Part shown: one piece after another, positions 1 to 64,000 of the stretch
How the letters are laid out: each line of letters starts with the position of its first letter
Numbering within the stretch: the first letter of the stretch is position 1
Assembly (NCBI RefSeq): GCF_947568905.1
Contig: NC_079164.1
Location: 9,486,001 to 9,550,000, forward strand
DNA: 64,000 bases
Direction: 5' to 3'
From: Ostrea edulis
Lineage: Eukaryota
Position numbers and translations under genes: made by a program
The notes under the pieces: model-generated
Database searches by the model: none
What the model saw: the letters and a program-made list of their open reading frames with translations, nothing else
Told to the model about the DNA's origin: nothing

Positions 1-434
1 TGCACTTGACGAAGTTCATTTTAATTGGACAATGCAATAAAGCAGCAATTACCAGTGTGCTGTGCGATACAGAACGCATCCATTTTTTTGTTTTTGTTTC
101 AATAAGTTGTTCGTTTAATATTCATGTGATCAACGTACAAGTTATGTTGACAATTACAAGTATAGTTATCATTCTTTACGAAATAGACAAACCATGATGT
201 CCAAACGCTTACTCTATGTGCTATTTATTGATTGATTTTTATTTTGATGGTAATTTTAAGCAAATAAGACGTTTAGAATATCTAAATCCAATATTATATT
301 TAATGTGACTTACAAAAAGTCTACAAGCCCATCGGACTTCCTGATTTTTAATTTTCACTGACCCGACCGTAAAATTCACTGGTTTCGGTCTTCGAACCAC
401 TGAGTTTTCGTGAAGACTGTAGAAACATGGTACG

Positions 435-703
435 GTAAGGAAAAGGAGGTAGAAATGGATCGGGCATGTTTTGAGAATGGACAAGACCAAGCACACCAAA
501 ATAGCACTCACATGGACTCCTAAAAGAAAGCGCAAGAGAAGCAGACATAAAAAAAAACTAAAGAAGAACAGTAGAAGAGAAAGAAATGAGATTGGATTCA
601 AGACCTGGACAGAGGCCAGCAGGATGGCAGAATGAAGGACAGAAGGGAGAGGAATTGTTCACAGCCCCATTCTCCACACGGAGAGAAGGAAATAAGTCAA
701 GTA
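435..703 (+). mobile_element. 3' end fragment of an RTE-type LINE (degenerate)
   Basis: Translates as VRKRR*KWIGHVLRMDKTKHTKIALTWTP...KTWTEASRMA, resembling the C-terminus of RTE-clade ORFs; ends in a short TAAGTCAAGTA tail; in-frame stops. Confidence 0.65.
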
Positions 704-1057
704 GCAGTCATTAAAGCACTGACCTTGACCTTTCCATTCACTACATTTGAAATCTTTATCTTGCATGATTAAAAGGTAAAGATTACAGTTGGTGACAGAA
801 CAAATATGAAATGGTCCACTCTTCGATCTTGGAAATATTTAATAACCTCAAAGCGCATATTAAAATGACGGAATAATGAAATGGCTGGGACCCACTTTGT
901 GCCCTCGCCATTTCATAACAGATGTGTATACATGTAACTACAAAATCTAAATACTGCTTTAAGAATAACAGTTATGCCAGAAAGTATGTATTAACCTTGA
1001 AAATCTTGAGCCAGAATTTGCCTAATCTCTCTTTCATAGATTTGTTTCTTAATAATA

Positions 1058-1799
1058 ATAAAGTGCACCGCCACGGCACATGATACGCCCGTCACAAATT
1101 GTTAACAGTATAGATTGTACCCATTAAAACATTTTTTTTTATATCACCTTAATTAAATGTCACAGTGACCTTAAAGTAGGATATGACACACCTTCTACCT
1201 AAGATGCATTAGTTGACCAATTTTGGTGATTCTAGGTCTAATAGTTTTCAAGTTATGAGTCGGACAAGTTTTTGCCATATATGGCCATATCTTCTTAATG
1301 AAAAGTCACAGTGACCTGGTTTTAATGTGCGACACACCTTCTACCCAAGATGTATCTACAGACAAAGTTTGATGATTCTAGGCCTTGTAGTATTTAAGTT
1401 ACGGGTCGGACACGAAAAAGCTAACAGACGGACGGACAGACGGATATCTTCTTAATGAAAAGTCACAGTGACCTGGTTTTAATGTGCGACACACCTTCTA
1501 CCCAAGATGTATCTACAGACAAAGTTTGATGATTCTAGGCCTTGTAGTATTTAAGTTACGGGTCAGACACGAAAAAGCTAACAGACGGATATCTTCTTAA
1601 TGAAAAGTCACAGTGACCTGGTTTTAATGTGCGACACACCTTCTACCCAAGATGTATCTACAGACAAAGTTTGATGATTCTAGGCCGTGTAGTATTTAAG
1701 TTACGGGTCGGACACGAAAAAGCTAACAGACGGACGGACAGACGGACGGACATGAACGCCATACCATAATACGTCCCGTCTTAAGACGGGCGTATAAAA
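1058..1799. mobile_element. Non-autonomous Helentron/Helitron-like element with internal ~150-bp tandem array
   Basis: 5' ATACGCCCGTC matches the 3' hairpin CGTCCCGTCTTAAGACGGGCGTATAAAA; (GACG/GACA)n microsatellite; three tandem units starting at 1287, 1444 and 1589. Confidence 0.65.
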
Positions 1800-1808
1800 T
1801 CTACTCAC

Positions 1809-1892
1809 TCAAACACTTCCAGTGGAACCTGAATGTCTCCCATCTGAGTTTTCAGCTTATCTACCTCTTGTAACCCAGTCACCATTGTATGT
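1809..1892 (-). CDS. MED10: Mediator subunit 10, coding exon 2 (84 nt)
   Basis: Bounded by AG and GT on the minus strand; continues exon 1 in phase 2 and reads HTMVTGLQEVDKLKTQMGDIQVPLEVF, matching MED10. Later exons not found, probably left of the window. Confidence 0.88.
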
Positions 1893-2084
1893 CTGCAAAA
1901 CACAAAACATGGAATACACGCACACAAAATAAGACACCGGATCCAACCGGTCGTGGCCCATTTGGTCCAACACACAGTCTAGTCAATGTACATGAACAGT
2001 TTGACATCAAATTAATTGCAGCAGAATGAATTTACTAAATATAAAAAAAGAACTACGTAGGAAGGTCTTAGATGCACAGAGTAC

Positions 2085-2313
2085 TGTATGTAGTGAAAAG
2101 TCCACCAAATGTATGTAGTGAAAAGTCCACCAACATCAAATAAAGCACAAAATGTATATAGTGAAAAGTCCACCAACATCAAATAAAGCACAAAATGTAT
2201 ATAGTGAAAAGTCCACCAACATCAAATAAAGCACAAAATGTATATAGTGAAAAGTCCACCAACATCAAATAAAGCACAAAATGTATATAGTGAAAAGTCC
2301 ACCAACATCAAAT
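2085..2313. repeat. 43-bp minisatellite, about 5 copies
   Basis: GTGAAAAGTCCACCAACATCAAATAAAGCACAAAATGTATATA recurs at 2118, 2161, 2204 and onward. Confidence 0.9.
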
Positions 2314-3960
2314 GAAGCATTGTTTCAAATGTTCCAATTCCTACAAGATTTACTATTGGTAAGAAATATTTATATACCTGCCAATCATGCTGAACTTCTG
2401 TTTAATTTTATCATCTTGAAATTGAACAAACTTTGAGATAAGGCAATGGAAAAGATCGTTTTTACAGGTAAACTTTCTCACTGTACAAACTAAGAAACCT
2501 TAATTGTGCATGTTGGTGTTGAACAGTTTGACCTCATATTAACTGCAACAAAATGAATGGACTTACATGTTTGGGAAGGTCTTTAAAGTCTATACATTTT
2601 TTTTTAAACTATGAAACAATGCTCCCAATTGTGGCTAGGTTCAATTATATCAAATTCACCCTTGGCCTTAATAAATGACCTTGACCTTTAAAAGTAATAC
2701 ATCTTTAACCTTGACCTTTCAGTTCTATATAAAGAAAGTCTCTATCTTGTATAGATAAGAAATTATGACAGAGACACTATAAGACATACAGACATAAAAC
2801 AAGATCTCTCTATCTTGAATTCTTTAATCTTGGGGCTGTAAAAAGACAGAGACAAATTCAGGCAATCATTCCTAAAAACACACCAGGTCCCTTATTTTCA
2901 ATCCCAGGTGCATTTTCTATCTAGCTATCACATCGCCTATACCAAGGAAGGGGGGGGGGATATTTTATTCATTTTCCTGTCTTCCCATATTTATGGATTT
3001 GAATAACCATTCCAGCATAATCTTTACTTTCCATTGTGAGAGCAAGTCAGGGACTGAGCAGGACAATGTTATGGTGGGCACTGGGTACACCTATATCCCT
3101 ATCCTACTGTGTCAAATGGGATGAGATTCACAAATCACATGTCATAACTGTGTTTGACATCTTTGTTTCAATTCTTGACCAGTCAAAACAAAATTCTCTG
3201 ATCATGGCAGTCTCAAGAAAGTCAAAATGCTACAGGAATTTAATGATTCCAAACAAATAACCAGTGCTAATGTATTAAAAAAAATATTACAAATTTTCAT
3301 TTGTTTTGTAGGGTAACGTGGGATTGTCAACTCATGATGCCTCAGTCAACAATGGTTTTTGCTGGGTGACAATTTCTCAGGTTACCCTACAAGGCTTCAT
3401 CTCGGTCAACAATGGTTTTTCGCAGTGTGTCAATTACAAATATTACCCTACAAAACATGTAATATTTTTTTGTTATACTGTATGTTTGAACTGTATGTAC
3501 AAACATTCAGGGCAGTTAACAATTTTTATTCTGCTACCTATCATCATGCACTGTCAACGTTGCTATATACTGTTATCTGGAGGGCGTGGTTTATGCACGC
3601 CGTGGGATAACAGTATTTATTATACTTTCATGTAAAATACTCGAACCTGATTGGTCGAGAAGCATTTGAAAAAACAAATTGTTACCCTCTGAGAACAAAA
3701 ATTAAGTGCCCCAGGGTGATAGTATCTAGCAACGGGTAACAGTACTTGACAACGGGTGATATTATAAAAAATTATCACATGCGTCAAATTTATGCGCGTA
3801 CGGTTCGCCGTAGATTGCTAGATGACGTCGTTTGAGTGTTTGTAATAAACGCGAGTACCCGCATCGAAATACGAAATATCGTATGACAGTGATTGATCAA
3901 ATGTCAACAGACGCAAGTTTTTCTGCTTTCCAGTTTATATAACATTCAGTATAATAAAAC

Positions 3961-4229
3961 AAATATTGCATGTAGTTGAGGGTAACATTGAAATTTTCAC
4001 CCCTCGAGAAACCATTGTCAACCTCGGCTACGCCTCGGTTGACAATGGTTTTCTCGGGGTGAAAATTTTCAATGTTACCCTCAACTACATGCAATATTTA
4101 TATAATATTATATATAGTGCATGTAGGGTAACATTGAAAATATTCACCACGAGAAAACCATTGTCAACCATGGTTTACAATAGTTTTCGAGGGGTGAAAA
4201 TTTTCAATGTTACTCTCAACTACATGCAC
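3961..4229. repeat. Foldback (palindromic) repeat, one near-perfect 139-bp hairpin plus a degenerate copy
   Basis: 3961-4099 is an inverted repeat around a ~13-nt spacer (...ACCATTGTCAACC-spacer-GGTTGACAATGGT...). Degenerate copy at 4116-4229 and related fragments at 3320-3450. Family not assigned. Confidence 0.75.
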
Positions 4230-5098
4230 TATTTGTTTTATCATACTTAATATCATACATTTATTAGATGTTTTACCAGCTATGTCATCTAGCAATCTTC
4301 TGTGAAGTGTGAAACATACACGCACAACCAATTTGCACATGTGATAATTCATATAATACCACCCACTGTCAAATATTGCTTCCTGTTGCTGAATATTTGC
4401 ACCCCGGAGGGCAGTCTCTTTTCTCAGAGGGTAGCAATATGTTTATAAACGCTTTTCGCCCGATCAGATTTGACATGAAAGTATAACAACTCATTCATAT
4501 TGTCAATTATAAGATAATCATAACAAAAAGATTTAAGGTGACGGGAAAACGGCTGGGAATGGAATGATAAAGGTTTATATTCTCACACACCAGTAACGTC
4601 TATAGTTATACAGACCTTAGTGTGTTTATAGTCAGAAGAGGAAATCTTGTCTGAGATTCAGTTCGGCTGGATCTTAACTGGTGAAATCCAAATATCCTGC
4701 CACACTGAATCTCAGCCGATAATATGCAGTATCTAGATTTTCTCTCTTCCTGTTACATTATATTATCTATTCTACAGGAAGCGGTTGACCCACCGTGCCA
4801 CATCCACAGCACAGGAGTCGGCAGTCTTATCTATAAAGGTTAACATTTACAATTTGTAAACAACAACCACTGAGCTTTGTAACTCCTGTGTCCACAGCCC
4901 CTCCAAGATGCTAAAAATTAATCAGCGATGGTCAAACATTGCATTATTTAAAACTTCAGCATAACTAGGGTAAATACGACTTTATGATAATGTTTTCAAC
5001 AACAACAAAAAAAAGAAGTTTAGCCACAGCAGTCCACTAGCCCGACTAGGCGGTATATTTGCATTGTGGTAAAAAGTAGGCCCATAACAGATACGTAC

Positions 5099-5229
5099 AG
5101 CTTTTGGTTAAGGACATTTTGGCCTTGGGGTTGAAAATCACTAACAATGATTCCTAACTGCCTCGTATTTTCAATAAACAATTCTAATTGTTGCTCCAAC
5201 GCTTCGAATTTGTCAGCTTTGTCCGCCAT
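5099..5229 (-). CDS. MED10: Mediator subunit 10, coding exon 1
   Basis: MADKADKFEALEQQLELFIENTRQLGIIVSDFQPQGQNVLNQK is the MED10 N-terminus; GT donor follows at 5098-5097. Confidence 0.92.
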
Positions 5230-5504
5230 CTTGCTTCCAAGTGGTCCGAAATATACGCGGCCGCATTTGAATAAATTAGTGGTTGGTTTATAATTTTGTT
5301 AATTCGAGAATACAGACAACAAGAAGTAAAAATTGTTTTTTATAAATAATATTCATACGATTCCAACAGAGATATTTTCACAAGACAGTAACATATTTTT
5401 TAACATTCGCCTGACTCGCGCCAAGGCCGATTATTTTTACATGCGGACGCACAACTTTATCCCTAGCTCCTACTTTCGTTTTCACTTCAACAGTCACCTC
5501 CGAT
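5230..5504. promoter_or_regulatory. Putative bidirectional promoter between MED10 and TIMM21
   Basis: The divergent start codons are separated by only 275 bp. Confidence 0.65.
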
Positions 5505-8500
5505 ATGAATTCGTTGAGAGTTTTACAAACTTTAACACAGTGCAATATTTCGAGGACAGTTTTTGTATCCGAGAGGATACTATCTTTTAAGGTTTTAAAT
5601 TGTGATAAAAATATTTGGAAATGTTTTTCAACCCAAAATCAAGAGAATACAAGTAAAGCTAGCAGAGAAAATTCGGATGCAAAGAAAACGACCGGTACTG
5701 AATTGGACGTCAAAAGAAAAAGTCCATACGAAGGCTTATCAGCAGGACAGAAAGGTTGTTTTTAATGAATACACAGACTTAACTATTGTCTGATTTTTTT
5801 AATCTTTTGGTAAAGAGACGTAAACAAAATGGTAAACTGTATAAAGTTCACTTTGCCGGCTACCGACCATGACCTTATGGATAAATCATGTTTGTCAACA
5901 ATCCCCACTGTAGCCAGTGTAGGGAATGACACTGCCCACATTTGTTGGAATTATTTTTGGTTTATTGCGTGTAATCTCCTCCTTTTTGTGTACATTTCTT
6001 CACAACATTCCACACCACGTTTAGCAAGACTGACTAGATATGGCAAGAAATTGGTGCAGTTTCCCTGGGTGGCAGTTTTGTAACCAGGTTACAATAGGGA
6101 CAATATTTTTATCCAATGTAGCATATCAAACATATGTCTTATAGTGTTGAAAATCTAGTAAATATCGACCACCTTTATTTTAAGGTTGCGAGAGTTACAG
6201 ACCATGCATCCTATCAACACCCACTTATCATTAAATACAAGGTGACAGGGGTTACGAGCCTTTCTCTCAACACCCACTTATCATTGAATGCAGGGTTACG
6301 GACCTTTCTCTCAATACCCACTTATCTTTAAATGCAGGGTTACAAGGGTTACGAGAGTTACAGGCCATTGTTTCAACATGAGATAAAGGTCCGTAACCCC
6401 TGTAACCCTGCATTTAACCTTGCAACACTGTTTTCTAGTGTAACCTGGTTACAAAATTGCTACCCAGGGAAACTGCTCTAATTTCTTGCCATATATGAGA
6501 CTGACAGATACTAAAATTGCTTACAAGTAACTCGGGCAGCCGGTATCGATAGAACAATTTACAACTCAGATCTAATGGTTCAACTTCATCATTTATCATC
6601 AAACATGTATCATCTGAATGACACAAGAAAATCCTGAAATAAGCTGTACACATTGGTACAATATTGAAAGATATAGATTTCAAAAGCATTATGATAAATT
6701 GTAATAGTTAGGGCTATACGGACCATGGATATCAGCATAGATAGCTCAGTGGTTAGAGCACCTGACTAGTAATGCAGGGGTCCTGGGTTCGAATCCCAGT
6801 CCAGCTGAAGATTTTCTCCTCTCCTATACTACAGTTGGTGCTGTTGACCACCCCTCCACTACACGTCCTGCCAGGGTAAAAAGAATCTGGGTTGTGTGTC
6901 TTCGAGGGCAAAGATAAATTAAGGGAGGGAGAAATGTAGTAGTTGGGGCTATACGGACTGTGGATATCGGCCTGGATAGCTCAGTGGTCAGAGAACCTGA
7001 CCAGTACGTAATACAGGGGCCCCGGGTTCGATTCCTGGTCCAGCCAAAGATTTTCTCCTCTCCTATACTACAATATTTTATAGCCTCATAATTACAATAT
7101 GATATCTTACTGTGACAAGAATACCAGATAATACAAACACTTCAATGTGTGACTAAATATTGCAATGAAATTATTGACATTTAGATAGCTTACAGTGCAT
7201 GTAATCCAGAGAACTAAGCTGAGTAACATTTAGAATAACTTTCTGTGTGTGTTTAGAACTTTTCCCAGACTCTACAGGTCAAATGTTACAACATTATCCC
7301 ATACAAAACACTGACGTATACTGCATACTGTGGGATCATTTTAATTCGGGGGTGGGGGGGGGGCAATGTTCGTGAATAAGCAAAATTTTCCTGGTTCGTG
7401 GGGATGTAATTTCATGGGTAAGTGATATACGATGTCACTAGGAGAGATAACTCACCTTGGTTTTTAAAAAAAATGTTCGAGGACATGTAACTTCATAAGT
7501 AAGAGTGACCCACAAAATCCACGAACATCACTCCCCCACAAACATTGATGATTCCACAGTATTAATTATAAGTGTCTCTTTAAATGACATGAAAACTAGC
7601 ACCAGTTAGACTGAAATATTTCTCTTATGGATCTCCTTACCACATGGAGTTAAAAGTATTGTGTAATATTTTATGTACAACTAAAAATACGAAGGATTTA
7701 TTATGAAAGACATGTTTGTATGTAAGACTGATACAGAGGAGTTGGAAAGTCCTTAAATTTCCCTACATAACTTTTACCTGTAGTTGTGGAGGCAGGAAAA
7801 GACTTGACCTACATTGGAGTCATCCTAATTGGAGGCGGTTTGATTGGTAAGAATGTTCAATCTAATTAAATCAATTCATAAAGTTTGATGACACAATATT
7901 CATTTCTGATTTTTTTCTTCTACCAATTGATAATTTTCAGAATTTCATGATATTTTCAAATCATTTACACACTGTATACTTTAAGCACTGTTTTATCCAA
8001 GTTCTGTGTTCTACAATCTGTGCATTAGTTTTGTGACTTGACCTTGTTGACTTTCTCACTGTTTTGCCAGGTTATGTGTTCTACAATTTGTACAAGGAGT
8101 TGTTTGCCACAGATGGAGCGACAAGTGTGTACAATGCAGCAGCAGACATTTGCAAAAAAGATGACAGGGTAAGAATCCATAATCGTCATATACACCGAAC
8201 AATTACAGAGTAGGAATACAATGTTGTATATACAGAACAATTACAGAGTAGGAATACAATGTTGTGTATACACCGAACAATTACAGAGTAGGAATACAAT
8301 GTTGTACTATATATACAGAGAACAATTTCAGAGTAGGAATACAATGTTGCACTATATATACAGAACAATTACAGAGTAATACAATGTTGTACTATATATA
8401 CAGAGAACAATTACAGAGTAAGAATACAATGTTGTATATACACAGAACAATTACAGAGTAGGAATACAATGTTGTATATACACAGAACAATTACAGAGTA

Positions 8501-11500
8501 GGAATACAATGTTGTACTATATATACAGAGAACAATTACAGAGTAAGAATACAATGTTGTATATACACAGAACAATTACAGAGTAGGAATACAATGTTGT
8601 ATATACAGAACAATTACAGAGTAAGAATACAATGTTGTATATACACAGAACAATTACAGAGTAAGAATACAATGTTGTACTATATATACACAGAACAATT
8701 ACAGAGTAAGAATACAATGTTGTATTTACAGAACAATTACAGAGTAAGAATACAATGTTGTATATACAGAACAATTACAGAGTAGGAATACAATGTTGTA
8801 TACACAGAACAATTACAGAGTAAGAATACAATGTTCTATATACAGAACAATTACAGAGTAGGAATACAATGTTGTATACACAGAACAATTACAGAGTAAG
8901 AATACAATGTTGTATATACAGAACAATTACAGAGTAAGAATACAATGTTGTATATACAGAACAATTACAGAGTAAGAATACAAAGTTGTATACACAGAAC
9001 AATTACAGAGTAAGAATACAATGTTGTATATATACACAGAACAATTACAGAGTAAGAATACAATGTTGTATATACAGAACAATTAGAGAGTAAGAATACA
9101 ATGTTGTATATACAGAACAATTACAGAGTAAGAATACAATGTTGTATATACAGAACAATTACAGAGTAACAATACAATGTTGTATTCACACAAAACAGCA
9201 TTTTTAGTTAATCACATATGCTCTTGAATGTGAGTGTTTCTGATTGAAATATCTGCAACATGTTTGTGTATTAAGAAGGGTACAGTAGTGCTAGGTTATA
9301 TCTGACAACTTTTGCCTTGTTCCTAAAAATCATTATGAAAGGCAAAAATATCAATTTTTCAGAAAAAAGCTTTGTTACATATAGGAATTATGGAACAATG
9401 TGTAATTCATAAGAATGAAATAATTACGAAACTAAAGTTATTGTATGTATTCTTATAGAATGCCAGCATTGTCTTAACTTACTGGTATTTTTCAAACTAT
9501 CAGTAACAGGCATATTTCCCTTTTGAAAAAAATGAATATTTCTCCTTTCACAGATAAAAATTTCCCATTTAGTTGTAGAAAACTCATTAATTTGAAAAAT
9601 TCACTGAATTTTTAATGCAACTACAAGTACCGGTACTACATTTTATCAAATGCAATCAGCTGAGGAAAATAGAATTCTTCCTGTAGGTGATAAATGCCAT
9701 GGGGGAACCTATCAAGGTGTACGGGGAAACAGACAGACGGGGACGAAGGAGGCATGTCAGGTAATGTTAGTCTTATAAGTATTAACAGACGAAGGAGGCG
9801 TGTCAGGTAATATTAGTCTTATAAGTATTAACAGACGAAGGACGCGTGTCAGGTAATATTAGTCTTATAAGTGTTAACAGACGAAGGACGCGTGTCAGGT
9901 AATATTAGTCTTATAAGTGTTAACAGACGAAGGACGCGTGTCAGGTAATATTAGTCTTATAAGTGTTAACAGACGAAGGACGCGTGTCAGGTAATATAAG
10001 TCTTATAAGTGTTACAGTACTGATAGCATATTACTTGTAGCATATCTATGATATTTTATACAATACTGATATCATATCTGTAATATTTTAGTATTACTTT
10101 AATATTATGATTAGAATACATGTACTTGTAGCATATATACAATATTTAAGCAATACTTGTAGCATATGTATTATATATATATACTAATAAATCTTATTTG
10201 TGATATTTGTTGTGCATTTGCTGTTAAAATTAGCCCAACTGCCAGGCTATGGTATGAACTTTTGTCCCTGCCTGAGAAATAGACGGTCTCAGGTGGTTGG
10301 GAAGGCTTTAATTTCCGACATTGACAATAACTCCTATGCTGGCATTTTCTTTATCCATGTATGTCTATGTGTATTATTTAATGATTTCCCTGATATCCAC
10401 AATTCATTTATATATATTTATAATGTAGAAGTTTTTTTAAACTGTTAAAACTCTGATGATGAGTGGATGAAAATGTTAATATGGCTCTGTCAGTGCTTCT
10501 CAATCTGGCTGGCTTGCTGGCTGTTCGAGGTTATGTTTTCCAGACTTTTTTCTGTAACAATTGCATGTACAGCTTTTAAATTTGGTCACAATTTCACCCT
10601 CAAGAAGCATAAGAGTGAGTTTGCATTTCAGCTAGATTGGTGCACCTGACCTACTTTATGGCTAAAAGTTGGTCAAACATTTTTTTGGACTTTTTTTTTC
10701 ATTACGGATACAGATATTGCCCTAAAATTTAGCCACAAGCTTTCTCTCGAAGGAACACAAGTTCAGTTTGCAATTCAGCTGGATTGGCGCACCATGATCT
10801 ACTTTAGGACTAAAAGTAGGTCAAAAAGTTTCCAGGACTTTTTCTCATCATGGATACAGATATTACAGCCTCCCTCTCAGAGAAATACATAATCAGTTCA
10901 CATGTCAGATAGACTGGTGCACCATGACCTAATTTAGGACTAAAAGTAGGTCAAAAAGTTTCCTGCACTTTTTCTCATCATGAATACAGATATTACAACC
11001 TCCCTCTCAGATAAATACATAATCAGTTCACATGTCAGATAGACTGGTGCACCATGACCCACTTTAAGGTTTTTCTATTCAGAATGTGAGTGATATCAAT
11101 TTAGAATACATATTGTGCTTACAGGTTGAATTTCACTGTCTGAAGGGTGTGTGTTGTACTGTTTGTGGTACTCTTGTTATTGTATTTTTATCATGCTGTA
11201 TAACGAAAATGTGCAATTTTCTGACGTTGACATAAACTTGTGTTTAGGTGTGCCTGACATCTTTAAAAATGTGGCAGCATATATTTTCTTTGATTATGAA
11301 ATTAAAGTGATTTTGAACCCATAATATTGCAAAGTCACATGAAGAGGGAGTTCTCTTAAGCTATAATCTGAACACCTTTTTGAAAAGGTGACCATAATTT
11401 CTAGTCACTTATGTTGCTCTTATTCATTATTTTCTGACAGCCATGAAGAGTTTATGGTGAATGGAATTAAACATATGAGGATGAAGTTTTACATCCAAAG

Positions 11501-12638
11501 TCCACATAAAGTGGGCACAGTATATGCTGAAATCAAACAGGTGGGTAGGGGTGAAACAGGTGGTTAGGGGTGAAACAGATTGATAGGGTTGAAACAGATG
11601 GATAGGGTTGAAATAGACAAGAAGAATTGAAAAAGGTGGGTGAGGTTTGAATAGGTATGTAGGGTTGAGACAGTTGGATAGAATTGAACATGTGGATAGG
11701 GTTGAGTCAGATGTGTAGAGTTGAAACGAGTAATTAGAGTTGAAACATATGGATAGAGTTGAAACAGGTATGTAGAGTTAAAACAGGTAAGTTGAGTTGA
11801 AACAGGTGGCTGGGGTTGAAACAGATAGGAAGGGTTCAAACAGGTGGTAGGGTTGAAACCAGTGGGTGAAATAGGTGATTGGAGTTAAAGCAGATGCATA
11901 GGGTTGAAACAGGTAAGCAGAGATGAAATATGTGGCTAGGGTTGAATAAAGTTTGTAAGTTAGAAACGTGTGTAGAGTACAAACAAGTGTGAGGTCTGTA
12001 GGATTGAAACAGACATGTAGAGTTGAAACAGGTGTGTAGAGTTGAAACAGGTGTGTAGAGTTGAAACAGGTGTGTGGAGTTGGAAATGATGGTTAGGGTT
12101 GAAACAGACATGTAGGGTTGAAACAGGCTGTCTGTTGGGTTGAAACAGATGGGTTACAGAAGGGTTGAAATTAACTTGTTTTAATCTATACTAGGGATCC
12201 CGACATTAAATCAACCAGTAAAGAGTTTCAATCAAGTGAATTTAAACAATTAATCTAAAAGCTGTCATCGCAACCCAATTAAATAGATTTAAGTGTTAGT
12301 CATAATGGACAGGAAATTAATTCAACACAATAACCAGGTCTGTATATCTAGTGTTATAAAAGGAAACTTAGCATTTGGAATTCCCAGTTTATTTCAAATT
12401 GTTGATCATCAACAGGTTATTTAAGTACATTTGTATTTTATTCAGCTAAAAATAAAATGAAATGATGGTACAAGCACTGATTGATAATGGAAAATATGTA
12501 TCATTTTATGGTTCTTTCAGCTAAAACTTTGTCATTTTTGTTTCTTAGGAAACAGATAACGATGTTGAATATGTCTACTTGATTGTTGAACTCAAAGGAT
12601 TTCCCAGCAAAACCATCGTCATTGTGGACAAGCGGTGA
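5505..12638 (+). CDS. TIMM21: Mitochondrial import inner membrane translocase Tim21; exons 5505-5754, 7784-7846, 8071-8168, 9687-9760, 11441-11540, 12549-12638 (224 aa)
   Basis: All introns are GT-AG with consistent phases; total 675 nt. Reads presequence, then VEAGKDLTYIGVILIGGGLIGYVFYNLYKELF (TM), MGEPIKVYGETDRRGRRRHVS, KHMRMKFYI, YVYLIVELKGFPSKTIVIVDKR*, matching Tim21 motifs. Confidence 0.92.
6700..7072 (+). mobile_element. TRIM-like mini LTR retroelement with tRNA-derived LTRs
   Basis: Direct repeats 6700-6833 and 6935-7072, each TG...CA; PBS-like TGGTGCTGTTGACC after LTR1; polypurine tract AAGGGAGGGAGAAA (6921-6934) before LTR2; A box TAGCTCAGTGG and B box GGTTCGAATCC inside the LTR. 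No clean TSD. Confidence 0.75.
8186..9190. repeat. ~40-bp minisatellite in TIMM21 intron 3
   Basis: ACAGAACAATTACAGAGTA(A/G)GAATACAATGTTGTATAT repeated more than 20 times. Confidence 0.95.
9740..10014. repeat. 46-bp tandem array copying the exon 4 / intron 4 junction of TIMM21
   Basis: TGTCAG|GTAAT at 9760, 9806, 9852, 9898, 9944 and 9990. Confidence 0.92.
11530..12170. repeat. Degenerate ~20-bp minisatellite starting at the TIMM21 exon 5 donor
   Basis: Recurring GGGTTGAAACAGGT-type units resembling AAACAG|GTGGGTAG at 11540. Confidence 0.8.
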
Positions 12639-13499
12639 TTCTGAAGGTCATCAACACTCGTGGACAACGGATGAAATTGAGGGGGGGGGGGGGAGTACAT
12701 TTCATGAGTACATTCTGTAGCGATCACACGTGGACATTCAGACGAGGTGGCGATATTGTGAAAGCTTCGTGTGTGCTATATTCTTAATTACCACGTGTAA
12801 AGCTGAATGTTACATTTTCAAAAATTTAGAACGTATCGTTCACCTGGTGTACCTATCACAGGAAACACAGTGCCTGGTGTACGTAATACATACATAAACT
12901 ACGACTGTAATGGAGCTGCCTACCATTCAAATTATGTTTGGTAATTATTAAGAGGAGTAAATTAGTTTTGTTTGCAGAACTTTTGTTTATCTCTTGTCCT
13001 GAGGAACTCATATGAGTATCGATGAAGAAGTGAAGGGTAGCGTCACGTGTAGCACTCTGTGGGGGGGGGGGGGGGGGGGGGGGGGGGGGTAGTATTACGT
13101 GTAGCACACACACACAGCTACGAAGCCACAACGAAGTCCGAAATATCCCCTTCATTGCTTGTTTTGTAGTTCTAGTGAATGCCAGATATACATGCAAGTC
13201 TCCGGTCGATATCGATACTAGATGGGGTCCGCAGTATTGCACGTGAAGGGACTTTCCGTCCCACGTTCGCTGGAATACTAACCCTGAACCAAAACTCTCT
13301 CTCTCTCTCTAACTCTCTCTCTCTCTCCAATATTGAATGTTTTGTGCATTGCTTACACTAAAAATGAGCATCTTTATACCGGCGATATCTTGTTGATTGT
13401 GTGTTTTCTTTTTTCATTTGAAATTGAAAATCGTTGAGATAACGTTCCCAACTTGTACCATTTTAACCGACTTCCTACCCAACTACTGACTATAGTTAA

Positions 13500-13821
13500 C
13501 AGGGCCGTAAATTAACCTTCAATTTGGAGGAGGCAGGAAATTAGGCGGGGGTCTGGGGGCCGCCTAGGCCCCCAGACGCTGAGCACATTTTGTGCACACT
13601 GAACACGTTTCGTGCAAAATCCTTGATTCTAGGGCCTTCTAAGATGTTACTTGACTAACTCATTCTAAAAGAAAGATTTGGAATGCTTTTTAAGGGAGGT
13701 ATCATGTTCTTAGTTATTGGAAACAACATAAATTCTAATGAACTTTAAATTTTAATTTTTTTTGGCTCAAAAGTTGGAGGAGGCAGCTGCCTCCTCCGCC
13801 TCCATGTAATTGACGGCCCTG
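13500..13821. mobile_element. MITE with CAG...CTG TIRs and a 5-bp flanking duplication (hAT5-like)
   Basis: CAGGGCCGTAAATTA ... TAATTGACGGCCCTG, flanked by GTTAA on both sides. Confidence 0.7.
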
Positions 13822-13858
13822 GTTAAAGCCGAGTCGTAGCCCGAGAGTTCGTATTAAT

Positions 13859-15140
13859 GCTACGTTCACACTATCACTATTCGCGCCACTATTGACATCG
13901 TGGTGATCGTATCAAATCTTACCTAATCTCGGCGTCAGTCATGACAATCGTGTTGATCGTAGCAAATATTTTGACTGTCAAAAATTTACTACAATCAACT
14001 CGATTAATTTTCAGTTGTTATAATCGCATCAGATTGTATTGATCGTAACAAAGCGCAATATATCGCATCTAATCGTGCTCCCAAACCGTGATGATCCCGG
14101 TCATTCTTTTACAAGGTAAACACCACGCTTTGTTGCGATGTCCCACGATCTGTCACGACAGTTATAACAGCATACAGTAATGCTGCCAATGCCACGTTGT
14201 CATCAACCTCAACTTCCGCCATTTTCAGTGGTTGCGGGCTATATGGTTAATTTTCTAGATATTAAAAAAAAAATGATTCCAGAAGTCGATGGTCAGTCGG
14301 GCTGTATACATATCGGGGTCCAAATAGTGATCATCTCTATCCTGATATCGCAATCACAGTCCTATCCTATTGTAACAGCGCACCGGTTCGTGCTTAACGT
14401 ATCGTAACGTTTACGAACGTACAAATGTATCTGCACGTATATGATCGGGAACTCGGATCGTGATGATCGAATATGAGATCGAGGTCCAATCGTGAACTTG
14501 ATCGGGACAATCTTATCAAAACGTATGTGGTCGTATCTGAACGATGTTTATCGTGTCACCTGAAATTTATCTATCGCAACCTTTCCATATCAAAGCGAAA
14601 CAATTCATACCAGAACATATTAAGGAGACTGACTTCCTTTTAAAAAATGGATAAATATCAGATTGCTTTCTACTAAAACTGCATTTTATGACTAAATAAA
14701 GTTGGTTTTTTTCTTCAAAATATTATTGTACATATCCTCCACTTTTCATCCATATCAAATTTCTCTGGTGTAGCATACCCCCTTAACTCACATCACGTGT
14801 TTCATACCGATTGTTAAGCCGTTCTTGGCACACTGATTTTGACTACGGATAACTCCGTTTACCTGATCAGGATATGGGGCTCACGGCGGGTGTGACCGGT
14901 CAACAGGGGATGCTTACTCCTCCTAGGCACCTGATCCCACCTCTGGTGTGTCCAGGCGTCCGTGTTTGCCCAACTTTCTATTTTGTATTGCTTGAAGGAG
15001 TTGTGAGATTGATCACTGTTCGTTATCTTCACCTTGCATCACCTCGTATCAAAATTTGAAATTCCAGAAAACTTCCGCGATCAGCTACGAATGGTCAATC
15101 GTGGCCTTCGTAACGGATCGCACGACAGTGTGAACCAGGC
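13859..15140. mobile_element. Possible old non-autonomous DNA element (Harbinger-like ends) containing an inserted retro-repeat
   Basis: GCTACGTTCACACT and AGTGTGAACCAGGC form an imperfect 14-bp inverted repeat; TSD unclear. Confidence 0.35.
14790..15046. mobile_element. Interspersed retro-derived repeat (SINE or LINE end); inverted copy at ~18480-18830
   Basis: GTTTACCTGATCAGGAT...GGCTCACGGCGGGTGTGACCGGTC...GATGCTTACTCCTCCTAGG occurs here and as reverse complement at 18540-18650. Confidence 0.65.
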
Positions 15141-15809
15141 TTAACTACGAATAATCTTTAAACGTGTAACCCAAACTCCCAACATGAGCCCTTTTACAGC
15201 TGTAAATAACATTACGATGTCCAAATTATCATTAGATTGCGATATTATTATTTTTTCATTAATTGCTAAACTACAAGAATGCCCCAGGATGGGACAACCC
15301 ATAAACCTGTATGATAACTCGATAATTAGCCAGAATCTTTCACAACTGTTATCTGTTACATTTGGTAGGGTAAAGAAGGAAAACTTGGATATTCACAGAT
15401 TGACCTTTGGCTGACCCCGCAAAGTGACCGATCGATAGATCATCATGAAAGACAACTTCATATCTGATATGGATTTTCAAAATCGAAAATTACCGATTTC
15501 TGATTTGTGTGTAGTGAAGCATACCAAATTTCTGTGACGTCACATTGTCGTCGACGTTGATACGTAGTGCTGTCCATCGGTACATTATGTGCTGAGGCAA
15601 GGCATATATTTTTTTTTTTGCTTCGCGGTACATATTATCGTCGCTGACATGTGCTGAGACAAGGTATAATTTTTTTGCATCGCGGTATTGTATAATCAAA
15701 TTAAACGGCAACTTACATGTAACAAACCTTCAAGAAAAGAATAAGGAAAAATGAGATTTCTTTAGAGAAATATGTGACTGCTAACAAAGCACTCACCAGG
15801 GATCCAACA

Positions 15810-16064
15810 TTTTTAGCTCAACTGAGTCGAAGGCTCAAGTGAGCTTTCTGATCACCAGTTGTCTGTCCGTCCGTCTGTCTGTAAACTTTCACATTTTCGA
15901 CTTCTTGGGGCAAGGGGATTCAAGTTTGTTCAATTAAAGGGCAACGCCTTTCTCCCAAGGGAGATAATAATGAAATAGCAAAAATACACTGAATTTTTTT
16001 TTTTTTAAAATCTACTCCTCCAGAACCACTAGGTCAATTTCAACCAAACTTGGCATGCACAAAA

Positions 16065-16108
<44 letters not shown>

Positions 16109-16169
16109 ACGTCCCTTTCCAAGGGGGATAATAGCAAAATAGTGAAAATACATTTACAGCTTTTAAAGA

Positions 16170-16203
<34 letters not shown>

Positions 16204-17145
16204 GCTTGGCACAAAGCATCCTTGGTGAAGGGCTTTCAAGTTTGTTCAGATGAAGGGCCATGCCCACTTCAAAGGGAAGATAATTGCAAAAATAGGGTGG
16301 GGTCATTTAAAGATATTCTTAAAAACCACTGGCCAAAAGTGCTGAAGTTTAAATGAAAGCTTCCTGACATAGTACAGATTCAAGTTTGTTAAAACCATGA
16401 CCCCCGGGGGTACGTTGGGGCCACAGTAGGGGATCAAAATTTACATACAAATATATAGGGGAAATCTTTAAAAATCTTCTCAAGAACCAATGGGCCTTGA
16501 AAGTACAAATTTACATGAAAGCTTCCTGACATAGTGTAAATTCAAATCTGTTACAAACATGGCCCTCGGGGTAGGATGGGACTATCTAGGGAAATTCTTT
16601 AAAATTCTTCTTCTTAAGAACCACTGGGCTAGAAAAGTTTACATATACATGTAAGCTTCCTGACATAGTGCAGATTCAAGTCTCTTAAAACCATAGCCCC
16701 CAGGGGTAGGGTAGGGCCATAATAGGAGATCCAAGTTTTACATACAATTATATAGGGAAATTCTTTCAACATCTTCTGAAAAATCACCGCGCCAGAAAGG
16801 TGTATATTTACAGGTATACAAAAGCTTCCTAACATAGTGTAGATTCAAGTTTGTTAAAAGTACCCTCCCCCCGGAGGGAGGGGGCATAATAAGGGATCAA
16901 AGTTTTGCATACAAATATTTAGGGGAAATGTTGTCCTCAAGAACCATTGAGCCAAATAATTTTACATTTTCATGAAAGCTTCCTGACATAGTGCAGATTC
17001 GAGTTTGAAAAAAAATCATGGCCCCAGGGGTAGGTTAGGGCCATAATAGGAATCAAAGTGTTAAAATGCGAATATATAATGAAAATCTTTGAATATGTTT
17101 GCCAAGGAAACTCAGGTGAGCAGTGTAACCCATGAACCTCTTGTT
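15810..17145. mobile_element. Helentron-like non-autonomous element with ~165-bp satellite array
   Basis: Starts TTTTTAGCTCA, then a GTCC microsatellite and repeated AAGCTTCCTGACATAGTGCAGATTCAAGTTTG units; ends CAGGTGAGC...CCTCTTGTT. Confidence 0.75.
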
Positions 17146-17304
17146 TTATTTTCTGAAGGAAAGAAAGATATGTAGCCAATTCACTCGTTAATTTGTATTT
17201 CTCATAAATAGGTTATTGTAAAATCACTGGGAGCGTGGACTCCAGGAAATCCCCATCTAATCATTTATATCTACACCCAAATAATGTGCCTAATCATTCA
17301 ATCT

Positions 17305-18124
17305 TCAAGTAAATACTCCACATACATGTAGAGAAAGTAAATACACAACACACATGTAGAGAAAGTAAATACACCACATACATATAGAGAAAGTAAATAC
17401 ACTAAATATATATAGAGAAAGTAAATACACTAAATATATATAGAGAAAGTAAATACACCGCATACATGTAGAGAAAGTAAATACACCACATACATGTAGT
17501 GAAAGTAAATATACAACACACATGTAGAGAAAGTAAATACACTAAATATATATAGAGAAAGTAAATACACCGCATACATGTAGAGAAAGTAAATACACCA
17601 CATACATGTAGAGAAAGTAAATACACAACACACATGTAGAGAAAGTAAATACACTAAATATATATAGAGAAAGTAAATACACCACATACATGTAGAGAAA
17701 GTAAATACACCACATACATGTAGAGAAAGTAAATACACCACATACATGTAGAGAAAGTAAATATACAACACACATGTAGAGAAAGTAAATACACCACATA
17801 CATCTAGAGAAAGTAAATACACTAAATATATATAGAGAAAGTAAATACACCGCATACATGTAGAGAAAGTAAATACACCACATACATGTAGAGAAAGTAA
17901 ATACACAACACACATGTAGAGAAAGTAAATACACTAAATATATATAGAGAAAGTAAATACACCACATACATGTAGAGAAAGTAAATACACCACATACATG
18001 TAGAGAAAGTAAATACACCACATACATGTAGAGAAAGTAAATACACCACATACATGTAGAGAAAGTAAATACACAACACACATGTAGAGAAAGTAAATAC
18101 ACCACATACATCTAGAGAAAGTAA
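17305..18124. repeat. 28-bp minisatellite, about 29 copies, with variant units
   Basis: AGAGAAAGTAAATAC followed by ACCACATACATGT / ACAACACACATGT / ACTAAATATATAT / ACCGCATACATGT variants. Confidence 0.95.
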
Positions 18125-19607
18125 GAACATTCACCTATTACATTGACATCAATGTACATGTACACATACAATATTAATAATATACTGCGTGTACAGCTGT
18201 GTACACAACACACGTACTATTATCTCAGTGATGATTGGTGGTTCTGAAGACAATGGTCCTCTCCTTTTTCTTGCTTCTGTCTTTTGTAAACAAGTCAAAA
18301 AGGGTTTGATGTAATTTTTACATACAAGGTATTTCAGTTAATATATTTACCGTAGAATTGAAATTCTCTATATTTGATCCTCGTGCTTGTGACAGCGAGG
18401 CTAAATGCTGCATGATATATAACGCTGTTTTATTGACGCCATGGAAAGGGGAAATAGGGAGCACTGATCAATATCATAACGCCTATAAGCTATACAAAAT
18501 AGAGAGTTGGGCAAACACGGACATCTGGATATACCAGAGGTGGGATGAGGTTCCTAGGAGGAGCAAGCATCCCCTGTCGACCGGTCACATCCGCCGTGAG
18601 CCCTATGTCTTGATCAGGTAAACGGAGTTATCCGTAGTCAAAATCAGTGTACTATGAGCGGTCTAACAATCGGTATGAAACTTGTCAGATAACATTTCAC
18701 CCAATGACGGATTGTAATGGCAAACTAAATCGGTATAACGATTATAAAATTTACGAAATGCTGACTTGATACGAGACTGTTGAAACCCCTGTAACATCAA
18801 CTTGTTTGCCAGTAGCCTGTCTCGATTAAAAAACTAATGCAGAGAACGTGGGTTTTCAAACTTCAGATTTATTTCGATCTGCTTCTTGTTGTTTTTCTTT
18901 TTTCACCATTTCTTCTCTAGCAGCATTGACAGTAAACAGGGTAGATATACAACCATCACATTGTTATCTGTACGTATCATTTGGTATCAATCGTCCCCTC
19001 GTTACAGGGTAGATATACAACTATCACATTGTTATCTGTACGTATCATTGGGTATCAATCGTCCCCTCGTTTCAGTACTTTCTGTGCTTTGATTTTATTT
19101 TTATTCAGGTCATGTTTTCGAAGGAATATAGTACCATCTTTATCTTAATTTTGGCAAAACCAAAATTTAAAGGAAAAATGCACTCCGCACGGCAAAATAC
19201 AAGGAAATGCACTAAGGGTTCTAATTTATGTCGATTTATTGCGGAGTCATGGAAATCGCATCTTATGCTGCTTTGTTAGTTTTTGGTTACTTGCGAGTTA
19301 GATTAACATTACGACCGACTCCTCGTCTCCTTAACTGTTGTAATCAAGGAAATATTTCACAGCGACTCCGTGCTATCAATTAGTTGAAGGGGATTTTACA
19401 GAATAAGGGGTATTTTTTTTCTAAACACTTCCTTTTTCATGATTCAGGCTTCCTGGCCCGTTTTATTGTTAGTATTAAAGCGGGCACTTGTTCCAACAGA
19501 CGACTATCACTCTGGGAGATTGGCGGGACAGAACTGGTGACTGTGAAATTTTCCTCATCAGAATGGCAGAAACAGACTACTGCAGGTAAAAAGTGATTCA
19601 ATATGTA

Positions 19608-19609
19608 TA

Positions 19610-19685
<76 letters not shown>
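19608..19685. repeat. (TA)n(TG)n microsatellite
   Basis: Direct reading. Confidence 0.95.
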
Positions 19686-19687
<2 letters not shown>

Positions 19688-20119
19688 CAAATATTGACTA
19701 CTCGACATAATGATGTTGACTGAGCATTGCGTGCCTAGTAACATGTACGGTAAAATATTCTATTGTACAAAAACATGCATGTAGATTTGTTGCAAGGTGG
19801 GATTCCTTTGTAAAGACGAATTTTGCAAAATACTATTTACAAAGATGTATTTTCATTTTATTTTTTCATCGAAAAGTAAAACGATTTTAATTTGAAAACA
19901 ACTTTATTTTTTTCTTACCAGGAAATAGAACTGAACGTAAATGTGCTTATTTTACTACAAGCATGACTCACCCCTAGCGCAGTATATTCACAGGGTACTT
20001 TGCTAATATATTTCTGCATCTTGTCTGCCGATGTATTTGAACATCTATTTCGTTATTGCCTTGTTACTTAAGTACTAGTACTGTACTTGATTCATCCAAT
20101 TTTTATAATAGGCAAATCT

Positions 20120-20560
20120 CTAAAAATGAACTCTTTCACGGGATTTCAACTATAAGTGCAAATTTTGATCACTTTAATATTTTCCAAATTTATGGTAAAT
20201 CGTGGTATCTTGTTTAGAAAAATGTTTACGAACGATAAAAGAAGCAATGATTTTTTTCTACTCTCAGAGCACATATTTTACAAAATCTTTTGATTTATTG
20301 AATTACATTGTACTTTTATTGGGAGAACTTACATTTTTTCTAAAAACCCTTAAAATTTGCGTTATTTCATTGATTTCCCTCTATCAAAAATGACAGAAAA
20401 TAGTAAAAATTACTACATCGGAGACCTATTTAAAGCCCTATAAATTCTGTAAAATCCAGGAGCTTCCGGGATCTGGACCCACTGGGGGCCTCAGACCCCC
20501 CCCCCCCCCCCTGCCTCATCAAATTGCGCCCCTAACTGCAATTCCTGGATCCTCCCCCGG
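20120..20560. mobile_element. Truncated copy of the MITE family at 42150-42938 and 63484-63931
   Basis: Shares AAACCCTTAAAATTTGCGT...GAGCTTCCGGG...CAATTCCTGGATCC segments. Confidence 0.65.
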
Positions 20561-20859
20561 GGGTAACCAAGAACTTTGACCCAGGTTGAAATTTTATCCG
20601 TGCAACATAGATACCTGTATGTGTGAAATTCGGTTGAGTTTGACCCGCTGTTATTAGACAACCAGATTTAAATAAATTCCAGCTCGAAATATGCATGTCA
20701 CACCTAGATTTTAATATTTCAAAAAATATCGTAGTCAACAAATACCTCTTCAGTACCCTAATGTTACTTTATTGTACACTCGACTTAAAATAAAGATTAT
20801 TTCTACTCTGTCAATCTAATTTTCCCCCCTGTAATTTCTGGCATTTTTGAAATACATAT

Positions 20860-21051
20860 GTAGTAAAATAGATTCCGTGGATGTTGCAGGATAGCCTTCG
20901 AGGTCTCGAAATGCATGTTGTTTGAAATGTATAAGCTGCGTCGATGTTTCGTTTACATCATTTTGTTGTTTTTTTTTTGTTGTTTTGTTTTTTTTGTTTT
21001 TTGGAGACCTCGGAGGTTATCCTGCAACATGCACGAAATCTATTCTACTAC
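20860..21051. mobile_element. MITE with ~48-bp imperfect TIRs
   Basis: GTAGTAAAATAGATTCCGTGGATGTTGCAGGATAGCCTTCGAGGTCTC versus its reverse complement at 21004-21051. Confidence 0.7.
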
Positions 21052-22593
21052 GGTTCAGTAACACTACGAATTAGATGACGTCATAGCAACTTTTAAAACC
21101 AAAAACATGCTGACGAAAACGGTGAGATTGTACATAAGCTCTCTAGGTGTGCTATTTTAAAAGATAATTCAAGTATTTAGTTTGATGTTGGTGGATTAGA
21201 TATCCGACGATGCGATGTAATTATCTGATCTGCTCTGAATACATAGTCCAACTAAATCACCCACGTGGAGGAGGGTCATCTTGTCTGTGTATCACCATGT
21301 TTGTACGTGTAGCGATCGGGCGGAACGCAGACGATTACTTTTTAGTTGAATGTCAAATATCCTACAGGCATTTAGACCTATAAATTTGTTTGTAACATAC
21401 ATTGATTATTTTTTAAGGATGAAATGAAATCATCCGTTATTCGATTTTATAATTGTTGTAATTATAATTAAGGCATATAGGCCTATACACAAAATCTAAT
21501 CAAGTTGAAGACATGAAACCGATATGTTCTCATTATATTTTAGACCCATGTAGGCGTATTTATTTTTCTTGTGGAAGTTTGATTAATGTGTAACACTGTT
21601 CTGAATTGATTAATGAGTATATGTAATATTATATTGGAGAATAATGGACGCGGCATTTCTTTGATCTCTACGATAACCTTGATAGCATTAGATATGTATA
21701 TGATTTTATTTTAATGCTACTATGAAATAGCTTAAACCCAGCTGACCCCTCATGAAAATTGTTCTTCATTTCCACGAATATGCTAGTTTTTGATAGCTAA
21801 TTCCAGAGACTTAAATAACAAATTCAATTTGCATTCATGAATGAAACACCGGTCTATTTCTATTTCCAAAAAGTAGGCTAGGTTAGCCTCACCGTGGTAT
21901 AAATAGACTATACCATGGCCATATACCTTTTCTGCGAAAAGTATCAATTCCACAATAATTATTTAAACCATCGCTTTAACCGACCGAGGAAAATCCCACA
22001 ACAATGACAAAGTTACTATTTACAAAAGGTGTTGCTAAAACGCGGAACGAAGAACGGACCAGAATGGAGAATGGAAAATATTGTATGCAATAAATGCTAT
22101 GAGGAGGTCACTGAGATCAGTATTTTGTAAAATCAAAAGGTTTATTATGAGGAAGGGAAGCAGAAACAGAGAGAACGGAAAGTCATCCTCAGAATCCACC
22201 TGATATATTTCATACTAATGCATATATGTATTTTAAAACCATTATATAACTTGTTATGAAAAATATAAGCAAGTGCTTGTTGGTGTCACCCCCTTTTCCC
22301 TGGTTTGTCATTTTCTCATTTTTCTGACGCACAACGTGTCAGTAAGTTTCACAAATAAAATAACAATAATTAAATGTACTGAAAAACATTTGATTTATGC
22401 TAAACAATATCCTAAATTGTTGATTTTAATCAAAATAAAGCATTTTCTCCAAATTTTTGTGTTATTTTAGATACTTGTTTAATATCCCTCTCAAGAATTT
22501 TTCACTCATATCTTGCATACAGTATCTCTATTTTTTAAATTCAGTTCTGTTTTCTGTTCCGTGTTTTAGCAACTCCCTTTACGAAAGACTCAT

Positions 22594-22615
22594 GGGAATT
22601 CCAACTTTCGGTTTC
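22594..22615. promoter_or_regulatory. Adjacent NF-kB-like site and ISRE upstream of the first IRF coding exon
   Basis: GGGAATTCC at 22594-22602; CTTTCGGTTTC at 22605-22615 (reverse complement GAAACCGAAAG, which fits GAAANNGAAA). Confidence 0.45.
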
Positions 22616-23044
22616 GATTTTTATTTGTGGAATGTAAACATTGAATTGACTTTGAAGGACGTTTTTTAAGTGACTTAAAAGGAATTGATTTTTTCAAAAT
22701 AGCAAATTGTAAGGTCAGTTTAAGGTGTATTTTTTTTAATTAATCAAGTATTAGATCTCACACGCAAGAATACTTTTCCAATCAGTGTTAGTTGCACGGT
22801 TTTCCCTAGAAAAAAGGGTATTTAGGTGACACTGTTTTGTTATTAGATAGTCCAGTGTCCATGGGAATTTTATCATTTTCTTCTGATTAGCAAACAAGTG
22901 ACACAGGTACATTAATTAGTCAGAGAGTTACAGCCTCATTATTACAGGTACGTACACTAGCGACAGGTACATTAATAAGTCAGAGAGTTAGTCCAGTTAC
23001 CTACTCATTATTACAGGTATGTATAGGCAGGTTGTTCTAAATTC

Positions 23045-23152
23045 AGTAAGGAATCTTCATTATTGATACAAACAAAAAATGCATGCATGAGTTTTATATA
23101 TAAAACTCATGCATGCATTTTTTGTTTGTATCAATAATGAAGATTCCTTACT
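23045..23152. repeat. Perfect 108-bp spacerless palindrome
   Basis: AGTAAGGAATCTTC...GAGTTTTATA|TATAAAACTC...GAAGATTCCTTACT; centre between 23098 and 23099. Confidence 0.92.
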
Positions 23153-23644
23153 TTTTATATATATATATATATTTAAAATATAATTACCCCTCCCTTACAT
23201 AACTCTATATGTATGTAGATTTTATTTATCAATTAGTGTACTAGGAACTAAGAAATCATAGGAATCATTTTACGTTTAAAAACGTATATTCAGTTTTCAA
23301 ATAACATAATTTTTTCTAAAACTATAATTATTATCGTTAAAGTGTGTGTATCGTGCAACTTACATTAAATGTAAGCTTTACACCATTTGCAAGCATTACA
23401 AAAGTGATTTTCTATTTTATATAGTGAGTTTGTTAACATTTTCGTCATAATAAACTAGAGCTCTTGTGGCACAGATTTCTGGGATTTCTTAGAAGTTGAC
23501 ACACCCTTTTCTCTCTGGAGGTGTTTATTACATGTGTGTGATTGATCTTAGCATACTTTCCAAAATCACAACACCTACTAAATATAAAAAGAAGAAGGCA
23601 TGCATTTTTGAATTATAGATCTTACTAAACAATTACATCAGTGA

Positions 23645-26135
23645 ATGACTGTACACAGATTTGGGGAAGTTCCGATGGATAATGGACAAAGTAGACAGCG
23701 CATGAGGCCATGGCTAGAGGCGAAGGTACAGGCAGGAAATATCCCCGGTCTGTCGTGGATAGACCAGGAGAAAAAGATCTTTAAAGTTCCCTGGAAACAT
23801 GGAGGCAAGCACGACTGGAGCGAAGGAGACTCCACGATATTTAAGGTACCTCGATAAAAACCCAGAACGGTAACGGCTGTGCAGTTGTGTTAAGTAGGGC
23901 CATAAAAATATGTCGGAGGAAAAAGCATCAATACACAGATATAAATTTTTGACAAATTCTGTACACACAACCCTTTTATACCTAAGATATTTGTATATAT
24001 AATGAAGTACATATATTGACCTCCCATACATTTTCCACCAGACCGACAGTCTCTACATCAGCTGTATATCACGTGATCAAATATCAAGATAAAATCGTAC
24101 CATGTATGTATAAATCATTCCATTGGCACAATATCCAGATATCAATGCAAGATGAAGTTAATATAACTTCAAAACATATTAATTTTTTTAATTTGAAAAG
24201 TGATGGGAGCAAGTTTATCGTGACTTAATTGTAACATGTCTAATTTTTGCATTGAATATGCAAGATGCGGCGATTTTTGCATATACGAAGTTAAATCTAG
24301 TCTGAAAAACATGTTTTCTGTTGAAGCCACAATTTGCTCCCCTAACTTTCCTTTTGCACTGAAGTTCACATGTCACATAAATCAAACAACTTTCACTCAA
24401 AAACCTCGAGGTGTCGTGCCGATGATGAAATTTGTATGTTCGGAAACCCTGTTTATGCAAATGAGTCCATTGTGAAAGTCACTATATACATGCAGATTAG
24501 GGGCGATATCAAGATCACAATATAATATGGATATTACTTTAGTATGTATGTTATATAAAGAAGAAATTGAAACTATTTCAATATCACAGAGAATTAATAT
24601 AACCCATTTGACAGAAACTTTTACACGATTGTAGTTTATCGTTTGACAGCAGTGGTAAATAATGAAAAAATATTTTGACATTTCCAACCGCAAAAGGAAT
24701 GTAGATATGTACGTCATGACCTTCATCATGACGTATTTTACATTGTGACGCCATGTAATGTGCCAGTGCGGTAAAGTACAATTTTTACAGCACTGTTATT
24801 TATGGGGAGAGCCTTAACTCAGCCGCGTGATGATAAGGTACCTCAATAAAAAACCAGAACAGCTGAAGAGCTGTTTTGTTTTGTTCTTTTTTTTTTGCAG
24901 AGTACCATGTACAAAAAATGTCTATATAAACATGTACTAAATGATATAAATCATTGTGTGGGATTATTGGATAGAATTAATTTATAAAATTATTGTATGG
25001 GATTAATTTATAGAATGAATTTGGTGGGATTATTGAATAGAATTAAGATCATATAACATTGTTGTATGGGATTAACATGGTTTATAAAAATTTTGTATGG
25101 GATTAATGTATAGGATTGATTTGGTGGGATTATATGTATGGGATTGCTGGATAGAATTAATTTATAACATTGTATGAGACTAATGTATAGGATTAATTTG
25201 GTGGGATGATTGTATGAGACTAATGTATAGGATTAATTTGGTGGGATTATTGTATGGGATTGCTGGATAGAATTAATTTATAACATTGTATGGGACTAAT
25301 GTATAGGATTAATTTGGGGGGATGATTGTATTAGTCTAAGAGTATTGTATAATCTGGATTATTATGTACATTTATGAAATTTATTTAGTGGATAGGATTA
25401 ATAGATCGATTTCCACTTTACTTTATGCTGTACATGTGTCATGTGTTCTTTTTCGATAGTGAGGTTCATCATAGGTTGTCATTTCTTTTGATAACTGTGA
25501 AAATGTCACATGATGTATGTCTGTATTGTGAGAAGTAGTCAATATTCAGAATCCAATACTACTCATTCACAACTCGTGATGGGTAATCGGGAGATAAAAA
25601 TTAATCGATGATCGGATTAATTGGATGCACCTTTTCGATTGATTAATCGAAAAATAATCGACAAATATATCACCTGGGTTCAAATTTACCATTAATCTAT
25701 ACCCTTTAATTAGGATCTAATGTATAGGATTATTGCATTGGATTAATACATTTGATTATTGTATAGAAATTAATGTTTAGTATTATTGTGGTGATAGGGC
25801 GTTCATATTTTACATGTGTATTAAAATCCTTGTGACAAGACCTTTCTTTTCAAATGAATTTTTTTTTTACATCATGACCCTGACCTTAGAGTTTGGCCAT
25901 GTAGGGGCATCAGTGTGTCATATTGTTTTATTAGCTCACCTGAACCGAAGGTTCAAGTGAGCTATTCTGATCACATTTTGTCCGGCGTCCGTCTGTCCAT
26001 GTAGGGGCATCAGTGTGTCATATTGTTTTATTAGCTCACCTGAACCGAAGGTTCAAGTGAGCTATTCTGATCACATTTTGTCCGGCGTCCGTCTGTCTGT
26101 CTGTCCGTCTGTCTGTAAACTTTTCACATTTTCGA

Positions 26136-26169
<34 letters not shown>

Positions 26170-29100
26170 TAAGTTGGCCAAAAGCATCCTTGGGTGAAGG
26201 GCTTTCAAGTTTGTTCAAATGAAGGGCCATGTCCCTTTCAAAGGGGAGATAATCACAAAAATGCAAAAATAGGGTGGGGTCATTTAAAAATCTTCTTCTC
26301 AAGAACCACTGGGCCAGAAGAGCTGAAATTTACCTGAAAGCTTCCTGACATATTGCAGATTCAAGTTTGTTCAAATCATGGCCTCCGGTGGTAGGATGGG
26401 GCCACAAGGGGGGATCAAAGTTTTACATACAAATATATAGGGAAAAATTTTAAAAATCTTCTTCTCAAGAACCACTAAGCCAGAAAAGCTGAGATTTACA
26501 TGAAAGCTTCCTGACATAATGCAGATTCAAGTTTGTTCAAATCATGGGCCCCTGGGGTTGGATGGGGCCACAATAGGGGATCAAAGTTTTACATACAAAT
26601 ATATAGTTAAAATCTTTTTCTCAATAACCACTGAGTCAGAAAAGCTGATATTTACAAGAAAACTTTCTGACATAGTGCAGATTCAAGTTTGTTCAAATCA
26701 TGGTCCCCGGGGGGTAGGATGGGGCCACAAGTGGGGGGGGGGGGGGTCAAAGTTTTACATACAAATATAGAAAAAAGCTTTAAAAGAACCATTGGGCCAA
26801 AGAAGTTGACATTTACATGAAAGCTTTCTGACATAGTGTAGATTCAAGTTTGCAAAGGGTAGTTTGGGCCATAATAGGGACCAAGGTTTTACATGCAAAT
26901 ATATATGGAAAGTCTTCAGATATGGGCCAAGGTGACTCAGGTGAGCGATGTGGCCCACGGGCCTCTTGTTTTGATTTGGTATTCCATATTGATTACTAAT
27001 TGGGGAGTGCTCTTTACCTGTTTTCAGGAGTGGGCGTTACATACAGGACGCTACAGAGAGGGTGTGGATCAGGCGGACTGGCCCACGTGGAAGACCCGCT
27101 TCCGCTGTGCCCTCAATAAACTTCCGGACATTCAGGAAATGAAAGAATACAATCAGCTGGATGGCAGTGAACCATTCCGCGCCTACAAATTTCTCAGCAA
27201 AGAAGGTGATTTTTCTCTACGAGAAGCATTTCCATAATCATTTCTTTATATTGTTGGAAAACTGAACAATTATGAGTCAGACTTAGTGTTGTGAATTTCA
27301 AGTAAAGTGGGCGGGGTTTAGACCTGTCGTAGCTGTGATAGAATGAGAGAAGAACACCAGCGTTGTAGTAATTCATGTTGAATATTCCCCTCCCTTTTGT
27401 TTCTATACAGAACTGAACCAGAAGAAATTGGGCAATAATGAATACCGTGAGGTCTGCACTTTGACGGTAAGTTTTATTCAATGCATTTAAACATCATAAA
27501 TAAAATGCCCCCCTTTCTCAGCACTTATCCAGACTTCTGTAACAGTATAAAAACATGTTCCTGTCATTCAGGCATCATCATCTCATATCTTGAAATAATT
27601 TTGCTGTTATTTATGTGTCACGGTTGTCCAGTAATGCCCGCCGGGGAAGACCTCTTCCCAATCTAGTTAGTGGTTCGAGTTTCAAATCTCAGTCCTGTTG
27701 CTGCATCGAACCAATGGTGTGTAACAAAGTCAGGGGTTGTTACTCTGCTAAGTGTCCGGCATTAGTGTGTAACAAAGTCAGGGGTTGTTACTCTGCTAAG
27801 TGTCCGGCATTAGTGTGTAACAAAGTCAGGGGTTGTTACTCTGCTAAGTGTCCGGCATTAAAGTGAAAGTTATGGGTCTGTTTTATATTTCCCCAAAACA
27901 GAGTTAAATACTATGTCACAGTAGGCCTTTCTCACACAACAGAACTCGTACTGCTAACAGTCTCGATTGTCATGCACACTACTGTAGGTCAAAATTTATG
28001 TCAGGTTATGTAAAGCGGGTGACATCTCTGTATGAGTGATAAATTCTCGAAACGGACTTACAACAACCTACAAGCAAACCTACCTAGTTTATGTATATGC
28101 TAGCTTATACAGATATGAATGGTTGGAAAATGGTGGTCATATATAAACGCATTCATTTCTGTATTATAAGAAATAAATTTCATTTTTGAAAATACATGTA
28201 CATGAGGGTATAAACTATGACGTTTTATGCCAGCAGACTTCATGGGGAAGTGTTAGTGCTTCAGAATCAAAGTACTGAAAGTATGCTGATGGGAAGTGTG
28301 GCTGTTTGACGCTTTATGCCAGCAGACTTCATGGGGAGACATTAGCGCTTCAGAAAAAGTATGCTGGCGGGAAGTGTGGCTGTTTGACGCTTTATGCCAG
28401 CAGACTTCATGGGGAGGCATTAACGCTTCAGAAAAGTATGCTGGCGGGAAGTGTGGCTGTTCATACCCTCATTTATTTCCAAGAATGAAACTCGTTTTTT
28501 ATATTTACATTCTACTTTCATTTCTGTCGGAATTCCCAGCAGTTAAAATAGACGGACTATATTTATCAAGATTCCTACAGACATTGTACACACCTGCATC
28601 ACATTCATGAGGAAATGGCTACCATTAGATTGGTAATAATATCGTACGCAAAATCATTGGAAATGTAAATATAAGTATAAAAGCACCATTTTCCAACCAT
28701 TAATTGATTCCTGCATAAGTATATACATGCCATTTTACAAACTTTCATTTCTATTTAAGTTATAAAAGCCAGTTGAATAATAAAAAGCCATATTTAAATT
28801 TCCCCAAAATTGCATTTGCTGCAATTTAAGATACTCCATAGAATACTCCCTACTAACAAGTATTTATTTCAACTGAAAGTTAAAGACTCTCCAATGTGCA
28901 GCTTTTGTGGTGTTCATATCGAAACATTAGAACATCTTTTTTTGACTGCATACAAATAAAGGAGCTATGGTGTGATGTTGAACAATGGATATTAGAACTG
29001 TTTCATATCCCTGTAAATTTTGACAAGCTCACTGTACTATTTGGTAAATACTGTAATAGACATATGTATAAAGTTCAAAACTTGATTTTGCTTATAGTAA

Positions 29101-29388
29101 AACAAAATATTTTTTCTTGTAAATATCAAAAGAGTCCGCAAGTACATATATCTGCGATTAGAAAAATAGTTACGGACATAATTGTGGTTGAGAAGTACTT
29201 CCTGCTACGAAACTGTAAATATGATGAATATGAAACTCACTGGCAGAGAATAAGTGAAAATCTATGTTAGTAATTAGGTCTATTTGTACTTTTTCATCAA
29301 ATAGGTTTGTGCTTCTTTTTTGTGTTTGATCAGTATATCTAGATATATTATACTTATCAAAATCTGTTACCAAGAAAATAATACTTAT

Positions 29389-29454
<66 letters not shown>

Positions 29455-32400
29455 TCTCTTTGACATCATACATATACTTACATAAACGAATAAAGTATAT
29501 GAAAATGAAATGTAGACAATATTTGAGTTAATGTTAATGAGTTCGTATTTTAAAATGAATTTAATATGTTGTGAAAATATCCATGTAACCTATCTCCCAT
29601 ATGTATGCAACAGTGTATGTGTGAAGTGAAAATTTTGTAAATAAAAAAATTATTTTTAAAAAAAGCCATTTTCCCACCGTTTTTTGTTTGTTTGTATTTT
29701 GTTTGATTTGGTAATTGGTATACAATTTATCTTTTTAAGCCGACTTCGAACACACAGAACCCAGCTCTACCTGACATAGTTCCAGTGGAGGTCAAGGCCG
29801 CACCCCAGTCCCAGTTACCCAATTTTCCCTCCGACCTGGAAGATCTGGAATTAGATCCAATAAAATCTGATCCAAATCTTCTAGCAAATACTCAGTTAAA
29901 TCACATAATTACACCAGCTAATGACATCAAAGAGGAGCCTGGTGACCATGGTGATGTAGAAATGACGGGTAATTGAAATTTATTTTTAACCTTGATTTCA
30001 AGTCATGCTACAAGACAATTTTTGGCTCACGTAGATAACACATATATATATTAAATACAAGTACAGTTGCACTTTGGTATCTCGGGTACCGATATCTTGA
30101 ATACCATGGATATGTCACAAAGTGATTCGGAAGTCCCAAATTCTTATTCTTTAAGTATTTTACCTTCATTATATCGAAGTTTTTTCTTGGTCCCATCAAC
30201 TTACGATAACGAGGTTTGACTGTAATCTGAAATTTTGTCAGTACTGGTATTTTGCCATGATCAGGATGATAATTAAACAGAAAATTAATTAAGATTTGCT
30301 TTTTGTTTAGAACTATATGCTGAATTGTCTCTGACAACTCGTGGGCCCCAGCAGCACCTCAGTCCCCTCCAGGTTCCCCGGCGACAAGAACCCCAAGGTA
30401 AGTCACCCAATAATACACTGTACATCTCAGTCCCCTCCAGGTTCCCTGGTGACAAGAACCCCAAGGTAAGTCACCCAATAACACACAGTACATCTCAGTC
30501 CCCTCCAGGTTCCCCGGCGTCAGGAAACCCAAGGTAAGTCACCCAATAATACACTGTACATTTTGTCTTTCTTTGAAGCAACTGATGATCAGAGGCAGAT
30601 CTAGCTGCAATAATGTAGCCCTCTCTGATTTTTTTGCACCTCTCTGGAATGCCTCAGAATAAAAAAAAAATGGATAGGGCTACATTATAGCAGCTAGAGC
30701 AGATCTAGAGCATTGCCAAAATGGGGAGAGTAACTTGTGATCTTAGAGGTCTTAGTACTGTTCAGCTCCAAACAGAGGGAGGGGGAGCAGTGGATTGCAG
30801 ATCTCCAAACAGAGGGAGGGGGAGCAGTGGATTGCAGATCTCTAAACAGAGGGAGGGGGAGCAGTGGATTGCAGATCTCTAAACAGAGGGAGGGGGAGCA
30901 GTGGATTGCAGATCTCTAAATGAACTGTTTTGGTCAAAAGTTTCCAACCACATTATAGGGACTCCCTCCTGTGTTGGCATTACAAGAATCTGGCATGTAT
31001 CCATATCTAAATCTAACAAATAATGGCAGGGACACACCCATCCATGGACACACCCACTCACCCAATGACAGGCAGAGATCCACATCCCAGATCTAAATAT
31101 AACTGTATTTGTACAACCTCACACTGACGAACAAGGTTCCATCAGGGCGAGAAATAATCATTTTTATTCACTGGTCATTTAGCCTATCAACTGAAATATT
31201 TACTGGTCAATTGTTAACTTTTATCGTCCCTTCGGATCAGTGGATATGAAAACGACTGGCCTAAATTCTGTATTCAATAATAATTAAACAATTTTAAGAT
31301 TAGGCCTAATATCTTGTTTATTTAAGCTAGCATCAACAGCGGGCTTAAAAAACGTTGTAATCTTATTATTCTTATACATGTTTTTCACTTAAACTTAAAA
31401 AAATAGCCGGTGTTATCTTCACCTTTTTTTGTCATTTGTGAAAGTGTCATGAATTAGACAACTCATTCTAAGAAACTTAATGCATCATCCCGATGTCTGT
31501 GTGTACACCAATTCTTGTGGAGAGTTGTCATATACACAAACGTTGCAATGATCCAGACTAAAGATATACTAACTCGGAGCTCCTCCTGTGGCTTATGCTT
31601 TTGTGTTAAGTGTAGAGAAATCATCCGAGGATTGTGGATTTTATGCTTCGCTTCTGATAACTTGTTCCTAGAAACATTCATGATTCTATCTACATTGTGT
31701 TAGGAGTTACATGTACTTCATAGTACAACTTAACAAAAGTGAAATCAAGAAATTGTTTTGCATGCTGTAAAAACCTGGACACATAAACATCTAATATTTA
31801 CAAGCCCGATTGTTGAGGAATTTTGATAAGTATTTAAATTAACTAGCCCTATGGGCACAAGCTTTTTAAATAGCACTTGCCCAAATCCAACATTTACTGG
31901 CCTCCCTCAGACCATCGGGCCATCAATTATGTCGAGCCCGGTTCCATATATCATACATGTAAACTGCTTTACCATGAAACTGCTATCGATGTAAATTAAA
32001 TGGTTTTGTTTTGAACATATTATATTGTAAGACCATCGAACATTAAGTGGCAAGAAAGGAAACATACAGCATTCATGATTTTGATCTGTGTGACATCACA
32101 ATGCAATGGGCAGATACTAACTCAGCACAGATTGAACAGATTTATCGCTGCACGGATGAGAATATTTTTCAGAGCTGAGTTTAGTGCATTGTACATCAAA
32201 TGTTTTGACTGTAACAGATGAAAATCACAAATGCTGTCTGTTTTATTTCTTGCCACTTAATGTTGGGTGGACTTGTATATATACGAAAGGACTGGATATG
32301 AGTTCTTTCAACAGAGTGAATCTTTCCCTTGTAAAACATACACTGAATGGCAATGATTGTCAGACATTGAGAAAATAAATAGTACATCTATAGACAACAT

Positions 32401-35400
32401 TGATTGATAGGACAGACATTAAAGTGCAATTAGTCAGTCTATTAATCAAAACTAATGAAAGATGTGAAATTGATTTATAATACTGTGGTATAATCTCATT
32501 TCTTGGAGAGAAAAGATCAGAAGATACAATACTTTACTGCAACTTCAGTTATTCAAAGTCCCAAGATACCTGCTCACAATCAAGAATTTGATTCAAGCAC
32601 ACTTTCATTTTACTCCATTTATATACCAATTCAAGTTTGTTAAAATCATGGCCTCCAGGGGTAAGATGGGGCCACAATAGGGGACCAAAGTTTTACACAC
32701 AATATACCGGTACATGTATAGGGAAAATCATTAAAAAAAAATTTCTAAAGAATCACTGGGCCAGAAAAGTTTACATTTACATGAAAGCTTCCTTACATAG
32801 TGCAGATACAAGTTTGTTAAAATCATGGACCCCGGGTGTAGAATGAGGCCACAATAGGGGATCAAGGTTTTACATACAGAGTGAAAATCTTTTTCTCAAG
32901 AACCATTGGGCCAAAGAAGTTTACATTTACATGACAGCTTTCTGACATAGTGTAGATTCAAGTTTGTAAAAATCATGGCCCCTGGAAGTAGGTTGGAGCC
33001 GCAATAGGGATCAACATTTTACATGCAAATATTTAGGGAAAATCTTCAAATATGGGCCAAGGTGAGCGATGTGGCCCTTGGGTCTCTTGTATTAGTGGAT
33101 GAATGTTAAAAAAGATCCTATCTGATGGAGATGTACTTCAAAAATGAATGTAATATTACATATGTATGGAGGTCTATTGAAATTAATCCCCATCTATCTT
33201 TATGGAAATTTTTCAAAATTCATATTAAAAATATCAGTAAAAAATTGTTACTCTTTTTGATTAACTCAGCTGAGATTTAACTAAGATCGTTTTGAGAAAT
33301 GTAATTTGAACAAAATCTCAACTAAGATAAAAACTCAGACTTAAGTTGAAACTGAGTTTAAGATTTGAGATTTTTTCGAGAAATCCAGGGCAGAATATCA
33401 GCATTTCAGTCATAACTTAAGATTTGTTCATGAAAGTTCAGAAACTCCCAACAGTTTGAAAGAGTGTTTCAAAATTTTATTTACAGACCACGAAATGGAA
33501 ATATTGCTTCGTTATTGCCAACAACAAGTTCAGATCTTCCATGTCCGAAGTCCACACGGATGCCGTCTTTTCTACGACCCGGAGAGGAATGACCAGATGC
33601 TACTGGAACCACTAAAACAGGAACTTTTTGGACCCGATCAGTTTGAACAACTGGAGTTCCCTCAGTGTGAGACAACCAACCCTGGTCAAGAAGAACACAC
33701 TTATAAACTTCTGACGGCATTAGACAGGGGGATGCTTCTGGAATGCCACAATGGCAATATCTATGCCACTCGAAAATCAAGGTGTGTACCTTTTTTTAAT
33801 GAACTAATATATAGTATAACTGCTATACGACATACTGCCATCCGACATTACTGCTATCAGACATTACTGCTATTTGGTATAACTGCTATATGGGATAACT
33901 ACTGTATAACTGCTATTTGGTATAACTGCTACAGTGTGGGTTGTAATCTTTGTGGTACTGTAAAGCATGGGTTTTTTCTGTGGGGTGATAATTTTTGTGG
34001 CTTAATTTAGTGGTTTCTGGTGCCATATATTTAGAACCCAAATCAGTTGGGTTTTGTTTTGTTTGTTTTTTTTTGTCAAGGATATGCATGTAGCACTCTT
34101 CAGTTTGGGAGGATAATAAACTATAGGGTGTTTTTTTCTGTCAGTTGTTTCTGATGATGGTAAAACATTTTACAGATAAATAATAAACACTACAATGCTT
34201 ATCAACTTTTATGTTTGGAACTCCTTGTCTGCCAAAATATATTCCGCTAAAATTATTTGTATACCTATGAGGTAGAAAATCATCAAATTTCACACCCGCA
34301 GAACAAAACCGCTATAGGGTATTATTTCATTGTACCTACTTGATCATAGCTAAAGTCCGTAAACATCGTTTTTGAAACATGTGAAATGACAAACACAATC
34401 TGTTCTCAATCTTTGTGGAGTCCTTGTTTAGAAATGGGAATAGGTAGTTTTACTCACCCGAGCTATAAGCGTGAGTCAACTTCTGATTGCTTGTCTGGTG
34501 TCCATCTGTAAACTTTACACGTTTCACTTCTTCAGAACCAGAGGTACCATGAGGATCCGGGTTAGAATATGTCTTCAGTGCCCCCTTGTTTGTCATAAGA
34601 GGCGACTAAATGGGGCGGTCCTCCGGATGAGACTGCAGAAACCAAGGTCCCGTGTCACAGCAAGTGTGGCACAATAAAGATCCCTCTCTGCTCAATGGCC
34701 ATAAGCGCCGAGCATAGTCCTAAATTTTGCAACCCTTCACCGGCAGTGGTGACGTCTCCATGTGAATGAAATTTTCTCGAGAGGGACGTTAAACACTATT
34801 CAATCAATCAATCAATCAGAACCAGAGAGCCGTTTTCAACAATATTTGCCATAAAGCATCCTTAGGTAGATGAAATTCAAAATGACATGTTTCAAATCGG
34901 ACATAAATATACCTGTAACTAAAAAATCTAGTGGCCTCTTTTAAATATATTCTTCTCAAGAACCACTGGGTCAGAGGGGACAAAACTTGTATGAAAGTTT
35001 CCTGAATGAGCATGATGAGTGGAGATTCAAATTAAGCAAATCATGCCCTTCGAGGTGGGACCACAATAGGGGATAAAAATTTTACGAGGAGATATATATA
35101 TACATGTGAAGCTAACTCGTACCCAGAGAGATTCTATTATAACTATGCATTAAGAATAAATAATTTATAAAAGATAATAAGAAAAAAATATCAACACAAA
35201 AAACATGTAAATGAATGAACACTATAAAAATGAAATAAGAACAAAATTAGAGAGAAAAATAATGTAAATAACAAGTTTGAATAGGTAAACAAAGTGGACC
35301 AACTCCAAACAAAAACAAAGAATAAGCAGCCTAGGAAATTGTATCAACATCAGACATTCCCGTACTGATCATGTCTAGGGTAGACTATATATAATTTCAC

Positions 35401-36424
35401 AGATAGGATAAATCTACAAAAATTGGAATTGCAGAATATATAATTCGCTATCTTTTAGAGTTAAAATAGTAAACATTTCCAAATGCAGATTCCAGTTCAT
35501 TCAATGCATGGCCCTGGAGGGTAGGATGGGGTCACAATTGGGGATCTATAATTTTTACATGGGAATATTTAGGAATATTGTTAAAATAAATTATTTTAAA
35601 GTCTTCTTTTCAAGACTAGCAGGGCCATGATAAGTCGAGTTAATCGGCAGTGTTTTCAGGAACCATTTATTCAAATATATGCATGAGTAGGATATCCAAT
35701 TTGTTCATGGAGTTATATATAGTCTTTGAATTGTTTTTTATTAAGAACCATTGGCAATAGTTAGTCATATTTCAAGTATGCAAGCATTCTAGTGCAGAAC
35801 AGAAAGAGTGTAAAGTCCTTTTGAAAATTTTCTTCTGATGAACAGCAGGGCCAAGATTACTCAGGTGAGCATTGTGGTCCATGGACCTTTTATTTACTGT
35901 GTAATAAGAAAACTATTTTCTTTTTGCCAGATGTGTAATATTCATCTCAACACCTGCTATCAACAATGGAGAACCGTTTAAACTAGAGAGAAATGTGAAG
36001 GTTCAGGTGTACGATTCCCACGGATACTTCGAACCCATGTTACAGCGCTATCTAAGCGGGGCGTCCAAAAAACCACTGTCCCATTTCGTGATTGGTTTTG
36101 GTCAGAGAATTATGTCCAACAACGCAGATCACAGTGGTCTTTTAATCTCTGCTCAGGTGAATCACAGTCGCTCCCAACATCGCCTAAACCAGGTGCGTAT
36201 GGAATCAATGAATTTCAAAAATGTCAACGAACCATATTCTTGAAAAATTATTGAAATGAAAAATCTGCGTGTTCTTTCATATGCTCTTTTAGGTATCATG
36301 TGCAAGCCCACTTTCGTCATCCATCAACATTTCACAGTCGGACGATTTTGACAAACTTTTAAAACTTGTCAAGGACGAGAGCAATGCGCAGGTGATGGAG
36401 ATATCGAATGGTCTTTCGGCGTGA
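23645..36424 (+). CDS. IRF: Interferon regulatory factor with IAD (IRF4/8/9-like); exons 23645-23845, 27028-27205, 27411-27466, 29740-29968, 30311-30397, 33487-33781, 35931-36192, 36293-36424 (479 aa)
   Basis: Trp-repeat DBD (RMRPWL, GLSWID, FKVPWKH, EWALHTGRY, WKTRFRCALNK) and C-terminal IAD (PHGCRLFY, GNIYATRKSRC). All junctions are GT-AG and phase-consistent, 1440 nt in total. The small linker exons 3-5 are less certain; subtype not assignable by eye. Confidence 0.85.
24955..25335. repeat. Degenerate tandem array (GGGATTAATTT/GTATAGGATT units)
   Basis: Direct reading. Confidence 0.7.
25926..26970. mobile_element. Helentron-like element with satellite array; 100-bp tandem duplication across its 5' junction (25897-26096)
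   Basis: TTAGCTCACCTGAACCG start, CAGGTGAGCGATGTGGCCCACGGGCCTCTTGTT end; CCATGTAGGGG at 25897 and 25997. Confidence 0.8.
27640..28080 (+). mobile_element. Degenerate SINE with an internal ~48-bp unit triplicated
   Basis: GGTTCGAG B-box-like motif; TGTGTAACAAAGTCAGGGGTTGTTACTCTGCTAAGTGTCCGGCATTA x3; the 3' part resembles the repeat at 34545-34815. Confidence 0.45.
28218..28461. repeat. ~78-bp tandem repeat, 3 copies
   Basis: TGACG(C/T)TTTATGCCAGCAGACTTCATGGGGA at 28218, 28307 and 28385. Confidence 0.85.
28802..29270 (+). mobile_element. L1/Tx1-type LINE 3' fragment (zf-RVT region)
   Basis: One frame reads PKLHLLQFKILHRILPTNKYLFQLKVKDSPMCSFCGVHIETLEHLFFDC, typical of the zinc-binding domain after the RT of L1/Tx1 elements. 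Confidence 0.7.
30360..30560. repeat. 68-bp tandem triplication of the IRF exon 5 / intron junction
   Basis: CCAAG|GTAAGTCACCCAATAA at 30397, 30465 and 30533. Confidence 0.9.
30766..30920. repeat. 37-bp minisatellite, 4 copies
   Basis: CTC(C/T)AAACAGAGGGAGGGGGAGCAGTGGATTGCAGAT repeated. Confidence 0.9.
32625..33091. mobile_element. 5'-truncated Helentron-like satellite element
   Basis: Same satellite units and GGTGAGCGATGTGGCCC...CTCTTGT end as 25926-26970. Confidence 0.7.
34445..35893. mobile_element. Degenerate Helentron-like element interrupted by a SINE at ~34545-34815
   Basis: Ends TTTTACTCACCCGAG and CTCAGGTGAGCATTGTGGTCCATGGACC; the SINE ends in a (CAAT)n tail and has a reverse copy at ~38940-39212. 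Confidence 0.55.
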
Positions 36425-37050
36425 CGTCATTAAATTTATGCTCACAAGGGTTGTTTTCATTGGTTGTTTGCTGTTAAGTAAGACTTTTTCCTTTACAAAT
36501 TGTTGATAACGGATATAAATATTGAGAATGAAAACCCTGTCATCCTGCTGTAGAGCGGACTAAACTTGATCGGTAGAATTTGATACAAGTCCAGAGAGGT
36601 GAAGTTAAGGAACCGGTATCCACTTATGAAACGTGTGATTTAATTGATTTGTACAATGGATTTTAATTTTAATTCGTAGATGATTTTATGTACCTAATGT
36701 ATTGTAGATACTTCAAAGTAATAAAACACGAGGCACGATTGAAACTGTTTGCTCTGATTTGATTTTAAATGATTTTTCATTGATTTGTCCGATATATTGA
36801 TTTTGTGACACAACCGAGGAGTTGTGATTGTCAGGAGTATATGTAACCATGCAACAGTGTTGTTTCTGGTTCCACACGCTCATGCTAACTAATGTTATTT
36901 ACAATATCTTAACATTTACCACCATTTTATTTTAGTTACTAGATAAAAATATTTCATGATCAATTCTTCTCTTATTCATTGAACATGTTGAAATGCGATA
37001 TTTTGTATGTAAAATACGTGGAATCTACATACACTGTCAAATTGACACAG

Positions 37051-38000
37051 AAACAAGAAGCCCACAGGCCTTATTGGTCACCTGAGTACTAGTTAAAAGT
37101 ATCACTAGTTCCAAGGACTATGAAATCTAGAAAAAAAATTCTTCTTCTGAATATCTAGACTAAATTCTAATATTCAGCAACAGTATAAAACAAGATGTGT
37201 TCTTAGGACTAAGGACCCATCTTAGAAAGGGAAATTTATACTTTTGGTGCATGATTCTTTTCTGCTTTTCCTATATCTGCACTGAGTTTTCATACTGTAT
37301 CAGCAAACCTAAAGAAGTCCTTCAAGTGACAAAGACAATAAGCACTAATAATAATTTTGGCTCCACCCTTGAATTTAGTATCAATAGCAAAAAATATATC
37401 ATTTTCATGTTTTACACATACATGTATATACACTATATGTATCAAGTTTGGCCCCACCCTAGAGTCAGAACCTCATCCCTGGGGATTGTGAAATTGACAA
37501 TCTTGGTAGAGGTCTTCCTGTTCTACATCACAATGCATTTAGTTTTTATAAAAGATATGCAGTTGTAAAGAAGATTTTTGAAAATTGGTCAATTTTGACA
37601 GTTTTAGCCCCGCTCCTAAGACCCTGGGGGTGCAGGAGTCCTGAAACTTACAATTAAATTTGAGGAGAATTTGAATGGTAGTTGTCATTAAGAAATTAAT
37701 TACTGACCATTTTGGCCCCACCTTAATACCAAAACCCTTACCCCTGGGATCATGAAATTTACAATTTTGGTAAAGGACTACTTGTTCATTTTAAATATTC
37801 ACTTTGTCCCCGCCCTGGAGTCATAGCTTCTACTCTACCCAGGGGATGTTAATATTTACAATTTTGGTAGAGAGCTTCCTGTTCTACATCATTGCATTTA
37901 GTGTTTCTTACAGATATTTGGTTGTTTGAAAATTTGTCAATTTTTGTCCCTTCCTTAAGGCACCAGTGGAGCAGGAGTCCTGAAATGTACAATTTATGTC
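37051..38000. mobile_element. Helentron-like element, opposite orientation
   Basis: Begins AAACAAGAAGCCCACAGGCCTTATTGGTCACCTGAG, the reverse of the family 3' hairpin; degenerate satellite units follow. Confidence 0.5.
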
Positions 38001-38939
38001 AATGAAGCGCCAAATTAACATAAACTCAAATAAAGAAGATATTTTTAATTATAATTGATGCGTGCAACAAATCAATTATTGCTCTCATCAATTTAATTAA
38101 TTAATTCAATTGATGAGAGCAATAATTGATTTGATATGCACACATTAATTCATTTCATGAGAGGAAGAATTTATTTGATACGTGCATTAATTCATTTTAT
38201 GAGAGCTGTAATTGATTTGATGCATGCATAATTCAATGCTCTCATCAAATCAATTGATTTGTGCATCAATGTGGTGAAATTATTGCTTGCAAAAATTAAT
38301 TGATTTGGAGAACGTTATAAATGATTTGATGATCTCTTCAATTCAATTGAAGATATCTTTAATTATATTGCAATGCTTTTGTGTAAGGAAATAATGTGTG
38401 CATTGATTCTTTTATAGAGAGGAACAATTCAATTACAGAGATCATTAATTCAGTTGTGGATATATTGAATTGAAGATATCTTTATACAGTTGCTCTCTCT
38501 AAAAGAATAATATTGCGAGCATCAATGCATTAATGATATCATTAATTCTATCGAAGAAAGCAATGATTCAATCACTGTGCGCATTAATTGAATTGATGTG
38601 CGCTACAGTTAAAGAGAGCAATAATTCAATTATTGCAAGCATTATTTGAATTGATGAGCGCATTAATTGAATTAATGCTCTCTTCAATTGAATTGTAGCG
38701 CACATCAATTCAATTGTTGATATCATCAATTCATTTGAAGAGAGCAAGAATTCCATTATATAGCACTCATCAATTCAGCAGAATGATTAAAGTGTTTGGT
38801 GGACCGAATTTCATCTGATAATTTTAGATTTTAATACATGAATTGTTTTTTCTGTCACATACTTCTACTTTATTTATTCATTTTTTCTGTCTTATTTTTT
38901 GTTTTTGTTGCTGAAGTTTTGATAACATTGGTTGGTTTG

Positions 38940-39212
38940 GTTGCATGATCTTAAACGTCGATCCCCCTTGAGAATTTGTCACGCCTATGTAGGCGTCACC
39001 ATTATCGACCAAAGTGCCGGTGAAGGGCTGCAAAATTTTGACCTTATGCTCGGCTCAGGCCTTTGAGCAGGGAGATAGCTTTATCGTGTCACACCTGCTG
39101 TGACAAGGGGCCTCGGAGTTTGCGGTCTCATCCAAAGGACCACCCCATTTAATAGCTTCCTACGACAAGCAAGGGGTACTGAGGATCCTTTCTAACCCGG
39201 ATCCCCACAGGA
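38940..39212 (-). mobile_element. SINE copy (same family as 34545-34815)
   Basis: Reverse complement shares GGATCCGGGTTAGAA, TGTCACAGCAGGTGTG, GATAAAG and GCAGCCCTTCACCGGCA. Confidence 0.65.
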
Positions 39213-39391
39213 TTGATAATATTGTTGTATAAATAAGATAGCAATGACAAAGTAAGAGTATCGAATTATATCAGAAATAAATGATTTATCTCGAACTGAT
39301 TTTTTCCTTAAGAAGAAATATTTAAAATGGTCCCAAAGAGAGTAACAGCAAGTTCAAAATATTCTGCAAATTGACTCTACTGTGTTAGACC

Positions 39392-39703
39392 TGTCAGTCA
39401 TGACTTAATCTGTCACTTATGACTTAGTCTGTCAGTTATGACTTAATCTGTCAATTATGACTTAGTCTGTCAGTCATGACTTAATCTGTCACTTATGACT
39501 TAGTCTGTCAGTTATGACTTAATCTGTCAATTATGACTTAATCTGTCAGTTATGACTTAATCTGTCAGTTATCATTTAGTCTGTCAGTCATGACTTAATC
39601 TGTCAGTTTTAACTTAATCTGTCAGTTATGACTTAATCTGTCAGTTTTAACTTAATCTGTCAGTTATGACTTAGTCTGTCAGTTATGACTTAATCTGTCA
39701 GTT
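39392..39703. repeat. 19-bp minisatellite, about 16 copies
   Basis: TCTGTCAGTTATGACTTAA units. Confidence 0.95.
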
Positions 39704-42149
39704 GTATGCTGTATCAAAAATATTTCTCAAAAGTGATAAAGATAAAGAGTTTAAAATTTTACTTTACTTTGATGTATGAATAATTATATATACTATTCAT
39801 AAGATAGAGGAATAATCATCCTAGAAAATTGGGGTGTTTCATTAAAAATGGATATATTTTATCATCCATAAAAACGTTCTGTCTATTTCTCTTCCAGTTT
39901 TATGGAAAGATAATCTGCAATAAATCTTTTCTAGTTACAGGAAATATATTTGACATCAATAACACAGAAAGGAAATGAAGCCAAATTTGGTATCGTAACG
40001 AAATACTTATCAATTACAAAGCGTATCCAATTCAAGTGACTGCAGACAAAAGCGATTAACCGCAATTACAAAGCCTTGATCCGACGAGAGAGAGAGAGAG
40101 AGAATCAGCTGTAAGATGGCAAGGACAAAATGAACCCATGTGATAGTGCAGCTGTATCGTTATAGTTGGGCAGCTGCAGACTGCGTGGCTATACCACAAT
40201 GTAGTATTCCGACACAACCCACCACTACTGATCCTAGGCACCATCATTCCCTATTAATCCTTTGCAAAAGTCACTCAGTCGCTATTGCTAAAAGTTACCC
40301 AGACAATAAAGCGTAGTCTTATAGACGAGGACCTATGCCTAGGATTCAACTGAGTGGCTGGCTGAACTATTATGTTGCCTTCCGTTACAGTTTCCAGACT
40401 TATCAGGTCAAGTGAACATCTCTATATTCTTTCTGTTTATTGTAATCCCTCTGATAAAAGAGTTATGTTTAATTATTAGACACAAAGTGGGAAAAGGTAA
40501 GGGGGTATTTGGTCACCCTGTCTATATCCTCAGCCCATTTCAAAACAATTCTGAGAATATACCATTCTGAAAAACACAAAAAGCCTTCTGCAAATCAATC
40601 AAGAGAATCATAACTGGGGTATCTTTTTCATCAATGTATTATATATAATATTCTAAAGCAATCTAGAATTTTATCCAATATACCTTTCTATCGAGAAACC
40701 TTTTTAAGTTCATAGATCTAATAGATACATGTAGATAATAAACTCACAAGTGGTCATCTCAAAATTTAAGCTTATATAAAGCAGAAACTGACAACTAATG
40801 TATATAGATCCAGAACGACTTATGAAAGTGATTAGTGGGAAATCGTGGGTTCTATATCTACTTTTTCATTGGGTTGAAGGAAGTATATCTACTTTTTCAT
40901 TGGGTAGAAGGGGGTATGTACAATTTTAAGATCCATGTATACGCTACCCACAGCTCAGGGCCGCAGTAGCGACTGCTGTGACATGAGACCTCGAGACCGT
41001 TCTTCTAAAATTCGAGCGATTGCTAATGGAGTAGTAAGGTTAAAATTCAAACTAAGGTGGTTCTTTGTCTGTTTGTTTGTTTGTTTTTTGATAAAGTGCT
41101 TTCAATATCTTGACTAAACCTTACTACACGTCGTGTATAACGGGTTTGTCTCCTCCATCCAATCAGAAGCAATTTTCGCGGAGTGTGAAAAGTTGGGTAA
41201 AGCGATACTAACTTAATCGGCGTTTGTTATACTTTTATAGTAGTCAATTATCCGCGGGTCTGCGGACTTTGCCGTAAACACTATGAATTAAGATTTTCTT
41301 ATTCTACACATCTATACGTTATCTGCCCTTTTCCGTTGAAAGCTAAAAACTTCCACGGAAAAGATCGCGTATGGCCAGATTTCTCTGAACCCCCCCCCCC
41401 CCACCCCCACCCACACGCGCGCGTTCGCGCAACAGCTGCGTGTATTATCGCTTCAATATTGTAGAGCTGATATGAAATTGATTTACACTAGGTTCGGTAG
41501 ACCTATAAAAATGTCACTAAATCTGACATTTTAGTTGAAACCAAAGTATAGAATTTTGTAATGATAATTAAGATTTTCTCCAGATGTTATTCATACCGAT
41601 GTATTCAGAAATTTTTGACAGGAAAATTCCATTGTACCTGCGTATGGAATTAACAAACATTATTCAGTTTTACTCAGTTCCACCGCTGTGTGACATTCAG
41701 ATGAAATGTGAATGAAATGATTATGTAGAGTTCTGTGATGTTGTGTTGTTGAATGCATGATTAGATAGACACCGGTCATTTACCAGTTCTCCGAATACCG
41801 CCTGATTTGTACATTTGTGGACAAAACTTCCGGTAACCCCCCCCCCCCTTCTTGTATTTTTAAATGTTTCGGACGTATTTTTGATAAAATATGTAACTTC
41901 AGAGTTTACATATTTCAATACAATACACAAATCTCGCACAGAAACCTTTTTTTAAAAATGTCATATCACCGATCATGTTAAATATTTACCGCGACACACG
42001 ACATGACCAATGCTTAATGAAATATACTAGACCTAATCGATATTCTCGTTCATTTCAGTATTCTGAAGGGATATATAAATGCAGCAAATAATCGAAATTT
42101 TGAATGCAAAAGCAGAACTTTATCAATTTCATATTTCGAGGACCATGAC

Positions 42150-42938
42150 CAGTGGCAGATTTAAGGGGGGGGGGGGGGGTATACGCAATTTTCAAATTTA
42201 AGGTAAAACGTGGTCTCTTGTTTAGAAAAATGTACTAATAGATAAAAGAAGCAATAATTTCTTCCATCCCGGAGAAACGAATGACAAATTCTTTTGATTT
42301 CTTGAGAGAATTAGGTGAATCGATGCCAGAGTATAGAATTAATATTCACTTTAACTAGCGGCCGTCACTTATTATCTGGCGGCCGCCACATAGATTAACT
42401 GGCGGTCGCCACTTAATTCATATGACGGCCACCAATTATTCTACTACCCCTCTCTCTCTCTCTCTCTCTCTCAAAGGGATGTAATCCCTGCAATCTCCCT
42501 CTCCAATACAGCCGACGGTCCCCTCCTCCCCTAAAAATTTCAAATGTTAGGTAAACCGTGTTATCTTGTTTAGACAAATGTACCAAACGATGTAAGAAGC
42601 AATAATTTCTTCCACTCCCGGAGAAATACATGGCAAAATCTTTTGATTTCTTGAATCATTTTATTGGGAGAACTTAATTTTTTCCAAAAACCCTTAAAAT
42701 TTGCGTCATTTTCTTAATTTCACCTTATTAAAAATAATAGAAAATAGTACAAATGACTAAATAGGGGACATATTTCAGGCCCTATAAAATCTAAGAGCTT
42801 CCGGGGGCTTCGCCCCCTGAGCCCCCACCACGGCTTTGCCCTGGTCCCACTGAGGGCCTAAAGGCGTTCACCAGACCCGCTGATTCATAAAGTGCCCCCC
42901 CCCCCGCCCCGTAACCTCAATTCCTGGATAAGCCCCTG
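42150..42938. mobile_element. Composite MITE (CAGTGGC...GCCCCTG), partly duplicated internally
   Basis: Same family as 63484-63931; the internal segment occurs twice (42190-42310 and 42530-42660). Confidence 0.65.
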
Positions 42939-43118
42939 TTAGTAATAGATGTATATGATATACAATTTAGAGCATTATTGTTTTTCGATTGTGCTGTTGA
43001 TATACAACATACGATATCTAATGTCGACAGATTCCCACACGAGCAAATCTTCATTTGTACATGCCTGTAAACTGTATGGTTTTATGCTGATAAACTGAAC
43101 TGGACTTAATATACCGAC

Positions 43119-43456
43119 AGTAGTATAAGGCGTCCCGATAGGGGGTTCAACTGAGTGCACTTTTTATGCAAATGAGGTCAAGTAAGGGTGTTTTTGATTG
43201 GTCAAGCGGTGTCGGGGTCAACGGAGTGCACTAGGACGGGGTCAACCCCAGCAGGGGTTGTAGAGCGGGTGAATAGGCTGGCCTATGGCCGCTGGTCTAT
43301 GATGCGGTACTTTCGCTTTGAGTTCCTGGAATGAGTTCCTGCTATTTTTCTGAAAATCCAGTGAAATCCTGTGTATTAAATCTAAAAGAATAACAGTGTA
43401 TTAAATCTAAAAGAATAACACAAGGTTTTAAGTTGACATGTTTATTAAAGAACAAT
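43119..43456 (+). repeat. Left terminal inverted repeat (338 bp)
   Basis: Reverse complement of 62897-63234 with no mismatch found by eye; extends 7 bp further with one mismatch; contains a 25-bp tandem duplication at 43371-43420. Confidence 0.95.
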
Positions 43457-43556
43457 GGTACAAGCATAGAACAATGCAAAACAATTCAATAAACATAAAA
43501 ACAGTTCAATAAGCATAAAAACAGTTCAATAAGCATAACAGTTCAAGCACAGTCCA

Positions 43557-44474
43557 TTACTTTCTGCTGAGTTTCTTCTTCTTTTTTGGCCGTTCTTCAG
43601 TAGGTGCGGTTGGATTCCACATCTCTAACGGTGTGTATTCTCTCTTCACAGGGGATTTTAAGCCAGGTACGGACCCAATCATCGCATCTATCTCCGCTTG
43701 TTCTTCTGGACACTCACTAATCCAGTGTCCTATTTTTCCGCATTTGAAGCAAGGATCCTTTTGTTTGGTTTTCTTGCTGGTCTGTTGAGAATCTGCTGAC
43801 CTCGATTTCTTACTGGTCTGCGGATAATCTGTTTTCTGTGGGCAATCCGGCGACCAATGTCCTGTTTCTCCACACGTGTAGCACGGGTTAGCAGTGTAAT
43901 CTGGAGTGTATTCCTTCCTAGGTTTTTTAGAAGTCAGCTCTTCCAGCTTCTTCAGTAGGATTGTGGTATGATTTCCAATCTCATTACTCAACACATTAAT
44001 GCGGTTAACGATCCCGTCTAGTGTCGTGGTAATGATGGCGAAATCGGTCCTGCTCATGGGGGAATCTTCTCCACCGAAGGGGGGTTTATCGTATAAGCCC
44101 ATCTCCAGTCCCGTAGCATCCTGTGAATCGGGAAAATAGAAGCCTAATCCGGGGTCTGTCGGATTCTGGCTAGGGAGGTAATCCGAGGTCTGGGCCATCT
44201 TCTCTTGTCGAGCAACGTGGTCTGAAGGCGTGAGATTGAAGCTCGTGGTCTGGTTCGAGGTCTGGGCCATCTTCTTCTCTTCTCTTCTTCTTTGAGGAAG
44301 GTAGTCTGGAGACGTGAGCAAGAAGTTCGAGGTCTTCCCCAGTTCAGTCTTCTGATCGTCAGTCTTAGCTTTCTTCAGTTCAATGTAGTCTTTCTGTGGT
44401 CCCATCTGCTTCTGTACCAGCTGATCTATTTTCTTCTGAGCTTTGTCCACAAATTCTAGTTGTTTCTGAGCCAT
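43557..44474 (-). CDS. Polinton accessory protein with two CCHC zinc knuckles and a C-terminal NLS
   Basis: CYTCGETGHWSPDC and CFKCGKIGHWISEC; ends RPKKKKKLSRK; TATAAAA at 44533-44527; AATAAA within the left TIR. Confidence 0.8.
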   Translation of the reverse strand: MAQKQLEFVDKAQKKIDQLVQKQMGPQKDYIELKKAKTDDQKTELGKTSNFLLTSPDYLPQRRREEKKMAQTSNQTTSFNLTPSDHVARQEKMAQTSDYLPSQNPTDPGLGFYFPDSQDATGLEMGLYDKPPFGGEDSPMSRTDFAIITTTLDGIVNRINVLSNEIGNHTTILLKKLEELTSKKPRKEYTPDYTANPCYTCGETGHWSPDCPQKTDYPQTSKKSRSADSQQTSKKTKQKDPCFKCGKIGHWISECPEEQAEIDAMIGSVPGLKSPVKREYTPLEMWNPTAPTEERPKKKKKLSRK

Positions 44475-44759
44475 GTCTTCTGGAAGGTGATTGAAGATCG
44501 AATGAGGACTGACACTGGGGCTCCGCTTTTATAGCCAGCAAAATGTCTAGACTATTCTGTCTCGTGAGGGGCACGTGGGGAGCACGTGGTTGCATCATCT
44601 TTTTCTGGAAAAACCGGTTTCAGCTAGAACATCGCGCGACCAGCGCGTGCTAGTGCACTAATTGAACTTGAAAAGCCGGTTTCTCGCGACCAGCGCGTGC
44701 TAGTGCACATTGGTACACATTGACTTTAGTGGAATGGAACTTATATTGGTGTTTAAAGT

Positions 44760-44775
44760 AGCCCTAAAAAGGGCT
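44760..44775 (-). terminator. Histone-type 3' stem-loop downstream of the Rep-like ORF
   Basis: Minus strand reads AC-AGCCCT-TTTT-AGGGCT-AC, 19 nt after the stop codon at 44795. Confidence 0.7.
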
Positions 44776-44794
44776 GTGCATGAAGTTTTTATTT

Positions 44795-45301
44795 TTAAAA
44801 ATGGCCGGCTTCATACGCAGGTTCTTCTATATACACGTGTAAGTCATGATCTTCGGATATAATGTGTTGTACTAATTGTCGAGCTCTTCTCCCGGGGAAA
44901 CGTATCTCTTCGACGGTTTCCCACATCCAGTGTGCATCCCAAAACATTACCCATACACTTCTCCGGTAACGTGGTTTCTCCAGTCGAATAAATCCTGATA
45001 CTTTTTGAGTGCCGTTCAATAACGTGTAAAACTGGTAAATCATGTACTGTATGAGGGGGGAATTTTTCAGGTACATGTCACTTAAACGCAGGTAAATATC
45101 CTCCACTGTTTCATGTGACCGCAATACATAGTCAAAACACCAATTTTTAGATCGCCCCCAGCGTAATCGATGGCGACATCTCTGTACTAAATTGTCCCAG
45201 ATCCCCATCTCGTCTACATAATCTTCTACTATGGTTAAATTCTCCACTGGTTGTATTCCCTGGCCGCGGCGTCTCGCTCTTAAAATTCTCCGTGTATCCA
45301 T
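44795..45301 (-). CDS. Degenerate CRESS-virus Rep-like (HUH-fold) protein
   Basis: KNWCFD ... IQYMIYQ ... GTQKVSGFI ... DAHW aligns by eye with nanovirus/circovirus Rep motifs I and II; the catalytic His and Tyr appear absent. Confidence 0.55.
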   Translation of the reverse strand: MDTRRILRARRRGQGIQPVENLTIVEDYVDEMGIWDNLVQRCRHRLRWGRSKNWCFDYVLRSHETVEDIYLRLSDMYLKNSPLIQYMIYQFYTLLNGTQKVSGFIRLEKPRYRRSVWVMFWDAHWMWETVEEIRFPGRRARQLVQHIISEDHDLHVYIEEPAYEAGHF

Positions 45302-45340
45302 GACTGAAGGTCAGACAAGAATGACTGTAGAAAAACCAGC

Positions 45341-45416
45341 TGACGTACAGGTGTTTGATCACGTGGTGCAGGTGTTTGATCACGTGATGCATAACCTTTA
45401 CCTATAAATACAGGTG
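45341..45416. promoter_or_regulatory. Divergent promoter with duplicated E-box module
   Basis: CAGGTGTTTGATCACGTG x2 (45348-45365, 45369-45386); TGACGT at 45341; TATAAATA at 45403-45410. Confidence 0.55.
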
Positions 45417-45440
45417 TTTTCTGAACGTTCGTTATTTACT

Positions 45441-45773
45441 ATGGGCGGCAGTGCTACTACGAGAATAAATGGATATAGTTATGTACTACAATGTATGAAC
45501 GTGGCCTTACATAATCCTCACATTCAAAATGCTCGTCAATTTGTACAACAGATGTCACCGGAGGTCAGAAATGTACATAGTTTTCAACGGATTGCTGATT
45601 CATTAGCGGAGAATACCAATACGGGACGTTTACTCATGATTTATTTGTATGCTGAGGAATTGAAACAGAATCTTCCAGACCAGATGAGTGACATTGATCG
45701 GATCTTACGCGATTGTTTACAAAAAGGATTCGTGGAACTGATTCGTATGAAAGGAATGGCTGCCCTGTTATAA
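45441..45773 (+). CDS. Bcl-2-like small helical protein, paralog A
   Basis: FQRIADSLAENTNTGRLLMIYLYAEEL resembles a BH1 region (FxxIAxxL...NWGR); first ATG after the TATA box. Confidence 0.55.
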   Translation: MGGSATTRINGYSYVLQCMNVALHNPHIQNARQFVQQMSPEVRNVHSFQRIADSLAENTNTGRLLMIYLYAEELKQNLPDQMSDIDRILRDCLQKGFVELIRMKGMAALL

Positions 45774-45810
45774 AACAAGAACGTTTTAGAATTTTTTCAT
45801 TTTGATCATC

Positions 45811-46164
45811 ATGGCTGAATTGAACAACAACGTTCTTACCGCTGTATTACAGTATTTCGAGGACTACAAAGAATCGGTGAACAACGCTCGTAGCGCTGCA
45901 TTACAGTGTATCAAGGACTGGAAAGAAAAACAGCCGTTGAGATATAAATTCGCCATGAAGTTGTTGATCTTTTGGGAATTTCCTATGACCTTATATGAAT
46001 ATTCCAGCGTTTGCAAGCATATAGCCGACAACCTGAACAGAGAGTCTGGATTGATCATGATTTATACCATGGACCAAGAATTTAGACGACGGGAACCTGA
46101 GAAGACTGGGGCGATTGTAGCGATTACCGATCACTGGTTGGAAAAGGTGTATAAAAAAACCTAA
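45811..46164 (+). CDS. Paralog B of the small helical (Bcl-2-like) family
   Basis: Shares FPMTLxEY...LIMIY...EF...PE...I..I...WL..VY with paralogs C and D. Confidence 0.6.
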   Translation: MAELNNNVLTAVLQYFEDYKESVNNARSAALQCIKDWKEKQPLRYKFAMKLLIFWEFPMTLYEYSSVCKHIADNLNRESGLIMIYTMDQEFRRREPEKTGAIVAITDHWLEKVYKKT

Positions 46165-46192
46165 CCGTTTTCTTTTCCTTTATTCCTGGAGG

Positions 46193-46540
46193 ATGGCCAG
46201 CAGTGACAACATCGCAGAAAAAGCGCATAACCATGCATTAGAATGGGTCGAGAAAATGCAAGACGATACGGTGTTTCAAGCTGTTAAAAATTATCTGATA
46301 GCGGGGGTGTTTCCAATGACTCTGGACGAATATACAGATCTACGGAACCGGATATACATCAATCTCTATAACGATGCGGGATTGATGTTAATTTATGTTG
46401 TGGGGGAGGAATTCAAGAAACGCATGCCTGAAAAAATCGCCGAGATTGAAAGTATCACCAAGGACTGGCTTCGAGAAGTATACATAAAGTGTGAAGAACT
46501 TAATTCATTTCATTTATTCCCGGAGGATGGCCAGCAGTGA
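46193..46540 (+). CDS. Paralog C of the small helical (Bcl-2-like) family
   Basis: FPMTLDEY...GLMLIYVVGEEFKKRMPEK...WLREVY. Confidence 0.6.
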   Translation: MASSDNIAEKAHNHALEWVEKMQDDTVFQAVKNYLIAGVFPMTLDEYTDLRNRIYINLYNDAGLMLIYVVGEEFKKRMPEKIAEIESITKDWLREVYIKCEELNSFHLFPEDGQQ

Positions 46541-46832
46541 CCACATCACAGAGAAAGCGATAGTTTATGTATTGGATTATCTCACAGACATTCATTCTGG
46601 GCAGATTGAATTTGTGTTACACTATATGCGAGAAGAATTATTTCCCATCAGCTTAAAGGACTATCCATGTCTCTGTCAGTATTTGATCGAGAACCGGATC
46701 ACCCCGCAAGCCTTAGTATTGATTCATTTAATGGGCCGGGAATTGAAACGAATTCGACCCACAGACAGAGCAGAAATCGAGAAAATCAGACTACGATGTC
46801 TTCGAGAGATGTACGTCAAGTTAAACGTGTGA
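46527..46832 (+). CDS. Paralog D of the small helical (Bcl-2-like) family
   Basis: Starts MASSDHITEKA, a DNA-level copy of the paralog C start; FPISLKDY...LIHLMGREL...CLREMY. Confidence 0.6.
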   Translation: MASSDHITEKAIVYVLDYLTDIHSGQIEFVLHYMREELFPISLKDYPCLCQYLIENRITPQALVLIHLMGRELKRIRPTDRAEIEKIRLRCLREMYVKLNV

Positions 46833-47014
46833 CTTTTAATCTGGATCATAATGAAGTGTATCTGTTACCCGAAGAAGACCGGACAAGTATCTGGATGACT
46901 GTAGCCGCTGATCGATATCGATTTCAACGCAGGATTCGAGAAATGGGAAAAATGTTGGACCCTATTTTAAAAAGACATGTGCATTGGTGTTGTGTGTGGG
47001 AGTTATGTATTTGA
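46796..47014 (+). CDS. GADD34/ICP34.5/DP71L-like PP1-targeting protein (72 aa)
   Basis: KRVTF (RVxF) followed by WMTVAADRYRFQRRIREM, matching the PP1/eIF2alpha-binding module; AATAAA at 47028-47033. Confidence 0.8.
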   Translation: MSSRDVRQVKRVTFNLDHNEVYLLPEEDRTSIWMTVAADRYRFQRRIREMGKMLDPILKRHVHWCCVWELCI

Positions 47015-47450
47015 AATATGTGACATGAATAAAATTGTTTACACGAAAGCTGTGTTTGGTTGAGTCTCTCAGAGAAGGGTTTATTTGTTGAGGAATCCAG
47101 AAAATCCTAAAGGTAGAGTGAAAATCGAATCAATTAAGGTGTTTTCTATCGAATAGACCTTATGAGATGTTTTTAGGGATGTACATGGTCGAGAAATAAA
47201 TTTTTAAAGAGGCGGTGAAGAAACATTGAACCTCGACTCGACCTCTTTAACCGCTGTTTCTTTGAAAACTATGCGACGTAGCAAAATAAAAATAAGTTTA
47301 ACGCATTCGCCGTCTCAGAATCTATCAGATTAAATCTACCTTGCACAGATATCGAATGTCTAGAAAAAGACAATGAGAAAAAAACTCTCTACTCGAAAGC
47401 ACAAATCCGCCATTTTGACGGCCACCATCTTGGCTTCGTCTCCGAAGCGA

Positions 47451-47489
47451 GGGATGTTTTCGAGGAGGTCCGCGCTTTCCTGATATATA
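47451..47489 (+). promoter_or_regulatory. Histone H4 site-II/HINFP-like promoter element plus TATA, copy 1
   Basis: GGGATGTTTTCGAGGAGGTCCGCGCT followed by TATATA at 47484-47489; 25/26 identical to 49175-49200. Confidence 0.55.
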
Positions 47490-47571
47490 CCGGCGCACTC
47501 GCCAGTTCGCTTCACTGGTGATCCAGCACAGTTGTAGAAGATTTTTGAAGATTATTTAAGAAGAAAGAAGA

Positions 47572-48360
47572 ATGGCTACAAGAAGAGACCCGCTCTACAA
47601 TTTCCAGACCTTGCCTGGCTTTCGGTACCGGCTGGTAGTGGTGGCTGAGGAACGGGTAGGGGAGAATTGGGTTGTGCGTTCTGAGAACGACCTGAGCACC
47701 TTCTCCCCTTTCGACCAGAGTGGGGTCCGTGAGATCATCTGCCGGGTGCGGGCCGAGTATGAAGGGAGGGCACCCCGCCGCCGCACCGCTCGAATCTCCA
47801 CGGCCACGAGACCGCGCCGACGGGCCCCACAGCCACCCTCACCACCACCACCTTACTCCCCGGCGACGCCTACAACACCACCACCAGCGATCCCATCGGC
47901 ACCAGTGGAATACAGCCCGGTGCCGATGAGCGACTCACCAGCGTCACCGGTGGAGTATTCACCGCGGTCACCGTCCCCCGCACCACCTCCCAGTCCAGCC
48001 CAGAGTCCGTCGCTGTTGGTGGCAGCTACGTCATCACCACCGAGACCAGCAGCCCCTGCAAGACCCCCACCACCTACCATCCGGTTTGCAGGGAGGACTC
48101 CGCCACCGAGACCAACCCACGCACCGGTGGCAACTCATCCCCCGAGGAACCACCCTATGACTGTCCCTGGCTGGGCAGATAGGGCGGTTCCCATCTGGTT
48201 TAAGTGTCCTGTCTGCTGGCAAGACAGGGTACACTCTGGAATTACGTGTAGGGGATGTGGGCAGCGCCCAGCTTGCTGCTCGTGCGTGGAAGAGTTACAG
48301 GAGCGGCGACACACCCGGGGACGGTGCCCGTTATGCCGGTTTACCGGAAGCAGGGAATGA
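47572..48360 (+). CDS. Proline-rich protein with PPxY motif and C-terminal RING-like finger
   Basis: PPPPYSP; CPVC...CRGC...CCSC...CPLCR. Confidence 0.75.
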   Translation: MATRRDPLYNFQTLPGFRYRLVVVAEERVGENWVVRSENDLSTFSPFDQSGVREIICRVRAEYEGRAPRRRTARISTATRPRRRAPQPPSPPPPYSPATPTTPPPAIPSAPVEYSPVPMSDSPASPVEYSPRSPSPAPPPSPAQSPSLLVAATSSPPRPAAPARPPPPTIRFAGRTPPPRPTHAPVATHPPRNHPMTVPGWADRAVPIWFKCPVCWQDRVHSGITCRGCGQRPACCSCVEELQERRHTRGRCPLCRFTGSRE

Positions 48361-48382
48361 AAGTCGGTCCTTAGGACCAAAC

Positions 48383-48403
48383 GGCCCTTTTCAGGGCCAC
48401 CAA
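48383..48403 (+). terminator. Canonical histone mRNA 3' stem-loop
   Basis: CCAAAC-GGCCCT-TTTC-AGGGCC-ACCAA, 22 nt after the RING ORF stop; purine-rich GAAAAGA at 48411. Confidence 0.88.
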
Positions 48404-48510
48404 CTTTTTTGAAAAGACACTTTTTATGGCAAAAATCAAGAAACACACAAGTTTGTTTTAAAAAAGTTTTTATTAACACAAGTAATAGCTAGAATAAAGC
48501 TATAATAAAG

Positions 48511-48699
48511 TTACATTTTCTTGACAATGTAAACATGTTTATGATACTGATAAGCAAAGTCACAAATCCATCGTCTATAATGAGTCCAATTGCCTCCGGC
48601 TAATCCATGAGGTTTCACCGTTAAACAGTTACATTGTTGTACAATAGCATCCACCCAAGGTAGAGATAATACATCTCCTCGTAGATCCGTCACCGACAT
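48511..48699 (-). CDS. Hypothetical 62-aa protein
   Basis: Its ATG overlaps the stop of the upstream Cys-rich ORF; minus-strand AATAAA at 48474-48469. Confidence 0.35.
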   Translation of the reverse strand: MSVTDLRGDVLSLPWVDAIVQQCNCLTVKPHGLAGGNWTHYRRWICDFAYQYHKHVYIVKKM

Positions 48700-49091
48700 G
48701 CTGGTTGACAGGTCTCACAGGTACACGTTAACCGGGGTTCTTGACTGTAAGGACAATGTTGAAACAGCCGGGGATCAAACTTTCTCTGAGTCCAGCGCTC
48801 TCTAAACTCCTGACAGATCTCACAGGTACAGTCCTTATGTGCTATTTCTTCTTCAGGGGTGATGGTACAATGCTGCGGACACTTACACGGTAGCCAGGGT
48901 TCTCTAGTGTGACTACAACATTTATAGACAAAGGGATAATACGTCAGCTCTGCCAATCTCTCTATCCACTTCTGTTTGGCCAGGATGTTTTCTTTTTTAT
49001 AATGAAAACACCCACAAGTGCTCCAAGGTCCTCGGCAATACCCACACACTAGTACATCTTTCTCATCGTCCGCGTACCGTTCAAACGACAT
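48690..49091 (-). CDS. Cys-rich protein with three C-x5-P-x3-C-x-C repeats
   Basis: CGYCRGPWSTCGC, CSHTREPWLPCKC, CPYSQEPRLTCTC; upstream TATA-like, TGAGTCA and TGACGTCA elements. Confidence 0.65.
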   Translation of the reverse strand: MSFERYADDEKDVLVCGYCRGPWSTCGCFHYKKENILAKQKWIERLAELTYYPFVYKCCSHTREPWLPCKCPQHCTITPEEEIAHKDCTCEICQEFRERWTQRKFDPRLFQHCPYSQEPRLTCTCETCQPACR

Positions 49092-49174
49092 GATTGAGAA
49101 AAAATGGTAACAAGTGACCTATGTATATAGTGTTTTTGATGAGTCATCAACATGACGTCAGCCATCTGAGGTAG

Positions 49175-49213
49175 GGGATGTTTTCGAGGACGTCCGCGCT
49201 CTCGCCTTTTTAA
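49175..49213 (+). promoter_or_regulatory. Histone H4 site-II/HINFP-like promoter element, copy 2
   Basis: GGGATGTTTTCGAGGACGTCCGCGCT, containing ACGTCCGCG. Confidence 0.55.
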
Positions 49214-49265
49214 ACGAGCGCAACGTCAAAATCGGGCATTCCGATTTTTTAAAGGAACCAGAACC

Positions 49266-49562
49266 ATGAGCCGTAGAGTAGGACCAGACCCTACAGTGAA
49301 TGATTATTGTATCAAATGGGAGGAGGATTGGGAGCAAGAGATTGCCCCGCCGGCCTCACGGGAGGCTCTTCCCCCACCGCCCATGAGCCAGGATCTGCCC
49401 CCGCCAGAGGAAAACTGGGACGCAGAGTTAGAAGTGGTGCAACGGCCTCCGGGGAGATTGTTTTTTAAACACGGCTGGTTGCCCGTTTTTGTGTTTGACC
49501 ACGAGCAACCCCCGGAGGAGCAGAAAAAGAAGAGAAGAAAGAAGAAGAAGAACAGACAGTGA
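49266..49562 (+). CDS. Hypothetical 98-aa acidic/Pro-rich protein with a basic C-terminal NLS
   Basis: ACCATG start downstream of the repeated promoter; ends KKKRRKKKKNRQ. Confidence 0.6.
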   Translation: MSRRVGPDPTVNDYCIKWEEDWEQEIAPPASREALPPPPMSQDLPPPEENWDAELEVVQRPPGRLFFKHGWLPVFVFDHEQPPEEQKKKRRKKKKNRQ

Positions 49563-49673
49563 GGGGGACCGAGAAGAAAAGAAGAGAAGGAGAAGAGAAG
49601 AAGAGAAGGAGAAGAAGGAGAAGAGAGAAGAGAGAAGAAGAGAAAAGACCAAGAACAGAGAGAGAAAGAAAAC

Positions 49674-49694
49674 AGCCCTTTTCAGGGCTACCCA
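49674..49694 (+). terminator. Histone-type 3' stem-loop with compensatory A-U first pair
   Basis: AAAAC-AGCCCT-TTTC-AGGGCT-ACCCA; GAAAGA at 49703-49708. Confidence 0.85.
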
Positions 49695-49792
49695 TTCTTT
49701 TTGGAAAGACATGGTTGATTACAATGACAAGAAATTTTTTTTTTTCCAACGTTTTATTAAACTCCAACTATGAACAATAACAATAACATAGT

Positions 49793-50290
49793 TTACAATA
49801 CATTCAGTCTTTGACATTGACAAGTTTGTCCTTGATGGGTTCTCGGTTTACGGAAGGTCTCTTTAAACCAATCCGCCACAAAACGATCGCGTTGTAAGGC
49901 CGTGCCTTTCCAGGGAAGTAACCATTCTCGTACGGTGCTTCTATGGCGATGGCGTTGATGTAAAAAATACACACAGTATTGTCCACAGACATCCGTATTC
50001 AAATCTTGATAACAATGGGTGTTATGAATCCAAGTCTCTCCGTGGCGTTGAATAAAGTCTTGGATGTCTTTATGGCTGGGGGGTAATCCGTAAGAATCAA
50101 AATATTCGACGGTAGGGCTACTCAAATACAAACAGACCCAATGCGCTCCAGGGCGATCGTGAGGGTCTGTATTCACCACGATGGCTTTGTGATGAGGTAA
50201 CAGCTCAGGTATGACATCTCGAGGATACACACCTGCAAACGCCGGTCCTAAATCTCGTTGTAAAACATCTCTCAATTGCTGAGTATCCAT
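49793..50290 (-). CDS. Adenain-like cysteine protease (Polinton PRO)
   Basis: NTDPHDRPGAHWV, YFDSYG, YQ...DVCGQYC (His/Asp/Gln/Cys catalytic motifs). Confidence 0.93.
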   Translation of the reverse strand: MDTQQLRDVLQRDLGPAFAGVYPRDVIPELLPHHKAIVVNTDPHDRPGAHWVCLYLSSPTVEYFDSYGLPPSHKDIQDFIQRHGETWIHNTHCYQDLNTDVCGQYCVYFLHQRHRHRSTVREWLLPWKGTALQRDRFVADWFKETFRKPRTHQGQTCQCQRLNVL

Positions 50291-50297
50291 CTCTCTC

Positions 50298-51701
50298 TTA
50301 GTAATCGATGCTGACTTCTCGTTGTTTGTTGATTTCTAGCAGATTGTCGAACACGGCATACACCACACAGTTTAAGGTCCTGGCTACGTTGGCGGCAAAT
50401 TGCACTTCCACTCTCAAGTTCCCCGTCTGTATGAGATGAAATTTATCCGTCTGGGCTTCTTGATCTTTCGTGAAATCCACACACCAGAGGGTGTAACCGT
50501 TTTTATACTCTTCTAGGGTAATGTCCGGAGCCCAGTCCTGACCTAATTTTCCCAAGCCTTTGTACAGACTCAAATACGATCTCAGGTACTGATCGTCGGT
50601 GAAATTAGGTTCCAAAGGTCGGGTTTCCATCATTTCTCCATTGATACTGATTTCTAATTTCTTGACTCTCTCATTTTGGAAATGAAAGGGGTTTCTGGTA
50701 TTATCCCCATTAAAAGCCGCATTGTCCACAAAACCCAACACGATCAGTTTAGGCATCTGTCCTTGAAACAGATGATCGGTGATTTTAGATTGGGTGCCAC
50801 TAGGAATGGTGAAGGTTTTCACTTCCACTCGTCTCAATGGATATTTCGCCGTTTGAGTACTCAGTTGCTGATTGATGAGATTAATGATACTCGGCACAGG
50901 TTTGACTTTCCTCACCCACAAGATCATACTTTGAATGACCACTTTCCCACTACTCCCGGCAGCGGTCATCATGTAGAACTGGGGTCGAGCGCGATTGAAT
51001 CTGAGACGGACATCCAAACCATTAGGGAGACATTTCTCTTGCTCAAACAAATCCAGATGTAATCGATCCATCAACACGATCTCCTTACTGTCTGTAATCT
51101 TCTCGTGACGTTTTCTCAACCCTACATTCTTGGAATCATCCGGATACTCGGGAGTCGGGATGACGGCCGCGATGCTGATTTTGTTATTCAGTACTGGAAA
51201 TTCCACAGGAGTTTGAGCCAGAGCTTCTAATTTGACCTCATCCATATGTCCTGCCGTATCTTTTTCCCACAAGCTACAGGCTCTCATCTGGGTTTCCAGA
51301 GTCTTGGGTGCATAAGACAACAATTTCTCCAGATACGCTTTGTAGGGATAAGTATCCGTCCCCGGGGTAATGACTTTTCCATTGAGACTGACATCGATTT
51401 CACTGAACAAGGAATGGAGAATGTTATTCACGGGGGTGGAGGTCGAATGGCCTCCTGCGAGATTCGTTCCATTGGCTTTCGTGAATTTACAGACCATCTG
51501 GAGATAAGTTTGGGATAAATCCAGATATTCATCTCCTTGTCCTTTGATTTCAAATTCAATCGGAGCCGTATCCGAGTTGAGGGTACTGGAAATGGGGTAA
51601 TATTCCATCCATTTCGAATCTTCTAAAGTGACGTTGGTCGGGGGCACTTTAAACAGTTCTAAACTGCTGGTACCACAAGCGCAAGATTCTCTGTGCATCA
51701 T
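50298..51701 (-). CDS. Double jelly-roll major capsid protein
   Basis: 467 aa; [52 protein letters not shown] are typical Polinton MCP motifs. Confidence 0.92.
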
Positions 51702-51780
51702 ATTGGAACGATGTGTTACTCAGCGTGAACTGGGATCAAATGTGTTCTGGTCTCCTTCTCACTCCCTTTTTATAGGGTTC

Positions 51781-52473
51781 TCAGTCGAAAATATCCAGAG
51801 AGCGTTTTGGCTTACCCCTTTTCACTAGCTTCCTACCTCCCTTCCTAGATCGCTTCCTAGGTTGCTTCCTAGGTCTCTTATGAGGCCCTCCCCGAGCTAA
51901 GATACGTTGTTTTCTTTTAACAAATCCTTTTCCTTCCTGTATTCCCACCTGTTTTCCCACCTGTTTTCTTTTGAGGGTCGTGGTTCCAGGCTTCCTGAGT
52001 ATTCCTGTGCGTGCTTTTCTTCCTCGTTTGGATGGGGCTTTTCGAGATCTTCGCCTACGGGCATACCCTGCTGTCTCTTTCAGGGCTTGGGCACCGTGTG
52101 TCTTGAGAGCGTCTTTGAGTGATCGTTTATTATCTAACACATCCATCCCTGTTTTAGCAGCAGCCTTTAAGGCACTTTTAGCCCCCGATTTGAGTAAATC
52201 GGTGAAAAATCCTTTTCCCTTCTGCTTTTCAGATTCTGGATCATATTCTTCTGTTGGATGGCTTCTACGTCGTCTCCTCCGATAAGAGCGATAAGGGCGG
52301 TCGTAATCATAATATCTCTCTTGATAGACAGGACGTTGTTGTTGTTGTTGCTGTTGTGCGGGGGCTCCACCTAATAATCCACTGATCAGGGGACCCGCCA
52401 CTTTGCTGGCTATTCCCAGCAGGGCTCCAAGCCCGTGACCCTGCTGCCGTATTAAACCTTTATGGTAGTGCAT
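51781..52473 (-). CDS. Basic virion core / membrane-active protein (pVI/pVII-like)
   Basis: Three QxGxG motifs followed by amphipathic segments; Arg/Lys-rich C-terminal half. Confidence 0.65.
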   Translation of the reverse strand: MHYHKGLIRQQGHGLGALLGIASKVAGPLISGLLGGAPAQQQQQQQRPVYQERYYDYDRPYRSYRRRRRRSHPTEEYDPESEKQKGKGFFTDLLKSGAKSALKAAAKTGMDVLDNKRSLKDALKTHGAQALKETAGYARRRRSRKAPSKRGRKARTGILRKPGTTTLKRKQVGKQVGIQEGKGFVKRKQRILARGGPHKRPRKQPRKRSRKGGRKLVKRGKPKRSLDIFD

Positions 52474-52500
52474 CTTGATGTAAATGAACTTCGTTAGGGG

Positions 52501-52644
52501 TTACACCCGCTTTTTATACTTTTTACGCCGTCTCTTTCTCTTCTTTCCTTGGCCCGCTTGACCCACAATGGCATTGGCAATCCACGGAATGAGAAACCAG
52601 ATTCCGTGTCCTTTCTGGCGTCTGACTCCTCGATGGTACTTCAT
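52501..52644 (-). CDS. 47-aa pX/mu-like core protein (below the ORF track cutoff)
   Basis: MKYHRGVRRQKGHGIWFLIPWIANAIVGQAGQGKKRKRRRKKYKKRV*; exactly fills the gap between mCP and the 230-aa gene. Confidence 0.7.
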   Translation of the reverse strand: MKYHRGVRRQKGHGIWFLIPWIANAIVGQAGQGKKRKRRRKKYKKRV

Positions 52645-52647
52645 CTT

Positions 52648-53643
52648 TCAATACACTTTGCGGAAATGAAGTTTGACTAAGGAGCGCCCATTTAAAAACC
52701 CCATAGGACGCCCTAAAGAATTCATGATGTGTACCTCAATGGTATCGAAATATTTCTTACTCAGTTTCAAATATTCGGCTCGAATCGGTTCCCAACGGGC
52801 TTGTTGTCGATCGTCGTATTGACCCGTACAGGGGACGACTCTCAATAATTTCAATTTGTTGGTGCCCACCACTTGAGGATCCACAATGTCACAATACACA
52901 TACATGGCTTTCAGATTGTCGTAGACATCCATGGTCGTGTTCCCCAAGTAATTCACGTTGATCCATTTCGTCATGGTTTCATCGCCCAGGATCATTTTGT
53001 CACTATCCAGACCTAGCTTGTACGCTAAGGGTGTAGGGAAACGAATGCACATGGGGGTGGTTCTCAGTGCTTTCCCATTAAACTGATACTCGACACGATC
53101 GTACTCGGGGTGATACACTAAGATCTGGTTGTTCCCCTCGTCGTTAGGATTCCCTAACTCACTCCATACTTTCCACAGGGTTCTCCTTAAGGCTGCGTTG
53201 ATTTCATTGATTAACGCCAAAGGTTGTGTATAAGCTCCGGGTCGGAAGTGAATGCGAATGATATCGAAGGGAAATAAACTATCCCCTCCCGCAAAGAGAT
53301 GGGACCATGGCGTCAGATCCCAGGGGACCACCACCTCACACCTGGCCATCGTGACTTTACCCATATTCTCTGTCTTAAATCTTTCCCATTTATAAGTGTT
53401 GGGATCTTGGACATGTTTCGTATACGGATCTGGAATGAGAACGTCCACATAAGCCTCGCTATCCGATACGTTTTGTAAGTTGGCCGAGTACATCATTTCG
53501 GTCAATCCGACTTCCCATGCTCCATCCGTTAAGTCCATGGTGTGTGGCAATAACGTTTTAAATTGAGCAGTCGTATTCGTCGGAAACGATTCCATCGAAC
53601 CATCACTCAACAGAGTCATGTAAAACCCTTCTCCTCCAGCCAT
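52648..53643 (-). CDS. Minor capsid (penton-like) protein
   Basis: FYMTLLSDGSMESFPTNT, WEVGLTE, MYVYCDIVDPQVVG, LLRVVP, LHFRK; TATAAATA 38 nt upstream. Confidence 0.88.
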   Translation of the reverse strand: MAGGEGFYMTLLSDGSMESFPTNTTAQFKTLLPHTMDLTDGAWEVGLTEMMYSANLQNVSDSEAYVDVLIPDPYTKHVQDPNTYKWERFKTENMGKVTMARCEVVVPWDLTPWSHLFAGGDSLFPFDIIRIHFRPGAYTQPLALINEINAALRRTLWKVWSELGNPNDEGNNQILVYHPEYDRVEYQFNGKALRTTPMCIRFPTPLAYKLGLDSDKMILGDETMTKWINVNYLGNTTMDVYDNLKAMYVYCDIVDPQVVGTNKLKLLRVVPCTGQYDDRQQARWEPIRAEYLKLSKKYFDTIEVHIMNSLGRPMGFLNGRSLVKLHFRKVY

Positions 53644-53765
53644 GATGTCTTAAATGAGCCCCTGTCTCTGTTTCCTTCTCTATTTATACACAACACCGTT
53701 TTGTTTTTTCACAATTTTTTATTTGAAACAACATACAACATAATGTTAATACACAATTTTACATG

Positions 53766-54218
53766 TCATTCTTCTTGATCGCGGCCACCACCACCCCACA
53801 TCAACGCATCCGAGTCTTCCAACTCTAGTGTTCGTCTCGGGACTAAGCGTCGTCGCATCACCAGATAGTGTCGGGTTCCCCAGCAATCGGCTACATCATA
53901 ACCTTCATTGATCATGTCTTTGAAATGTCGGAGACAGTCCTCGGAATGGTCAAACCAAGGACTCTCATTTAAGGTCCAATCGGATTCGTCTTGTCGTCCC
54001 ATCAATCCCCAGAAGGCTTTGACTTTCCAGCGAAACTCTTGATACTTGGTCTTCATGATAAAGGCTGACCATCCGTGAGGTATCAGTATACGTTTGTACA
54101 AGTACACAGGATGCGTGGACGTTTTGTGTTGTTTACAATGCATCAAACACATCTGCTTATCCGCAAACCATGCCGTTTTCTTTCCCTCTTGTTTCCAGGC
54201 GTACTGTGTGTTAGCCAT
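53766..54218 (-). CDS. Hypothetical 150-aa protein with a twofold WF-x5-CL-x-H repeat
   Basis: WFADKQMCLMH and WFDHSEDCLRH; TATAAAA 35 nt upstream. Confidence 0.6.
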   Translation of the reverse strand: MANTQYAWKQEGKKTAWFADKQMCLMHCKQHKTSTHPVYLYKRILIPHGWSAFIMKTKYQEFRWKVKAFWGLMGRQDESDWTLNESPWFDHSEDCLRHFKDMINEGYDVADCWGTRHYLVMRRRLVPRRTLELEDSDALMWGGGGRDQEE

Positions 54219-54498
54219 GGTGAACTGATGAATCTGAAGAAGATCGTTCCTGTTTTATACTCGGGCTCGCTAACGTCATTTGTGGACTAGGCATGACGTA
54301 GCCCACCAAAGAACTTAAGGTCACCATCCAAAAATCGCGATTGGGATCGCCTAAGGCTAACATGACGACCGAAGTGATAATGATGGTTAAACACAGGAAT
54401 AATTGTGCAAAATACACAATTTCTGCTCGAGGGACTTTTTCACCCAAGAAAGTCCACTGGTTGGTCATGGCCGAATGAGATCCGCTTGCGGAATCCAT
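54211..54498 (-). CDS. Small protein with two predicted TM helices
   Basis: IVYFAQLFLCLTIIITSVVMLALG and FWMVTLSSLVGYVMP. Confidence 0.65.
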   Translation of the reverse strand: MDSASGSHSAMTNQWTFLGEKVPRAEIVYFAQLFLCLTIIITSVVMLALGDPNRDFWMVTLSSLVGYVMPSPQMTLASPSIKQERSSSDSSVHHG

Positions 54499-55550
54499 GA
54501 ATCAAAACTGGGAGGATATCCTTTCCAACGCACTTTGACTTCTGAAATGACTTTTTTTCCCACACGCCGCTTTTTATACCCTAAGATTTCTTCCACTTCA
54601 TAGACATCATCGTCTTTAATCACTTGTTGTAATTCCTTCTCGTAAAACGTTCCTTCTAATTCTTCCCCGTGATCATCTTGAATACGATAGACGTTTCGTC
54701 CTGGCACTTTTCTAGAGATGGTAAACAGTTCTTTGGTCCAATTCGGTAAATATCCTTTTTCAAACGTACGTTTGGCTTTACTAATGCGTACACGATCCCC
54801 CACTTGCAAGCGACTCGTGGTATCGGCACTCTGTTTTCCATACAAGGTTTTCCATACGGTCAAGACATTCTTGGCATTGACTTGAGCAGGAGCTCGCCGG
54901 ATACTGCGATGATAGGTATGATTGTAACCATACACCAGATCCCCCAAGACATCGACATACCGTCGTGTTTTATGACGTGTAAAATACCGCCACATGCGTG
55001 CTTTCAGCGTGCGTTGAAAACGTTCCACAATACTGGCTTTGGTTTCGGCATTACGGGTCGTAAAGAAATGAATGGATTTGAAGGCTTGACGAAATTCTTT
55101 ATTGGTAAATTCTTTTCCTTGATCGGACTGAATGCGCACGGGGCGACGTCCCTCTCGAAAAATCCGTCGTAAGCCTCGTATCATTTCTTTCCCCGTTTTC
55201 TGTTTTAAAGGCACGACCCAGGCATATTTAGACAGCACGTCAATGGCACATAATAAAAACGTATACCCATTATTGTCTTGTTTCAAGCTGGAGACATCGG
55301 CTAAATCTAATTGCCATTGTTCATCCATATCCGTCACTCGTGTTTGTCGTCGCTTGAATTTCCTCCGTATCGGTTTATGCAAGGTATAGGTATCTTGAGC
55401 TTTCACCCATTCTCGAATTTGAGACAGGGTAATCTTGTGTCCTAATTGACGCACTTGACGATACAACGCCTGGACTCCCCCATACCCTGTCTTGGGATCG
55501 TAATACAGTCGCTGTAAGATCTGTTCTGCTTTCATGGTAGATTTAACCAT
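54465..55550 (-). CDS. Retroviral-type (RVE/DDE) integrase with C-terminal chromodomain
   Basis: QWQLDLAD, IQSDQGKEF, ASIVERFQRTLK; YEVEEIL...VRWKGYPPSFDSWIP. Confidence 0.95.
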   Translation of the reverse strand: MVKSTMKAEQILQRLYYDPKTGYGGVQALYRQVRQLGHKITLSQIREWVKAQDTYTLHKPIRRKFKRRQTRVTDMDEQWQLDLADVSSLKQDNNGYTFLLCAIDVLSKYAWVVPLKQKTGKEMIRGLRRIFREGRRPVRIQSDQGKEFTNKEFRQAFKSIHFFTTRNAETKASIVERFQRTLKARMWRYFTRHKTRRYVDVLGDLVYGYNHTYHRSIRRAPAQVNAKNVLTVWKTLYGKQSADTTSRLQVGDRVRISKAKRTFEKGYLPNWTKELFTISRKVPGRNVYRIQDDHGEELEGTFYEKELQQVIKDDDVYEVEEILGYKKRRVGKKVISEVKVRWKGYPPSFDSWIPQADLIRP

Positions 55551-56299
55551 TTTCCAATTTCACGTGATGTCTTTTTACTGGCCTCCCAGATATTTTTAGG
55601 GGTCATCATTCGTCTGGGAGTTTCATAGAACGATTGGTCAAAACCAGAGATTTCTTGAAATCCGCTCTCCTCTTCCTCTAGAGGTCTAGGCGTACTGATT
55701 TTCCCTGGTTTGTCCATGGCTTTTATAACATCCCGATTGTTCACATATCCTTTGGGAGCATGAGTCTCTTTTAACGCTTGAGCAAATTCCTCTAATCCCG
55801 CGGGGGGATCACGATGTCTTAAGGGTCTTTGTCGTTGGGCTTCGGTCATTAAATCCACAATATTGGAATCGGGAACCCTACGTCCTCTATAGCTGATTTC
55901 TCCTTCTTTATTCCAAGTCACCACTTTGGATTTCTTGAGATGATCGAGTAATAAACCTGCTTTCTTTCGACCCGGTTTATTGACGCTTTTGATAATCTGT
56001 TCCTCCAAGTCATCGGATGCTGAGGCGGCTGTGGGTGTTGAGGCGGCACTGGTTGCAGTGGTTGGGGAGGATAGAGTCGCTGGGGTGGGATGTCGAGCTT
56101 GTTGTAAATATTGACGATAGCGATGAAGTTGATGACCGTACAACCCCACTTTTTCTTTCTCGGTTAAATCATCTCGATGTTCAATCTCGTCCAAATCACT
56201 GCGTAAACCAATAGTCGAGGTAAATTCGGGAGGTTTAGGTAATTTGCCTTTTAATTCGTTGAGCATCGCTTCCGGTACCAATACCATTTTTCGACTCAT
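55532..56299 (-). CDS. Conserved Polinton-type protein of unknown function
   Basis: MSRKMVLVP start and WNKEGEISYRG..VPDSNIVDL motif; overlaps both neighbours. Confidence 0.7.
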   Translation of the reverse strand: MSRKMVLVPEAMLNELKGKLPKPPEFTSTIGLRSDLDEIEHRDDLTEKEKVGLYGHQLHRYRQYLQQARHPTPATLSSPTTATSAASTPTAASASDDLEEQIIKSVNKPGRKKAGLLLDHLKKSKVVTWNKEGEISYRGRRVPDSNIVDLMTEAQRQRPLRHRDPPAGLEEFAQALKETHAPKGYVNNRDVIKAMDKPGKISTPRPLEEEESGFQEISGFDQSFYETPRRMMTPKNIWEASKKTSREIGKWLNLP

Positions 56300-56625
56300 G
56301 ATTTCTTACAAATCTTGCCACACACAAACGAACCCAATCCTTTTTGGTGGATGAGTATACCTCGTCGTTTTTTCACGGGTTGAGTCCGGACTAAGCGTCT
56401 TAAGATGTGTTTCTTTCGACCCAGTTGTCGCTTCTGAGTAGGATTGAGAGGAATCACCCCTTTTAATAGATTGTACACAATCTCACAAATCTTTAAAATG
56501 CAGTCATTGGAACAATGTTTCAACACCTCTGTCTTTAATTTGCTGGAATAGTGAGGAGCCGCTAACGTCTGCAAGAGCGGTAAATGAGGGCGTAATCGAC
56601 ATTCACACTTCTTCGTATGAGCCAT
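56296..56625 (-). CDS. Basic Polinton-type core protein (109 aa)
   Basis: ICEIVYNLLKGVIPL...KRRGILIHQKGLG; similar to the N-terminal part of the 302-aa ORF; TATAAAA 33 nt upstream. Confidence 0.7.
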   Translation of the reverse strand: MAHTKKCECRLRPHLPLLQTLAAPHYSSKLKTEVLKHCSNDCILKICEIVYNLLKGVIPLNPTQKRQLGRKKHILRRLVRTQPVKKRRGILIHQKGLGSFVCGKICKKS

Positions 56626-56665
56626 GGTAATGAAGGGTGGGGTCCCTTACCCCTCCTTTTTATAC

Positions 56666-57574
56666 CTAGTCCAGGACAATGGCACTCGGATGTTTAGGAT
56701 CAAAACGCTTGTGATGGACGGTCTCTTCGTGACGATTGCGGTTCTCTCTCGCATTGAAGACCAGAGGGCAAAATTTACATTTATATTTCTTTTGCACCTG
56801 AACCGGTGTTGAGGTGGTTAAGGGTTGAAATTTCATGCTTCCAAAGGTATGAGCAAAACTCGGTAGAGCAGTATCACTGGTTCTGGAACTTCCTATAGGC
56901 CCATGCATGGGTCGTTCCATTTTCTTTTGAGCTAATCCGGCTTTCAGATTGGCTAACGTTTTAGTGGCCTTGGGGGGAGTGGCCTTGGGAAACGGCATCT
57001 TCACAATGAGAGGGGTTTTCTTTGGAGCCCAATTGGGAAACGGATTCTTCATCCTGAGAGGTGTCTTCTTAGGGGATTTCTTAGGGGACTTCTTAGGTGT
57101 CTTCTTAGGTAAGCGAATAATGAGTTTAGGAATTCTCTGAGGTGATTTTTTAGCTTTCTTAGCCCGTGGTTTCTTGGTTTTCTTGGGTTGTCCCCCACGG
57201 GGCTTACGGCCTGTTTCCCATTTGAATAAATGACGGATAATGGTCCCTCCTAAGAATCCGGCGCCTCCTCGTTTCAAAATGGCTTTTTTACGCTCTTCTT
57301 CATTGGACTTCTTATCGGCAATGACACTCAAGTCTTGGCGATGGGATTGAATGAACCGCTGAGTGATTTTATTGCCTGGTAAGACGCCTCGCAATAAATT
57401 TCGAGCGCCCATCGCAAACCAGTTGAGTAAGGCTCTACGTCCTAATTCAATGAGATGGCTCCGTTGAACGGGATCCCGTTCCCGTTGTAAACGGCGTAAC
57501 GTTTTGACTAATTTACTCTTCGCGGAAGGTCTACCCATGATGAAGACTGTCTTTCGAATGATACACCTGCCCAT
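56666..57574 (-). CDS. Basic protein with H1-like SPKK/TPKK repeats and a C2H2 finger (start may be the ATG at 57538)
   Basis: KKTPKKSPKKSPKKTP; YKCKFCPLVFNARENRNRHEETVH; TATA at 57592-57585 favours 57538. Confidence 0.75.
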   Translation of the reverse strand: MGRCIIRKTVFIMGRPSAKSKLVKTLRRLQRERDPVQRSHLIELGRRALLNWFAMGARNLLRGVLPGNKITQRFIQSHRQDLSVIADKKSNEEERKKAILKRGGAGFLGGTIIRHLFKWETGRKPRGGQPKKTKKPRAKKAKKSPQRIPKLIIRLPKKTPKKSPKKSPKKTPLRMKNPFPNWAPKKTPLIVKMPFPKATPPKATKTLANLKAGLAQKKMERPMHGPIGSSRTSDTALPSFAHTFGSMKFQPLTTSTPVQVQKKYKCKFCPLVFNARENRNRHEETVHHKRFDPKHPSAIVLD

Positions 57575-57587
57575 GATGTGACATTAT

Positions 57588-58241
57588 TTATACTCTCGGG
57601 GGCATGTGCACAGCCAAGTTGGTAAAGAGTTGACTTCTTAATCTTAAATCGTCCGACGTCTGAGGACTCAAGTCCACTAGTAAATACCCGTGAGGTACAC
57701 GGGTGGCGTCCTCATAGGCTGGAAGTAAATGCGGCATTTGTAATTGCCGACTTAACACCCCAATCTGAGATTTATCTCGAGGATTTTTAAACAGCACAAG
57801 ATAGTGAGCATTCAGACTGATGGTACGATGTTGTACTGCTCGATCAAACAGATTTTGTGTGATATAAATGACACTGGTATTGCGATGATGCGCTTTGCGC
57901 GTAAACCAGTCGACAATCGATTCGATGGCTTTACCTCCCATCATATCATCAAAAATGAGTAGATGACGCGTACTGAGATCCGCCACTATCTGCTCATCGT
58001 CTTGAGGTATATTGCGGATAAAAGTGACCTTGTCCTGTAAGGATTCGTACGCGGACTGCCATTCTCGATAACACCATACTATCTTTTCGGGAGGCGGTGC
58101 AATCCACTGTGTATTTTGCACCAGTTGCTTGACAAATTCTGTTTTACCCGATTTAGAGGGTCCAGCCACCACCATGGTAAATTCATGTTTCAACTGAAAA
58201 GGTTCAAGTGTCTCGTAGGTATACATCTTGATAAATGACAC
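57588..58241 (-). CDS. A32/FtsK-type genome packaging ATPase
   Basis: Walker A GPSKSGKT, Walker B LLIFDD, RKAHHRNTSVIYITQN. Confidence 0.93.
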   Translation of the reverse strand: MSFIKMYTYETLEPFQLKHEFTMVVAGPSKSGKTEFVKQLVQNTQWIAPPPEKIVWCYREWQSAYESLQDKVTFIRNIPQDDEQIVADLSTRHLLIFDDMMGGKAIESIVDWFTRKAHHRNTSVIYITQNLFDRAVQHRTISLNAHYLVLFKNPRDKSQIGVLSRQLQMPHLLPAYEDATRVPHGYLLVDLSPQTSDDLRLRSQLFTNLAVHMPPRV

Positions 58242-58266
58242 AAGTTCATGGGATCATACATATTTA

Positions 58267-58794
58267 TTAACAAATAAAAATACGTACAGCTTGCTCAACA
58301 CTATGTCTACAAATAGGACATTGTTTCAGTCCCGTAGCACATATAGCACAAGTACATAAATGACCACAAGGTAAAAAAGCAATTCTCAAGTCTCGTTCTA
58401 AACAAATGTGACATTTCTGGGTACACATTGGATTCCCTGCCGCGTCTAAGGGTAAGCCTTCCCAATCGCAACCACTGTCTTTAGCGCGGGCATAGGCATT
58501 GAAGGCTTGTCGTACCCATTGTTTACCCTTATTACACTTCAGGTAAGGACAGTGAGGATACCAATAAGCATGTTGTATCCAAGGATTGTCGACAGCTCCC
58601 CAATGGTGAAGTCCAAAGTTGCAATAAAAACAGCACGTGTTATCCCCGTACCCTTTGTAAAAGTATCCCGCTTCTGCAATGGTAGGTAATAGGTTCTGCA
58701 AGTGTTCGGGAGCATTTTCAAACGACGTTACTCGATCTGACAGTAGAGCATAACGTGGTGTACCCGGGTTATGTAGTGATTCGTAGTCCGTCAT
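58267..58794 (-). CDS. Inhibitor of apoptosis protein (one BIR plus RING)
   Basis: DRVTSF...AEAGYFY...CCFYC...W...DNPWIQHAYWYPHCPY (BIR); CHICLERDLRIAFLPCGHLCTCAICA...CPICR (RING). Confidence 0.92.
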   Translation of the reverse strand: MTDYESLHNPGTPRYALLSDRVTSFENAPEHLQNLLPTIAEAGYFYKGYGDNTCCFYCNFGLHHWGAVDNPWIQHAYWYPHCPYLKCNKGKQWVRQAFNAYARAKDSGCDWEGLPLDAAGNPMCTQKCHICLERDLRIAFLPCGHLCTCAICATGLKQCPICRHSVEQAVRIFIC

Positions 58795-58829
58795 TTTGCC
58801 GACTGATGGTTTTCTCTAGCATGTCCTTT

Positions 58830-61800
58830 TTAATACCCGTAAGGCAGCGTGTCATAGTTATGAATACGTTGACGTTTATCATACACCATGCGGTATTTCT
58901 TCACCAGAGGAATGGTTCGCACATCATGTTGGCGGGTTCGTTGAATAAAGTGCGGATAGCTGACATGGACTTCTTCTTCTTCTCCTTTTAACATTTTTTC
59001 CAACGTATCGAGAGACACGACTCTAGAGGCACGATAATTGAGTGTCAATCCTTTGACTTTGCAGACAGATTTTTCCCCCTGGGTCTCGTATGCATAATTT
59101 TTGGGCCCGCCCGACATGTACTTGATGATACGATCTCCACCCAATTCATCGGTCCAGCCGCCTAAACTGTTGATAATGGTCGGATTGAACTGGGTCTCGT
59201 CGTGCTGATAGATGATACTATCCGTGTCAAAGTATAAGACACGCTCTCCCAAAGGCTGTAACGTCTCGTACAAATGTAAACGAGCATGAGCTGTTGTAAA
59301 ACACGCCAGCACCACGTTTCCAAAGGGACAGTCTTCTAAAAATTCTTCTTTCTCCTGATAATTGATCAGCATCATATCACATTCGGGGCGTTCACGATTT
59401 TCTAAGAGTTCGATGCCTTTGACTTCTAAAGTGGCATCTTGTAATTTCTGTTGTAATTCTTCTTCTTCCGTGAGATACAGGGATTTGGGTAATTGTAATC
59501 GTTGAGCAAATTTTCCCCACAAACAATTTAAAAAGAGTTTGGCAATGGTTCTTCGGACCGGATTTTTCTGGATGTCTGCCGGATTCATGGCAATGCCTTC
59601 TCGTTGCTGAATTTCCTCAATGTAATGTTGCTGCTGTTGGGCTGTTTGACAATCCTCGGGGAATCCGGAAGCTTCTTGTTTAATTTTCAAAAAGGTGTTG
59701 ATATACGCTCGAAATAAGTGGTCACTGGTTTTCTCAAAATGCCAAACTTCGTAAATGCGGTCGAGACGATAGCCTAGATCTAATGCTTTGTGAAGTTCGG
59801 TGGTCACCCAGGTGCCCGTGAGACTGCGTTCAGAATCGGTGTGCTGGCACCGCTCGTCGGGTCCTAAGTTGCGCTGTTCCGCACAGGTGCGGCATAAGGG
59901 AAAGAGTAATTTACCCCCGGTCTTGTAAGGTAATACGGGGTGATACAGCTCTCGGGGTGGGAGGACACGACAACGAATGAGCCCGAAATAGTCTCTGACA
60001 TCGGTGAAATGGCTGGTGATGACTTGGGGATGTTGGACGGGAAATGGCTTGTATTTCAACACGTACGGGTACAGGGAACAGACATCCACGTATCGCATGT
60101 CACCCTCCTCACAATACAGTCGTGTAGCATTGGTCCGGCCTCCGTACAAAGCGTCACGGGGATTCAAAGGATCTTGTATATCGACTCCTTGTAAAAATTC
60201 CTGTAAGTCGGGATTGGTCTGGGTCTGACGATCAAACTCGTGTTCCCATATGCTCACGACTGTATAGCCTTGGTCTTCTAAAGCACTGGCTCGTTTTAAG
60301 GTGTCCAGGTAGAGGTCTTGATACGTATGCTGAACACGATGAGGATGCATGTCAGTCAACAGATTCGGGAAACAGGTGGGACAGCCGTGCCAGTAACAGC
60401 CATAGAATTCGTACACGATACGAGATTCCTCATCATACCCATCTACTGTATAGGGTCCAAGCGTGACTTCGCCCCCATTTCTAGCATGTCGTATGCAGTG
60501 ATGTTGATGTTCTAGCCAGGCGAACCATCGACAAGCTTTAGCTGAATATCGTCGTGCTGGCCGGTAGCCCATATTGGGAATGATGGCGATGGTATTTTCA
60601 ACCATGAATCCTCGTCGGTAGGCTAAATTAGCCGTGCTGGCAAACGTGATGGATTCTTGAAAGGGGTCTACTTCCACCAGATCAAACAGGGTGGACTTGA
60701 AATGGGCACAACACCGGCGTAAAATATCCACATCCGAGATGCAGTAAGCTAAGAATTCTTTCTGGAAATCAAAGACTTTGCCCTCTTGTTGATGGTACCA
60801 AGTATAGAAGGCTTCACGATTGGCGGTGGACATATCGTCAGGATTGTAGAAATGAGCGGCCGGGTAAGGACCCACATACTGCTGGTTCTCTGTCGTGTTG
60901 AAAAAGTGCGGGAAATATCCTTTTTTCAATTCCGTTAATCCGAAAGCAGAGGGCATCTTGGCAAGAGCAAAGGGTAGAAAGTTGTAAGAATCGATGAATC
61001 TCAACCCCAAGACTTGCATGGATAAGATTTTACTGCCGTTCAGGATGACGGTGGGTTTGATACACGCCGTGTGAACCAGGTAATTCAAAATAAACTGCCC
61101 ATCGTATCCTTTGAAATTGTGGGCAATGATGGTGGCTTCATCGTGTTTGAGTTCCACATGGCCTTGCTCATCGGTCTCGCTCTGTAAGAGCCATTCCATA
61201 AACTGTTTTAACGTGTCGGGTCCTTGAAATAGGAAGCGGCGTTGTGATCCGAATCCTTCACAATGAGAACAGGGCTTGTCGATATCCACACTGTCGCAAT
61301 GTTGACACACACGTTCTGCCACGCATAAATTGGGAATGTGAATACCGTTTTCCTGACTGCATTCGAAATCGTAATAAATGTATATTTTCAACTCCTCTTC
61401 TTCTTCTTTTTCTTTCTTAGGTTTGGGTTTCGTCTGTACAAAGCAGTGATGAGGCATGGTGACGACTTTGTGACAGATGCGGCATTCGGTTTGACCCCCA
61501 CACGCGTGGCGTTTTAATAATTTCTTGGACATCCATTTCTGACACTGGTTACAACGCCCCATTAAACTGCAGACCGTGGTCGTTGTATTACTGCTGTAGG
61601 GTTTTAAATGGTTCTGGTAACAAGCTGCATTTCTGAAAAATCCCTTACAATGAGGGCAATTCGTCTGAGTCCCGTCCGGGGTACAGGGGGTATCGGCTAA
61701 ACAAAATGAGCATCGATGAGGACAGACGGTCCGATGATCTTCAATGTGACTGTAACCAACATCGCAATAATCGCAATAGTATCCGTTTTCCGTCACTCCA

Positions 61801-62792
61801 GGCATAGACACAATGGCATCGTAATGCTCGTTATCCAGCAGGATATTCAAACAAGTCCCGTACCCCGGTCCTTTGTAAATAGGTTCCAGTCGTAAACGAG
61901 TTGTATTCGTTTTGAATTGAAATATTTTCAATCGATACTGTGGGGCGAGCGCGTGCTGTAATTGCTCCCATTCACGTGGCCCACACGGCTGGTTCATAAC
62001 ACACCCAGCTTGTTCCATCAAGGCTATCGCTTCTCGTTTCTGATCGAGAGAATCTTTATCCCCTTTTCTCATGCGTAACCATTTCGTTTCCCATGCCGGG
62101 TCGTTTGATTTCTGGCTGTGTAGACGTGCTACCACAATAGCCCGGGACAAGCAGAGAGAATCCTCAGGATTTTGAATGCGAACGATCGCTCTCTTGGAGG
62201 TTTTGAATTTTTCCTTATCCACGTGTAGATGTTTTTTCTTAGTGCACCCGCTGCCTTGTGGATATTTGACATGGAAAAAATCCATCTGCACTGCCCCGTC
62301 GGTGATTAGGAATTCCTTTTTAGATTGCTGGACGGATTCTATTTTGTTCAGAATTTTGTCCTCGTTGAGCTGATTGGACTGCGTAAATTCGTACCAAATA
62401 GCTGAATCCAGAGACGGGTGCCGAATATTTAAACGTAGATAATCATTGGGATTGCACTGCATTTCCTGTTTCACATTTTTTAACATATCCCGGAAGAGCC
62501 GACGAATGAAGGCTGTATTTTCTTTCTCTGGAATAGGTTTGAAAGCAACATTGTAGACATTTTCCTTGACTTTAAATTTCCGTGATTGACGTCCTCGTTC
62601 CAGTTGAATTTTGTAATAATCCGAAATGAGTTTCTTTTTTCCCCCTCCCCGCTGTAAATACTGTAGTCGTCGTTGATTCTCTCTGCGGAGTTGTAATTCA
62701 CGCTGCCGTTGTCTGTTCAGCTGATCATTCAAAAATCTCAATCGCTGTTCAATATAACTCCGTGGAAGTCCAGTAGGTAACTTGTCTGACAT
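58830..62792 (-). CDS. Protein-primed family B DNA polymerase with N-terminal TP/OTU-like/Zn regions and a Vsr-like insertion
   Basis: ExoI YYDFEC, ExoII AHNFKGYD, YVDVCSLYP, KLFLNCLWGKF, YFDTDS. First ATG at 62792 (the ORF track starts at a TTG, 62813); TATA ~40 nt upstream. Confidence 0.97.
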   Translation of the reverse strand: MSDKLPTGLPRSYIEQRLRFLNDQLNRQRQRELQLRRENQRRLQYLQRGGGKKKLISDYYKIQLERGRQSRKFKVKENVYNVAFKPIPEKENTAFIRRLFRDMLKNVKQEMQCNPNDYLRLNIRHPSLDSAIWYEFTQSNQLNEDKILNKIESVQQSKKEFLITDGAVQMDFFHVKYPQGSGCTKKKHLHVDKEKFKTSKRAIVRIQNPEDSLCLSRAIVVARLHSQKSNDPAWETKWLRMRKGDKDSLDQKREAIALMEQAGCVMNQPCGPREWEQLQHALAPQYRLKIFQFKTNTTRLRLEPIYKGPGYGTCLNILLDNEHYDAIVSMPGVTENGYYCDYCDVGYSHIEDHRTVCPHRCSFCLADTPCTPDGTQTNCPHCKGFFRNAACYQNHLKPYSSNTTTTVCSLMGRCNQCQKWMSKKLLKRHACGGQTECRICHKVVTMPHHCFVQTKPKPKKEKEEEEELKIYIYYDFECSQENGIHIPNLCVAERVCQHCDSVDIDKPCSHCEGFGSQRRFLFQGPDTLKQFMEWLLQSETDEQGHVELKHDEATIIAHNFKGYDGQFILNYLVHTACIKPTVILNGSKILSMQVLGLRFIDSYNFLPFALAKMPSAFGLTELKKGYFPHFFNTTENQQYVGPYPAAHFYNPDDMSTANREAFYTWYHQQEGKVFDFQKEFLAYCISDVDILRRCCAHFKSTLFDLVEVDPFQESITFASTANLAYRRGFMVENTIAIIPNMGYRPARRYSAKACRWFAWLEHQHHCIRHARNGGEVTLGPYTVDGYDEESRIVYEFYGCYWHGCPTCFPNLLTDMHPHRVQHTYQDLYLDTLKRASALEDQGYTVVSIWEHEFDRQTQTNPDLQEFLQGVDIQDPLNPRDALYGGRTNATRLYCEEGDMRYVDVCSLYPYVLKYKPFPVQHPQVITSHFTDVRDYFGLIRCRVLPPRELYHPVLPYKTGGKLLFPLCRTCAEQRNLGPDERCQHTDSERSLTGTWVTTELHKALDLGYRLDRIYEVWHFEKTSDHLFRAYINTFLKIKQEASGFPEDCQTAQQQQHYIEEIQQREGIAMNPADIQKNPVRRTIAKLFLNCLWGKFAQRLQLPKSLYLTEEEELQQKLQDATLEVKGIELLENRERPECDMMLINYQEKEEFLEDCPFGNVVLACFTTAHARLHLYETLQPLGERVLYFDTDSIIYQHDETQFNPTIINSLGGWTDELGGDRIIKYMSGGPKNYAYETQGEKSVCKVKGLTLNYRASRVVSLDTLEKMLKGEEEEVHVSYPHFIQRTRQHDVRTIPLVKKYRMVYDKRQRIHNYDTLPYGY

Positions 62793-62896
62793 GATGTCGA
62801 AAGTGACACCCAATGCACCGCGCGCCGCTTTATATATATTACCTGTAGACAGCGCTGGGTAAAACTAGGGACCGTGCCAGCTCTGGGGATTGTACT

Positions 62897-63234
62897 ATTG
62901 TTCTTTAATAAACATGTCAACTTAAAACCTTGTGTTATTCTTTTAGATTTAATACACTGTTATTCTTTTAGATTTAATACACAGGATTTCACTGGATTTT
63001 CAGAAAAATAGCAGGAACTCATTCCAGGAACTCAAAGCGAAAGTACCGCATCATAGACCAGCGGCCATAGGCCAGCCTATTCACCCGCTCTACAACCCCT
63101 GCTGGGGTTGACCCCGTCCTAGTGCACTCCGTTGACCCCGACACCGCTTGACCAATCAAAAACACCCTTACTTGACCTCATTTGCATAAAAAGTGCACTC
63201 AGTTGAACCCCCTATCGGGACGCCTTATACTACT
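62897..63234 (-). repeat. Right terminal inverted repeat (338 bp)
   Basis: Reverse complement of 43119-43456. Confidence 0.95.
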
Positions 63235-63483
63235 ACCGACGTATCAAGCACGTGGAACCAGGATGCTGATCCTTCACTTTTTTGACAACGTTCATTTTCA
63301 AAAATTATTATTTTCATACACAAACTAAGTTAATTTCACATGTGAAATAAGATTAATTGGCGGATTGGCCCCCATATCCCATTCTCTTTGGTGATAGTAA
63401 TGAATGGTAAAAATGTAATAATGAATGAACTGATGGATTGAAGAACAAACGAAGCCCCCTCGCTCCAATTTATAGGAGTAAGA

Positions 63484-63931
63484 CAGTGGCGGATTTAATG
63501 GGGGGGGGGGGCGCAATCGCCCCCCCCCCTAAAAATTTCAAAGTTACATGTAAAGTATAAATCGGGGTATCTTGTTCAGAAAAATGTACTAAACGTTAAA
63601 AGAAGCAATAATTTCTCCCACTCCCGGAGAAATAAATGACAAAATCTTTTGATTTCTTGCATTACTTTATAAGGAGAACTTAATTTTGTTCCAGAAACCC
63701 TTAAAATTTGCGTCATTTTATTAATTTCACCTTATTAGAAATGATAGAAAATAGTACAAATGACTAAATAGGAGACATATTTCAAGCCTTATAAAATAAA
63801 ATCTCGGAGCTTCCGGGGGCTTCGCCCCCTGACCTCCCACCACGGCTTTGCCCTAGACCCACTGGGGCCCCAGACCCCACTGCCTCATAAAGTGGCATCC
63901 CCCGTAACCGCAATTCCTGGATCCGCCCCTG
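63484..63931. mobile_element. MITE with CAG...CTG ends and 5-bp TSD (hAT5-like)
   Basis: CAGTGGCGGAT ... ATCCGCCCCTG flanked by TAAGA on both sides. Confidence 0.75.
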
Positions 63932-64000
63932 TAAGAAGTTTGGGCAATTTTACTTCAAGAGAAAATTTTAAATTCCTTTTTTCTGCTTGTCAACAATATT

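Follow-up and report, generated by a model that had tools for sequence, protein, structure and literature searches.

Does a signal that normally marks only histone messenger RNAs also end the transcripts of genes that have nothing to do with histones? This question is raised by a stretch of 64,000 nucleotides of the flat oyster (Ostrea edulis) genome (assembly GCF_947568905.1, contig NC_079164.1, positions 9,486,001 to 9,550,000; hereafter the window), in which a preliminary description made from the sequence alone had identified three hairpins, each placed in sense orientation just after an accessory ORF of a Polinton. In order to answer it we first characterized the element, then scored the hairpins and their surroundings, and finally considered whether the element may borrow the histone RNA-processing pathway of the cell.

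The Polinton element

Using profile searches and self-comparison of the window, we delimited a Polinton/Maverick-type element of about 20.1 kb:

43105-63248, Polinton/Maverick-type element
43105-43463, left terminal inverted repeat (TIR)
62890-63248, right TIR

The two TIRs are 359 nt long and 98 % identical (99.7 % over 345 nt in a second comparison), and the GC content of the element (0.44–0.47) exceeds that of the flanks (about 0.35). No other copy was found in the window. Pfam searches detected a protein-primed family B DNA polymerase (DNA_pol_B_2, E 2.3e-57) and a retroviral-type integrase (rve, E 1.6e-11, plus Chromo), as well as a packaging ATPase (Pox_A32, 29.8 bits against a cut-off of 22.8) and BIR and RING domains. 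The adenoviral-type maturation protease (Peptidase_C5) fell just below its cut-off (21.0 against 21.3 bits), such that the pair of ATPase and protease is only half supported and does not settle this trait either way. Similarly, the 467 aa ORF next to the protease showed no Pfam or PDB sequence match and its fold was not modelled, which leaves the presence of a double jelly-roll major capsid protein undecided. A short target-site duplication directly at the ends is not present, as the 6 bases outside the two TIR ends differ; an 8-base direct repeat lies 13–14 nt further out, for which we have no explanation. The element additionally carries IAP, Bcl-2-like and PP1-binding ORFs, in keeping with the capture of host genes by Polintons.

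Hairpins behind three non-histone ORFs

The hairpins, which we term SL1–SL3, lie in the accessory-gene arm of the element, where SL1 and SL2 belong to units A and B, respectively. The features of this arm are as follows:

47451-47476 (+), 26 nt promoter-like element of unit A, followed by TATATA at 47484-47489
47572-48360 (+), orf262, conserved N-domain, Pro-rich linker and C-terminal Cys-rich RING-like finger
48378-48423 (+), SL1, RF00032 Histone3 match (stem-loop 48383-48398)
48406-48419 (+), downstream element of SL1 (TTTTTGAAAAGACA; AAAGA at 48413-48417)
48493-48509 (+), two AATAAA signals (at 48493 and 48504) about 95–106 nt after SL1, a possible fallback poly(A) site
49175-49200 (+), 26 nt promoter-like element of unit B, followed by a TATA-like TTTTTAAA near 49208
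49266-49562 (+), orf98, small acidic protein with a basic tail
49669-49714 (+), SL2, sub-threshold RF00032 match (stem-loop 49674-49689), behind a purine-rich tract
49698-49711 (+), downstream element of SL2 (TTTTTGGAAAGACA; AAAGA at 49705-49709)
44795-45301 (-), orf168, Rep/E1 origin-binding-like (predicted HUH-fold) domain protein
44788-44793 (-), AAUAAA between the orf168 stop codon and SL3
44734-44780 (-), SL3, weak RF00032 match (stem-loop 44775-44760)

The observation made in the preliminary description was confirmed. The hairpins read GGCCCT/TTTC/AGGGCC (SL1), AGCCCT/TTTC/AGGGCT (SL2) and AGCCCT/TTTT/AGGGCT (SL3, minus strand), and the flanks and the AATAAA at 48493 were likewise as given there. 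The first pair is G-C in one hairpin and A-T in the other two, having changed on both sides of the stem, as would be expected of the compensatory change that had been claimed. A purine-rich GAAAAGA starts 12 nt after the SL1 stem and GGAAAGA 13 nt after the SL2 stem, again in agreement with the distance of 12–13 nt noted previously.

To score family membership, which had been put forward in advance as a means of refuting the idea, we searched the window with the Rfam covariance model of the histone stem-loop (RF00032, Histone3). SL1 scored 40.2 bits (E 1e-8), above the curated gathering score of 34 bits, and is thus a bona fide member, whilst SL2 (30.8 bits, E 3.9e-5) and SL3 (22.3 bits, E 0.06) fall below it; these E-values are already multiplied by 4227 families. 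These were the only three RF00032 matches in 64 kb, all within 5 kb of the accessory arm, and there was no hit in the other 30 kb even at E ≤ 10. A degenerate pattern with up to 1 mismatch gave 3 hits against 0.06 expected. The window contains 62 perfect hairpins of 6 bp and 4 nt, but only these three, plus one of unrelated sequence at 56468, have G at stem position 2 and U at loop positions 1 and 3. All three were retained in minimum free energy folds, and all have the 6 bp stem, 4 nt loop, G-C at stem position 2 and U at loop position 3 that serve as diagnostic criteria (bioRxiv 10.64898/2026.10.14.759114). Moreover, the 16 nt core of SL1 plus its ACC flank is identical to an RNA of mouse H4-12 used as a specific SLBP competitor (PMC1635294), and the core is also one of the human histone stem-loop cores listed in PMC7807067. 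In contrast, the A-U first pair of SL2 and SL3 is absent from the 12 human cores listed in that paper, and neither 16-mer is printed in any paper of the literature searched. With regard to the A-rich 5′ and ACC-type 3′ flanks of the family, SL1 (CCAAAC/ACCAA) and SL2 (AAAAC/ACCCA) conform, whereas SL3 (TGCAC/ACTTT) does so only partly, giving a mixed outcome for the set as a whole.

We next examined the position of each hairpin relative to the preceding gene. The stop-to-stem gaps are 22 nt (SL1), 111 nt (SL2) and 19 nt (SL3), of which the first and last sit close to the 23–31 nt typical of histone genes, whilst that of SL2 lies outside the 25–60 nt (to the conserved block) reported as important for regulated decay; as such, this criterion speaks neither clearly for nor clearly against the set. 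The random chance that all three start within 120 nt downstream of a same-strand stop codon is about 4e-4. AAAGA, the complement of the universally conserved UCUUU box of U7, lies 15 nt after the SL1 stem and 15–16 nt after the SL1 and SL2 stems taken together, and aligns with the A-rich part of the Rfam model, but it is absent within 32 nt downstream of SL3. Pairing of the downstream elements with the 5′ end of the host U7 snRNA had been named as a test; full pairing with the oyster U7 was not computed, and the complementarity to the U7 box therefore leaves this point undecided. The downstream motif occurs only after SL1 and SL2. Furthermore, SL1 and SL2 share a 42 nt module of hairpin plus downstream element (86 % identity) although their surroundings and ORFs are unrelated, and units A and B also share the 26 nt promoter-like element (96 % identity), which occurs only twice in the window, with 0 expected. 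No AATAAA or ATTAAA lies between the stop codon and the hairpin in A or B, whereas neighbouring genes have one 14–43 nt after their stops. Poly(A) signals do, however, follow SL1 (as listed above) and SL2 (at 49756, 67 nt after it), and SL3 has the AAUAAA just 5′ of it, the nearby signal having already been noted previously along with its weaker 3′ flank.

None of the three preceding ORFs encodes a histone, as no match to a histone family was obtained in Pfam even at E ≤ 10. For orf262, relatives at 99, 85 and 77 % identity were found in Ostrea edulis and at 42–45 % elsewhere; it belongs to no Pfam family and gave only weak PDB profile hits to RING domains (E 0.3–0.6). For orf98, which also has no Pfam family, a relative of 75 % identity and likewise 98 aa was found. 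Relatives of orf168 were found at 86, 47, 42 and 39 %, Pfam Viral_Rep was detected below threshold in 3 of 6 members, and the core of an AlphaFold2 model (pLDDT 70–86) returned circovirus Rep domains as top Foldseek hits (E 9.5e-5). These relatives are non-histone families.

Possible use of the histone RNA-processing pathway

The best reading of these data, which we hold to be somewhat more likely than not, is that at least two mini-genes use histone-type SLBP/U7 3′-end processing. In this view, a young Polinton integrated in the Ostrea edulis genome carries small, intronless accessory genes built like histone genes, each with a TATA-type promoter, a short leader, one ORF, and then a histone-type 3′ stem-loop and a purine-rich downstream element; the modules shared by units A and B look like a co-regulated cassette design. 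Most likely, the host stem-loop binding protein (SLBP) would bind the hairpin on the nascent RNA, host U7 snRNP would pair with the AAAGA-containing element, and the pre-mRNA would be cut a few nucleotides after the stem, in ACCAA or ACCCA. The result would be poly(A)-less mRNAs of about 0.45–0.9 kb whose export, translation and decay follow those of histone mRNAs, that is, SLBP-rich states such as S phase, oocytes and early embryos. Bivalve histone mRNAs use stem-loops with purine-rich elements, so the host pathway exists. What our analysis demonstrates is the existence of the hairpins, their membership of or likeness to the family, their positions, the shared 5′ and 3′ modules and the conserved non-histone ORFs, whilst SLBP binding, U7 pairing, cleavage, the lack of poly(A) and the timing are inferred, there being no transcript, SLBP or U7 evidence of any kind; the integrated copy may also be transcriptionally silent. 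Cleavage 4–5 nt after the stem, as in histone-type processing, was not tested, since there are no RNA or binding data. The reading applies with fair confidence to units A (orf262/SL1) and B (orf98/SL2), whereas SL3 behind orf168 is a weaker, possibly decaying or poly(A)-coupled copy. The interpretation offered in the preliminary description, that the Polinton routes some early transcripts through the histone pathway, is thus supported only in part: the nature of the element, the non-histone ORFs, the identity of SL1 with a proven SLBP ligand and the two downstream elements bear it out, but early timing, coupling to S phase or oocytes and escape from poly(A)/PABP-directed shut-off are inference only.

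Of the alternatives, the one least easily set aside, although unlikely, is that the hairpins act in RNA without defining the 3′ end, so that transcripts read through to the downstream AATAAA/ATTAAA and are polyadenylated, the stem-loop being an internal SLBP-binding element that affects stability or translation; or that both kinds of end are made, as for H2A.X. The poly(A) signals near all three hairpins fit this view, dual processing is documented for H2A.X and for replication-dependent histone genes when U7 processing fails, and a mussel histone H1 gene with a poly(A) signal has been cited. Additionally, one NCBI gene model from another copy (P0003) joins most of orf262 to orf98 and skips SL1, implying read-through. 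This model is a prediction only, however, and would also splice out the promoter of unit B; moreover, SL1 and SL2 carry a correctly spaced downstream element, which is needed only for cleavage, and the downstream signals may equally serve the converging minus-strand genes or act as fallback sites. It is also possible, though again unlikely, that the hairpins are inert relics, either pieces of host histone 3′ flanks picked up by recombination or decaying copies with no present role, as might be suggested by the sub-threshold scores and first pair of SL2 and SL3, the lack of a downstream element after SL3 and the capture of host genes by Polintons. In disagreement with this, no histone coding remnant lies upstream, each hairpin sits directly behind a different conserved ORF in sense orientation, the first-pair change is compensatory, and SL1 and SL2 keep stem, loop, flanks and downstream element whilst their surroundings are unrelated. 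Conservation of the hairpins behind orthologous ORFs in other copies and relatives, named beforehand as a possible refutation, was not examined.

We consider it very unlikely that the palindromes act at the DNA level, as binding sites for an element protein such as the Rep/E1-like orf168 product or for a host factor, their likeness to histone stem-loops being incidental. They are perfect 6+6 palindromes and the element encodes a predicted origin-binding-like fold, but a DNA palindrome has no strand preference, yet loop and flanks are asymmetric and always oriented with the upstream ORF; the RF00032 score includes the flanks and downstream region, and an exact match to a proven SLBP ligand is unlikely to be incidental. 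Least likely of all are chance hairpins of no significance: whilst perfect hairpins of this size are common in the window, the excess over expectation, the E-values of SL1 and SL2, and the clustering of all three in the element behind ORFs argue against this.

Relation to known systems and significance

Compared with the 3′ ends of metazoan replication-dependent histone mRNAs (the RF00032 stem-loop plus histone downstream element, cleaved via SLBP, U7 snRNP and CPSF73), the genes described here encode a RING-like protein, a 98 aa acidic/basic protein and a Rep/E1-like domain protein and belong to a mobile virus-like element. In the literature, histone mRNAs are called the only known cellular mRNAs of this kind, and SLBP CLIP found no non-histone client. 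Genes with dual stem-loop and poly(A) processing, such as H2A.X and replication-dependent histone genes with cryptic downstream poly(A) sites, similarly have a stem-loop plus downstream element followed within about 70–110 nt by AATAAA/ATTAAA, but those are histone genes, and whether both kinds of end are made was not ascertained for the oyster element. With the Polintons/Mavericks and adintoviruses of animals the element shares protein-primed PolB, rve integrase, A32-type ATPase, long TIRs, an adenoviral-type protease (here sub-threshold) and an arm of host-interaction accessory genes such as IAP and Bcl-2-like (gene classes named in PMC8502044). No paper that we could search mentions stem-loops, SLBP or polyadenylation signals for these elements (PMC8502044 has 0 occurrences) or combines these terms, and we found no published precedent, in line with the preliminary description, whose author was aware of none. 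Giant viruses mark the ends of their mRNAs with hairpins instead of AAUAAA (the mimivirus 'hairpin rule'), a parallel that was not tested here, but those are AT-rich palindromes of variable sequence, handled by viral cytoplasmic machinery and followed by polyadenylation, and are not the histone stem-loop of the host.

A more far-reaching possibility, which we offer tentatively as slightly less likely than not, is that a family of oyster Polintons has taken over the complete SLBP/U7 histone mRNA pathway for non-histone genes. These would be the first natural non-histone, and first virus-like, clients of that pathway, and expression of a RING-like protein, a small acidic protein and a Rep/E1-like origin-binding-type protein would be tied to S phase or to the SLBP-rich germline and early embryo, with mRNAs independent of poly(A).

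A mobile virus-like element that places the histone signal behind its own genes would be a natural experiment showing that the signal is portable to unrelated ORFs. It would also suggest a way for a nuclear DNA element to couple gene expression to host DNA replication or to the germline without a cell-cycle-regulated promoter. Furthermore, it would mean that poly(A)-selected RNA-seq systematically misses such transcripts, which bears on how Polinton activity is judged, whilst RF00032 behind non-histone ORFs provides a cheap sequence marker for surveying other elements.

Histone-type stem-loops and their match to RF00032

In order to verify the hairpins reported in the preliminary description, we first read each of them directly from the sequence and found that the observation held, with all three present exactly as had been described:

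48383-48398 (+): SL1, GGCCCT/TTTC/AGGGCC
49674-49689 (+): SL2, AGCCCT/TTTC/AGGGCT
44775-44760 (-): SL3, AGCCCT/TTTT/AGGGCT

Each hairpin is kept in the minimum-free-energy (MFE) fold of its surroundings. Generic perfect hairpins with a 6-bp stem and a 4-nt loop are common, with 62 found in the window; however, only these three, plus one with an unrelated sequence, have G at stem position 2 and U at loop positions 1 and 3. A degenerate histone-type pattern gave 3 hits where 0.06 are expected, and chance hairpins were therefore rejected as an explanation. Clusters of AT-rich perfect or near-perfect palindromes (MITE-like) at 38053-38758 and 23055-23142 gave sub-threshold microRNA-family hits.

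The score against the Rfam Histone3 covariance model (RF00032) had been put forward in advance as a criterion on which the proposal could fail, and we therefore applied it to the sequence. By the curated criterion, one hairpin is a member of the family and two are look-alikes. No Histone3 match exists in the remaining 30 kb, even at E ≤ 10.

RF00032 matches of the three hairpins (gathering score 34 bits; E-values are already multiplied by 4227 families)
Hairpin; match; bits; E-value; relative to gathering score
SL1; 48378-48423 (+); 40.2; 1.2e-8; above
SL2; 49669-49714 (+); 30.8; 3.9e-5; below
SL3; 44780-44734 (-); 22.3; 0.06; below

In the same window, two tRNA-like sequences at 6735-6806 and 6970-7046 (+) pass the Rfam tRNA cut-off (41.8 and 37.2 bits) with mismatched acceptor pairs, although ARAGORN called neither of them; these may be tRNA-derived repeats or pseudogenes.

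The Polinton element and the genes preceding the hairpins

The hairpins lie inside a 20.1-kb Polinton/Maverick element bounded by 359-nt inverted repeats (43105-43463 and 62890-63248, 98 % identity). Its genes include a protein-primed PolB (58830-62813, minus strand), an IAP with BIR and RING domains, an A32-type ATPase, an rve integrase with a chromodomain and an adenoviral-type protease that falls just under the Pfam cut-off. No stop codons or frameshifts were seen in these core ORFs. In two places neighbouring ORFs overlap in different frames, and our data did not distinguish between overlapping genes, splicing or damage. A PDB sequence search with the 467-aa capsid candidate found nothing, and a sigma-70/terminator scan, which is not meaningful for a eukaryotic element, was likewise uninformative. 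Named protein hits identify the host as Ostrea edulis. There is no second copy or fragment of the element in the window. The 8-base string ATGCTGAT occurs on both sides of the element, at 43084-43091 and 63263-63270, 13-14 nt outside the detectable ends of the inverted repeats; as the 6 bases directly adjacent to the two ends differ, no classical target-site duplication is seen.

We next examined the three ORFs in front of the hairpins, all of which are conserved and none of which is a histone:

47572-48360 (+): orf262, preceding SL1
49266-49562 (+): orf98, preceding SL2
45301-44795 (-): orf168, preceding SL3

A Pfam search with these ORFs returned no family at the default threshold, and at E ≤ 10 gave only a weak Viral_Rep hit for orf168. 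As such, a hidden histone gene upstream of the hairpins was rejected, as no histone fold was found. For orf262, relatives were found at 99, 85 and 77 % identity in Ostrea edulis and at 42-45 % elsewhere; its 90 % identity cluster has 54 member sequences, so the family is multi-copy there. The protein has a conserved N-domain, a proline-rich linker and a C-terminal Cys-rich finger that weakly resembles RING domains, weak RING hits being all that PDB profile searches returned, whilst an AF2 model (pLDDT 47) was too poor to use for a fold search. orf98 has a 75 % identical relative of the same length, so the stop codon, and with it the 111-nt gap to SL2, is real. orf168 has relatives down to 39 % identity, and PDB profile searches gave nothing useful for it; however, a moderately confident AF2 core (pLDDT 70-86) has circovirus Rep HUH domains as its best structural matches (E 9.5e-5, target TM 0.61), followed by papillomavirus E1 DNA-binding domains. 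This predicted origin-binding fold agrees with sub-threshold Pfam Viral_Rep hits in 3 of 6 family members, although the sequence likeness to Viral_Rep is only weak and the presence of the catalytic HUH and Tyr residues was not examined. All of these comparisons were made at the protein level. Conservation of the hairpins behind orthologous ORFs in related elements, which the preliminary description had set as a test able to refute its proposal, was not examined, as no DNA of other copies or relatives was included; this is the largest gap in the evidence. The surrounding part of the element holds further ORFs and repeats:

43557-44474 (-): a 305-aa ORF with two CCHC zinc knuckles just inside the left inverted repeat; the nearest AAUAAA is 111 nt downstream, inside the repeat
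44632-44658 and 44682-44708: a 27-nt direct repeat between SL3 and the CCHC ORF
45340-45390: two copies of a ~22-nt repeat containing CACGTG in the 113-nt divergent region between orf168 and the paralogue cluster, followed by TATAAATA at 45404; these, like the 27-nt repeat, are probably promoter elements
45414-46832 (+): four tandem paralogous ORFs of about 110-120 aa (15-24 % pairwise identity, shared motif near the C-terminus), the first with a weak Pfam Bcl-2 hit (E 0.008); no stem-loop follows them, the next signal being an AATAAA at 47028
46667-47014 (+): an ORF with a near-threshold Pfam PP1c_bdg hit (25.7 against 26.1 bits, E 1e-5), that is, a GADD34/PPP1R15-like PP1-binding region, overlapping the fourth paralogue in another frame
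48511-49091 (-): a Cys-rich 133-aa ORF and an overlapping 62-aa ORF between the two plus-strand hairpin units, with an AAUAAA at 48474-48469; no family was found for either

Organization of the hairpin-containing units

The gaps between stop codon and stem are 22 nt for SL1, 111 nt for SL2 (through an AGAAGA-type purine tract) and 19 nt for SL3. A survey of 2,281 metazoan species reports a median gap of 30 nt and typical values of 23-31 nt, and names G-C at stem position 2 and U at loop position 3 as the diagnostic positions; all three hairpins have both. Moreover, the SL1 core with its ACC flank is letter for letter the RNA used as a specific competitor for human SLBP in work on mouse H4-12 (PMC1635294), and is also one of the 12 human histone cores listed in PMC7807067. 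None of those 12 begins with A, so the A-U first pair of SL2 and SL3 is unusual; neither of their 16-mers is printed in any paper of the literature searched, and whether such variants occur in real histone genes was not examined. After SL1 and SL2 comes the same motif, TTTTTG(A/G)AAAGACA, found nowhere else in the window in exact form, with its AAAGA lying 15-16 nt after the stem. AAAGA is the complement of the UCUUU box that a U7 survey calls universally conserved in the histone-binding region of U7 (PMC5054213). SL3 has nothing comparable. A second small hairpin (5-bp stem, 3-nt loop) lies immediately 5' of SL1 at 48366-48378 (+), and in the MFE fold the downstream AAAGA element is itself sequestered in a hairpin, as PMC1635294 reports for mouse histone 3' UTRs.

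A self-comparison of the sequence showed that unit A (orf262 and SL1) and unit B (orf98 and SL2), whose ORFs are unrelated, share the 42-nt hairpin-plus-downstream module (86 % identity) as well as a 26-nt element located 96-121 and 66-91 nt upstream of their start codons (96 % identity), each followed by a TATA-like box. TGAGTCA and TGACGTCA motifs (AP-1- and CRE-like) sit just upstream of the 26-nt element of unit B, at 49141-49161. The implied mRNAs are about 0.9 and 0.45 kb, intronless and with short leaders, which is the design of a histone gene. Neighbouring genes instead have AATAAA close to their stop codons, 14 nt after the PP1-binding-like ORF and 35 nt after the protease; the element therefore seems to use two kinds of 3' signal.

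Proposed 3'-end processing and alternative readings

The interpretation in the preliminary description, that these genes use the histone pathway, is partly supported, with the case strong for SL1, good for SL2 and weak for SL3. We hold with moderate confidence that at least units A and B use histone-type 3' processing. What our analysis establishes is the signals themselves, their positions, the family score, the identity to a proven SLBP ligand and the shared modules, whilst binding, pairing, cleavage, the absence of poly(A) and any S-phase or germline coupling are inferred. There is no RNA evidence, and the physiological part of the proposal is untested. The RNA element is already known, but its use behind non-histone genes of a virus-like element appears to be undescribed. 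In the literature searched, no report of histone stem-loops on viral or transposon genes was found: no paper combines them with Polintons, Mavericks, adintoviruses or transposons in this sense, none describes viral transcripts ending in a histone stem-loop, and the adintovirus paper does not mention stem-loops, SLBP or polyadenylation. A 2026 survey looked for SLBP-pathway proteins in large DNA viruses and found none, although this is a different question.

A number of observations weigh against this reading. Besides the lack of RNA evidence and the two hairpins that fall below the Rfam cut-off, SL2 is far from its stop codon, and one source describes a distance of 25-60 nt as critical for regulated decay. 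SL3 has an AAUAAA at 44793-44788 immediately before it and no downstream element, and may be a decaying copy or part of a polyadenylated end. Poly(A) signals also follow SL1 (48493 and 48504) and SL2 (49756, ATTAAA); such downstream sites are, however, also normal behind true histone genes and are used when U7 processing fails, and H2A.X makes both kinds of end. Furthermore, one NCBI gene model from another copy (P0003, mapped to 47572-49559) joins the first ~196 residues of orf262, without its zinc finger, to orf98 through a 23-residue piece at 48771-48839 that is antisense to the 133-aa Cys-rich ORF, and thereby skips SL1. It may be a prediction artefact or a spliced read-through; as it is a computed model that would also splice out unit B's own promoter, we treat it as a caveat rather than as evidence of read-through. 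A role of the palindromes as binding sites at the DNA level was considered and rejected on account of the asymmetry of loop and flanks.

In the mechanism that we propose, host SLBP would bind the hairpin on the nascent RNA, U7 snRNP would pair with the AAAGA-containing element, and cleavage would fall in ACCAA or ACCCA a few nucleotides after the stem. Bivalve histone mRNAs do use stem-loops and purine-rich elements, so the host pathway is present (PMC6210712). A Rep/E1-like origin-binding-type protein among the three would fit a replication-linked expression window, although that is speculation. The result of such processing would be poly(A)-less mRNAs handled like histone mRNAs.

Follow-up and report, generated by a model that had tools for sequence, protein, structure and literature searches.

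A Polinton in the Ostrea edulis genome carries a Rep HUH domain of CRESS-virus type with replaced catalytic residues

Introduction

In the Rep protein of PCV2, the metal ion is bound by Glu48, His57 and Gln59, the DNA is cut by Tyr96 and the reaction is assisted by Lys99, as described in bioRxiv 2020.09.01.278671; the motif I Thr of Reps is reported to position the metal ligands (PMC8780604). HUH domains that have lost catalysis are described as the origin-binding domains of polyoma- and papillomaviruses (PMC6668415, PMC13595969), and in RepB, AAV5 Rep and E1 the helix following an HUH strand is reported to bind dsDNA at a distance from the active site (PMC9943647). HUH genes are also described in Mriyaviruses, some PLVs and adomaviruses, in each case as replication genes (bioRxiv 2026.06.19.733378, 2026.10.13.758929, PMC11071296), and the CressRep entries among those listed in the supplement all belong to adoma- or parvoviruses (22 of 22). 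In the text passages and searchable supplements covered, those of PMC8502044 and PMC11071296 among them, we found no Polinton described as carrying a dead Rep domain that stands alone.

The gene described here, HUH1, lies in a 64,000-nucleotide stretch of Ostrea edulis contig NC_079164.1 (the window). The original prediction, made from the letters alone, was that it encodes a catalytically dead Rep domain captured by a Polinton from a CRESS DNA virus.

Results

The element that carries HUH1

The carrier is indeed a Polinton, intact and 20.1 kb long, at window positions 43119–63234. Its main features are as follows.

43119–43456, plus strand: left terminal inverted repeat (TIR), 338 bp, perfect, starting AGTAGT
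62897–63234, minus strand: right terminal inverted repeat
43113–43118 and 63235–63240: 6-bp target duplication, ACCGAC
49793–62792, minus strand: Polinton core, with the protease, a putative major and a probable minor capsid, the rve integrase and its chromodomain, the A32 ATPase, the IAP and the protein-primed PolB

Pfam matches identify PolB (PF03175, E 2e-57), the rve integrase (PF00665, E 2e-11), the ATPase (PF04665) and the IAP, with the protease falling just under the cut-off; a Bcl-2-like and a zinc-knuckle gene are also named by Pfam. The capsid ORFs have no Pfam match, and we take them to be the major and probable minor capsid genes from their size and position.

Four small paralogous genes stand in tandem at 45441–46832 (plus strand). 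The first has a weak Bcl-2 match and, in many copies of subfamilies B and C (see below), an internal stop against the window query. An ORF with a PP1-binding (GADD34/ICP34.5-type) Pfam match, at 46667–47014 (plus strand), overlaps the last Bcl-2-like gene. Elements of subfamily C have a 167-aa ORF that looks macrodomain-like by eye and has no Pfam match (L232:5891–6391, L235:6009–6509). A family of derivatives of ∼10 kb with the same termini (L272/L273, L282, L284, L289) carries PolB, intact in three, together with the ATPase and a 180-aa zinc-finger-like ORF; there was no capsid, integrase or HUH match within the stretches examined. Further elements with the same termini (L274–L277, L279, L280) are 14–17 kb long and likely non-autonomous; the parts examined contain neither a long ORF nor a match to any Polinton gene.

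HUH1 is related to CRESS-virus Rep proteins

HUH1 is placed on the minus strand between the left terminal repeat and the Bcl-2-like genes. All features below are on that strand.

44795–45301: HUH1 ORF, 168 aa, subfamily A, a probably nuclease-dead Rep HUH protein
44843–45160: HUH domain, residues 48–153, strand-helix-strand-strand-helix-strand-helix (from the model and Foldseek)
45128–45148: motif I, KNWCFDY, with Asp/Glu for the CRESS Rep Thr in 15/15 family rows
45026–45028: Tyr92, standing where Reps have the metal-binding Glu (joint alignment and genome copies)
44990–45010: motif II, TQKVSGF, with Lys100 for His and Ser102 for Gln (alignment)
44960–44986: basic patch RLEKPRYRR, where the helix that follows the HUH strand begins, a candidate dsDNA-binding surface
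44849–44866: motif III position, HIISED, with His146 for the catalytic Tyr and Ser149 for Lys (alignment)
45182–45238: N-terminal segment, acidic and amphipathic, with a basic, NLS-like stretch after it; the putative role is considered in the Discussion

Profile, fold and alignment tests all support the descent of this protein from the HUH domain of a CRESS-virus Rep. Relatives collected from the genome and from protein databases (at most 19 proteins, all unnamed) gave a 26-row alignment. When this family was compared by hhalign with 47 environmental CRESS Rep domains, the match scored 95.4% with an E-value of 2e-8 over 95 columns that include motifs I–III. The predicted match to Pfam PF02407 came out only in part: this is the sole Pfam family matched by HUH1, but at 16 bits against a cut-off of 26 (E 0.015), and it was the profile–profile comparison that was positive. 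Of 919 viral stretches, the family profile picked up 27 Rep stretches and one other at 5 bits or more; of 64 reversed Reps it picked up none. A CRESS profile put the HUH1 ORF first among the 705 reading frames of the window, with an E-value of only 0.016. A search of representative proteins gave 11 matches, five of which are long repeat proteins and were dismissed as noise; a sequence search of the PDB with the HUH1 protein and two profiles returned no Rep, only kinesin and TetR noise.

A model of residues 28–164 built from family rows only was of moderate quality (pLDDT 67.5, pTM 0.57); a full-length model from 10 sequences reached a pLDDT of 38. With the former, Foldseek ranks 1–8 in the PDB are all circovirus or nanovirus Reps (E 3.5e-4 to 3.1e-3), as had been anticipated for a true HUH fold, and a viral set yielded 166 matches at E ≤ 0.001, with Reps making up all the named rows among the top 50. 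In VIA-align the Reps score Z 7.0–7.4, level with unrelated ferredoxin-like folds, and this method alone therefore adds nothing. Atlas feature matches to Cressdnaviricota clusters were 0.93 for the relative P0004 and 0.80 for HUH1 itself. The DNA-binding domain of papillomavirus E1 is also among the structure and feature matches, both in VIA-align (1R9W, Z 6.7) and in Atlas.

The phylogeny singles out neither a nanovirus nor a mollusc virus as the donor: the 15 family rows come out as a single clade on a long branch, outside the 62 CRESS rows, in a sample that the search pattern used to assemble it had biased. No relative of HUH1 was found in viral contigs or in a metagenome scan, the best plasmid match had an E-value of 9, and no endogenous CRESS Rep scored above the cut-off in this genome. 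Two candidate relatives, L035 and L231, were rejected as chance matches in other frames.

The motifs on which the prediction was based are all present: KNWCFD at residues 52–57, IQYMIYQFYTLLNGTQKVSGFI at 84–105 and DAHW at 122–125. The reported lack of an SF3 helicase also stands, with the ORF stopping 15–20 aa past the nuclease domain. A whole-genome profile search for the PF00910 helicase gave 0 matches, a weak search through 7994 candidates found no longer, fused relative, and there is no oligomerisation domain in the HUH1 ORF. The basic patch has 4–8 Lys/Arg per 13 residues in 17/17 rows that hold it; R106, K109 and R111 are invariant in 15/15 family rows, and so is Arg139. The N-terminal segment has 4–8 acidic residues in 18/19 rows, and acidic-aromatic motifs are conserved at both termini of the family.

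The catalytic residues are replaced

To compare active sites we used a joint alignment of the rows that were long enough, 15 of 26 from the family and 62 of 64 from CRESS Reps; in the latter, His and Gln were set by the search pattern, and Glu, Tyr and Lys were free of it. The metal triad Glu/His/Gln reads Tyr92/Lys100/Ser102 in 15/15 family rows. The metal-binding Glu is present in 62/62 CRESS rows and is Tyr in all 15 of ours, and the Tyr/Lys/Ser combination is kept in 91/91 genome copies without a frameshift. The exchange of the HxQ His for Lys, noted originally, thus holds in every copy checked.

At the catalytic Tyr position, the 15 family rows have Ala (8), Tyr (6) or His (1). In the genome, His is found in the window copy of subfamily A and mostly Ala in B and C; YxxK is retained in 6/15 family rows, all of them metagenomic. 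Because relatives P0004/P0021/P0024–P0031 keep YITK alongside a dead motif II, the alignment of motif III is fixed, and HIIS (residues 146–149) occupies its place in the window copy, from which YxxK had correctly been called missing. This distribution suggests that the metal site was lost before the catalytic YxxK. The loss goes further than was first claimed, since Glu, His, Gln, the motif I Thr and the catalytic Tyr and Lys are all replaced, and HUH1 is probably unable to nick DNA. His124 is kept in 6/15 family rows, and the strand matching PCV2 residues 79–86, which bridges ssDNA, is variable. A search of the element for a nonanucleotide hairpin origin gave 8 loose motif matches, and no good hairpin holds any of them at a terminus or between genes; the best stem is 7 bp long and lies inside the MCP gene.

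HUH1 copies are under purifying selection

The 895-Mb genome holds 146 matches to HUH1 among 150 scored candidates, and 82 copies, 93–100% identical, are full-length and free of stops. The copies fall into three subfamilies, A, B and C, ∼45% identical to each other. HUH1 has a fixed position, adjoining the zinc-knuckle gene in 14/14 divergent loci and standing head-to-head with the first Bcl-2-like gene in 12/14. Intact copies make up 60/60 of A, 23/29 of C and 5/14 of B, counted over 103 distinct top-scoring loci and hence biased towards intact genes.

Variants seen in a single copy behave neutrally (pN/pS 1.7 in A, 0.8 in C and 1.1 in B). Those common to at least two copies are depleted of replacements, with 20 nonsynonymous and 19 synonymous changes in A (pN/pS 0.39, p=0.003) and 7 and 8 in C (pN/pS 0.30, p=0.02), and in A the two classes of variant differ (Fisher p=0.007). 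The HUH1 protein has therefore been selected during element replication. Between one copy each of A, B and C, omega is 0.31 (2dlnL 36 against omega=1); over the whole tree it is 0.41 in A, 0.56 in C and 0.98 in B, compared with 0.46 for the neighbouring Bcl-2-like gene. The value of about 1 in B belongs to a subfamily whose copies are mostly old and broken. Purifying selection within and between subfamilies thus supports the earlier proposal that the domain has been exapted.

Divergence between subfamilies is greater for HUH1 (∼45% identity) than for MCP (85–88%), integrase (84–89%) or PolB (75–81%). Four of the elements examined have no HUH1, as two pairs with shared junctions: in L281 and L286 the gene is gone and one flanking repeat remains, and L278 and L287 have a common deletion junction. 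HUH1 is therefore dispensable in cis, and it is possible that such elements are supplied in trans.

Stem-loops, repeats and a terminal motif

Three kinds of sequence element were considered beside the gene and in the termini.

44760–44775, minus strand: histone-type 3' stem-loop after HUH1 (Rfam RF00032)
44632–44708, no strand assigned: two 27-bp direct repeats downstream of HUH1
43145–43159, plus strand: TIR core motif, 15 bp, present again at 43214–43232, a candidate protein-binding site

The histone-type stem-loop noted originally lies 20 nt past the HUH1 stop and scores 22.3 bits (E 0.036) against RF00032, whose gathering score is 34. It follows the gene in 59/60 A, 19/29 C and 0/14 B copies, and RF00032 scores 40.2 and 30.8 bits at two other genes of the element. 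Histone-type 3' stem-loops also occur at window positions 48378–48423 and 49669–49714 (plus strand), after a RING gene and a 98-aa ORF.

The 27-bp repeat lies on either side of HUH1 in subfamily C. A and C have one repeat in common, the A copy L193 has another, and no co-variation between HUH1 protein type and flanking repeat was seen. Enhancer-like tandem repeats beside HUH1 vary by lineage, lying upstream in L021, L025 and L032 and downstream in L193. Repeats of subfamily B contain GCGCGAAA, which we take to be an E2F-like site. GTGCAC is not in excess in the window (13 occurrences, 9.2 by chance).

The TIR core motif matches 391 element ends, with none in a reversed control, and is kept across subfamilies whose TIRs otherwise differ (L233, L234, L236, L237, L241). 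C-type TIRs have two AGGTCA half sites, two bases apart, which to us resemble a nuclear-receptor element; with such half sites in the motif, a host factor, the integrase or PolB could therefore bind there.

A second Rep-like gene with lost catalytic residues

B and C elements have a 110-aa ORF just after the protease, HUH2, that is not in the window copy (L232:4564–4893, L235:4703–5032, L238:9075–9404, L240:223–552). The CRESS profile ranked it first among 8706 reading frames of the collected loci. In profile–profile comparison HUH2 scores 95.0% (E 3.5e-8) against CRESS Reps and only 0.6% against the HUH1 family. It is without the His, the Gln and the motif III Lys, and the alignment of its Tyr is ambiguous. 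The genome contains 57 matches, and inspection of both match lists found no HUH2 within 8 kb of an A-type HUH1 copy. Across 30 copies, shared variants comprise 20 nonsynonymous and 20 synonymous changes (pN/pS 0.36, p=0.001), as against 0.9 for singletons. The simplest reading of these sequences is that HUH1 and HUH2 are two separate captures. A quick tree joins their long branches (support 86, unstarred), and the two may therefore go back to an old duplication despite the nil profile similarity.

Discussion

Our preferred reading, which we hold at about even strength, is that HUH1 is a nuclear dsDNA-binding regulator of its element, derived from a CRESS Rep HUH domain whose catalytic residues were replaced and maintained by purifying selection. 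What favours it is the conserved basic helix, taken together with the precedent of RepB, AAV5 Rep and E1 and with the inactivated HUH domains that bind origins; the acidic helix and the NLS-like stretch agree with it as well. We infer that the dsDNA-binding helix of those proteins corresponds to HUH1 residues 109–122. The start of this helix, conserved and basic, would touch dsDNA in the manner of its counterparts in RepB, AAV Rep and papillomavirus E1, and Lys100, with Asp/Glu57, would fill the vacant metal pocket. The acidic helix at the N terminus would attract factors of the host or of the element. In subfamilies A and C, expression would be coupled to S phase through the histone-type 3' end. 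The protein may target the TIR core motif, as a replication origin, or else the enhancer-like repeats next to HUH1. Some observations sit badly with a regulator: HUH1 diverges faster than the core genes, a pace that suits a protein facing the host better than one that binds a conserved origin; the type of protein does not follow the neighbouring repeats; and the gene is dispensable in cis.

That divergence, as quick as in the neighbouring accessory genes, is what one would expect if the dead fold were a scaffold for binding a host protein of innate immunity, the cell cycle or the DNA-damage response. HUH1 lies in the accessory arm, head-to-head with the Bcl-2-like cluster and in the company of PP1-binding, RING and IAP genes, its N- and C-terminal acidic-aromatic motifs are conserved, and a second dead Rep domain was recruited as well. 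Such an effector is nonetheless rather unlikely in our view, given the invariant basic residues on a nucleic-acid-binding fold, the lack of an LxCxE motif in HUH1 and the lack of a known partner. An arms race would also account for rapid change, and a CRESS Rep descendant, in a lineage with two dead Rep genes, could occupy the origin of a co-infecting ssDNA virus, or its iterons, without cutting them and so block the viral Rep; such viruses might be satellites that exploit the Polinton. The dominant-negative action originally proposed is, however, weakened: HUH1 has no oligomerisation or helicase domain with which to poison a Rep hexamer, the strand that bridges ssDNA varies between family members, the metal site that holds the scissile phosphate is lost, and the genome yields no endogenous CRESS Rep above the cut-off. 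We consider this role improbable, and less likely than that of a dsDNA-binding regulator.

The invariance of Tyr92, Lys100, Ser102 and Arg106, and the YITK kept by relatives P0004/P0021/P0024–P0031, might point to a nicking site made up of Tyr92 and Lys100 that works without metal. We regard a rewired enzyme as very improbable, since no HUH protein is known to function once the metal triad is lost (PMC8780604), none of the three genome subfamilies keeps the motif III Tyr, which is replaced by His or Ala, and the element, without a nonanucleotide hairpin origin, has a PolB that makes rolling-circle initiation unnecessary. Least credible of all is that HUH1 is a decaying passenger without function or merely a chance ferredoxin-like fold. 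The single-sequence evidence is weak, as seen in the Pfam match below cut-off, the PDB sequence search without a Rep and the tied VIA-align scores, and some elements do without the gene; but motifs I–III align with those of Reps in order and spacing, which argues against a chance fold, and the selection tests within and between subfamilies largely refute decay. A broader proposal, that one Polinton lineage captured and disarmed a CRESS nicking domain twice, for its own DNA-binding regulators or for decoys against ssDNA viruses, with a YxxK-keeping intermediate surviving in relatives, is one that we put forward only tentatively.

Comparison with known systems

HUH1 is closest to the circovirus and nanovirus Reps (PF02407; PDB 7KIJ, 6H8O, 6WDZ), with which it shares the fold, the order and spacing of motifs I–III, WCF, GT-x-x-x-x-G[FY] and the basic stretch after motif II. 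Where they carry the metal triad, the motif I Thr and the catalytic Tyr and Lys, HUH1 has other residues. It also has no oligomerisation or SF3 helicase domain, and the element on which it resides is linear dsDNA that encodes a PolB and lacks a hairpin origin. The origin-binding domains of polyomavirus large T and papillomavirus E1 are likewise described as HUH folds without catalysis (PMC6668415, PMC13595969). Those domains, as portrayed there, are fused to an active SF3 helicase, belong to the core replicase and have lost all three motifs, whereas HUH1 is stand-alone, accessory and still recognisable by sequence.

Among dsDNA viruses, the aviadenovirus homolog of parvovirus Rep offers a parallel, in that a linear dsDNA virus with a protein-primed PolB took up a piece of an ssDNA-virus Rep (PMC13172254). 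By that account the aviadenovirus kept the SF3 helicase part and lost the HUH domain; the Polinton did the reverse, from a CRESS-type donor. Rep-like HUH domains are also reported in small and midsize dsDNA viruses, namely Mriyaviruses, the Zoravirus group, Gulliviroviridae PLVs and CressRep adomaviruses, but the descriptions consulted present none of them as a dead accessory gene of an animal Polinton with PolB and integrase. The element otherwise resembles the animal Polintons/Mavericks, or adintoviruses, in its PolB, rve-chromo integrase, ATPase, protease, putative capsid, IAP and Bcl-2-like genes, TIRs and 6-bp TSD (PMC8502044); the text and searchable supplement of that paper name no HUH or Rep accessory gene.

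Polyoma- and papillomaviruses supply the only known case of an inactivated Rep HUH nuclease turned DNA-binding module, an ancient one in which the motifs are no longer visible. HUH1 and HUH2 appear to record the same change recently enough for it to be read residue by residue, in two separate stand-alone genes, in a different virus realm and with graded relatives. They document gene flow from ssDNA viruses to animal Polintons and, as small and easily expressed proteins, could be used to probe both the function of dead HUH domains and the regulation of Polinton origins and promoters. If the domain was in fact captured and disarmed twice, these genes would be a living replay of the step behind the polyoma- and papillomavirus origin-binding domain.

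What the first reader, a model, noticed from the sequence alone, without database searches (positions are those of the whole stretch)
45441..46832. Tandem quartet of diverged Bcl-2-like proteins in a Polinton
Seen: four adjacent 101-117 aa helical ORFs share a LxxIY/H...E(F/L)...P...I..I...(W/C)L core; B, C and D also share FP(M/I)(T/S)LxxY. C and D start with near-identical DNA (TTTATTCC.GGAGGATGGCCAGCAGTGAC at 46179 and 46513), showing serial duplication. Paralog A has FQRIADSLAENTNTGRLLMIYLYAEEL, which lines up with the Bak/Bcl-2 BH1 region (F..IA.SLF...NWGRVVA...F...L). Established: large DNA viruses use Bcl-2-fold proteins both against apoptosis and as innate-signalling antagonists (the poxvirus A46/A52/K7 class). 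Inference: an accordion-like expanded immune-evasion family.
Basis: partly seen in the sequence, partly recalled or inferred. Interest (0 to 1): 0.75.

Follow-up and report, generated by a model that had tools for sequence, protein, structure and literature searches.

The report
Four small Bcl-2-like genes in Polinton
A complete 20-kb virus-like Polinton in an animal genome carries four old, diverged tandem genes for small helical proteins that probably fold like cut-down Bcl-2 cell-death regulators, next to a gene that recruits protein phosphatase 1.

Summary
Four adjacent + strand ORFs of 110, 117, 115 and 101 aa are significantly similar to each other, and C and D share a 28/29-nt identical start region.

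They lie in the accessory arm of a complete Polinton at 43105-63248. It has 359-nt inverted ends (98%), a protein-primed polymerase, integrase, packaging ATPase, adenovirus-type protease and a BIR-RING IAP.

The Bcl-2 reading is partly supported:
- Paralog A hits Pfam Bcl-2 below threshold (E 0.0066).
- AlphaFold models of A and C are confident five-helix bundles. Their best Foldseek matches are Bcl-2 family proteins, but with weak E-values (TM 0.45-0.62).
- B, C and D have no sequence signal, and no paralog has a membrane anchor.

The "accordion" reading is not supported. The paralogs are 25-37% identical, and A, B and D recur at 85-95% identity elsewhere.

Two things are new. A 72-aa ORF overlapping the end of D is a PPP1R15/DP71L-type PP1 recruiter, and 11 relatives carry the D-type domain and that tail in one frame. 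Each paralog also has its own TATA box, and one poly(A) signal follows the block.

Bcl2 and IAP homologues in adintoviruses are already published. This is a new variant of a known kind.

The parts
43105..63248 (.). Whole Polinton/Maverick (adintovirus-like) element, 20,144 bp, bounded by terminal inverted repeats 43105-43463 and 62890-63248
   Evidence: The inverted repeat is 359 nt and 98% complementary. Pfam finds the protein-primed PolB 58830-62813(-), BIR+RING IAP 58267-58794(-), A32-type ATPase 57588-58241(-), rve+chromo integrase 54465-55550(-) and adenovirus-type protease 49793-50290(-). G+C rises from about 0.35 to about 0.45 inside the element.
45441..45773 (+). Paralog A, 110 aa, the most diverged member and the only one with a Bcl-2 sequence signal
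   Evidence: ORF. Pfam PF00452 gives E 0.0066 and 17.4 bits, with residues 23-94 matching profile positions 8-87 of 100. The AF2 model has pLDDT 83.3, pTM 0.78 and 5 helices. Top Foldseek PDB hits are ORFV125, BAK, MCL-1 and BCL-XL. Relatives of 110 aa are 91-95% identical.
45811..46164 (+). Paralog B, 117 aa
   Evidence: ORF. It is 37% identical to C over 97 aa, E 4e-18. Relatives are 88-91% identical.
46193..46540 (+). Paralog C, 115 aa; no close relative found in the databases
   Evidence: ORF. The AF2 model has pLDDT 82.1, pTM 0.75 and 5 helices. Foldseek best matches are MCL-1, M11 and F1L, with TM 0.39-0.57 and E 2-5. The word search found nothing. The best held relative is 58% identical over 50 aa.
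46527..46832 (+). Paralog D, 101 aa; its last 37 nt are overlapped by the PP1-recruiter ORF in another frame
   Evidence: ORF. It is 35% identical to C. Five full-length relatives at 85-88% identity end at the same stop. D residues 10-92 match P0016 residues 9-89, E 6e-13.
46796..47014 (+). 72-aa PPP1R15/GADD34/DP71L-type PP1 catalytic-subunit recruiter with an RVxF motif. The frame is open from 46667, and it is the -1 frame relative to D.
   Evidence: Pfam PF10488 gives E 9.7e-06 and 25.9 bits against a cut-off of 26.1. PDB hits are PPP1R15B at E 1e-4 and DP71L (a 71-aa chain) at E 1.6e-4. It is 47% identical to the tail of P0016, E 1e-16.
45403..45409 (+). TATA box 38 nt upstream of the ATG of A
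   Evidence: Pattern TATAWAW. There are only 7 on the + strand of the 20-kb element, and 4 of them lie in this block.
45769..45775 (+). TATA box 42 nt upstream of the ATG of B
46150..46156 (+). TATA box 43 nt upstream of the ATG of C
46479..46489 (+). Imperfect TATA-like box about 46 nt upstream of the ATG of D
   Evidence: Read from the sequence.
46179..46207 (+). Start region of C that is nearly identical to that of D. It begins about 30 nt after the TATA box and runs through the first five codons.
46513..46541 (+). Start region of D, 28/29 identical to that of C
47028..47033 (+). Only AATAAA downstream of the block, 14 nt after the stop of the PP1-recruiter ORF
   Evidence: Between 45300 and 47200 the pattern scan finds AATAAA at 45464, 47028 and 47195 and no ATTAAA.
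45348..45391 (+). Two copies of a 21-nt unit, each with a CACGTG E-box, in the 139-nt divergent promoter region between ORF 44795-45301(-) and A

Best explanation
The four genes encode small, soluble, five-helix proteins of one orphan family that is most likely a cut-down, very diverged form of the Bcl-2 fold. They sit in the accessory (host-interaction) arm of a complete adintovirus-like Polinton of an animal.

Shown:
- The four proteins are homologous to each other.
- Confident all-helical models of A and C have their nearest structural neighbours in the Bcl-2 family.
- Each gene has its own TATA box 38-46 nt before its ATG, and one poly(A) signal follows the block.
- The element also encodes a BIR-RING IAP and a PPP1R15/DP71L-type PP1 recruiter that overlaps the end of D.

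Inferred:
- The genes are transcribed as a nested set of messages sharing one 3' end.
- The proteins bind host death-pathway or signalling partners and keep the cell alive while the element replicates.
- The D-type paralog works together with the PP1 recruiter, which would return eIF2-alpha to its unphosphorylated state. The two are either two overlapping products or, as in 11 relatives, one protein.

The array is old and stable rather than a recent amplification. At least one related copy has B followed directly by D, without C.
For: - Paralogy: z 6-25 against shuffles; hhalign A-type against B/C/D-type gives 98.1%, E 1.2e-13.
- Fold, paralog A: AF2 pLDDT 83.3, pTM 0.78. All of the top 24 Foldseek PDB hits are Bcl-2 family chains from five distinct proteins (ORFV125, BAK, MCL-1, BCL-XL, BFL-1), with probability up to 0.99 and TM 0.40-0.62 normalised by the query.
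- Fold, paralog C: AF2 pLDDT 82.1. Its best compact matches are MCL-1, M11, F1L, BCL-XL, BAX and CED-9, with TM up to 0.57.
- The best BFVD match of A is named Bcl2 of a lancelet adintovirus.
- Pfam Bcl-2 matches A at E 0.0066 over 80 of 100 profile positions, and 3 of 24 family members match at E<=1.
- Context: IAP; PP1 recruiter; relatives with domain and tail fused.
- Promoters and poly(A) signal.
- Starrett et al. 2021 (PMC8502044) report Bcl2 and IAP homologues in adintoviruses.
- Conservation: intact ORFs of the same length in relatives at 85-95% identity for A, B and D.
Against: - No single test is significant. The Pfam score is below the gathering cut-off, the best Foldseek E-value is 0.13, and Foldseek probability for C is at most 0.41.
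- Whole-family and B/C/D profiles find no Bcl-2 protein in the PDB.
- The one Bcl-2 hit of the A-type profile (fowlpox FPV039, E 0.17) aligns the same query stretch to two different parts of the chain.
- A full HMMER search of 1.84 billion representatives returned only 28 proteins with E up to 0.001. Those whose sequences were read are small members or fragments of this same orphan family, none of canonical Bcl-2 size.
- The models have five helices, not seven or eight, and no hydrophobic tail (maximum 19-residue hydropathy 1.06).
- The most conserved family columns lie at the turn between the last two helices, which is not where I would expect Bcl-2 homology motifs (own knowledge).
- The PDB holds hundreds of MCL-1 and BCL-XL chains, so many Bcl-2 rows in a hit list are not independent observations.
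- The two AF2 alignments share sequences.
- No binding partner has been tested.
Confidence: 0.5

Rival explanations
1. The family is a new helical domain with no descent from Bcl-2, and the structural likeness is convergence among small helical bundles. Its native role would be as the N-terminal targeting or regulatory domain of a viral eIF2-alpha phosphatase adaptor of the PPP1R15/DP71L type. A, B and C would then be tail-less paralogs that regulate or diversify that function.
For: Eleven relatives carry the D-type domain and an RVxF tail in one frame. In the window the tail ORF overlaps D and has no TATA box of its own within 60 nt. B/C/D-type and whole-family profiles show no Bcl-2 sequence signal. 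All Foldseek E-values exceed 0.1.
Against: Most D-type relatives end in a stop within 15 residues of the last conserved helix (44, against 20 that go on). The five full-length close relatives of D end at the same stop as D. DP71L itself is a 71-aa stand-alone protein (PDB chain length), so the tail needs no extra domain. This rival does not explain why three separate methods point at the same family for A.
Confidence: 0.25
2. The proteins have a Bcl-2 fold but do not regulate apoptosis. They would be innate-signalling antagonists of the poxvirus A46/A52/B14/K7/N1 type, which use the fold as a scaffold without a BH3 groove.
For: The proteins are small and soluble, with no membrane anchor. The array has several paralogs, like the poxvirus Bcl-2-like multigene set (own knowledge). 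An IRF gene fragment lies in the host flank, so the host has interferon-regulatory-type signalling.
Against: None of those poxvirus proteins appears in the top 50 PDB matches of A or C. The matches are to apoptosis-type members: ORFV125, BAK, MCL-1, BCL-XL, F1L and M11.
Confidence: 0.15
3. The ORFs are decaying or non-functional open frames, or minor virion components, with no host-interaction role.
For: There is no functional annotation anywhere, and no source gives any relative an informative name.
Against: Intact ORFs of the same length recur in many variants at 85-95% identity. TATA boxes are regularly placed. The AF2 models are confident. The genes lie among other host-interaction genes rather than in the capsid module.
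Confidence: 0.05

Closest known systems
Viral Bcl-2 homologues of large DNA viruses (orf virus ORFV125, poxvirus F1L, gammaherpesvirus M11, fowlpox FPV039)
   Same: They are small helical proteins encoded by a DNA virus, with little or no sequence likeness to cellular Bcl-2. They are the nearest structural neighbours of the models of A and C.
   Different: The window proteins are shorter (101-117 aa, five predicted helices) and have no hydrophobic tail. They reach no significance threshold, and BH3 binding is untested.
Bcl2 and IAP homologues reported in adintoviruses (Starrett et al. 2021, PMC8502044)
   Same: They occur in the same kind of element, an animal Polinton-like virus, and belong to the same functional class. 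The best BFVD match of A is the Bcl2 of a lancelet adintovirus. The window element also has an IAP.
   Different: That lancelet protein is 197 aa and is annotated as Bcl2. The match to it is weak (E 1.0, TM 0.41). Here there are four tandem mini-paralogs from an orphan family.
Vaccinia N1 and the poxvirus Bcl-2-like multigene set (own knowledge, not tested by a named hit)
   Same: N1 is of similar size (about 117 aa), soluble and without an anchor. Poxvirus genomes hold many diverged paralogs of this fold.
   Different: No such protein came back among the top 50 matches, so the likeness rests on recall only.
PPP1R15A/B (GADD34, CReP), ASFV DP71L and HSV ICP34.5: PP1 recruiters that dephosphorylate eIF2-alpha
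   Same: The 72-aa ORF at 46796-47014 has the RVxF motif and the downstream conserved stretch. It matches PPP1R15B and DP71L at E about 1e-4 and is the size of DP71L.
   Different: Here the ORF overlaps the last member of the helical-protein array. In 11 relatives it is fused behind a D-type domain. I did not find that architecture in the papers searched.
Poxvirus genomic accordions
   Same: Both are tandem arrays of host-interaction genes, and copy number here differs between related copies (one relative has B directly followed by D).
   Different: Accordions are recent, near-identical amplifications. These paralogs are 25-37% identical and individually conserved.

Membership tests
Bcl-2 family (Pfam PF00452 and its viral homologues) | Sequence match to the family profile at or above the curated cut-off | tested here: not met
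   A scores 17.4 bits against a cut-off of 31.4 (E 0.0066). B, C and D have no hit. Three of 24 family members hit at E<=1.
Bcl-2 family (Pfam PF00452 and its viral homologues) | Predicted or solved structure superposes on Bcl-2 family structures (paralog A) | tested here: met
   All of the top 24 PDB matches are Bcl-2 family chains, with TM 0.40-0.62 by query and probability up to 0.99. E-values are only 0.13-1.2.
Bcl-2 family (Pfam PF00452 and its viral homologues) | Predicted or solved structure superposes on Bcl-2 family structures (paralog C) | tested here: inconclusive
   The best compact matches are MCL-1, M11 and F1L with TM 0.39-0.57, but E is 2-5 and probability at most 0.41. Unrelated helical proteins are interleaved.
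Bcl-2 family (Pfam PF00452 and its viral homologues) | Seven or eight helices around a central hairpin | tested here: not met
   Both models have five helices.
Bcl-2 family (Pfam PF00452 and its viral homologues) | BH1-BH4 homology motifs | tested here: inconclusive
   HMMER aligned the A-type profile to a stretch of FPV039 at 3.8 bits, and aligned the same query stretch to another part of the chain at 10 bits, so the placement is ambiguous. B, C and D show nothing.
Bcl-2 family (Pfam PF00452 and its viral homologues) | C-terminal membrane anchor (present in most but not all members) | tested here: not met
   The maximum 19-residue Kyte-Doolittle value is 0.71-1.06.
Bcl-2 family (Pfam PF00452 and its viral homologues) | Surface groove that binds BH3 helices | not testable with these tools
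   Model coordinates cannot be inspected here, and no binding data exist.
Poxvirus A46/A52/B14/K7/N1-type Bcl-2-like signalling antagonists | Closest structural neighbours are members of that group | tested here: not met
   None is among the top 50 PDB matches of A or C.
Genomic accordion (recent tandem amplification) | Near-identical tandem copies | tested here: not met
   Paralogs are 25-37% identical at the protein level and 49-55% at the DNA level. Only 29 nt at the start of C and D are nearly identical.
PPP1R15/GADD34/ICP34.5/DP71L PP1-binding module (PF10488), for ORF 46796-47014 | RVxF motif followed by the conserved eIF2-alpha-phosphatase stretch, with a significant match to family members | tested here: met
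   An RVxF motif is present. PDB hits are PPP1R15B at E 1e-4 and DP71L at E 1.6e-4. Pfam gives 25.9 bits, 0.2 bits below the cut-off.
Polinton/Maverick (adintovirus-like) | Protein-primed PolB, retrovirus-type integrase, A32-type ATPase, adenovirus-type protease and terminal inverted repeats | tested here: met
Polinton/Maverick (adintovirus-like) | Double jelly-roll major and minor capsid proteins | tested here: inconclusive
   The candidate ORFs 50298-51701(-) and 52648-53643(-) have no Pfam hit. The first of them, the only one searched, has no PDB sequence hit. No structure was predicted for either.

The most novel reading that the evidence does not exclude
A miniature Bcl-2-fold domain may have been taken up as the partner or N-terminal domain of a viral eIF2-alpha phosphatase adaptor. 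One small locus of an animal Polinton would then couple blockade of cell death with reversal of the integrated stress response. The two parts are encoded in one frame in some lineages and in two overlapping frames in this one. The tail-less paralogs A, B and C would have diversified toward other host targets.
Probability: 0.2. Interest if true: 0.75.

Novelty: new variant of a known kind. Interest (0 to 1): 0.55.

Why it matters
Polintons were long treated as transposons. A complete copy with near-identical ends carries an IAP, four probable Bcl-2-fold proteins, a DP71L-like PP1 recruiter and genes ending in histone-type stem-loops. That gene set looks like a virus that actively manages its host cell's death, stress-response and cell-cycle pathways.

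If the fold assignment holds, this family is among the smallest Bcl-2-like proteins known. It would also show that several countermeasures typical of large DNA viruses are already combined in a 20-kb element. The pairing of the helical domain with a PP1 recruiter offers a concrete hypothesis about function that structure and expression data can test.

Tried and rejected
- Word search with C alone found no relative.
- PDB sequence searches with the quartet profile, A alone, the B/C/D profile and the whole-family profile found no significant hit. The A-type profile gave only FPV039 at E 0.17, with an ambiguous placement.
- The full profile search of 1.84 billion representatives returned 28 proteins with E up to 0.001. 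The sequences I read are small members or fragments of this family, so there is no bridge to cellular Bcl-2.
- Cluster look-up gave no informative names, accessions or organisms, so the host species remains unknown. An IRF-3-type domain in the flank and histone stem-loops point to an animal.
- I saw no clean target-site duplication at the element ends.
- ARAGORN found no tRNA where Rfam reports two tRNA-like hits.
- The candidate capsid ORF had no PDB sequence match.
- Literature searches for Polinton/Maverick terms with Bcl-2, GADD34, PPP1R15, ICP34.5, DP71L or histone stem-loop found only the adintovirus paper's one sentence on Bcl2 and IAP. Its supplements are not held.
- I rejected recent duplication (accordion) and the A46/A52/K7 class as the closest relatives.
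- A profile-profile test against a Bcl-2 family alignment could not be made.
Full report
**1. Observation**

- All six pairwise local alignment scores exceed every one of 1000 shuffles, with z between 6.0 and 24.6.
- B-C and C-D are 35-37% identical over almost the full length. A matches the others at 25-36% over the C-terminal half.
- The four-way alignment has nine invariant columns.
- The stretch shared by the starts of C and D is real: 46179-46207 against 46513-46541, 28 of 29 bases. C-D nucleotide identity is 93% in the first 30 coding bases and 55% overall.
- No further copy lies elsewhere in the window.

**2. Setting**

The genes lie inside a complete Polinton at 43105-63248 (20,144 bp), with 359-nt terminal inverted repeats that are 98% complementary.
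- Pfam identifies the protein-primed PolB, an rve-plus-chromo integrase, an A32-type ATPase, an adenovirus-type protease and a BIR+RING IAP. The IAP matches solved IAPs at E down to 7e-28.
- The ORFs of the core genes are open as listed, and I counted no internal stops in them.
- The host flank holds an IRF-3-type domain (33456-34010, E 5e-18), so the host is an animal. The species could not be named.

**3. Family and distribution**

- C alone has no close relative.
- A profile of the quartet found eight relatives.
- A full HMMER search of 1.84 billion representative proteins found only 28 with E up to 0.001. The sequences I read are small members or fragments of this family. The exceptions are one 732-aa protein made of 11 repeats of a piece of the A-type sequence and a 195-aa protein with two domains.
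- A word search seeded with D-type relatives found 80 more.
- All come from ENA, JGI or Logan assemblies, and none has an informative name.
- The family splits into an A-type and a B/C/D-type. The two are homologous over 90 columns (hhalign 98.1%, E 1.2e-13).
- Across 108 members the best-conserved columns (94-97% share) lie at the end of helix 4, at the proline that starts helix 5, and within helix 5.
- A, B and D have relatives at 91-95%, 88-91% and 85-88% identity with the same lengths. C has none above 58% over 50 aa.
- One relative (P0120, 229 aa) reads B-like residues 1-116 and D-like residues 129-229 in one ORF, so in that copy D follows B directly, without C.
- A-like and B-like cluster members share contig lengths, which suggests, but does not prove, that they sit on the same contigs.

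**4. Is it Bcl-2-like?**

Evidence in favour:
- A hits Pfam PF00452 at E 0.0066 over 80 of the 100 profile positions.
- The AlphaFold model of A is confident (pLDDT 83.3, pTM 0.78, five helices). All of its top 24 PDB matches are Bcl-2 family chains from five distinct proteins (ORFV125, BAK, MCL-1, BCL-XL, BFL-1), with probability up to 0.99 and TM 0.40-0.62.
- The best BFVD match of A is the Bcl2 of a lancelet adintovirus.
- The model of C (pLDDT 82.1) also has Bcl-2 family members as its best compact matches: MCL-1, M11, F1L, BCL-XL, BAX and CED-9, with TM up to 0.57.

Evidence against:
- Every one of these scores is below the usual threshold. The Pfam score is 17.4 bits against a cut-off of 31.4. 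Foldseek E is 0.13 at best for A and 2-5 for C.
- PDB profile searches are blank or ambiguous.
- The models have five helices rather than seven or eight, and there is no membrane anchor.
- The PDB is crowded with MCL-1 and BCL-XL entries, so many rows are not many independent observations.
- The two AlphaFold alignments overlap.

I put the probability of a true Bcl-2-type fold near 0.6. The poxvirus A46/A52/K7 group does not appear among the top 50 matches of either model.

**5. Expression signals**

- TATAWAW occurs only seven times on the + strand of the whole element. Three of those sites lie 38, 42 and 43 nt before the ATGs of A, B and C, and D has an imperfect box at about the same distance.
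- The stretch shared by C and D begins about 30 nt after each box. That is where transcription would be expected to start (own knowledge of TATA promoters), so it may be a shared leader kept by selection or by gene conversion.
- The only AATAAA after the block is at 47028. This suggests nested messages with one 3' end (inference).
- Upstream of A, two 21-nt repeats each carry a CACGTG E-box.

**6. The neighbour that bears on function**

- A 72-aa ORF at 46796-47014 overlaps the last 37 nt of D in the -1 frame.
- It matches Pfam PP1c_bdg (E 1e-5, 0.2 bits under the cut-off), solved PPP1R15B (E 1e-4) and ASFV DP71L, a 71-aa chain (E 1.6e-4).
- It has no TATA box of its own within 60 nt.
- In relative P0016 (148 aa) residues 9-89 match D and residues 95-145 match this ORF, all in one frame. 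Eleven held relatives continue in frame into such a tail.
- Measured against those fused relatives, the window differs by one frame change between domain and tail, with no internal stop in either ORF.
- The five full-length close relatives of D end at the same stop as D, and 44 of 64 distant D-type relatives stop within 15 residues of the last conserved helix. The split state is therefore common and not a private lesion of this copy.
- Whether one or two products are made here is open.

**7. Mechanism**

Most likely (0.5): these are diverged mini Bcl-2-fold proteins that bind host death-pathway or signalling partners. They would act alongside the IAP, and D would act together with the PP1 recruiter, which would reverse eIF2-alpha phosphorylation.

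Shown: paralogy, fold likeness, context and signals. Inferred: partners, effect on the cell and transcript structure.

Rivals:
- A new helical domain serving the PP1 adaptor (0.25).
- A poxvirus-type signalling antagonist (0.15).
- No function (0.05).

**8. Novelty**

Starrett et al. 2021 (PMC8502044) already state that adintoviruses encode Bcl2 and IAP homologues. Three things appear new:
- the orphan mini-family;
- the four-gene array of old paralogs with individual promoters;
- the link to a DP71L-like tail.

I found none of these in the searched papers.

Noticed in passing
window 46796-47014 (+), frame open from 46667: A 72-aa PPP1R15/GADD34/DP71L-type PP1 recruiter with an RVxF motif overlaps the end of paralog D in another frame. 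It matches PPP1R15B and DP71L at E about 1e-4. I found no report of such a gene in a Polinton in the papers searched.
   Followed up: yes
window 48378-48423 (+); 49669-49714 (+); 44734-44780 (-): There are histone 3' stem-loops (Rfam RF00032). The first scores 40.2 bits and lies 18 nt after the stop of the proline-rich, RING-like ORF 47572-48360. Weaker ones (30.8 and 22.3 bits) lie after ORF 49266-49562 and just after ORF 44795-45301(-). Some accessory genes of the element therefore seem to use histone-type, non-polyadenylated 3' ends, which would tie them to S phase. No paper in the library pairs this with Polintons.
   Followed up: partly
window 58267-58794 (-): A 175-aa BIR+RING inhibitor-of-apoptosis protein lies next to the polymerase gene (Pfam E 1.7e-15; solved IAPs E down to 7e-28).
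   Followed up: yes
proteins P0016, P0035, P0048, P0049, P0063, P0099 and five others: These relatives have the D-type domain and the PP1-binding tail in one reading frame, while most relatives and the window have them apart.
   Followed up: partly
protein P0120: In a related copy a B-like and a D-like sequence lie in one 229-aa ORF with a 12-residue spacer. That copy therefore lacks C, and the array size differs between close relatives.
   Followed up: partly
protein P0019: This 732-aa protein consists of 11 tandem repeats of about 61 aa that resemble the middle of the A-type protein. It may be a satellite-like array derived from a gene fragment.
   Followed up: no
window 33456-34010 (+): An open frame with an IRF-3-type association domain (E 5e-18) lies in the host flank about 9 kb from the element. 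It marks the host as an animal and places the insertion near an interferon-regulatory-factor gene.
   Followed up: partly
window 45348-45391: Two copies of a 21-nt unit, each with a CACGTG E-box, lie in the short divergent promoter region between ORF 44795-45301(-) and paralog A.
   Followed up: partly
window 47572-48360 (+): A 262-aa ORF has a long proline-rich middle and a cysteine-rich, RING-like C-terminus. It has no Pfam hit and is followed by the strongest histone stem-loop.
   Followed up: partly
window 43557-44474 (-) and 48690-49091 (-): A 305-aa ORF with CCHC zinc knuckles (E 3e-15) lies just inside the left inverted repeat. A 133-aa cysteine-rich ORF has no family hit. Both may be further accessory genes.
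   Followed up: no
window 43371-43420, 62933-62982 and 43478-43546: There are short tandem repeats inside and next to the terminal inverted repeats: a 25-nt unit twice in each arm, and a 20-nt unit three times just inside the left arm.
   Followed up: no
window 6735-6806 and 6970-7046 (+): Rfam reports two tRNA-like matches (41.8 and 37.2 bits) that ARAGORN does not call. They may be tRNA-derived repeats of the host.
   Followed up: no
window 45441-45461 and A-type relatives: A and several A-type relatives begin with Met-Gly and have a small or hydroxyl residue at position 6, a pattern compatible with N-myristoylation (own knowledge). Other A-type relatives lack the glycine.
   Followed up: no

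What the first reader, a model, noticed from the sequence alone, without database searches (positions are those of the whole stretch)
47451..49213. Shared histone-H4/HINFP-like promoter upstream of the two stem-loop-terminated plus-strand genes
Seen: GGGATGTTTTCGAGGA(G/C)GTCCGCGCT (25/26 identical) at 47451 and 49175, each followed by a TATA-like run and an unrelated ORF that ends in a histone stem-loop. A YY1-like CCGCCATTTT lies at 47407. Established, from memory: vertebrate H4 site II is GGTTTTCAATCTGGTCCG just upstream of TATA, and the HINFP motif core is (A)CGTCCGC. The TTTTC-N5-(G/C)GTCCG spacing here is the same. Inference: these are complete histone-gene mimics (HINFP/NPAT promoter plus SLBP/U7 3' end), either a captured H4 cassette whose ORF was replaced or a convergent module duplicated within the element.
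Basis: partly seen in the sequence, partly recalled or inferred. Interest (0 to 1): 0.85.

Follow-up and report, generated by a model that had tools for sequence, protein, structure and literature searches.

The report
Histone-style gene cassettes in oyster Polinton
Two unrelated accessory genes of an intact virus-like DNA element (a Polinton) in the flat oyster genome share a 29-base promoter box that carries the binding consensus of the histone-gene activator HINFP, and both end in histone-type RNA stem-loops, so the element may borrow the cell's S-phase histone expression machinery; this rests on sequence alone.

Summary
A 26-mer (25/26 identical, 27/29 when extended) lies at 47451 and 49175. 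It has no other copy in the window, and no such pair arose in 300 shuffles of the element. Each copy sits 6-8 nt before a TATA-like run and an intronless ORF. The two ORFs are unrelated. Each is followed by a histone 3' stem-loop (Rfam 40.2 and 30.8 bits) and a purine-rich downstream element.

Both copies match the JASPAR HINFP consensus as quoted in a paper (RSGTCCGC). Their only difference falls on the degenerate S.

The context is a complete 20,116-bp Polinton/Maverick with TIRs, a 6-bp TSD, pPolB, integrase, ATPase, protease and a double-jelly-roll capsid protein.

A third stem-loop gene on the minus strand lacks the box. Neighbouring accessory genes use AATAAA.

I could not test likeness to host H4 promoters or conservation in other copies; fetching those copies was referred.

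Best reading: a shared proximal promoter element, possibly HINFP-bound, paired with SLBP/U7-type 3' ends. I found no paper describing this for Polintons.

The parts
43119..63234 (.). Complete Polinton/Maverick-type element, 20,116 bp, termini AG...CT
   Evidence: Terminal inverted repeats and a 6-bp target-site duplication bound it. Hallmark genes are listed.
43113..43118 (.). Left copy of the 6-bp target-site duplication ACCGAC (right copy at 63235-63240)
   Evidence: Read directly from the sequence.
43119..43463 (.). Left terminal inverted repeat (right arm 62890-63234)
   Evidence: Pair I1: 359-nt arms, 98% complementary.
47451..47479 (+). Shared promoter box, copy 1 (26-mer 47451-47476, extended to 29 nt)
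   Evidence: (D20).
47466..47473 (+). Octamer AGGTCCGC, a perfect match to the HINFP consensus RSGTCCGC
   Evidence: Match found. The consensus comes from the paper read.
47484..47489 (+). TATA-like TATATA, 7 nt after the box
47572..48360 (+). Gene 1: intronless 262-aa ORF with an N-terminal domain, a Pro-rich middle holding a conserved P-rich/YSP motif, and a C-terminal Cys-rich RING-like finger
   Evidence: One search gives the ORF. The exact protein is in NCBI, and its 54-member 90% cluster carries only O. edulis names among the members listed. Homologues reach down to 42-45% identity. The RING likeness is weak.
48378..48423 (+). Histone 3' stem-loop 1 (stem-loop 48383-48398; purine-rich downstream element GAAAAGA 48411-48417), 22 nt after the stop codon
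   Evidence: Rfam RF00032 40.2 bits against a gathering score of 34. It folds as the expected hairpin. No poly(A) signal lies before it.
49175..49203 (+). Shared promoter box, copy 2, in the divergent promoter shared with the minus-strand 133-aa gene
49190..49197 (+). Octamer ACGTCCGC, a perfect match to RSGTCCGC
49207..49214 (+). TATA-like TTTTTAAA, 6 nt after the box
49266..49562 (+). Gene 2: intronless 98-aa ORF (acidic, Trp-rich N-terminus, Pro-rich middle, basic C-terminus)
   Evidence: One search gives the ORF. One homologue at 75% identity was found.
49669..49714 (+). Histone 3' stem-loop 2 (stem-loop 49674-49689; purine-rich element GGAAAGA 49703-49709), after a 111-nt 3'UTR that is 95% purine
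   Evidence: RF00032 30.8 bits, E 2.6e-5, below the gathering score. Fold; UTR composition.
44795..45301 (-). Gene 3: 168-aa ORF ending in a stem-loop but with no shared box upstream
   Evidence: One homologue cluster at 84% identity. No box within 3 mismatches.
44734..44780 (-). Histone-like stem-loop 3. It lacks the ACC(C/A)A tail and the purine-rich element, and an AATAAA lies just upstream.
   Evidence: RF00032 22.3 bits, E 0.039. It is 19/20 identical to stem-loop 2 (I12).

Best explanation
The 29-nt box is a shared proximal promoter element of two intronless accessory genes of an intact, multi-copy Polinton in Ostrea edulis. It lies 6-8 nt upstream of a TATA-like run and contains the recognition consensus of HINFP, the zinc-finger activator that recruits NPAT and RNA polymerase II to histone H4 promoters. 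The transcripts would start about 25-30 nt after the TATA-like run and have short leaders. They would not be polyadenylated. Instead they would be cut after a histone-type stem-loop by the SLBP/U7 snRNP machinery, guided by the purine-rich downstream element. The net effect would be histone-like, S-phase-coupled expression of these two proteins. Shown: the box, its position, the consensus match, the stem-loops and the gene context. Inferred: transcription start sites, factor binding, 3' cleavage and cell-cycle coupling.
For: - Repeat statistics: the box has no other copy in the window, and no comparable pair arose in shuffles.
- The identity is an island. Flanking sequence is not significantly alike (upstream 140/2000 shuffles, downstream 1592/2000), while the spacing to the TATA-like run is kept. 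That pattern fits a constrained cis element.
- Both copies match RSGTCCGC perfectly. They are the only such matches inside the element (consensus).
- The single difference between the copies (G/C) falls on the degenerate S position.
- From I estimate about 4e-4 as the chance that a given 26-mer contains this octamer.
- Stem-loop 1 passes Rfam's curated threshold. Stem-loop 2 is close to it and shares the same downstream T-run plus GRAAAGACA.
- No poly(A) signal lies between either stop codon and its stem-loop.
- The upstream plus-strand accessory genes have no box and end at AATAAA 47028.
- Gene 1 is conserved as a protein down to 42-45% identity.
- HINFP/Mizf is reported as widespread in metazoans (PMC2837044). 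HINFP binding to site II and NPAT recruitment are described.
Against: - Everything rests on one copy of one element; no expression or binding data were available.
- The HINFP matrix is human, and the specificity of an oyster orthologue is unknown.
- The link between HINFP and H4 promoters has not, to my knowledge, been shown in molluscs.
- The match was noticed after the fact. An 8-mer hidden in a 26-mer could match some factor by chance.
- A third stem-loop gene lacks the box.
- Stem-loop 2 is below Rfam's gathering score.
- Poly(A) signals lie 67-105 nt downstream of both stem-loops, so polyadenylated read-through forms are possible.
- An NCBI gene model of another copy (P0026) joins gene 1 to gene 2. 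If RNA evidence supports that model, stem-loop 1 is sometimes read through.
Confidence: 0.4

Rival explanations
1. The box is a real shared promoter element, but it is read by some other host or element-encoded factor, and the HINFP octamer match is coincidental. The stem-loop 3' ends work independently of it.
For: The conserved block is 26-29 nt, much longer than the 8-nt HINFP core, and its left 16 nt are identical yet unexplained. The third stem-loop gene has no box. The element encodes several zinc-finger or Cys-rich proteins. No motif library was available to rank alternative factors.
Against: The only difference between the copies falls on the degenerate position of the HINFP consensus. 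The octamer occurs nowhere else in the element. Its co-occurrence with histone-type 3' ends on both genes is what a histone-like programme predicts.
Confidence: 0.33
2. The two cassettes descend from a captured host histone (H4) gene whose coding region was replaced. This is a claim about origin and is compatible with either functional reading.
For: The promoter core, short UTRs, lack of introns, stem-loop and downstream element together form a full histone-gene layout.
Against: Neither ORF has a Pfam hit at the thresholds used, so no histone-fold match was detected. The two cassettes are alike only in the short functional motifs. No host H4 locus was available for comparison. The host is a mollusc, and I have not seen its H4 promoter layout.
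Confidence: 0.1
3. The box is a functionless remnant of an intra-element duplication or gene conversion.
For: The element does hold recent internal duplications, namely the paralogue starts 46179/46513 and the 50-bp tandem repeat 44632/44682.
Against: The flanks are unalignable while the 29 nt are near-identical. Both copies sit at the same distance from a TATA-like run, in the same orientation, and ahead of genes with the same rare 3' end.
Confidence: 0.07
4. The box acts on DNA rather than on transcription, for example as a binding site for replication, packaging or integration proteins of the element.
For: Nothing specific; it is a conserved internal repeat of unknown binding partner.
Against: It is absent from the TIRs, where such sites are expected. 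Both copies are strictly promoter-proximal.
Confidence: 0.05

Closest known systems
Replication-dependent histone genes (H4-type promoter with HINFP/NPAT; SLBP/U7 snRNP 3' end)
   Same: Intronless genes with short UTRs and a TATA box. A HINFP-consensus octamer lies just upstream of the TATA-like run. [quoted passage not shown]
   Different: The products are not histones. The genes sit on a mobile virus-like element rather than in a histone cluster. The host is a mollusc, for which I found no description of HINFP-H4 regulation. Stem-loop 2 starts with an A-U pair and scores below the Rfam threshold, and its 3'UTR is 111 nt of purines.
Polinton/Maverick elements and the proposed adintoviruses (PMC8502044)
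   Same: pPolB, rve integrase, A32/FtsK-type ATPase, adenain-like protease, double-jelly-roll capsid protein, TIRs and a 6-bp TSD. The accessory block holds IAP-like and Bcl-2-like genes, as that paper reports for adintoviruses.
   Different: That paper does not mention promoters, polyadenylation or stem-loops. No paper in the searched library links histone stem-loops to these elements.
Histone genes with dual 3' processing (H2A.X; PMC7807067, title and abstract seen)
   Same: A stem-loop is followed further downstream by poly(A) signals (48493/48504 and 49756), which would allow both non-polyadenylated and polyadenylated forms.
   Different: Use of either 3' end is not shown here, and the genes are not histone variants.

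Membership tests
Replication-dependent histone gene expression cassette | 3' stem-loop matching Rfam RF00032 at or above the gathering score | tested here: met
   Stem-loop 1 scores 40.2 bits against 34. Stem-loop 2 scores 30.8 bits, below the threshold, with E 2.6e-5. Stem-loop 3 scores 22.3 bits. The feature is therefore fully met for gene 1 only.
Replication-dependent histone gene expression cassette | Purine-rich histone downstream element after the cleavage site, complementary to the 5' end of U7 snRNA | tested here: inconclusive
   Purine-rich GAAAAGA and GGAAAGA lie 12-13 nt after stems 1 and 2, and nothing comparable follows stem 3. The definition as a purine-rich element comes from PMC6314538 and PMC5011920.
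Replication-dependent histone gene expression cassette | Intronless gene, short UTRs, no poly(A) signal before the stem-loop | tested here: met
   Both are single ORFs. The stop-to-stem distance is 22 nt for gene 1 and 111 nt for gene 2, with no AATAAA or ATTAAA in between. Leader lengths are inferred from the TATA positions.
Replication-dependent histone gene expression cassette | Encodes a histone | tested here: not met
   Neither ORF has a Pfam hit at the thresholds used: E<=1 for the 262-aa ORF and E<=0.01 for the 98-aa ORF. NCBIfam (a prokaryotic annotation library) also gave nothing. No histone-fold match was detected. These are mimics of the regulation, not members of the gene family.
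Histone H4 promoter (site II, HINFP-dependent) | HINFP recognition consensus close to and upstream of the TATA box | tested here: met
   RSGTCCGC (JASPAR consensus as quoted in bioRxiv 10.1101/2024.09.18.613605) matches perfectly at 47466-47473 and 49190-49197. The TATA-like runs start 9-11 nt after the octamers.
Histone H4 promoter (site II, HINFP-dependent) | Full site II layout (upstream half and spacing) as in vertebrate H4 genes | not testable with these tools
   No tool or available paper gave the site II letters (PMC1168814, PMC373363 and PMC5125829 are not held).
Histone H4 promoter (site II, HINFP-dependent) | Similarity to the host's own H4 promoters | not testable with these tools
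   The window holds no histone gene. The tools offer no route to an O. edulis H4 locus without a typed query.
Histone H4 promoter (site II, HINFP-dependent) | Binding by HINFP and recruitment of NPAT | not testable with these tools
   This needs occupancy data.
Polinton/Maverick | Protein-primed family B DNA polymerase and retroviral-type integrase | tested here: met
   DNA_pol_B_2 at E 2.3e-57 (58830-62813). rve at E 1.6e-11 plus a chromodomain (54465-55550).
Polinton/Maverick | Double-jelly-roll major capsid protein, packaging ATPase and adenain-type protease | tested here: met
   The model of ORF 50298-51701 has pLDDT 87.8. Its Foldseek matches are the Sputnik, PBCV-1, iridovirus and mavirus major capsid proteins, E down to 1.4e-16. 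Pox_A32 at E 5.4e-7. Peptidase_C5 at E 2.9e-4, 21.0 bits, just under the cut-off of 21.3.
Polinton/Maverick | Long terminal inverted repeats and a 6-bp target-site duplication | tested here: met
   The TIR arms are about 345 nt and 98% complementary. ACCGAC flanks both ends.

The most novel reading that the evidence does not exclude
A capsid-encoding Polinton of oysters has taken over the whole replication-dependent histone expression programme: a HINFP/NPAT-type promoter core plus SLBP/U7-dependent, non-polyadenylated 3' ends. It uses this to confine non-histone accessory proteins to S phase. These would be the first mobile-element or virus-like mRNAs, and among very few non-histone mRNAs, to end in a histone stem-loop.
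Probability: 0.3. Interest if true: 0.8.

Novelty: new variant of a known kind. Interest (0 to 1): 0.62.

Why it matters
In metazoans, histone-type 3' ends are treated as a hallmark of replication-dependent histone mRNAs (PMC6314538, PMC5011920). Non-histone genes on a multi-copy virus-like element that carry the stem-loop, the downstream element and a HINFP-consensus promoter core would show that this pathway can be borrowed. It would also give a first concrete idea of how Polinton/adintovirus-like elements time the expression of their accessory genes. Existing oyster RNA data could test it directly. The 90% protein cluster of gene 1 has 54 members, and the members listed carry only O. edulis names across several chromosomes. 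That offers many natural replicates for checking whether the box and the stem-loops are maintained.

Tried and rejected
1. The repeat finder scored it 72% like stem-loop 1 (D8). It does not fold as a histone hairpin and Rfam did not report it at E<=5. Rejected.
2. A longer duplicated promoter. Local alignment of the flanks is no better than shuffles.
3. Partial copies of the box before other genes. No k-mer of 10 nt or more from the box recurs in the window. The longest shared words in the element are 9-mers at 45855/45856 (just inside the second tandem-paralogue ORF) and within ORFs at 48983 and 62588; a few other 9-mers lie in host sequence.
4. One-mismatch HINFP octamers. There are 23 in the element, none placed comparably before a TATA-like run. 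Gene 3's promoter has only ACGTCAGC.
5. E2F sites as another route to S-phase control. TTTSSCGS is absent from both promoters.
6. Literature letters for H4 site II or the MIZF/HINFP selection consensus. The papers are not held, and searches gave no sequence. Only the JASPAR reading was usable.
7. Function of gene 1. The AlphaFold model is poor (pLDDT 43), so I did not search with it. The C-terminal finger resembles RING and ZZ domains only weakly (E 0.006 to 4).
8. Pfam and NCBIfam gave nothing for genes 1 and 2. PHROGs was run only on the structural ORFs.
9. Sequence searches of the capsid candidates against the PDB gave nothing. The structure route worked.

Full report
**Observation.**
- With up to three mismatches there is no other copy in the 64 kb, and shuffles gave none.
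- The identity runs for 29 nt, 27/29 (D20).
- In the 20,116-bp element only three loci hold a same-strand 26-mer pair with at most one mismatch. The other two are a 50-bp tandem repeat and the starts of two paralogous genes. None of 300 dinucleotide shuffles held any such pair.
- Outside the 29 nt the two upstream regions are no more alike than shuffles: upstream 140/2000, downstream 1592/2000.
- So this is an island of identity, not a piece of a longer recent duplication.

**Context.** The window is from the flat oyster Ostrea edulis.
- The 262-aa protein of gene 1 is an exact NCBI entry. Its 90% cluster has 54 members. The 14 listed members other than the query's own masked entry all carry O. 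edulis names, on several chromosomes.
- The genes lie in a complete Polinton/Maverick at 43119-63234. Its TIRs are about 345 nt and 98% complementary. Its termini are AG...CT, and a 6-bp duplication ACCGAC flanks it.
- The minus strand carries pPolB, a BIR+RING IAP, an A32-type ATPase, an rve+chromodomain integrase and an adenain-like protease.
- It also carries a 467-aa protein whose model (pLDDT 87.8) matches the double-jelly-roll capsid proteins of Sputnik, PBCV-1, iridovirus and mavirus (E down to 1.4e-16).
- All hallmark genes I examined are single uninterrupted ORFs, so I counted no breaks. I did not test this systematically.
- The O. edulis genome paper lists Mavericks as 0.28% of the genome (PMC9679248).

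**Anatomy of the two cassettes.**
- Cassette 1: box 47451-47479, TATATA 47484-47489, ORF 47572-48360, then a stem-loop 22 nt after the stop (48383-48398). Rfam RF00032 scores it 40.2 bits against a gathering score of 34. GAAAAGA follows 12 nt after the stem.
- Cassette 2: box 49175-49203, TTTTTAAA 49207-49214, ORF 49266-49562, a 111-nt 3'UTR that is 95% purine, then the stem-loop 49674-49689. It scores 30.8 bits, E 2.6e-5, below the gathering score. GGAAAGA follows 13 nt after the stem.
- The two proteins are unrelated.
- Neither gene has a poly(A) signal between its stop codon and its stem-loop. Signals do lie 67-105 nt further on.
- By contrast, the upstream plus-strand accessory genes have no box and end at AATAAA 47028. 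These are four tandem Bcl-2-like paralogues and a GADD34-type PP1-binding ORF.
- A third stem-loop lies on the minus strand (44734-44780, 22.3 bits) and is 19/20 identical to stem-loop 2. It follows the 168-aa ORF 44795-45301. It lacks the ACC(C/A)A tail and the purine-rich element, an AATAAA lies just before it, and that gene has no box.
- Box and stem-loop therefore go together in 2 of 2 box genes but in only 2 of 3 stem-loop genes.

**The HINFP question.**
- I could not use remembered motifs. The only usable source was bioRxiv 10.1101/2024.09.18.613605, which reads the JASPAR HINFP consensus as [A/G][C/G]GTCCGC.
- Both boxes match it perfectly, at 47466-47473 and 49190-49197. These are the only matches inside the element, and the whole window has 4 against 1.47 expected.
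- The single difference between the boxes lies on the degenerate S position.
- From, my estimate of the chance that a given 26-mer holds this octamer on either strand is about 4e-4. That is meaningful even after allowing for a handful of histone-related factors one might have accepted.
- HINFP is described as binding site II of histone promoters and recruiting NPAT and RNA polymerase II. The Mizf/HINFP family is reported as widespread in metazoans (PMC2837044).
- No E2F consensus (TTTSSCGS, same source) lies in either promoter.

**What I could not test.**
- The host is a mollusc, and no host histone gene is in the window.
- Conservation of the box in other copies, or in the relatives with 42-45% identical gene 1 proteins (P0027, P0028), would be the most informative sequence evidence. 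I left that step out and referred it.

**Mechanism.**
- Most likely (0.4): the box is a proximal promoter element, possibly bound by the host HINFP orthologue. It drives short intronless transcripts that are cleaved after the stem-loop by SLBP/U7, giving histone-like, S-phase-linked expression.
- Main rival (0.33): the same promoter role, but a different factor.
- Minor rivals: a captured H4 cassette (a claim about origin, 0.1), a functionless duplication remnant (0.07), and a non-transcriptional DNA site (0.05).

**Novelty.**
- The adintovirus paper mentions Bcl-2 and IAP homologues but no promoters, polyadenylation signals or stem-loops.
- No paper in the library pairs "histone stem-loop" with Polinton, Maverick or adintovirus. 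Searches on SLBP with non-histone genes, viruses or transposons, and a 2026 survey of histone genes in over 250 species, gave nothing relevant.
- I file this as a new variant of a known kind: a histone-type regulatory cassette placed on non-histone genes of a mobile element.

The consensus lines printed by the alignment tools were not used.
These were the canonical histone stem-loop, a YY1 core, a downstream-element core and a PP1-binding snippet.
- None of those motifs was sent to a tool or used as evidence. The corresponding statements rest on Rfam and Pfam results and on the papers cited.

Noticed in passing
46667-47014 (+): This 115-aa ORF hits Pfam PP1c_bdg, the GADD34/ICP34.5-type PP1-binding region (E 1.1e-5, 25.7 bits, just under the 26.1 cut-off). 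It is a candidate eIF2alpha-dephosphorylation adaptor on the element.
   Followed up: partly
45414-46832 (+): Four tandem paralogous ORFs of about 115 aa. The first has a weak Bcl-2 family hit (E 0.008). The starts of paralogues 3 and 4 are 89% identical over 56 nt.
   Followed up: partly
58267-58794 (-): A BIR plus RING (IAP-type) gene next to the polymerase gene.
   Followed up: no
44632-44731: A 50-bp tandem repeat lies between stem-loop 3 and the CCHC zinc-knuckle ORF 43557-44474(-). It may be a promoter or enhancer repeat of that gene.
   Followed up: no
45350-45392: An 18-nt direct repeat containing CACGTG occurs twice in the divergent promoter of the 168-aa stem-loop gene, next to a TATAAATA-type run.
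   Followed up: no
49138-49160: The palindromes TGATGAGTCATCA and TGACGTCA lie just upstream of box copy 2, in the divergent promoter shared with the Cys-rich 133-aa gene 48690-49091(-).
   Followed up: no
P0026 (O. edulis XP model of another copy), corresponding to window about 47572-49562: An NCBI gene model joins the N-terminal part of gene 1, a short stretch antisense to the 133-aa gene, and the whole of gene 2. If RNA evidence supports it, stem-loop 1 is sometimes read through and spliced over.
   Followed up: no
44795-45301 (-): The 168-aa stem-loop gene has a weak hit to Pfam Viral_Rep (E 0.015, residues 83-125). This may be chance.
   Followed up: no
42150-42942 and 63484-63935: The host flanks on the two sides of the element are 83-93% identical direct repeats about 21,006 nt apart, with a further copy 348 nt away. 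The element sits within or beside a host repeat family.
   Followed up: no
43119-63234 versus 1-43112: CpG observed/expected is 0.91 in the element and 0.60 in the host flank, and G+C is higher in the element. Together with the 98% identical TIRs this fits a young insertion.
   Followed up: partly
6735-6806 and 6970-7046 (+): Two tRNA-model hits lie 235 nt apart (41.8 and 37.2 bits). They are either tRNA genes or tRNA-derived repeats.
   Followed up: no
50298-51701 (-): The capsid protein has 9,042 representative relatives at E<=1e-3 in the 50%-identity protein library. This is a very large family with no Pfam model hit.
   Followed up: partly
48361-48382 (+): A second small hairpin (GGTCC TTA GGACC) fills the 22 nt between the stop codon of gene 1 and stem-loop 1.
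   Followed up: no
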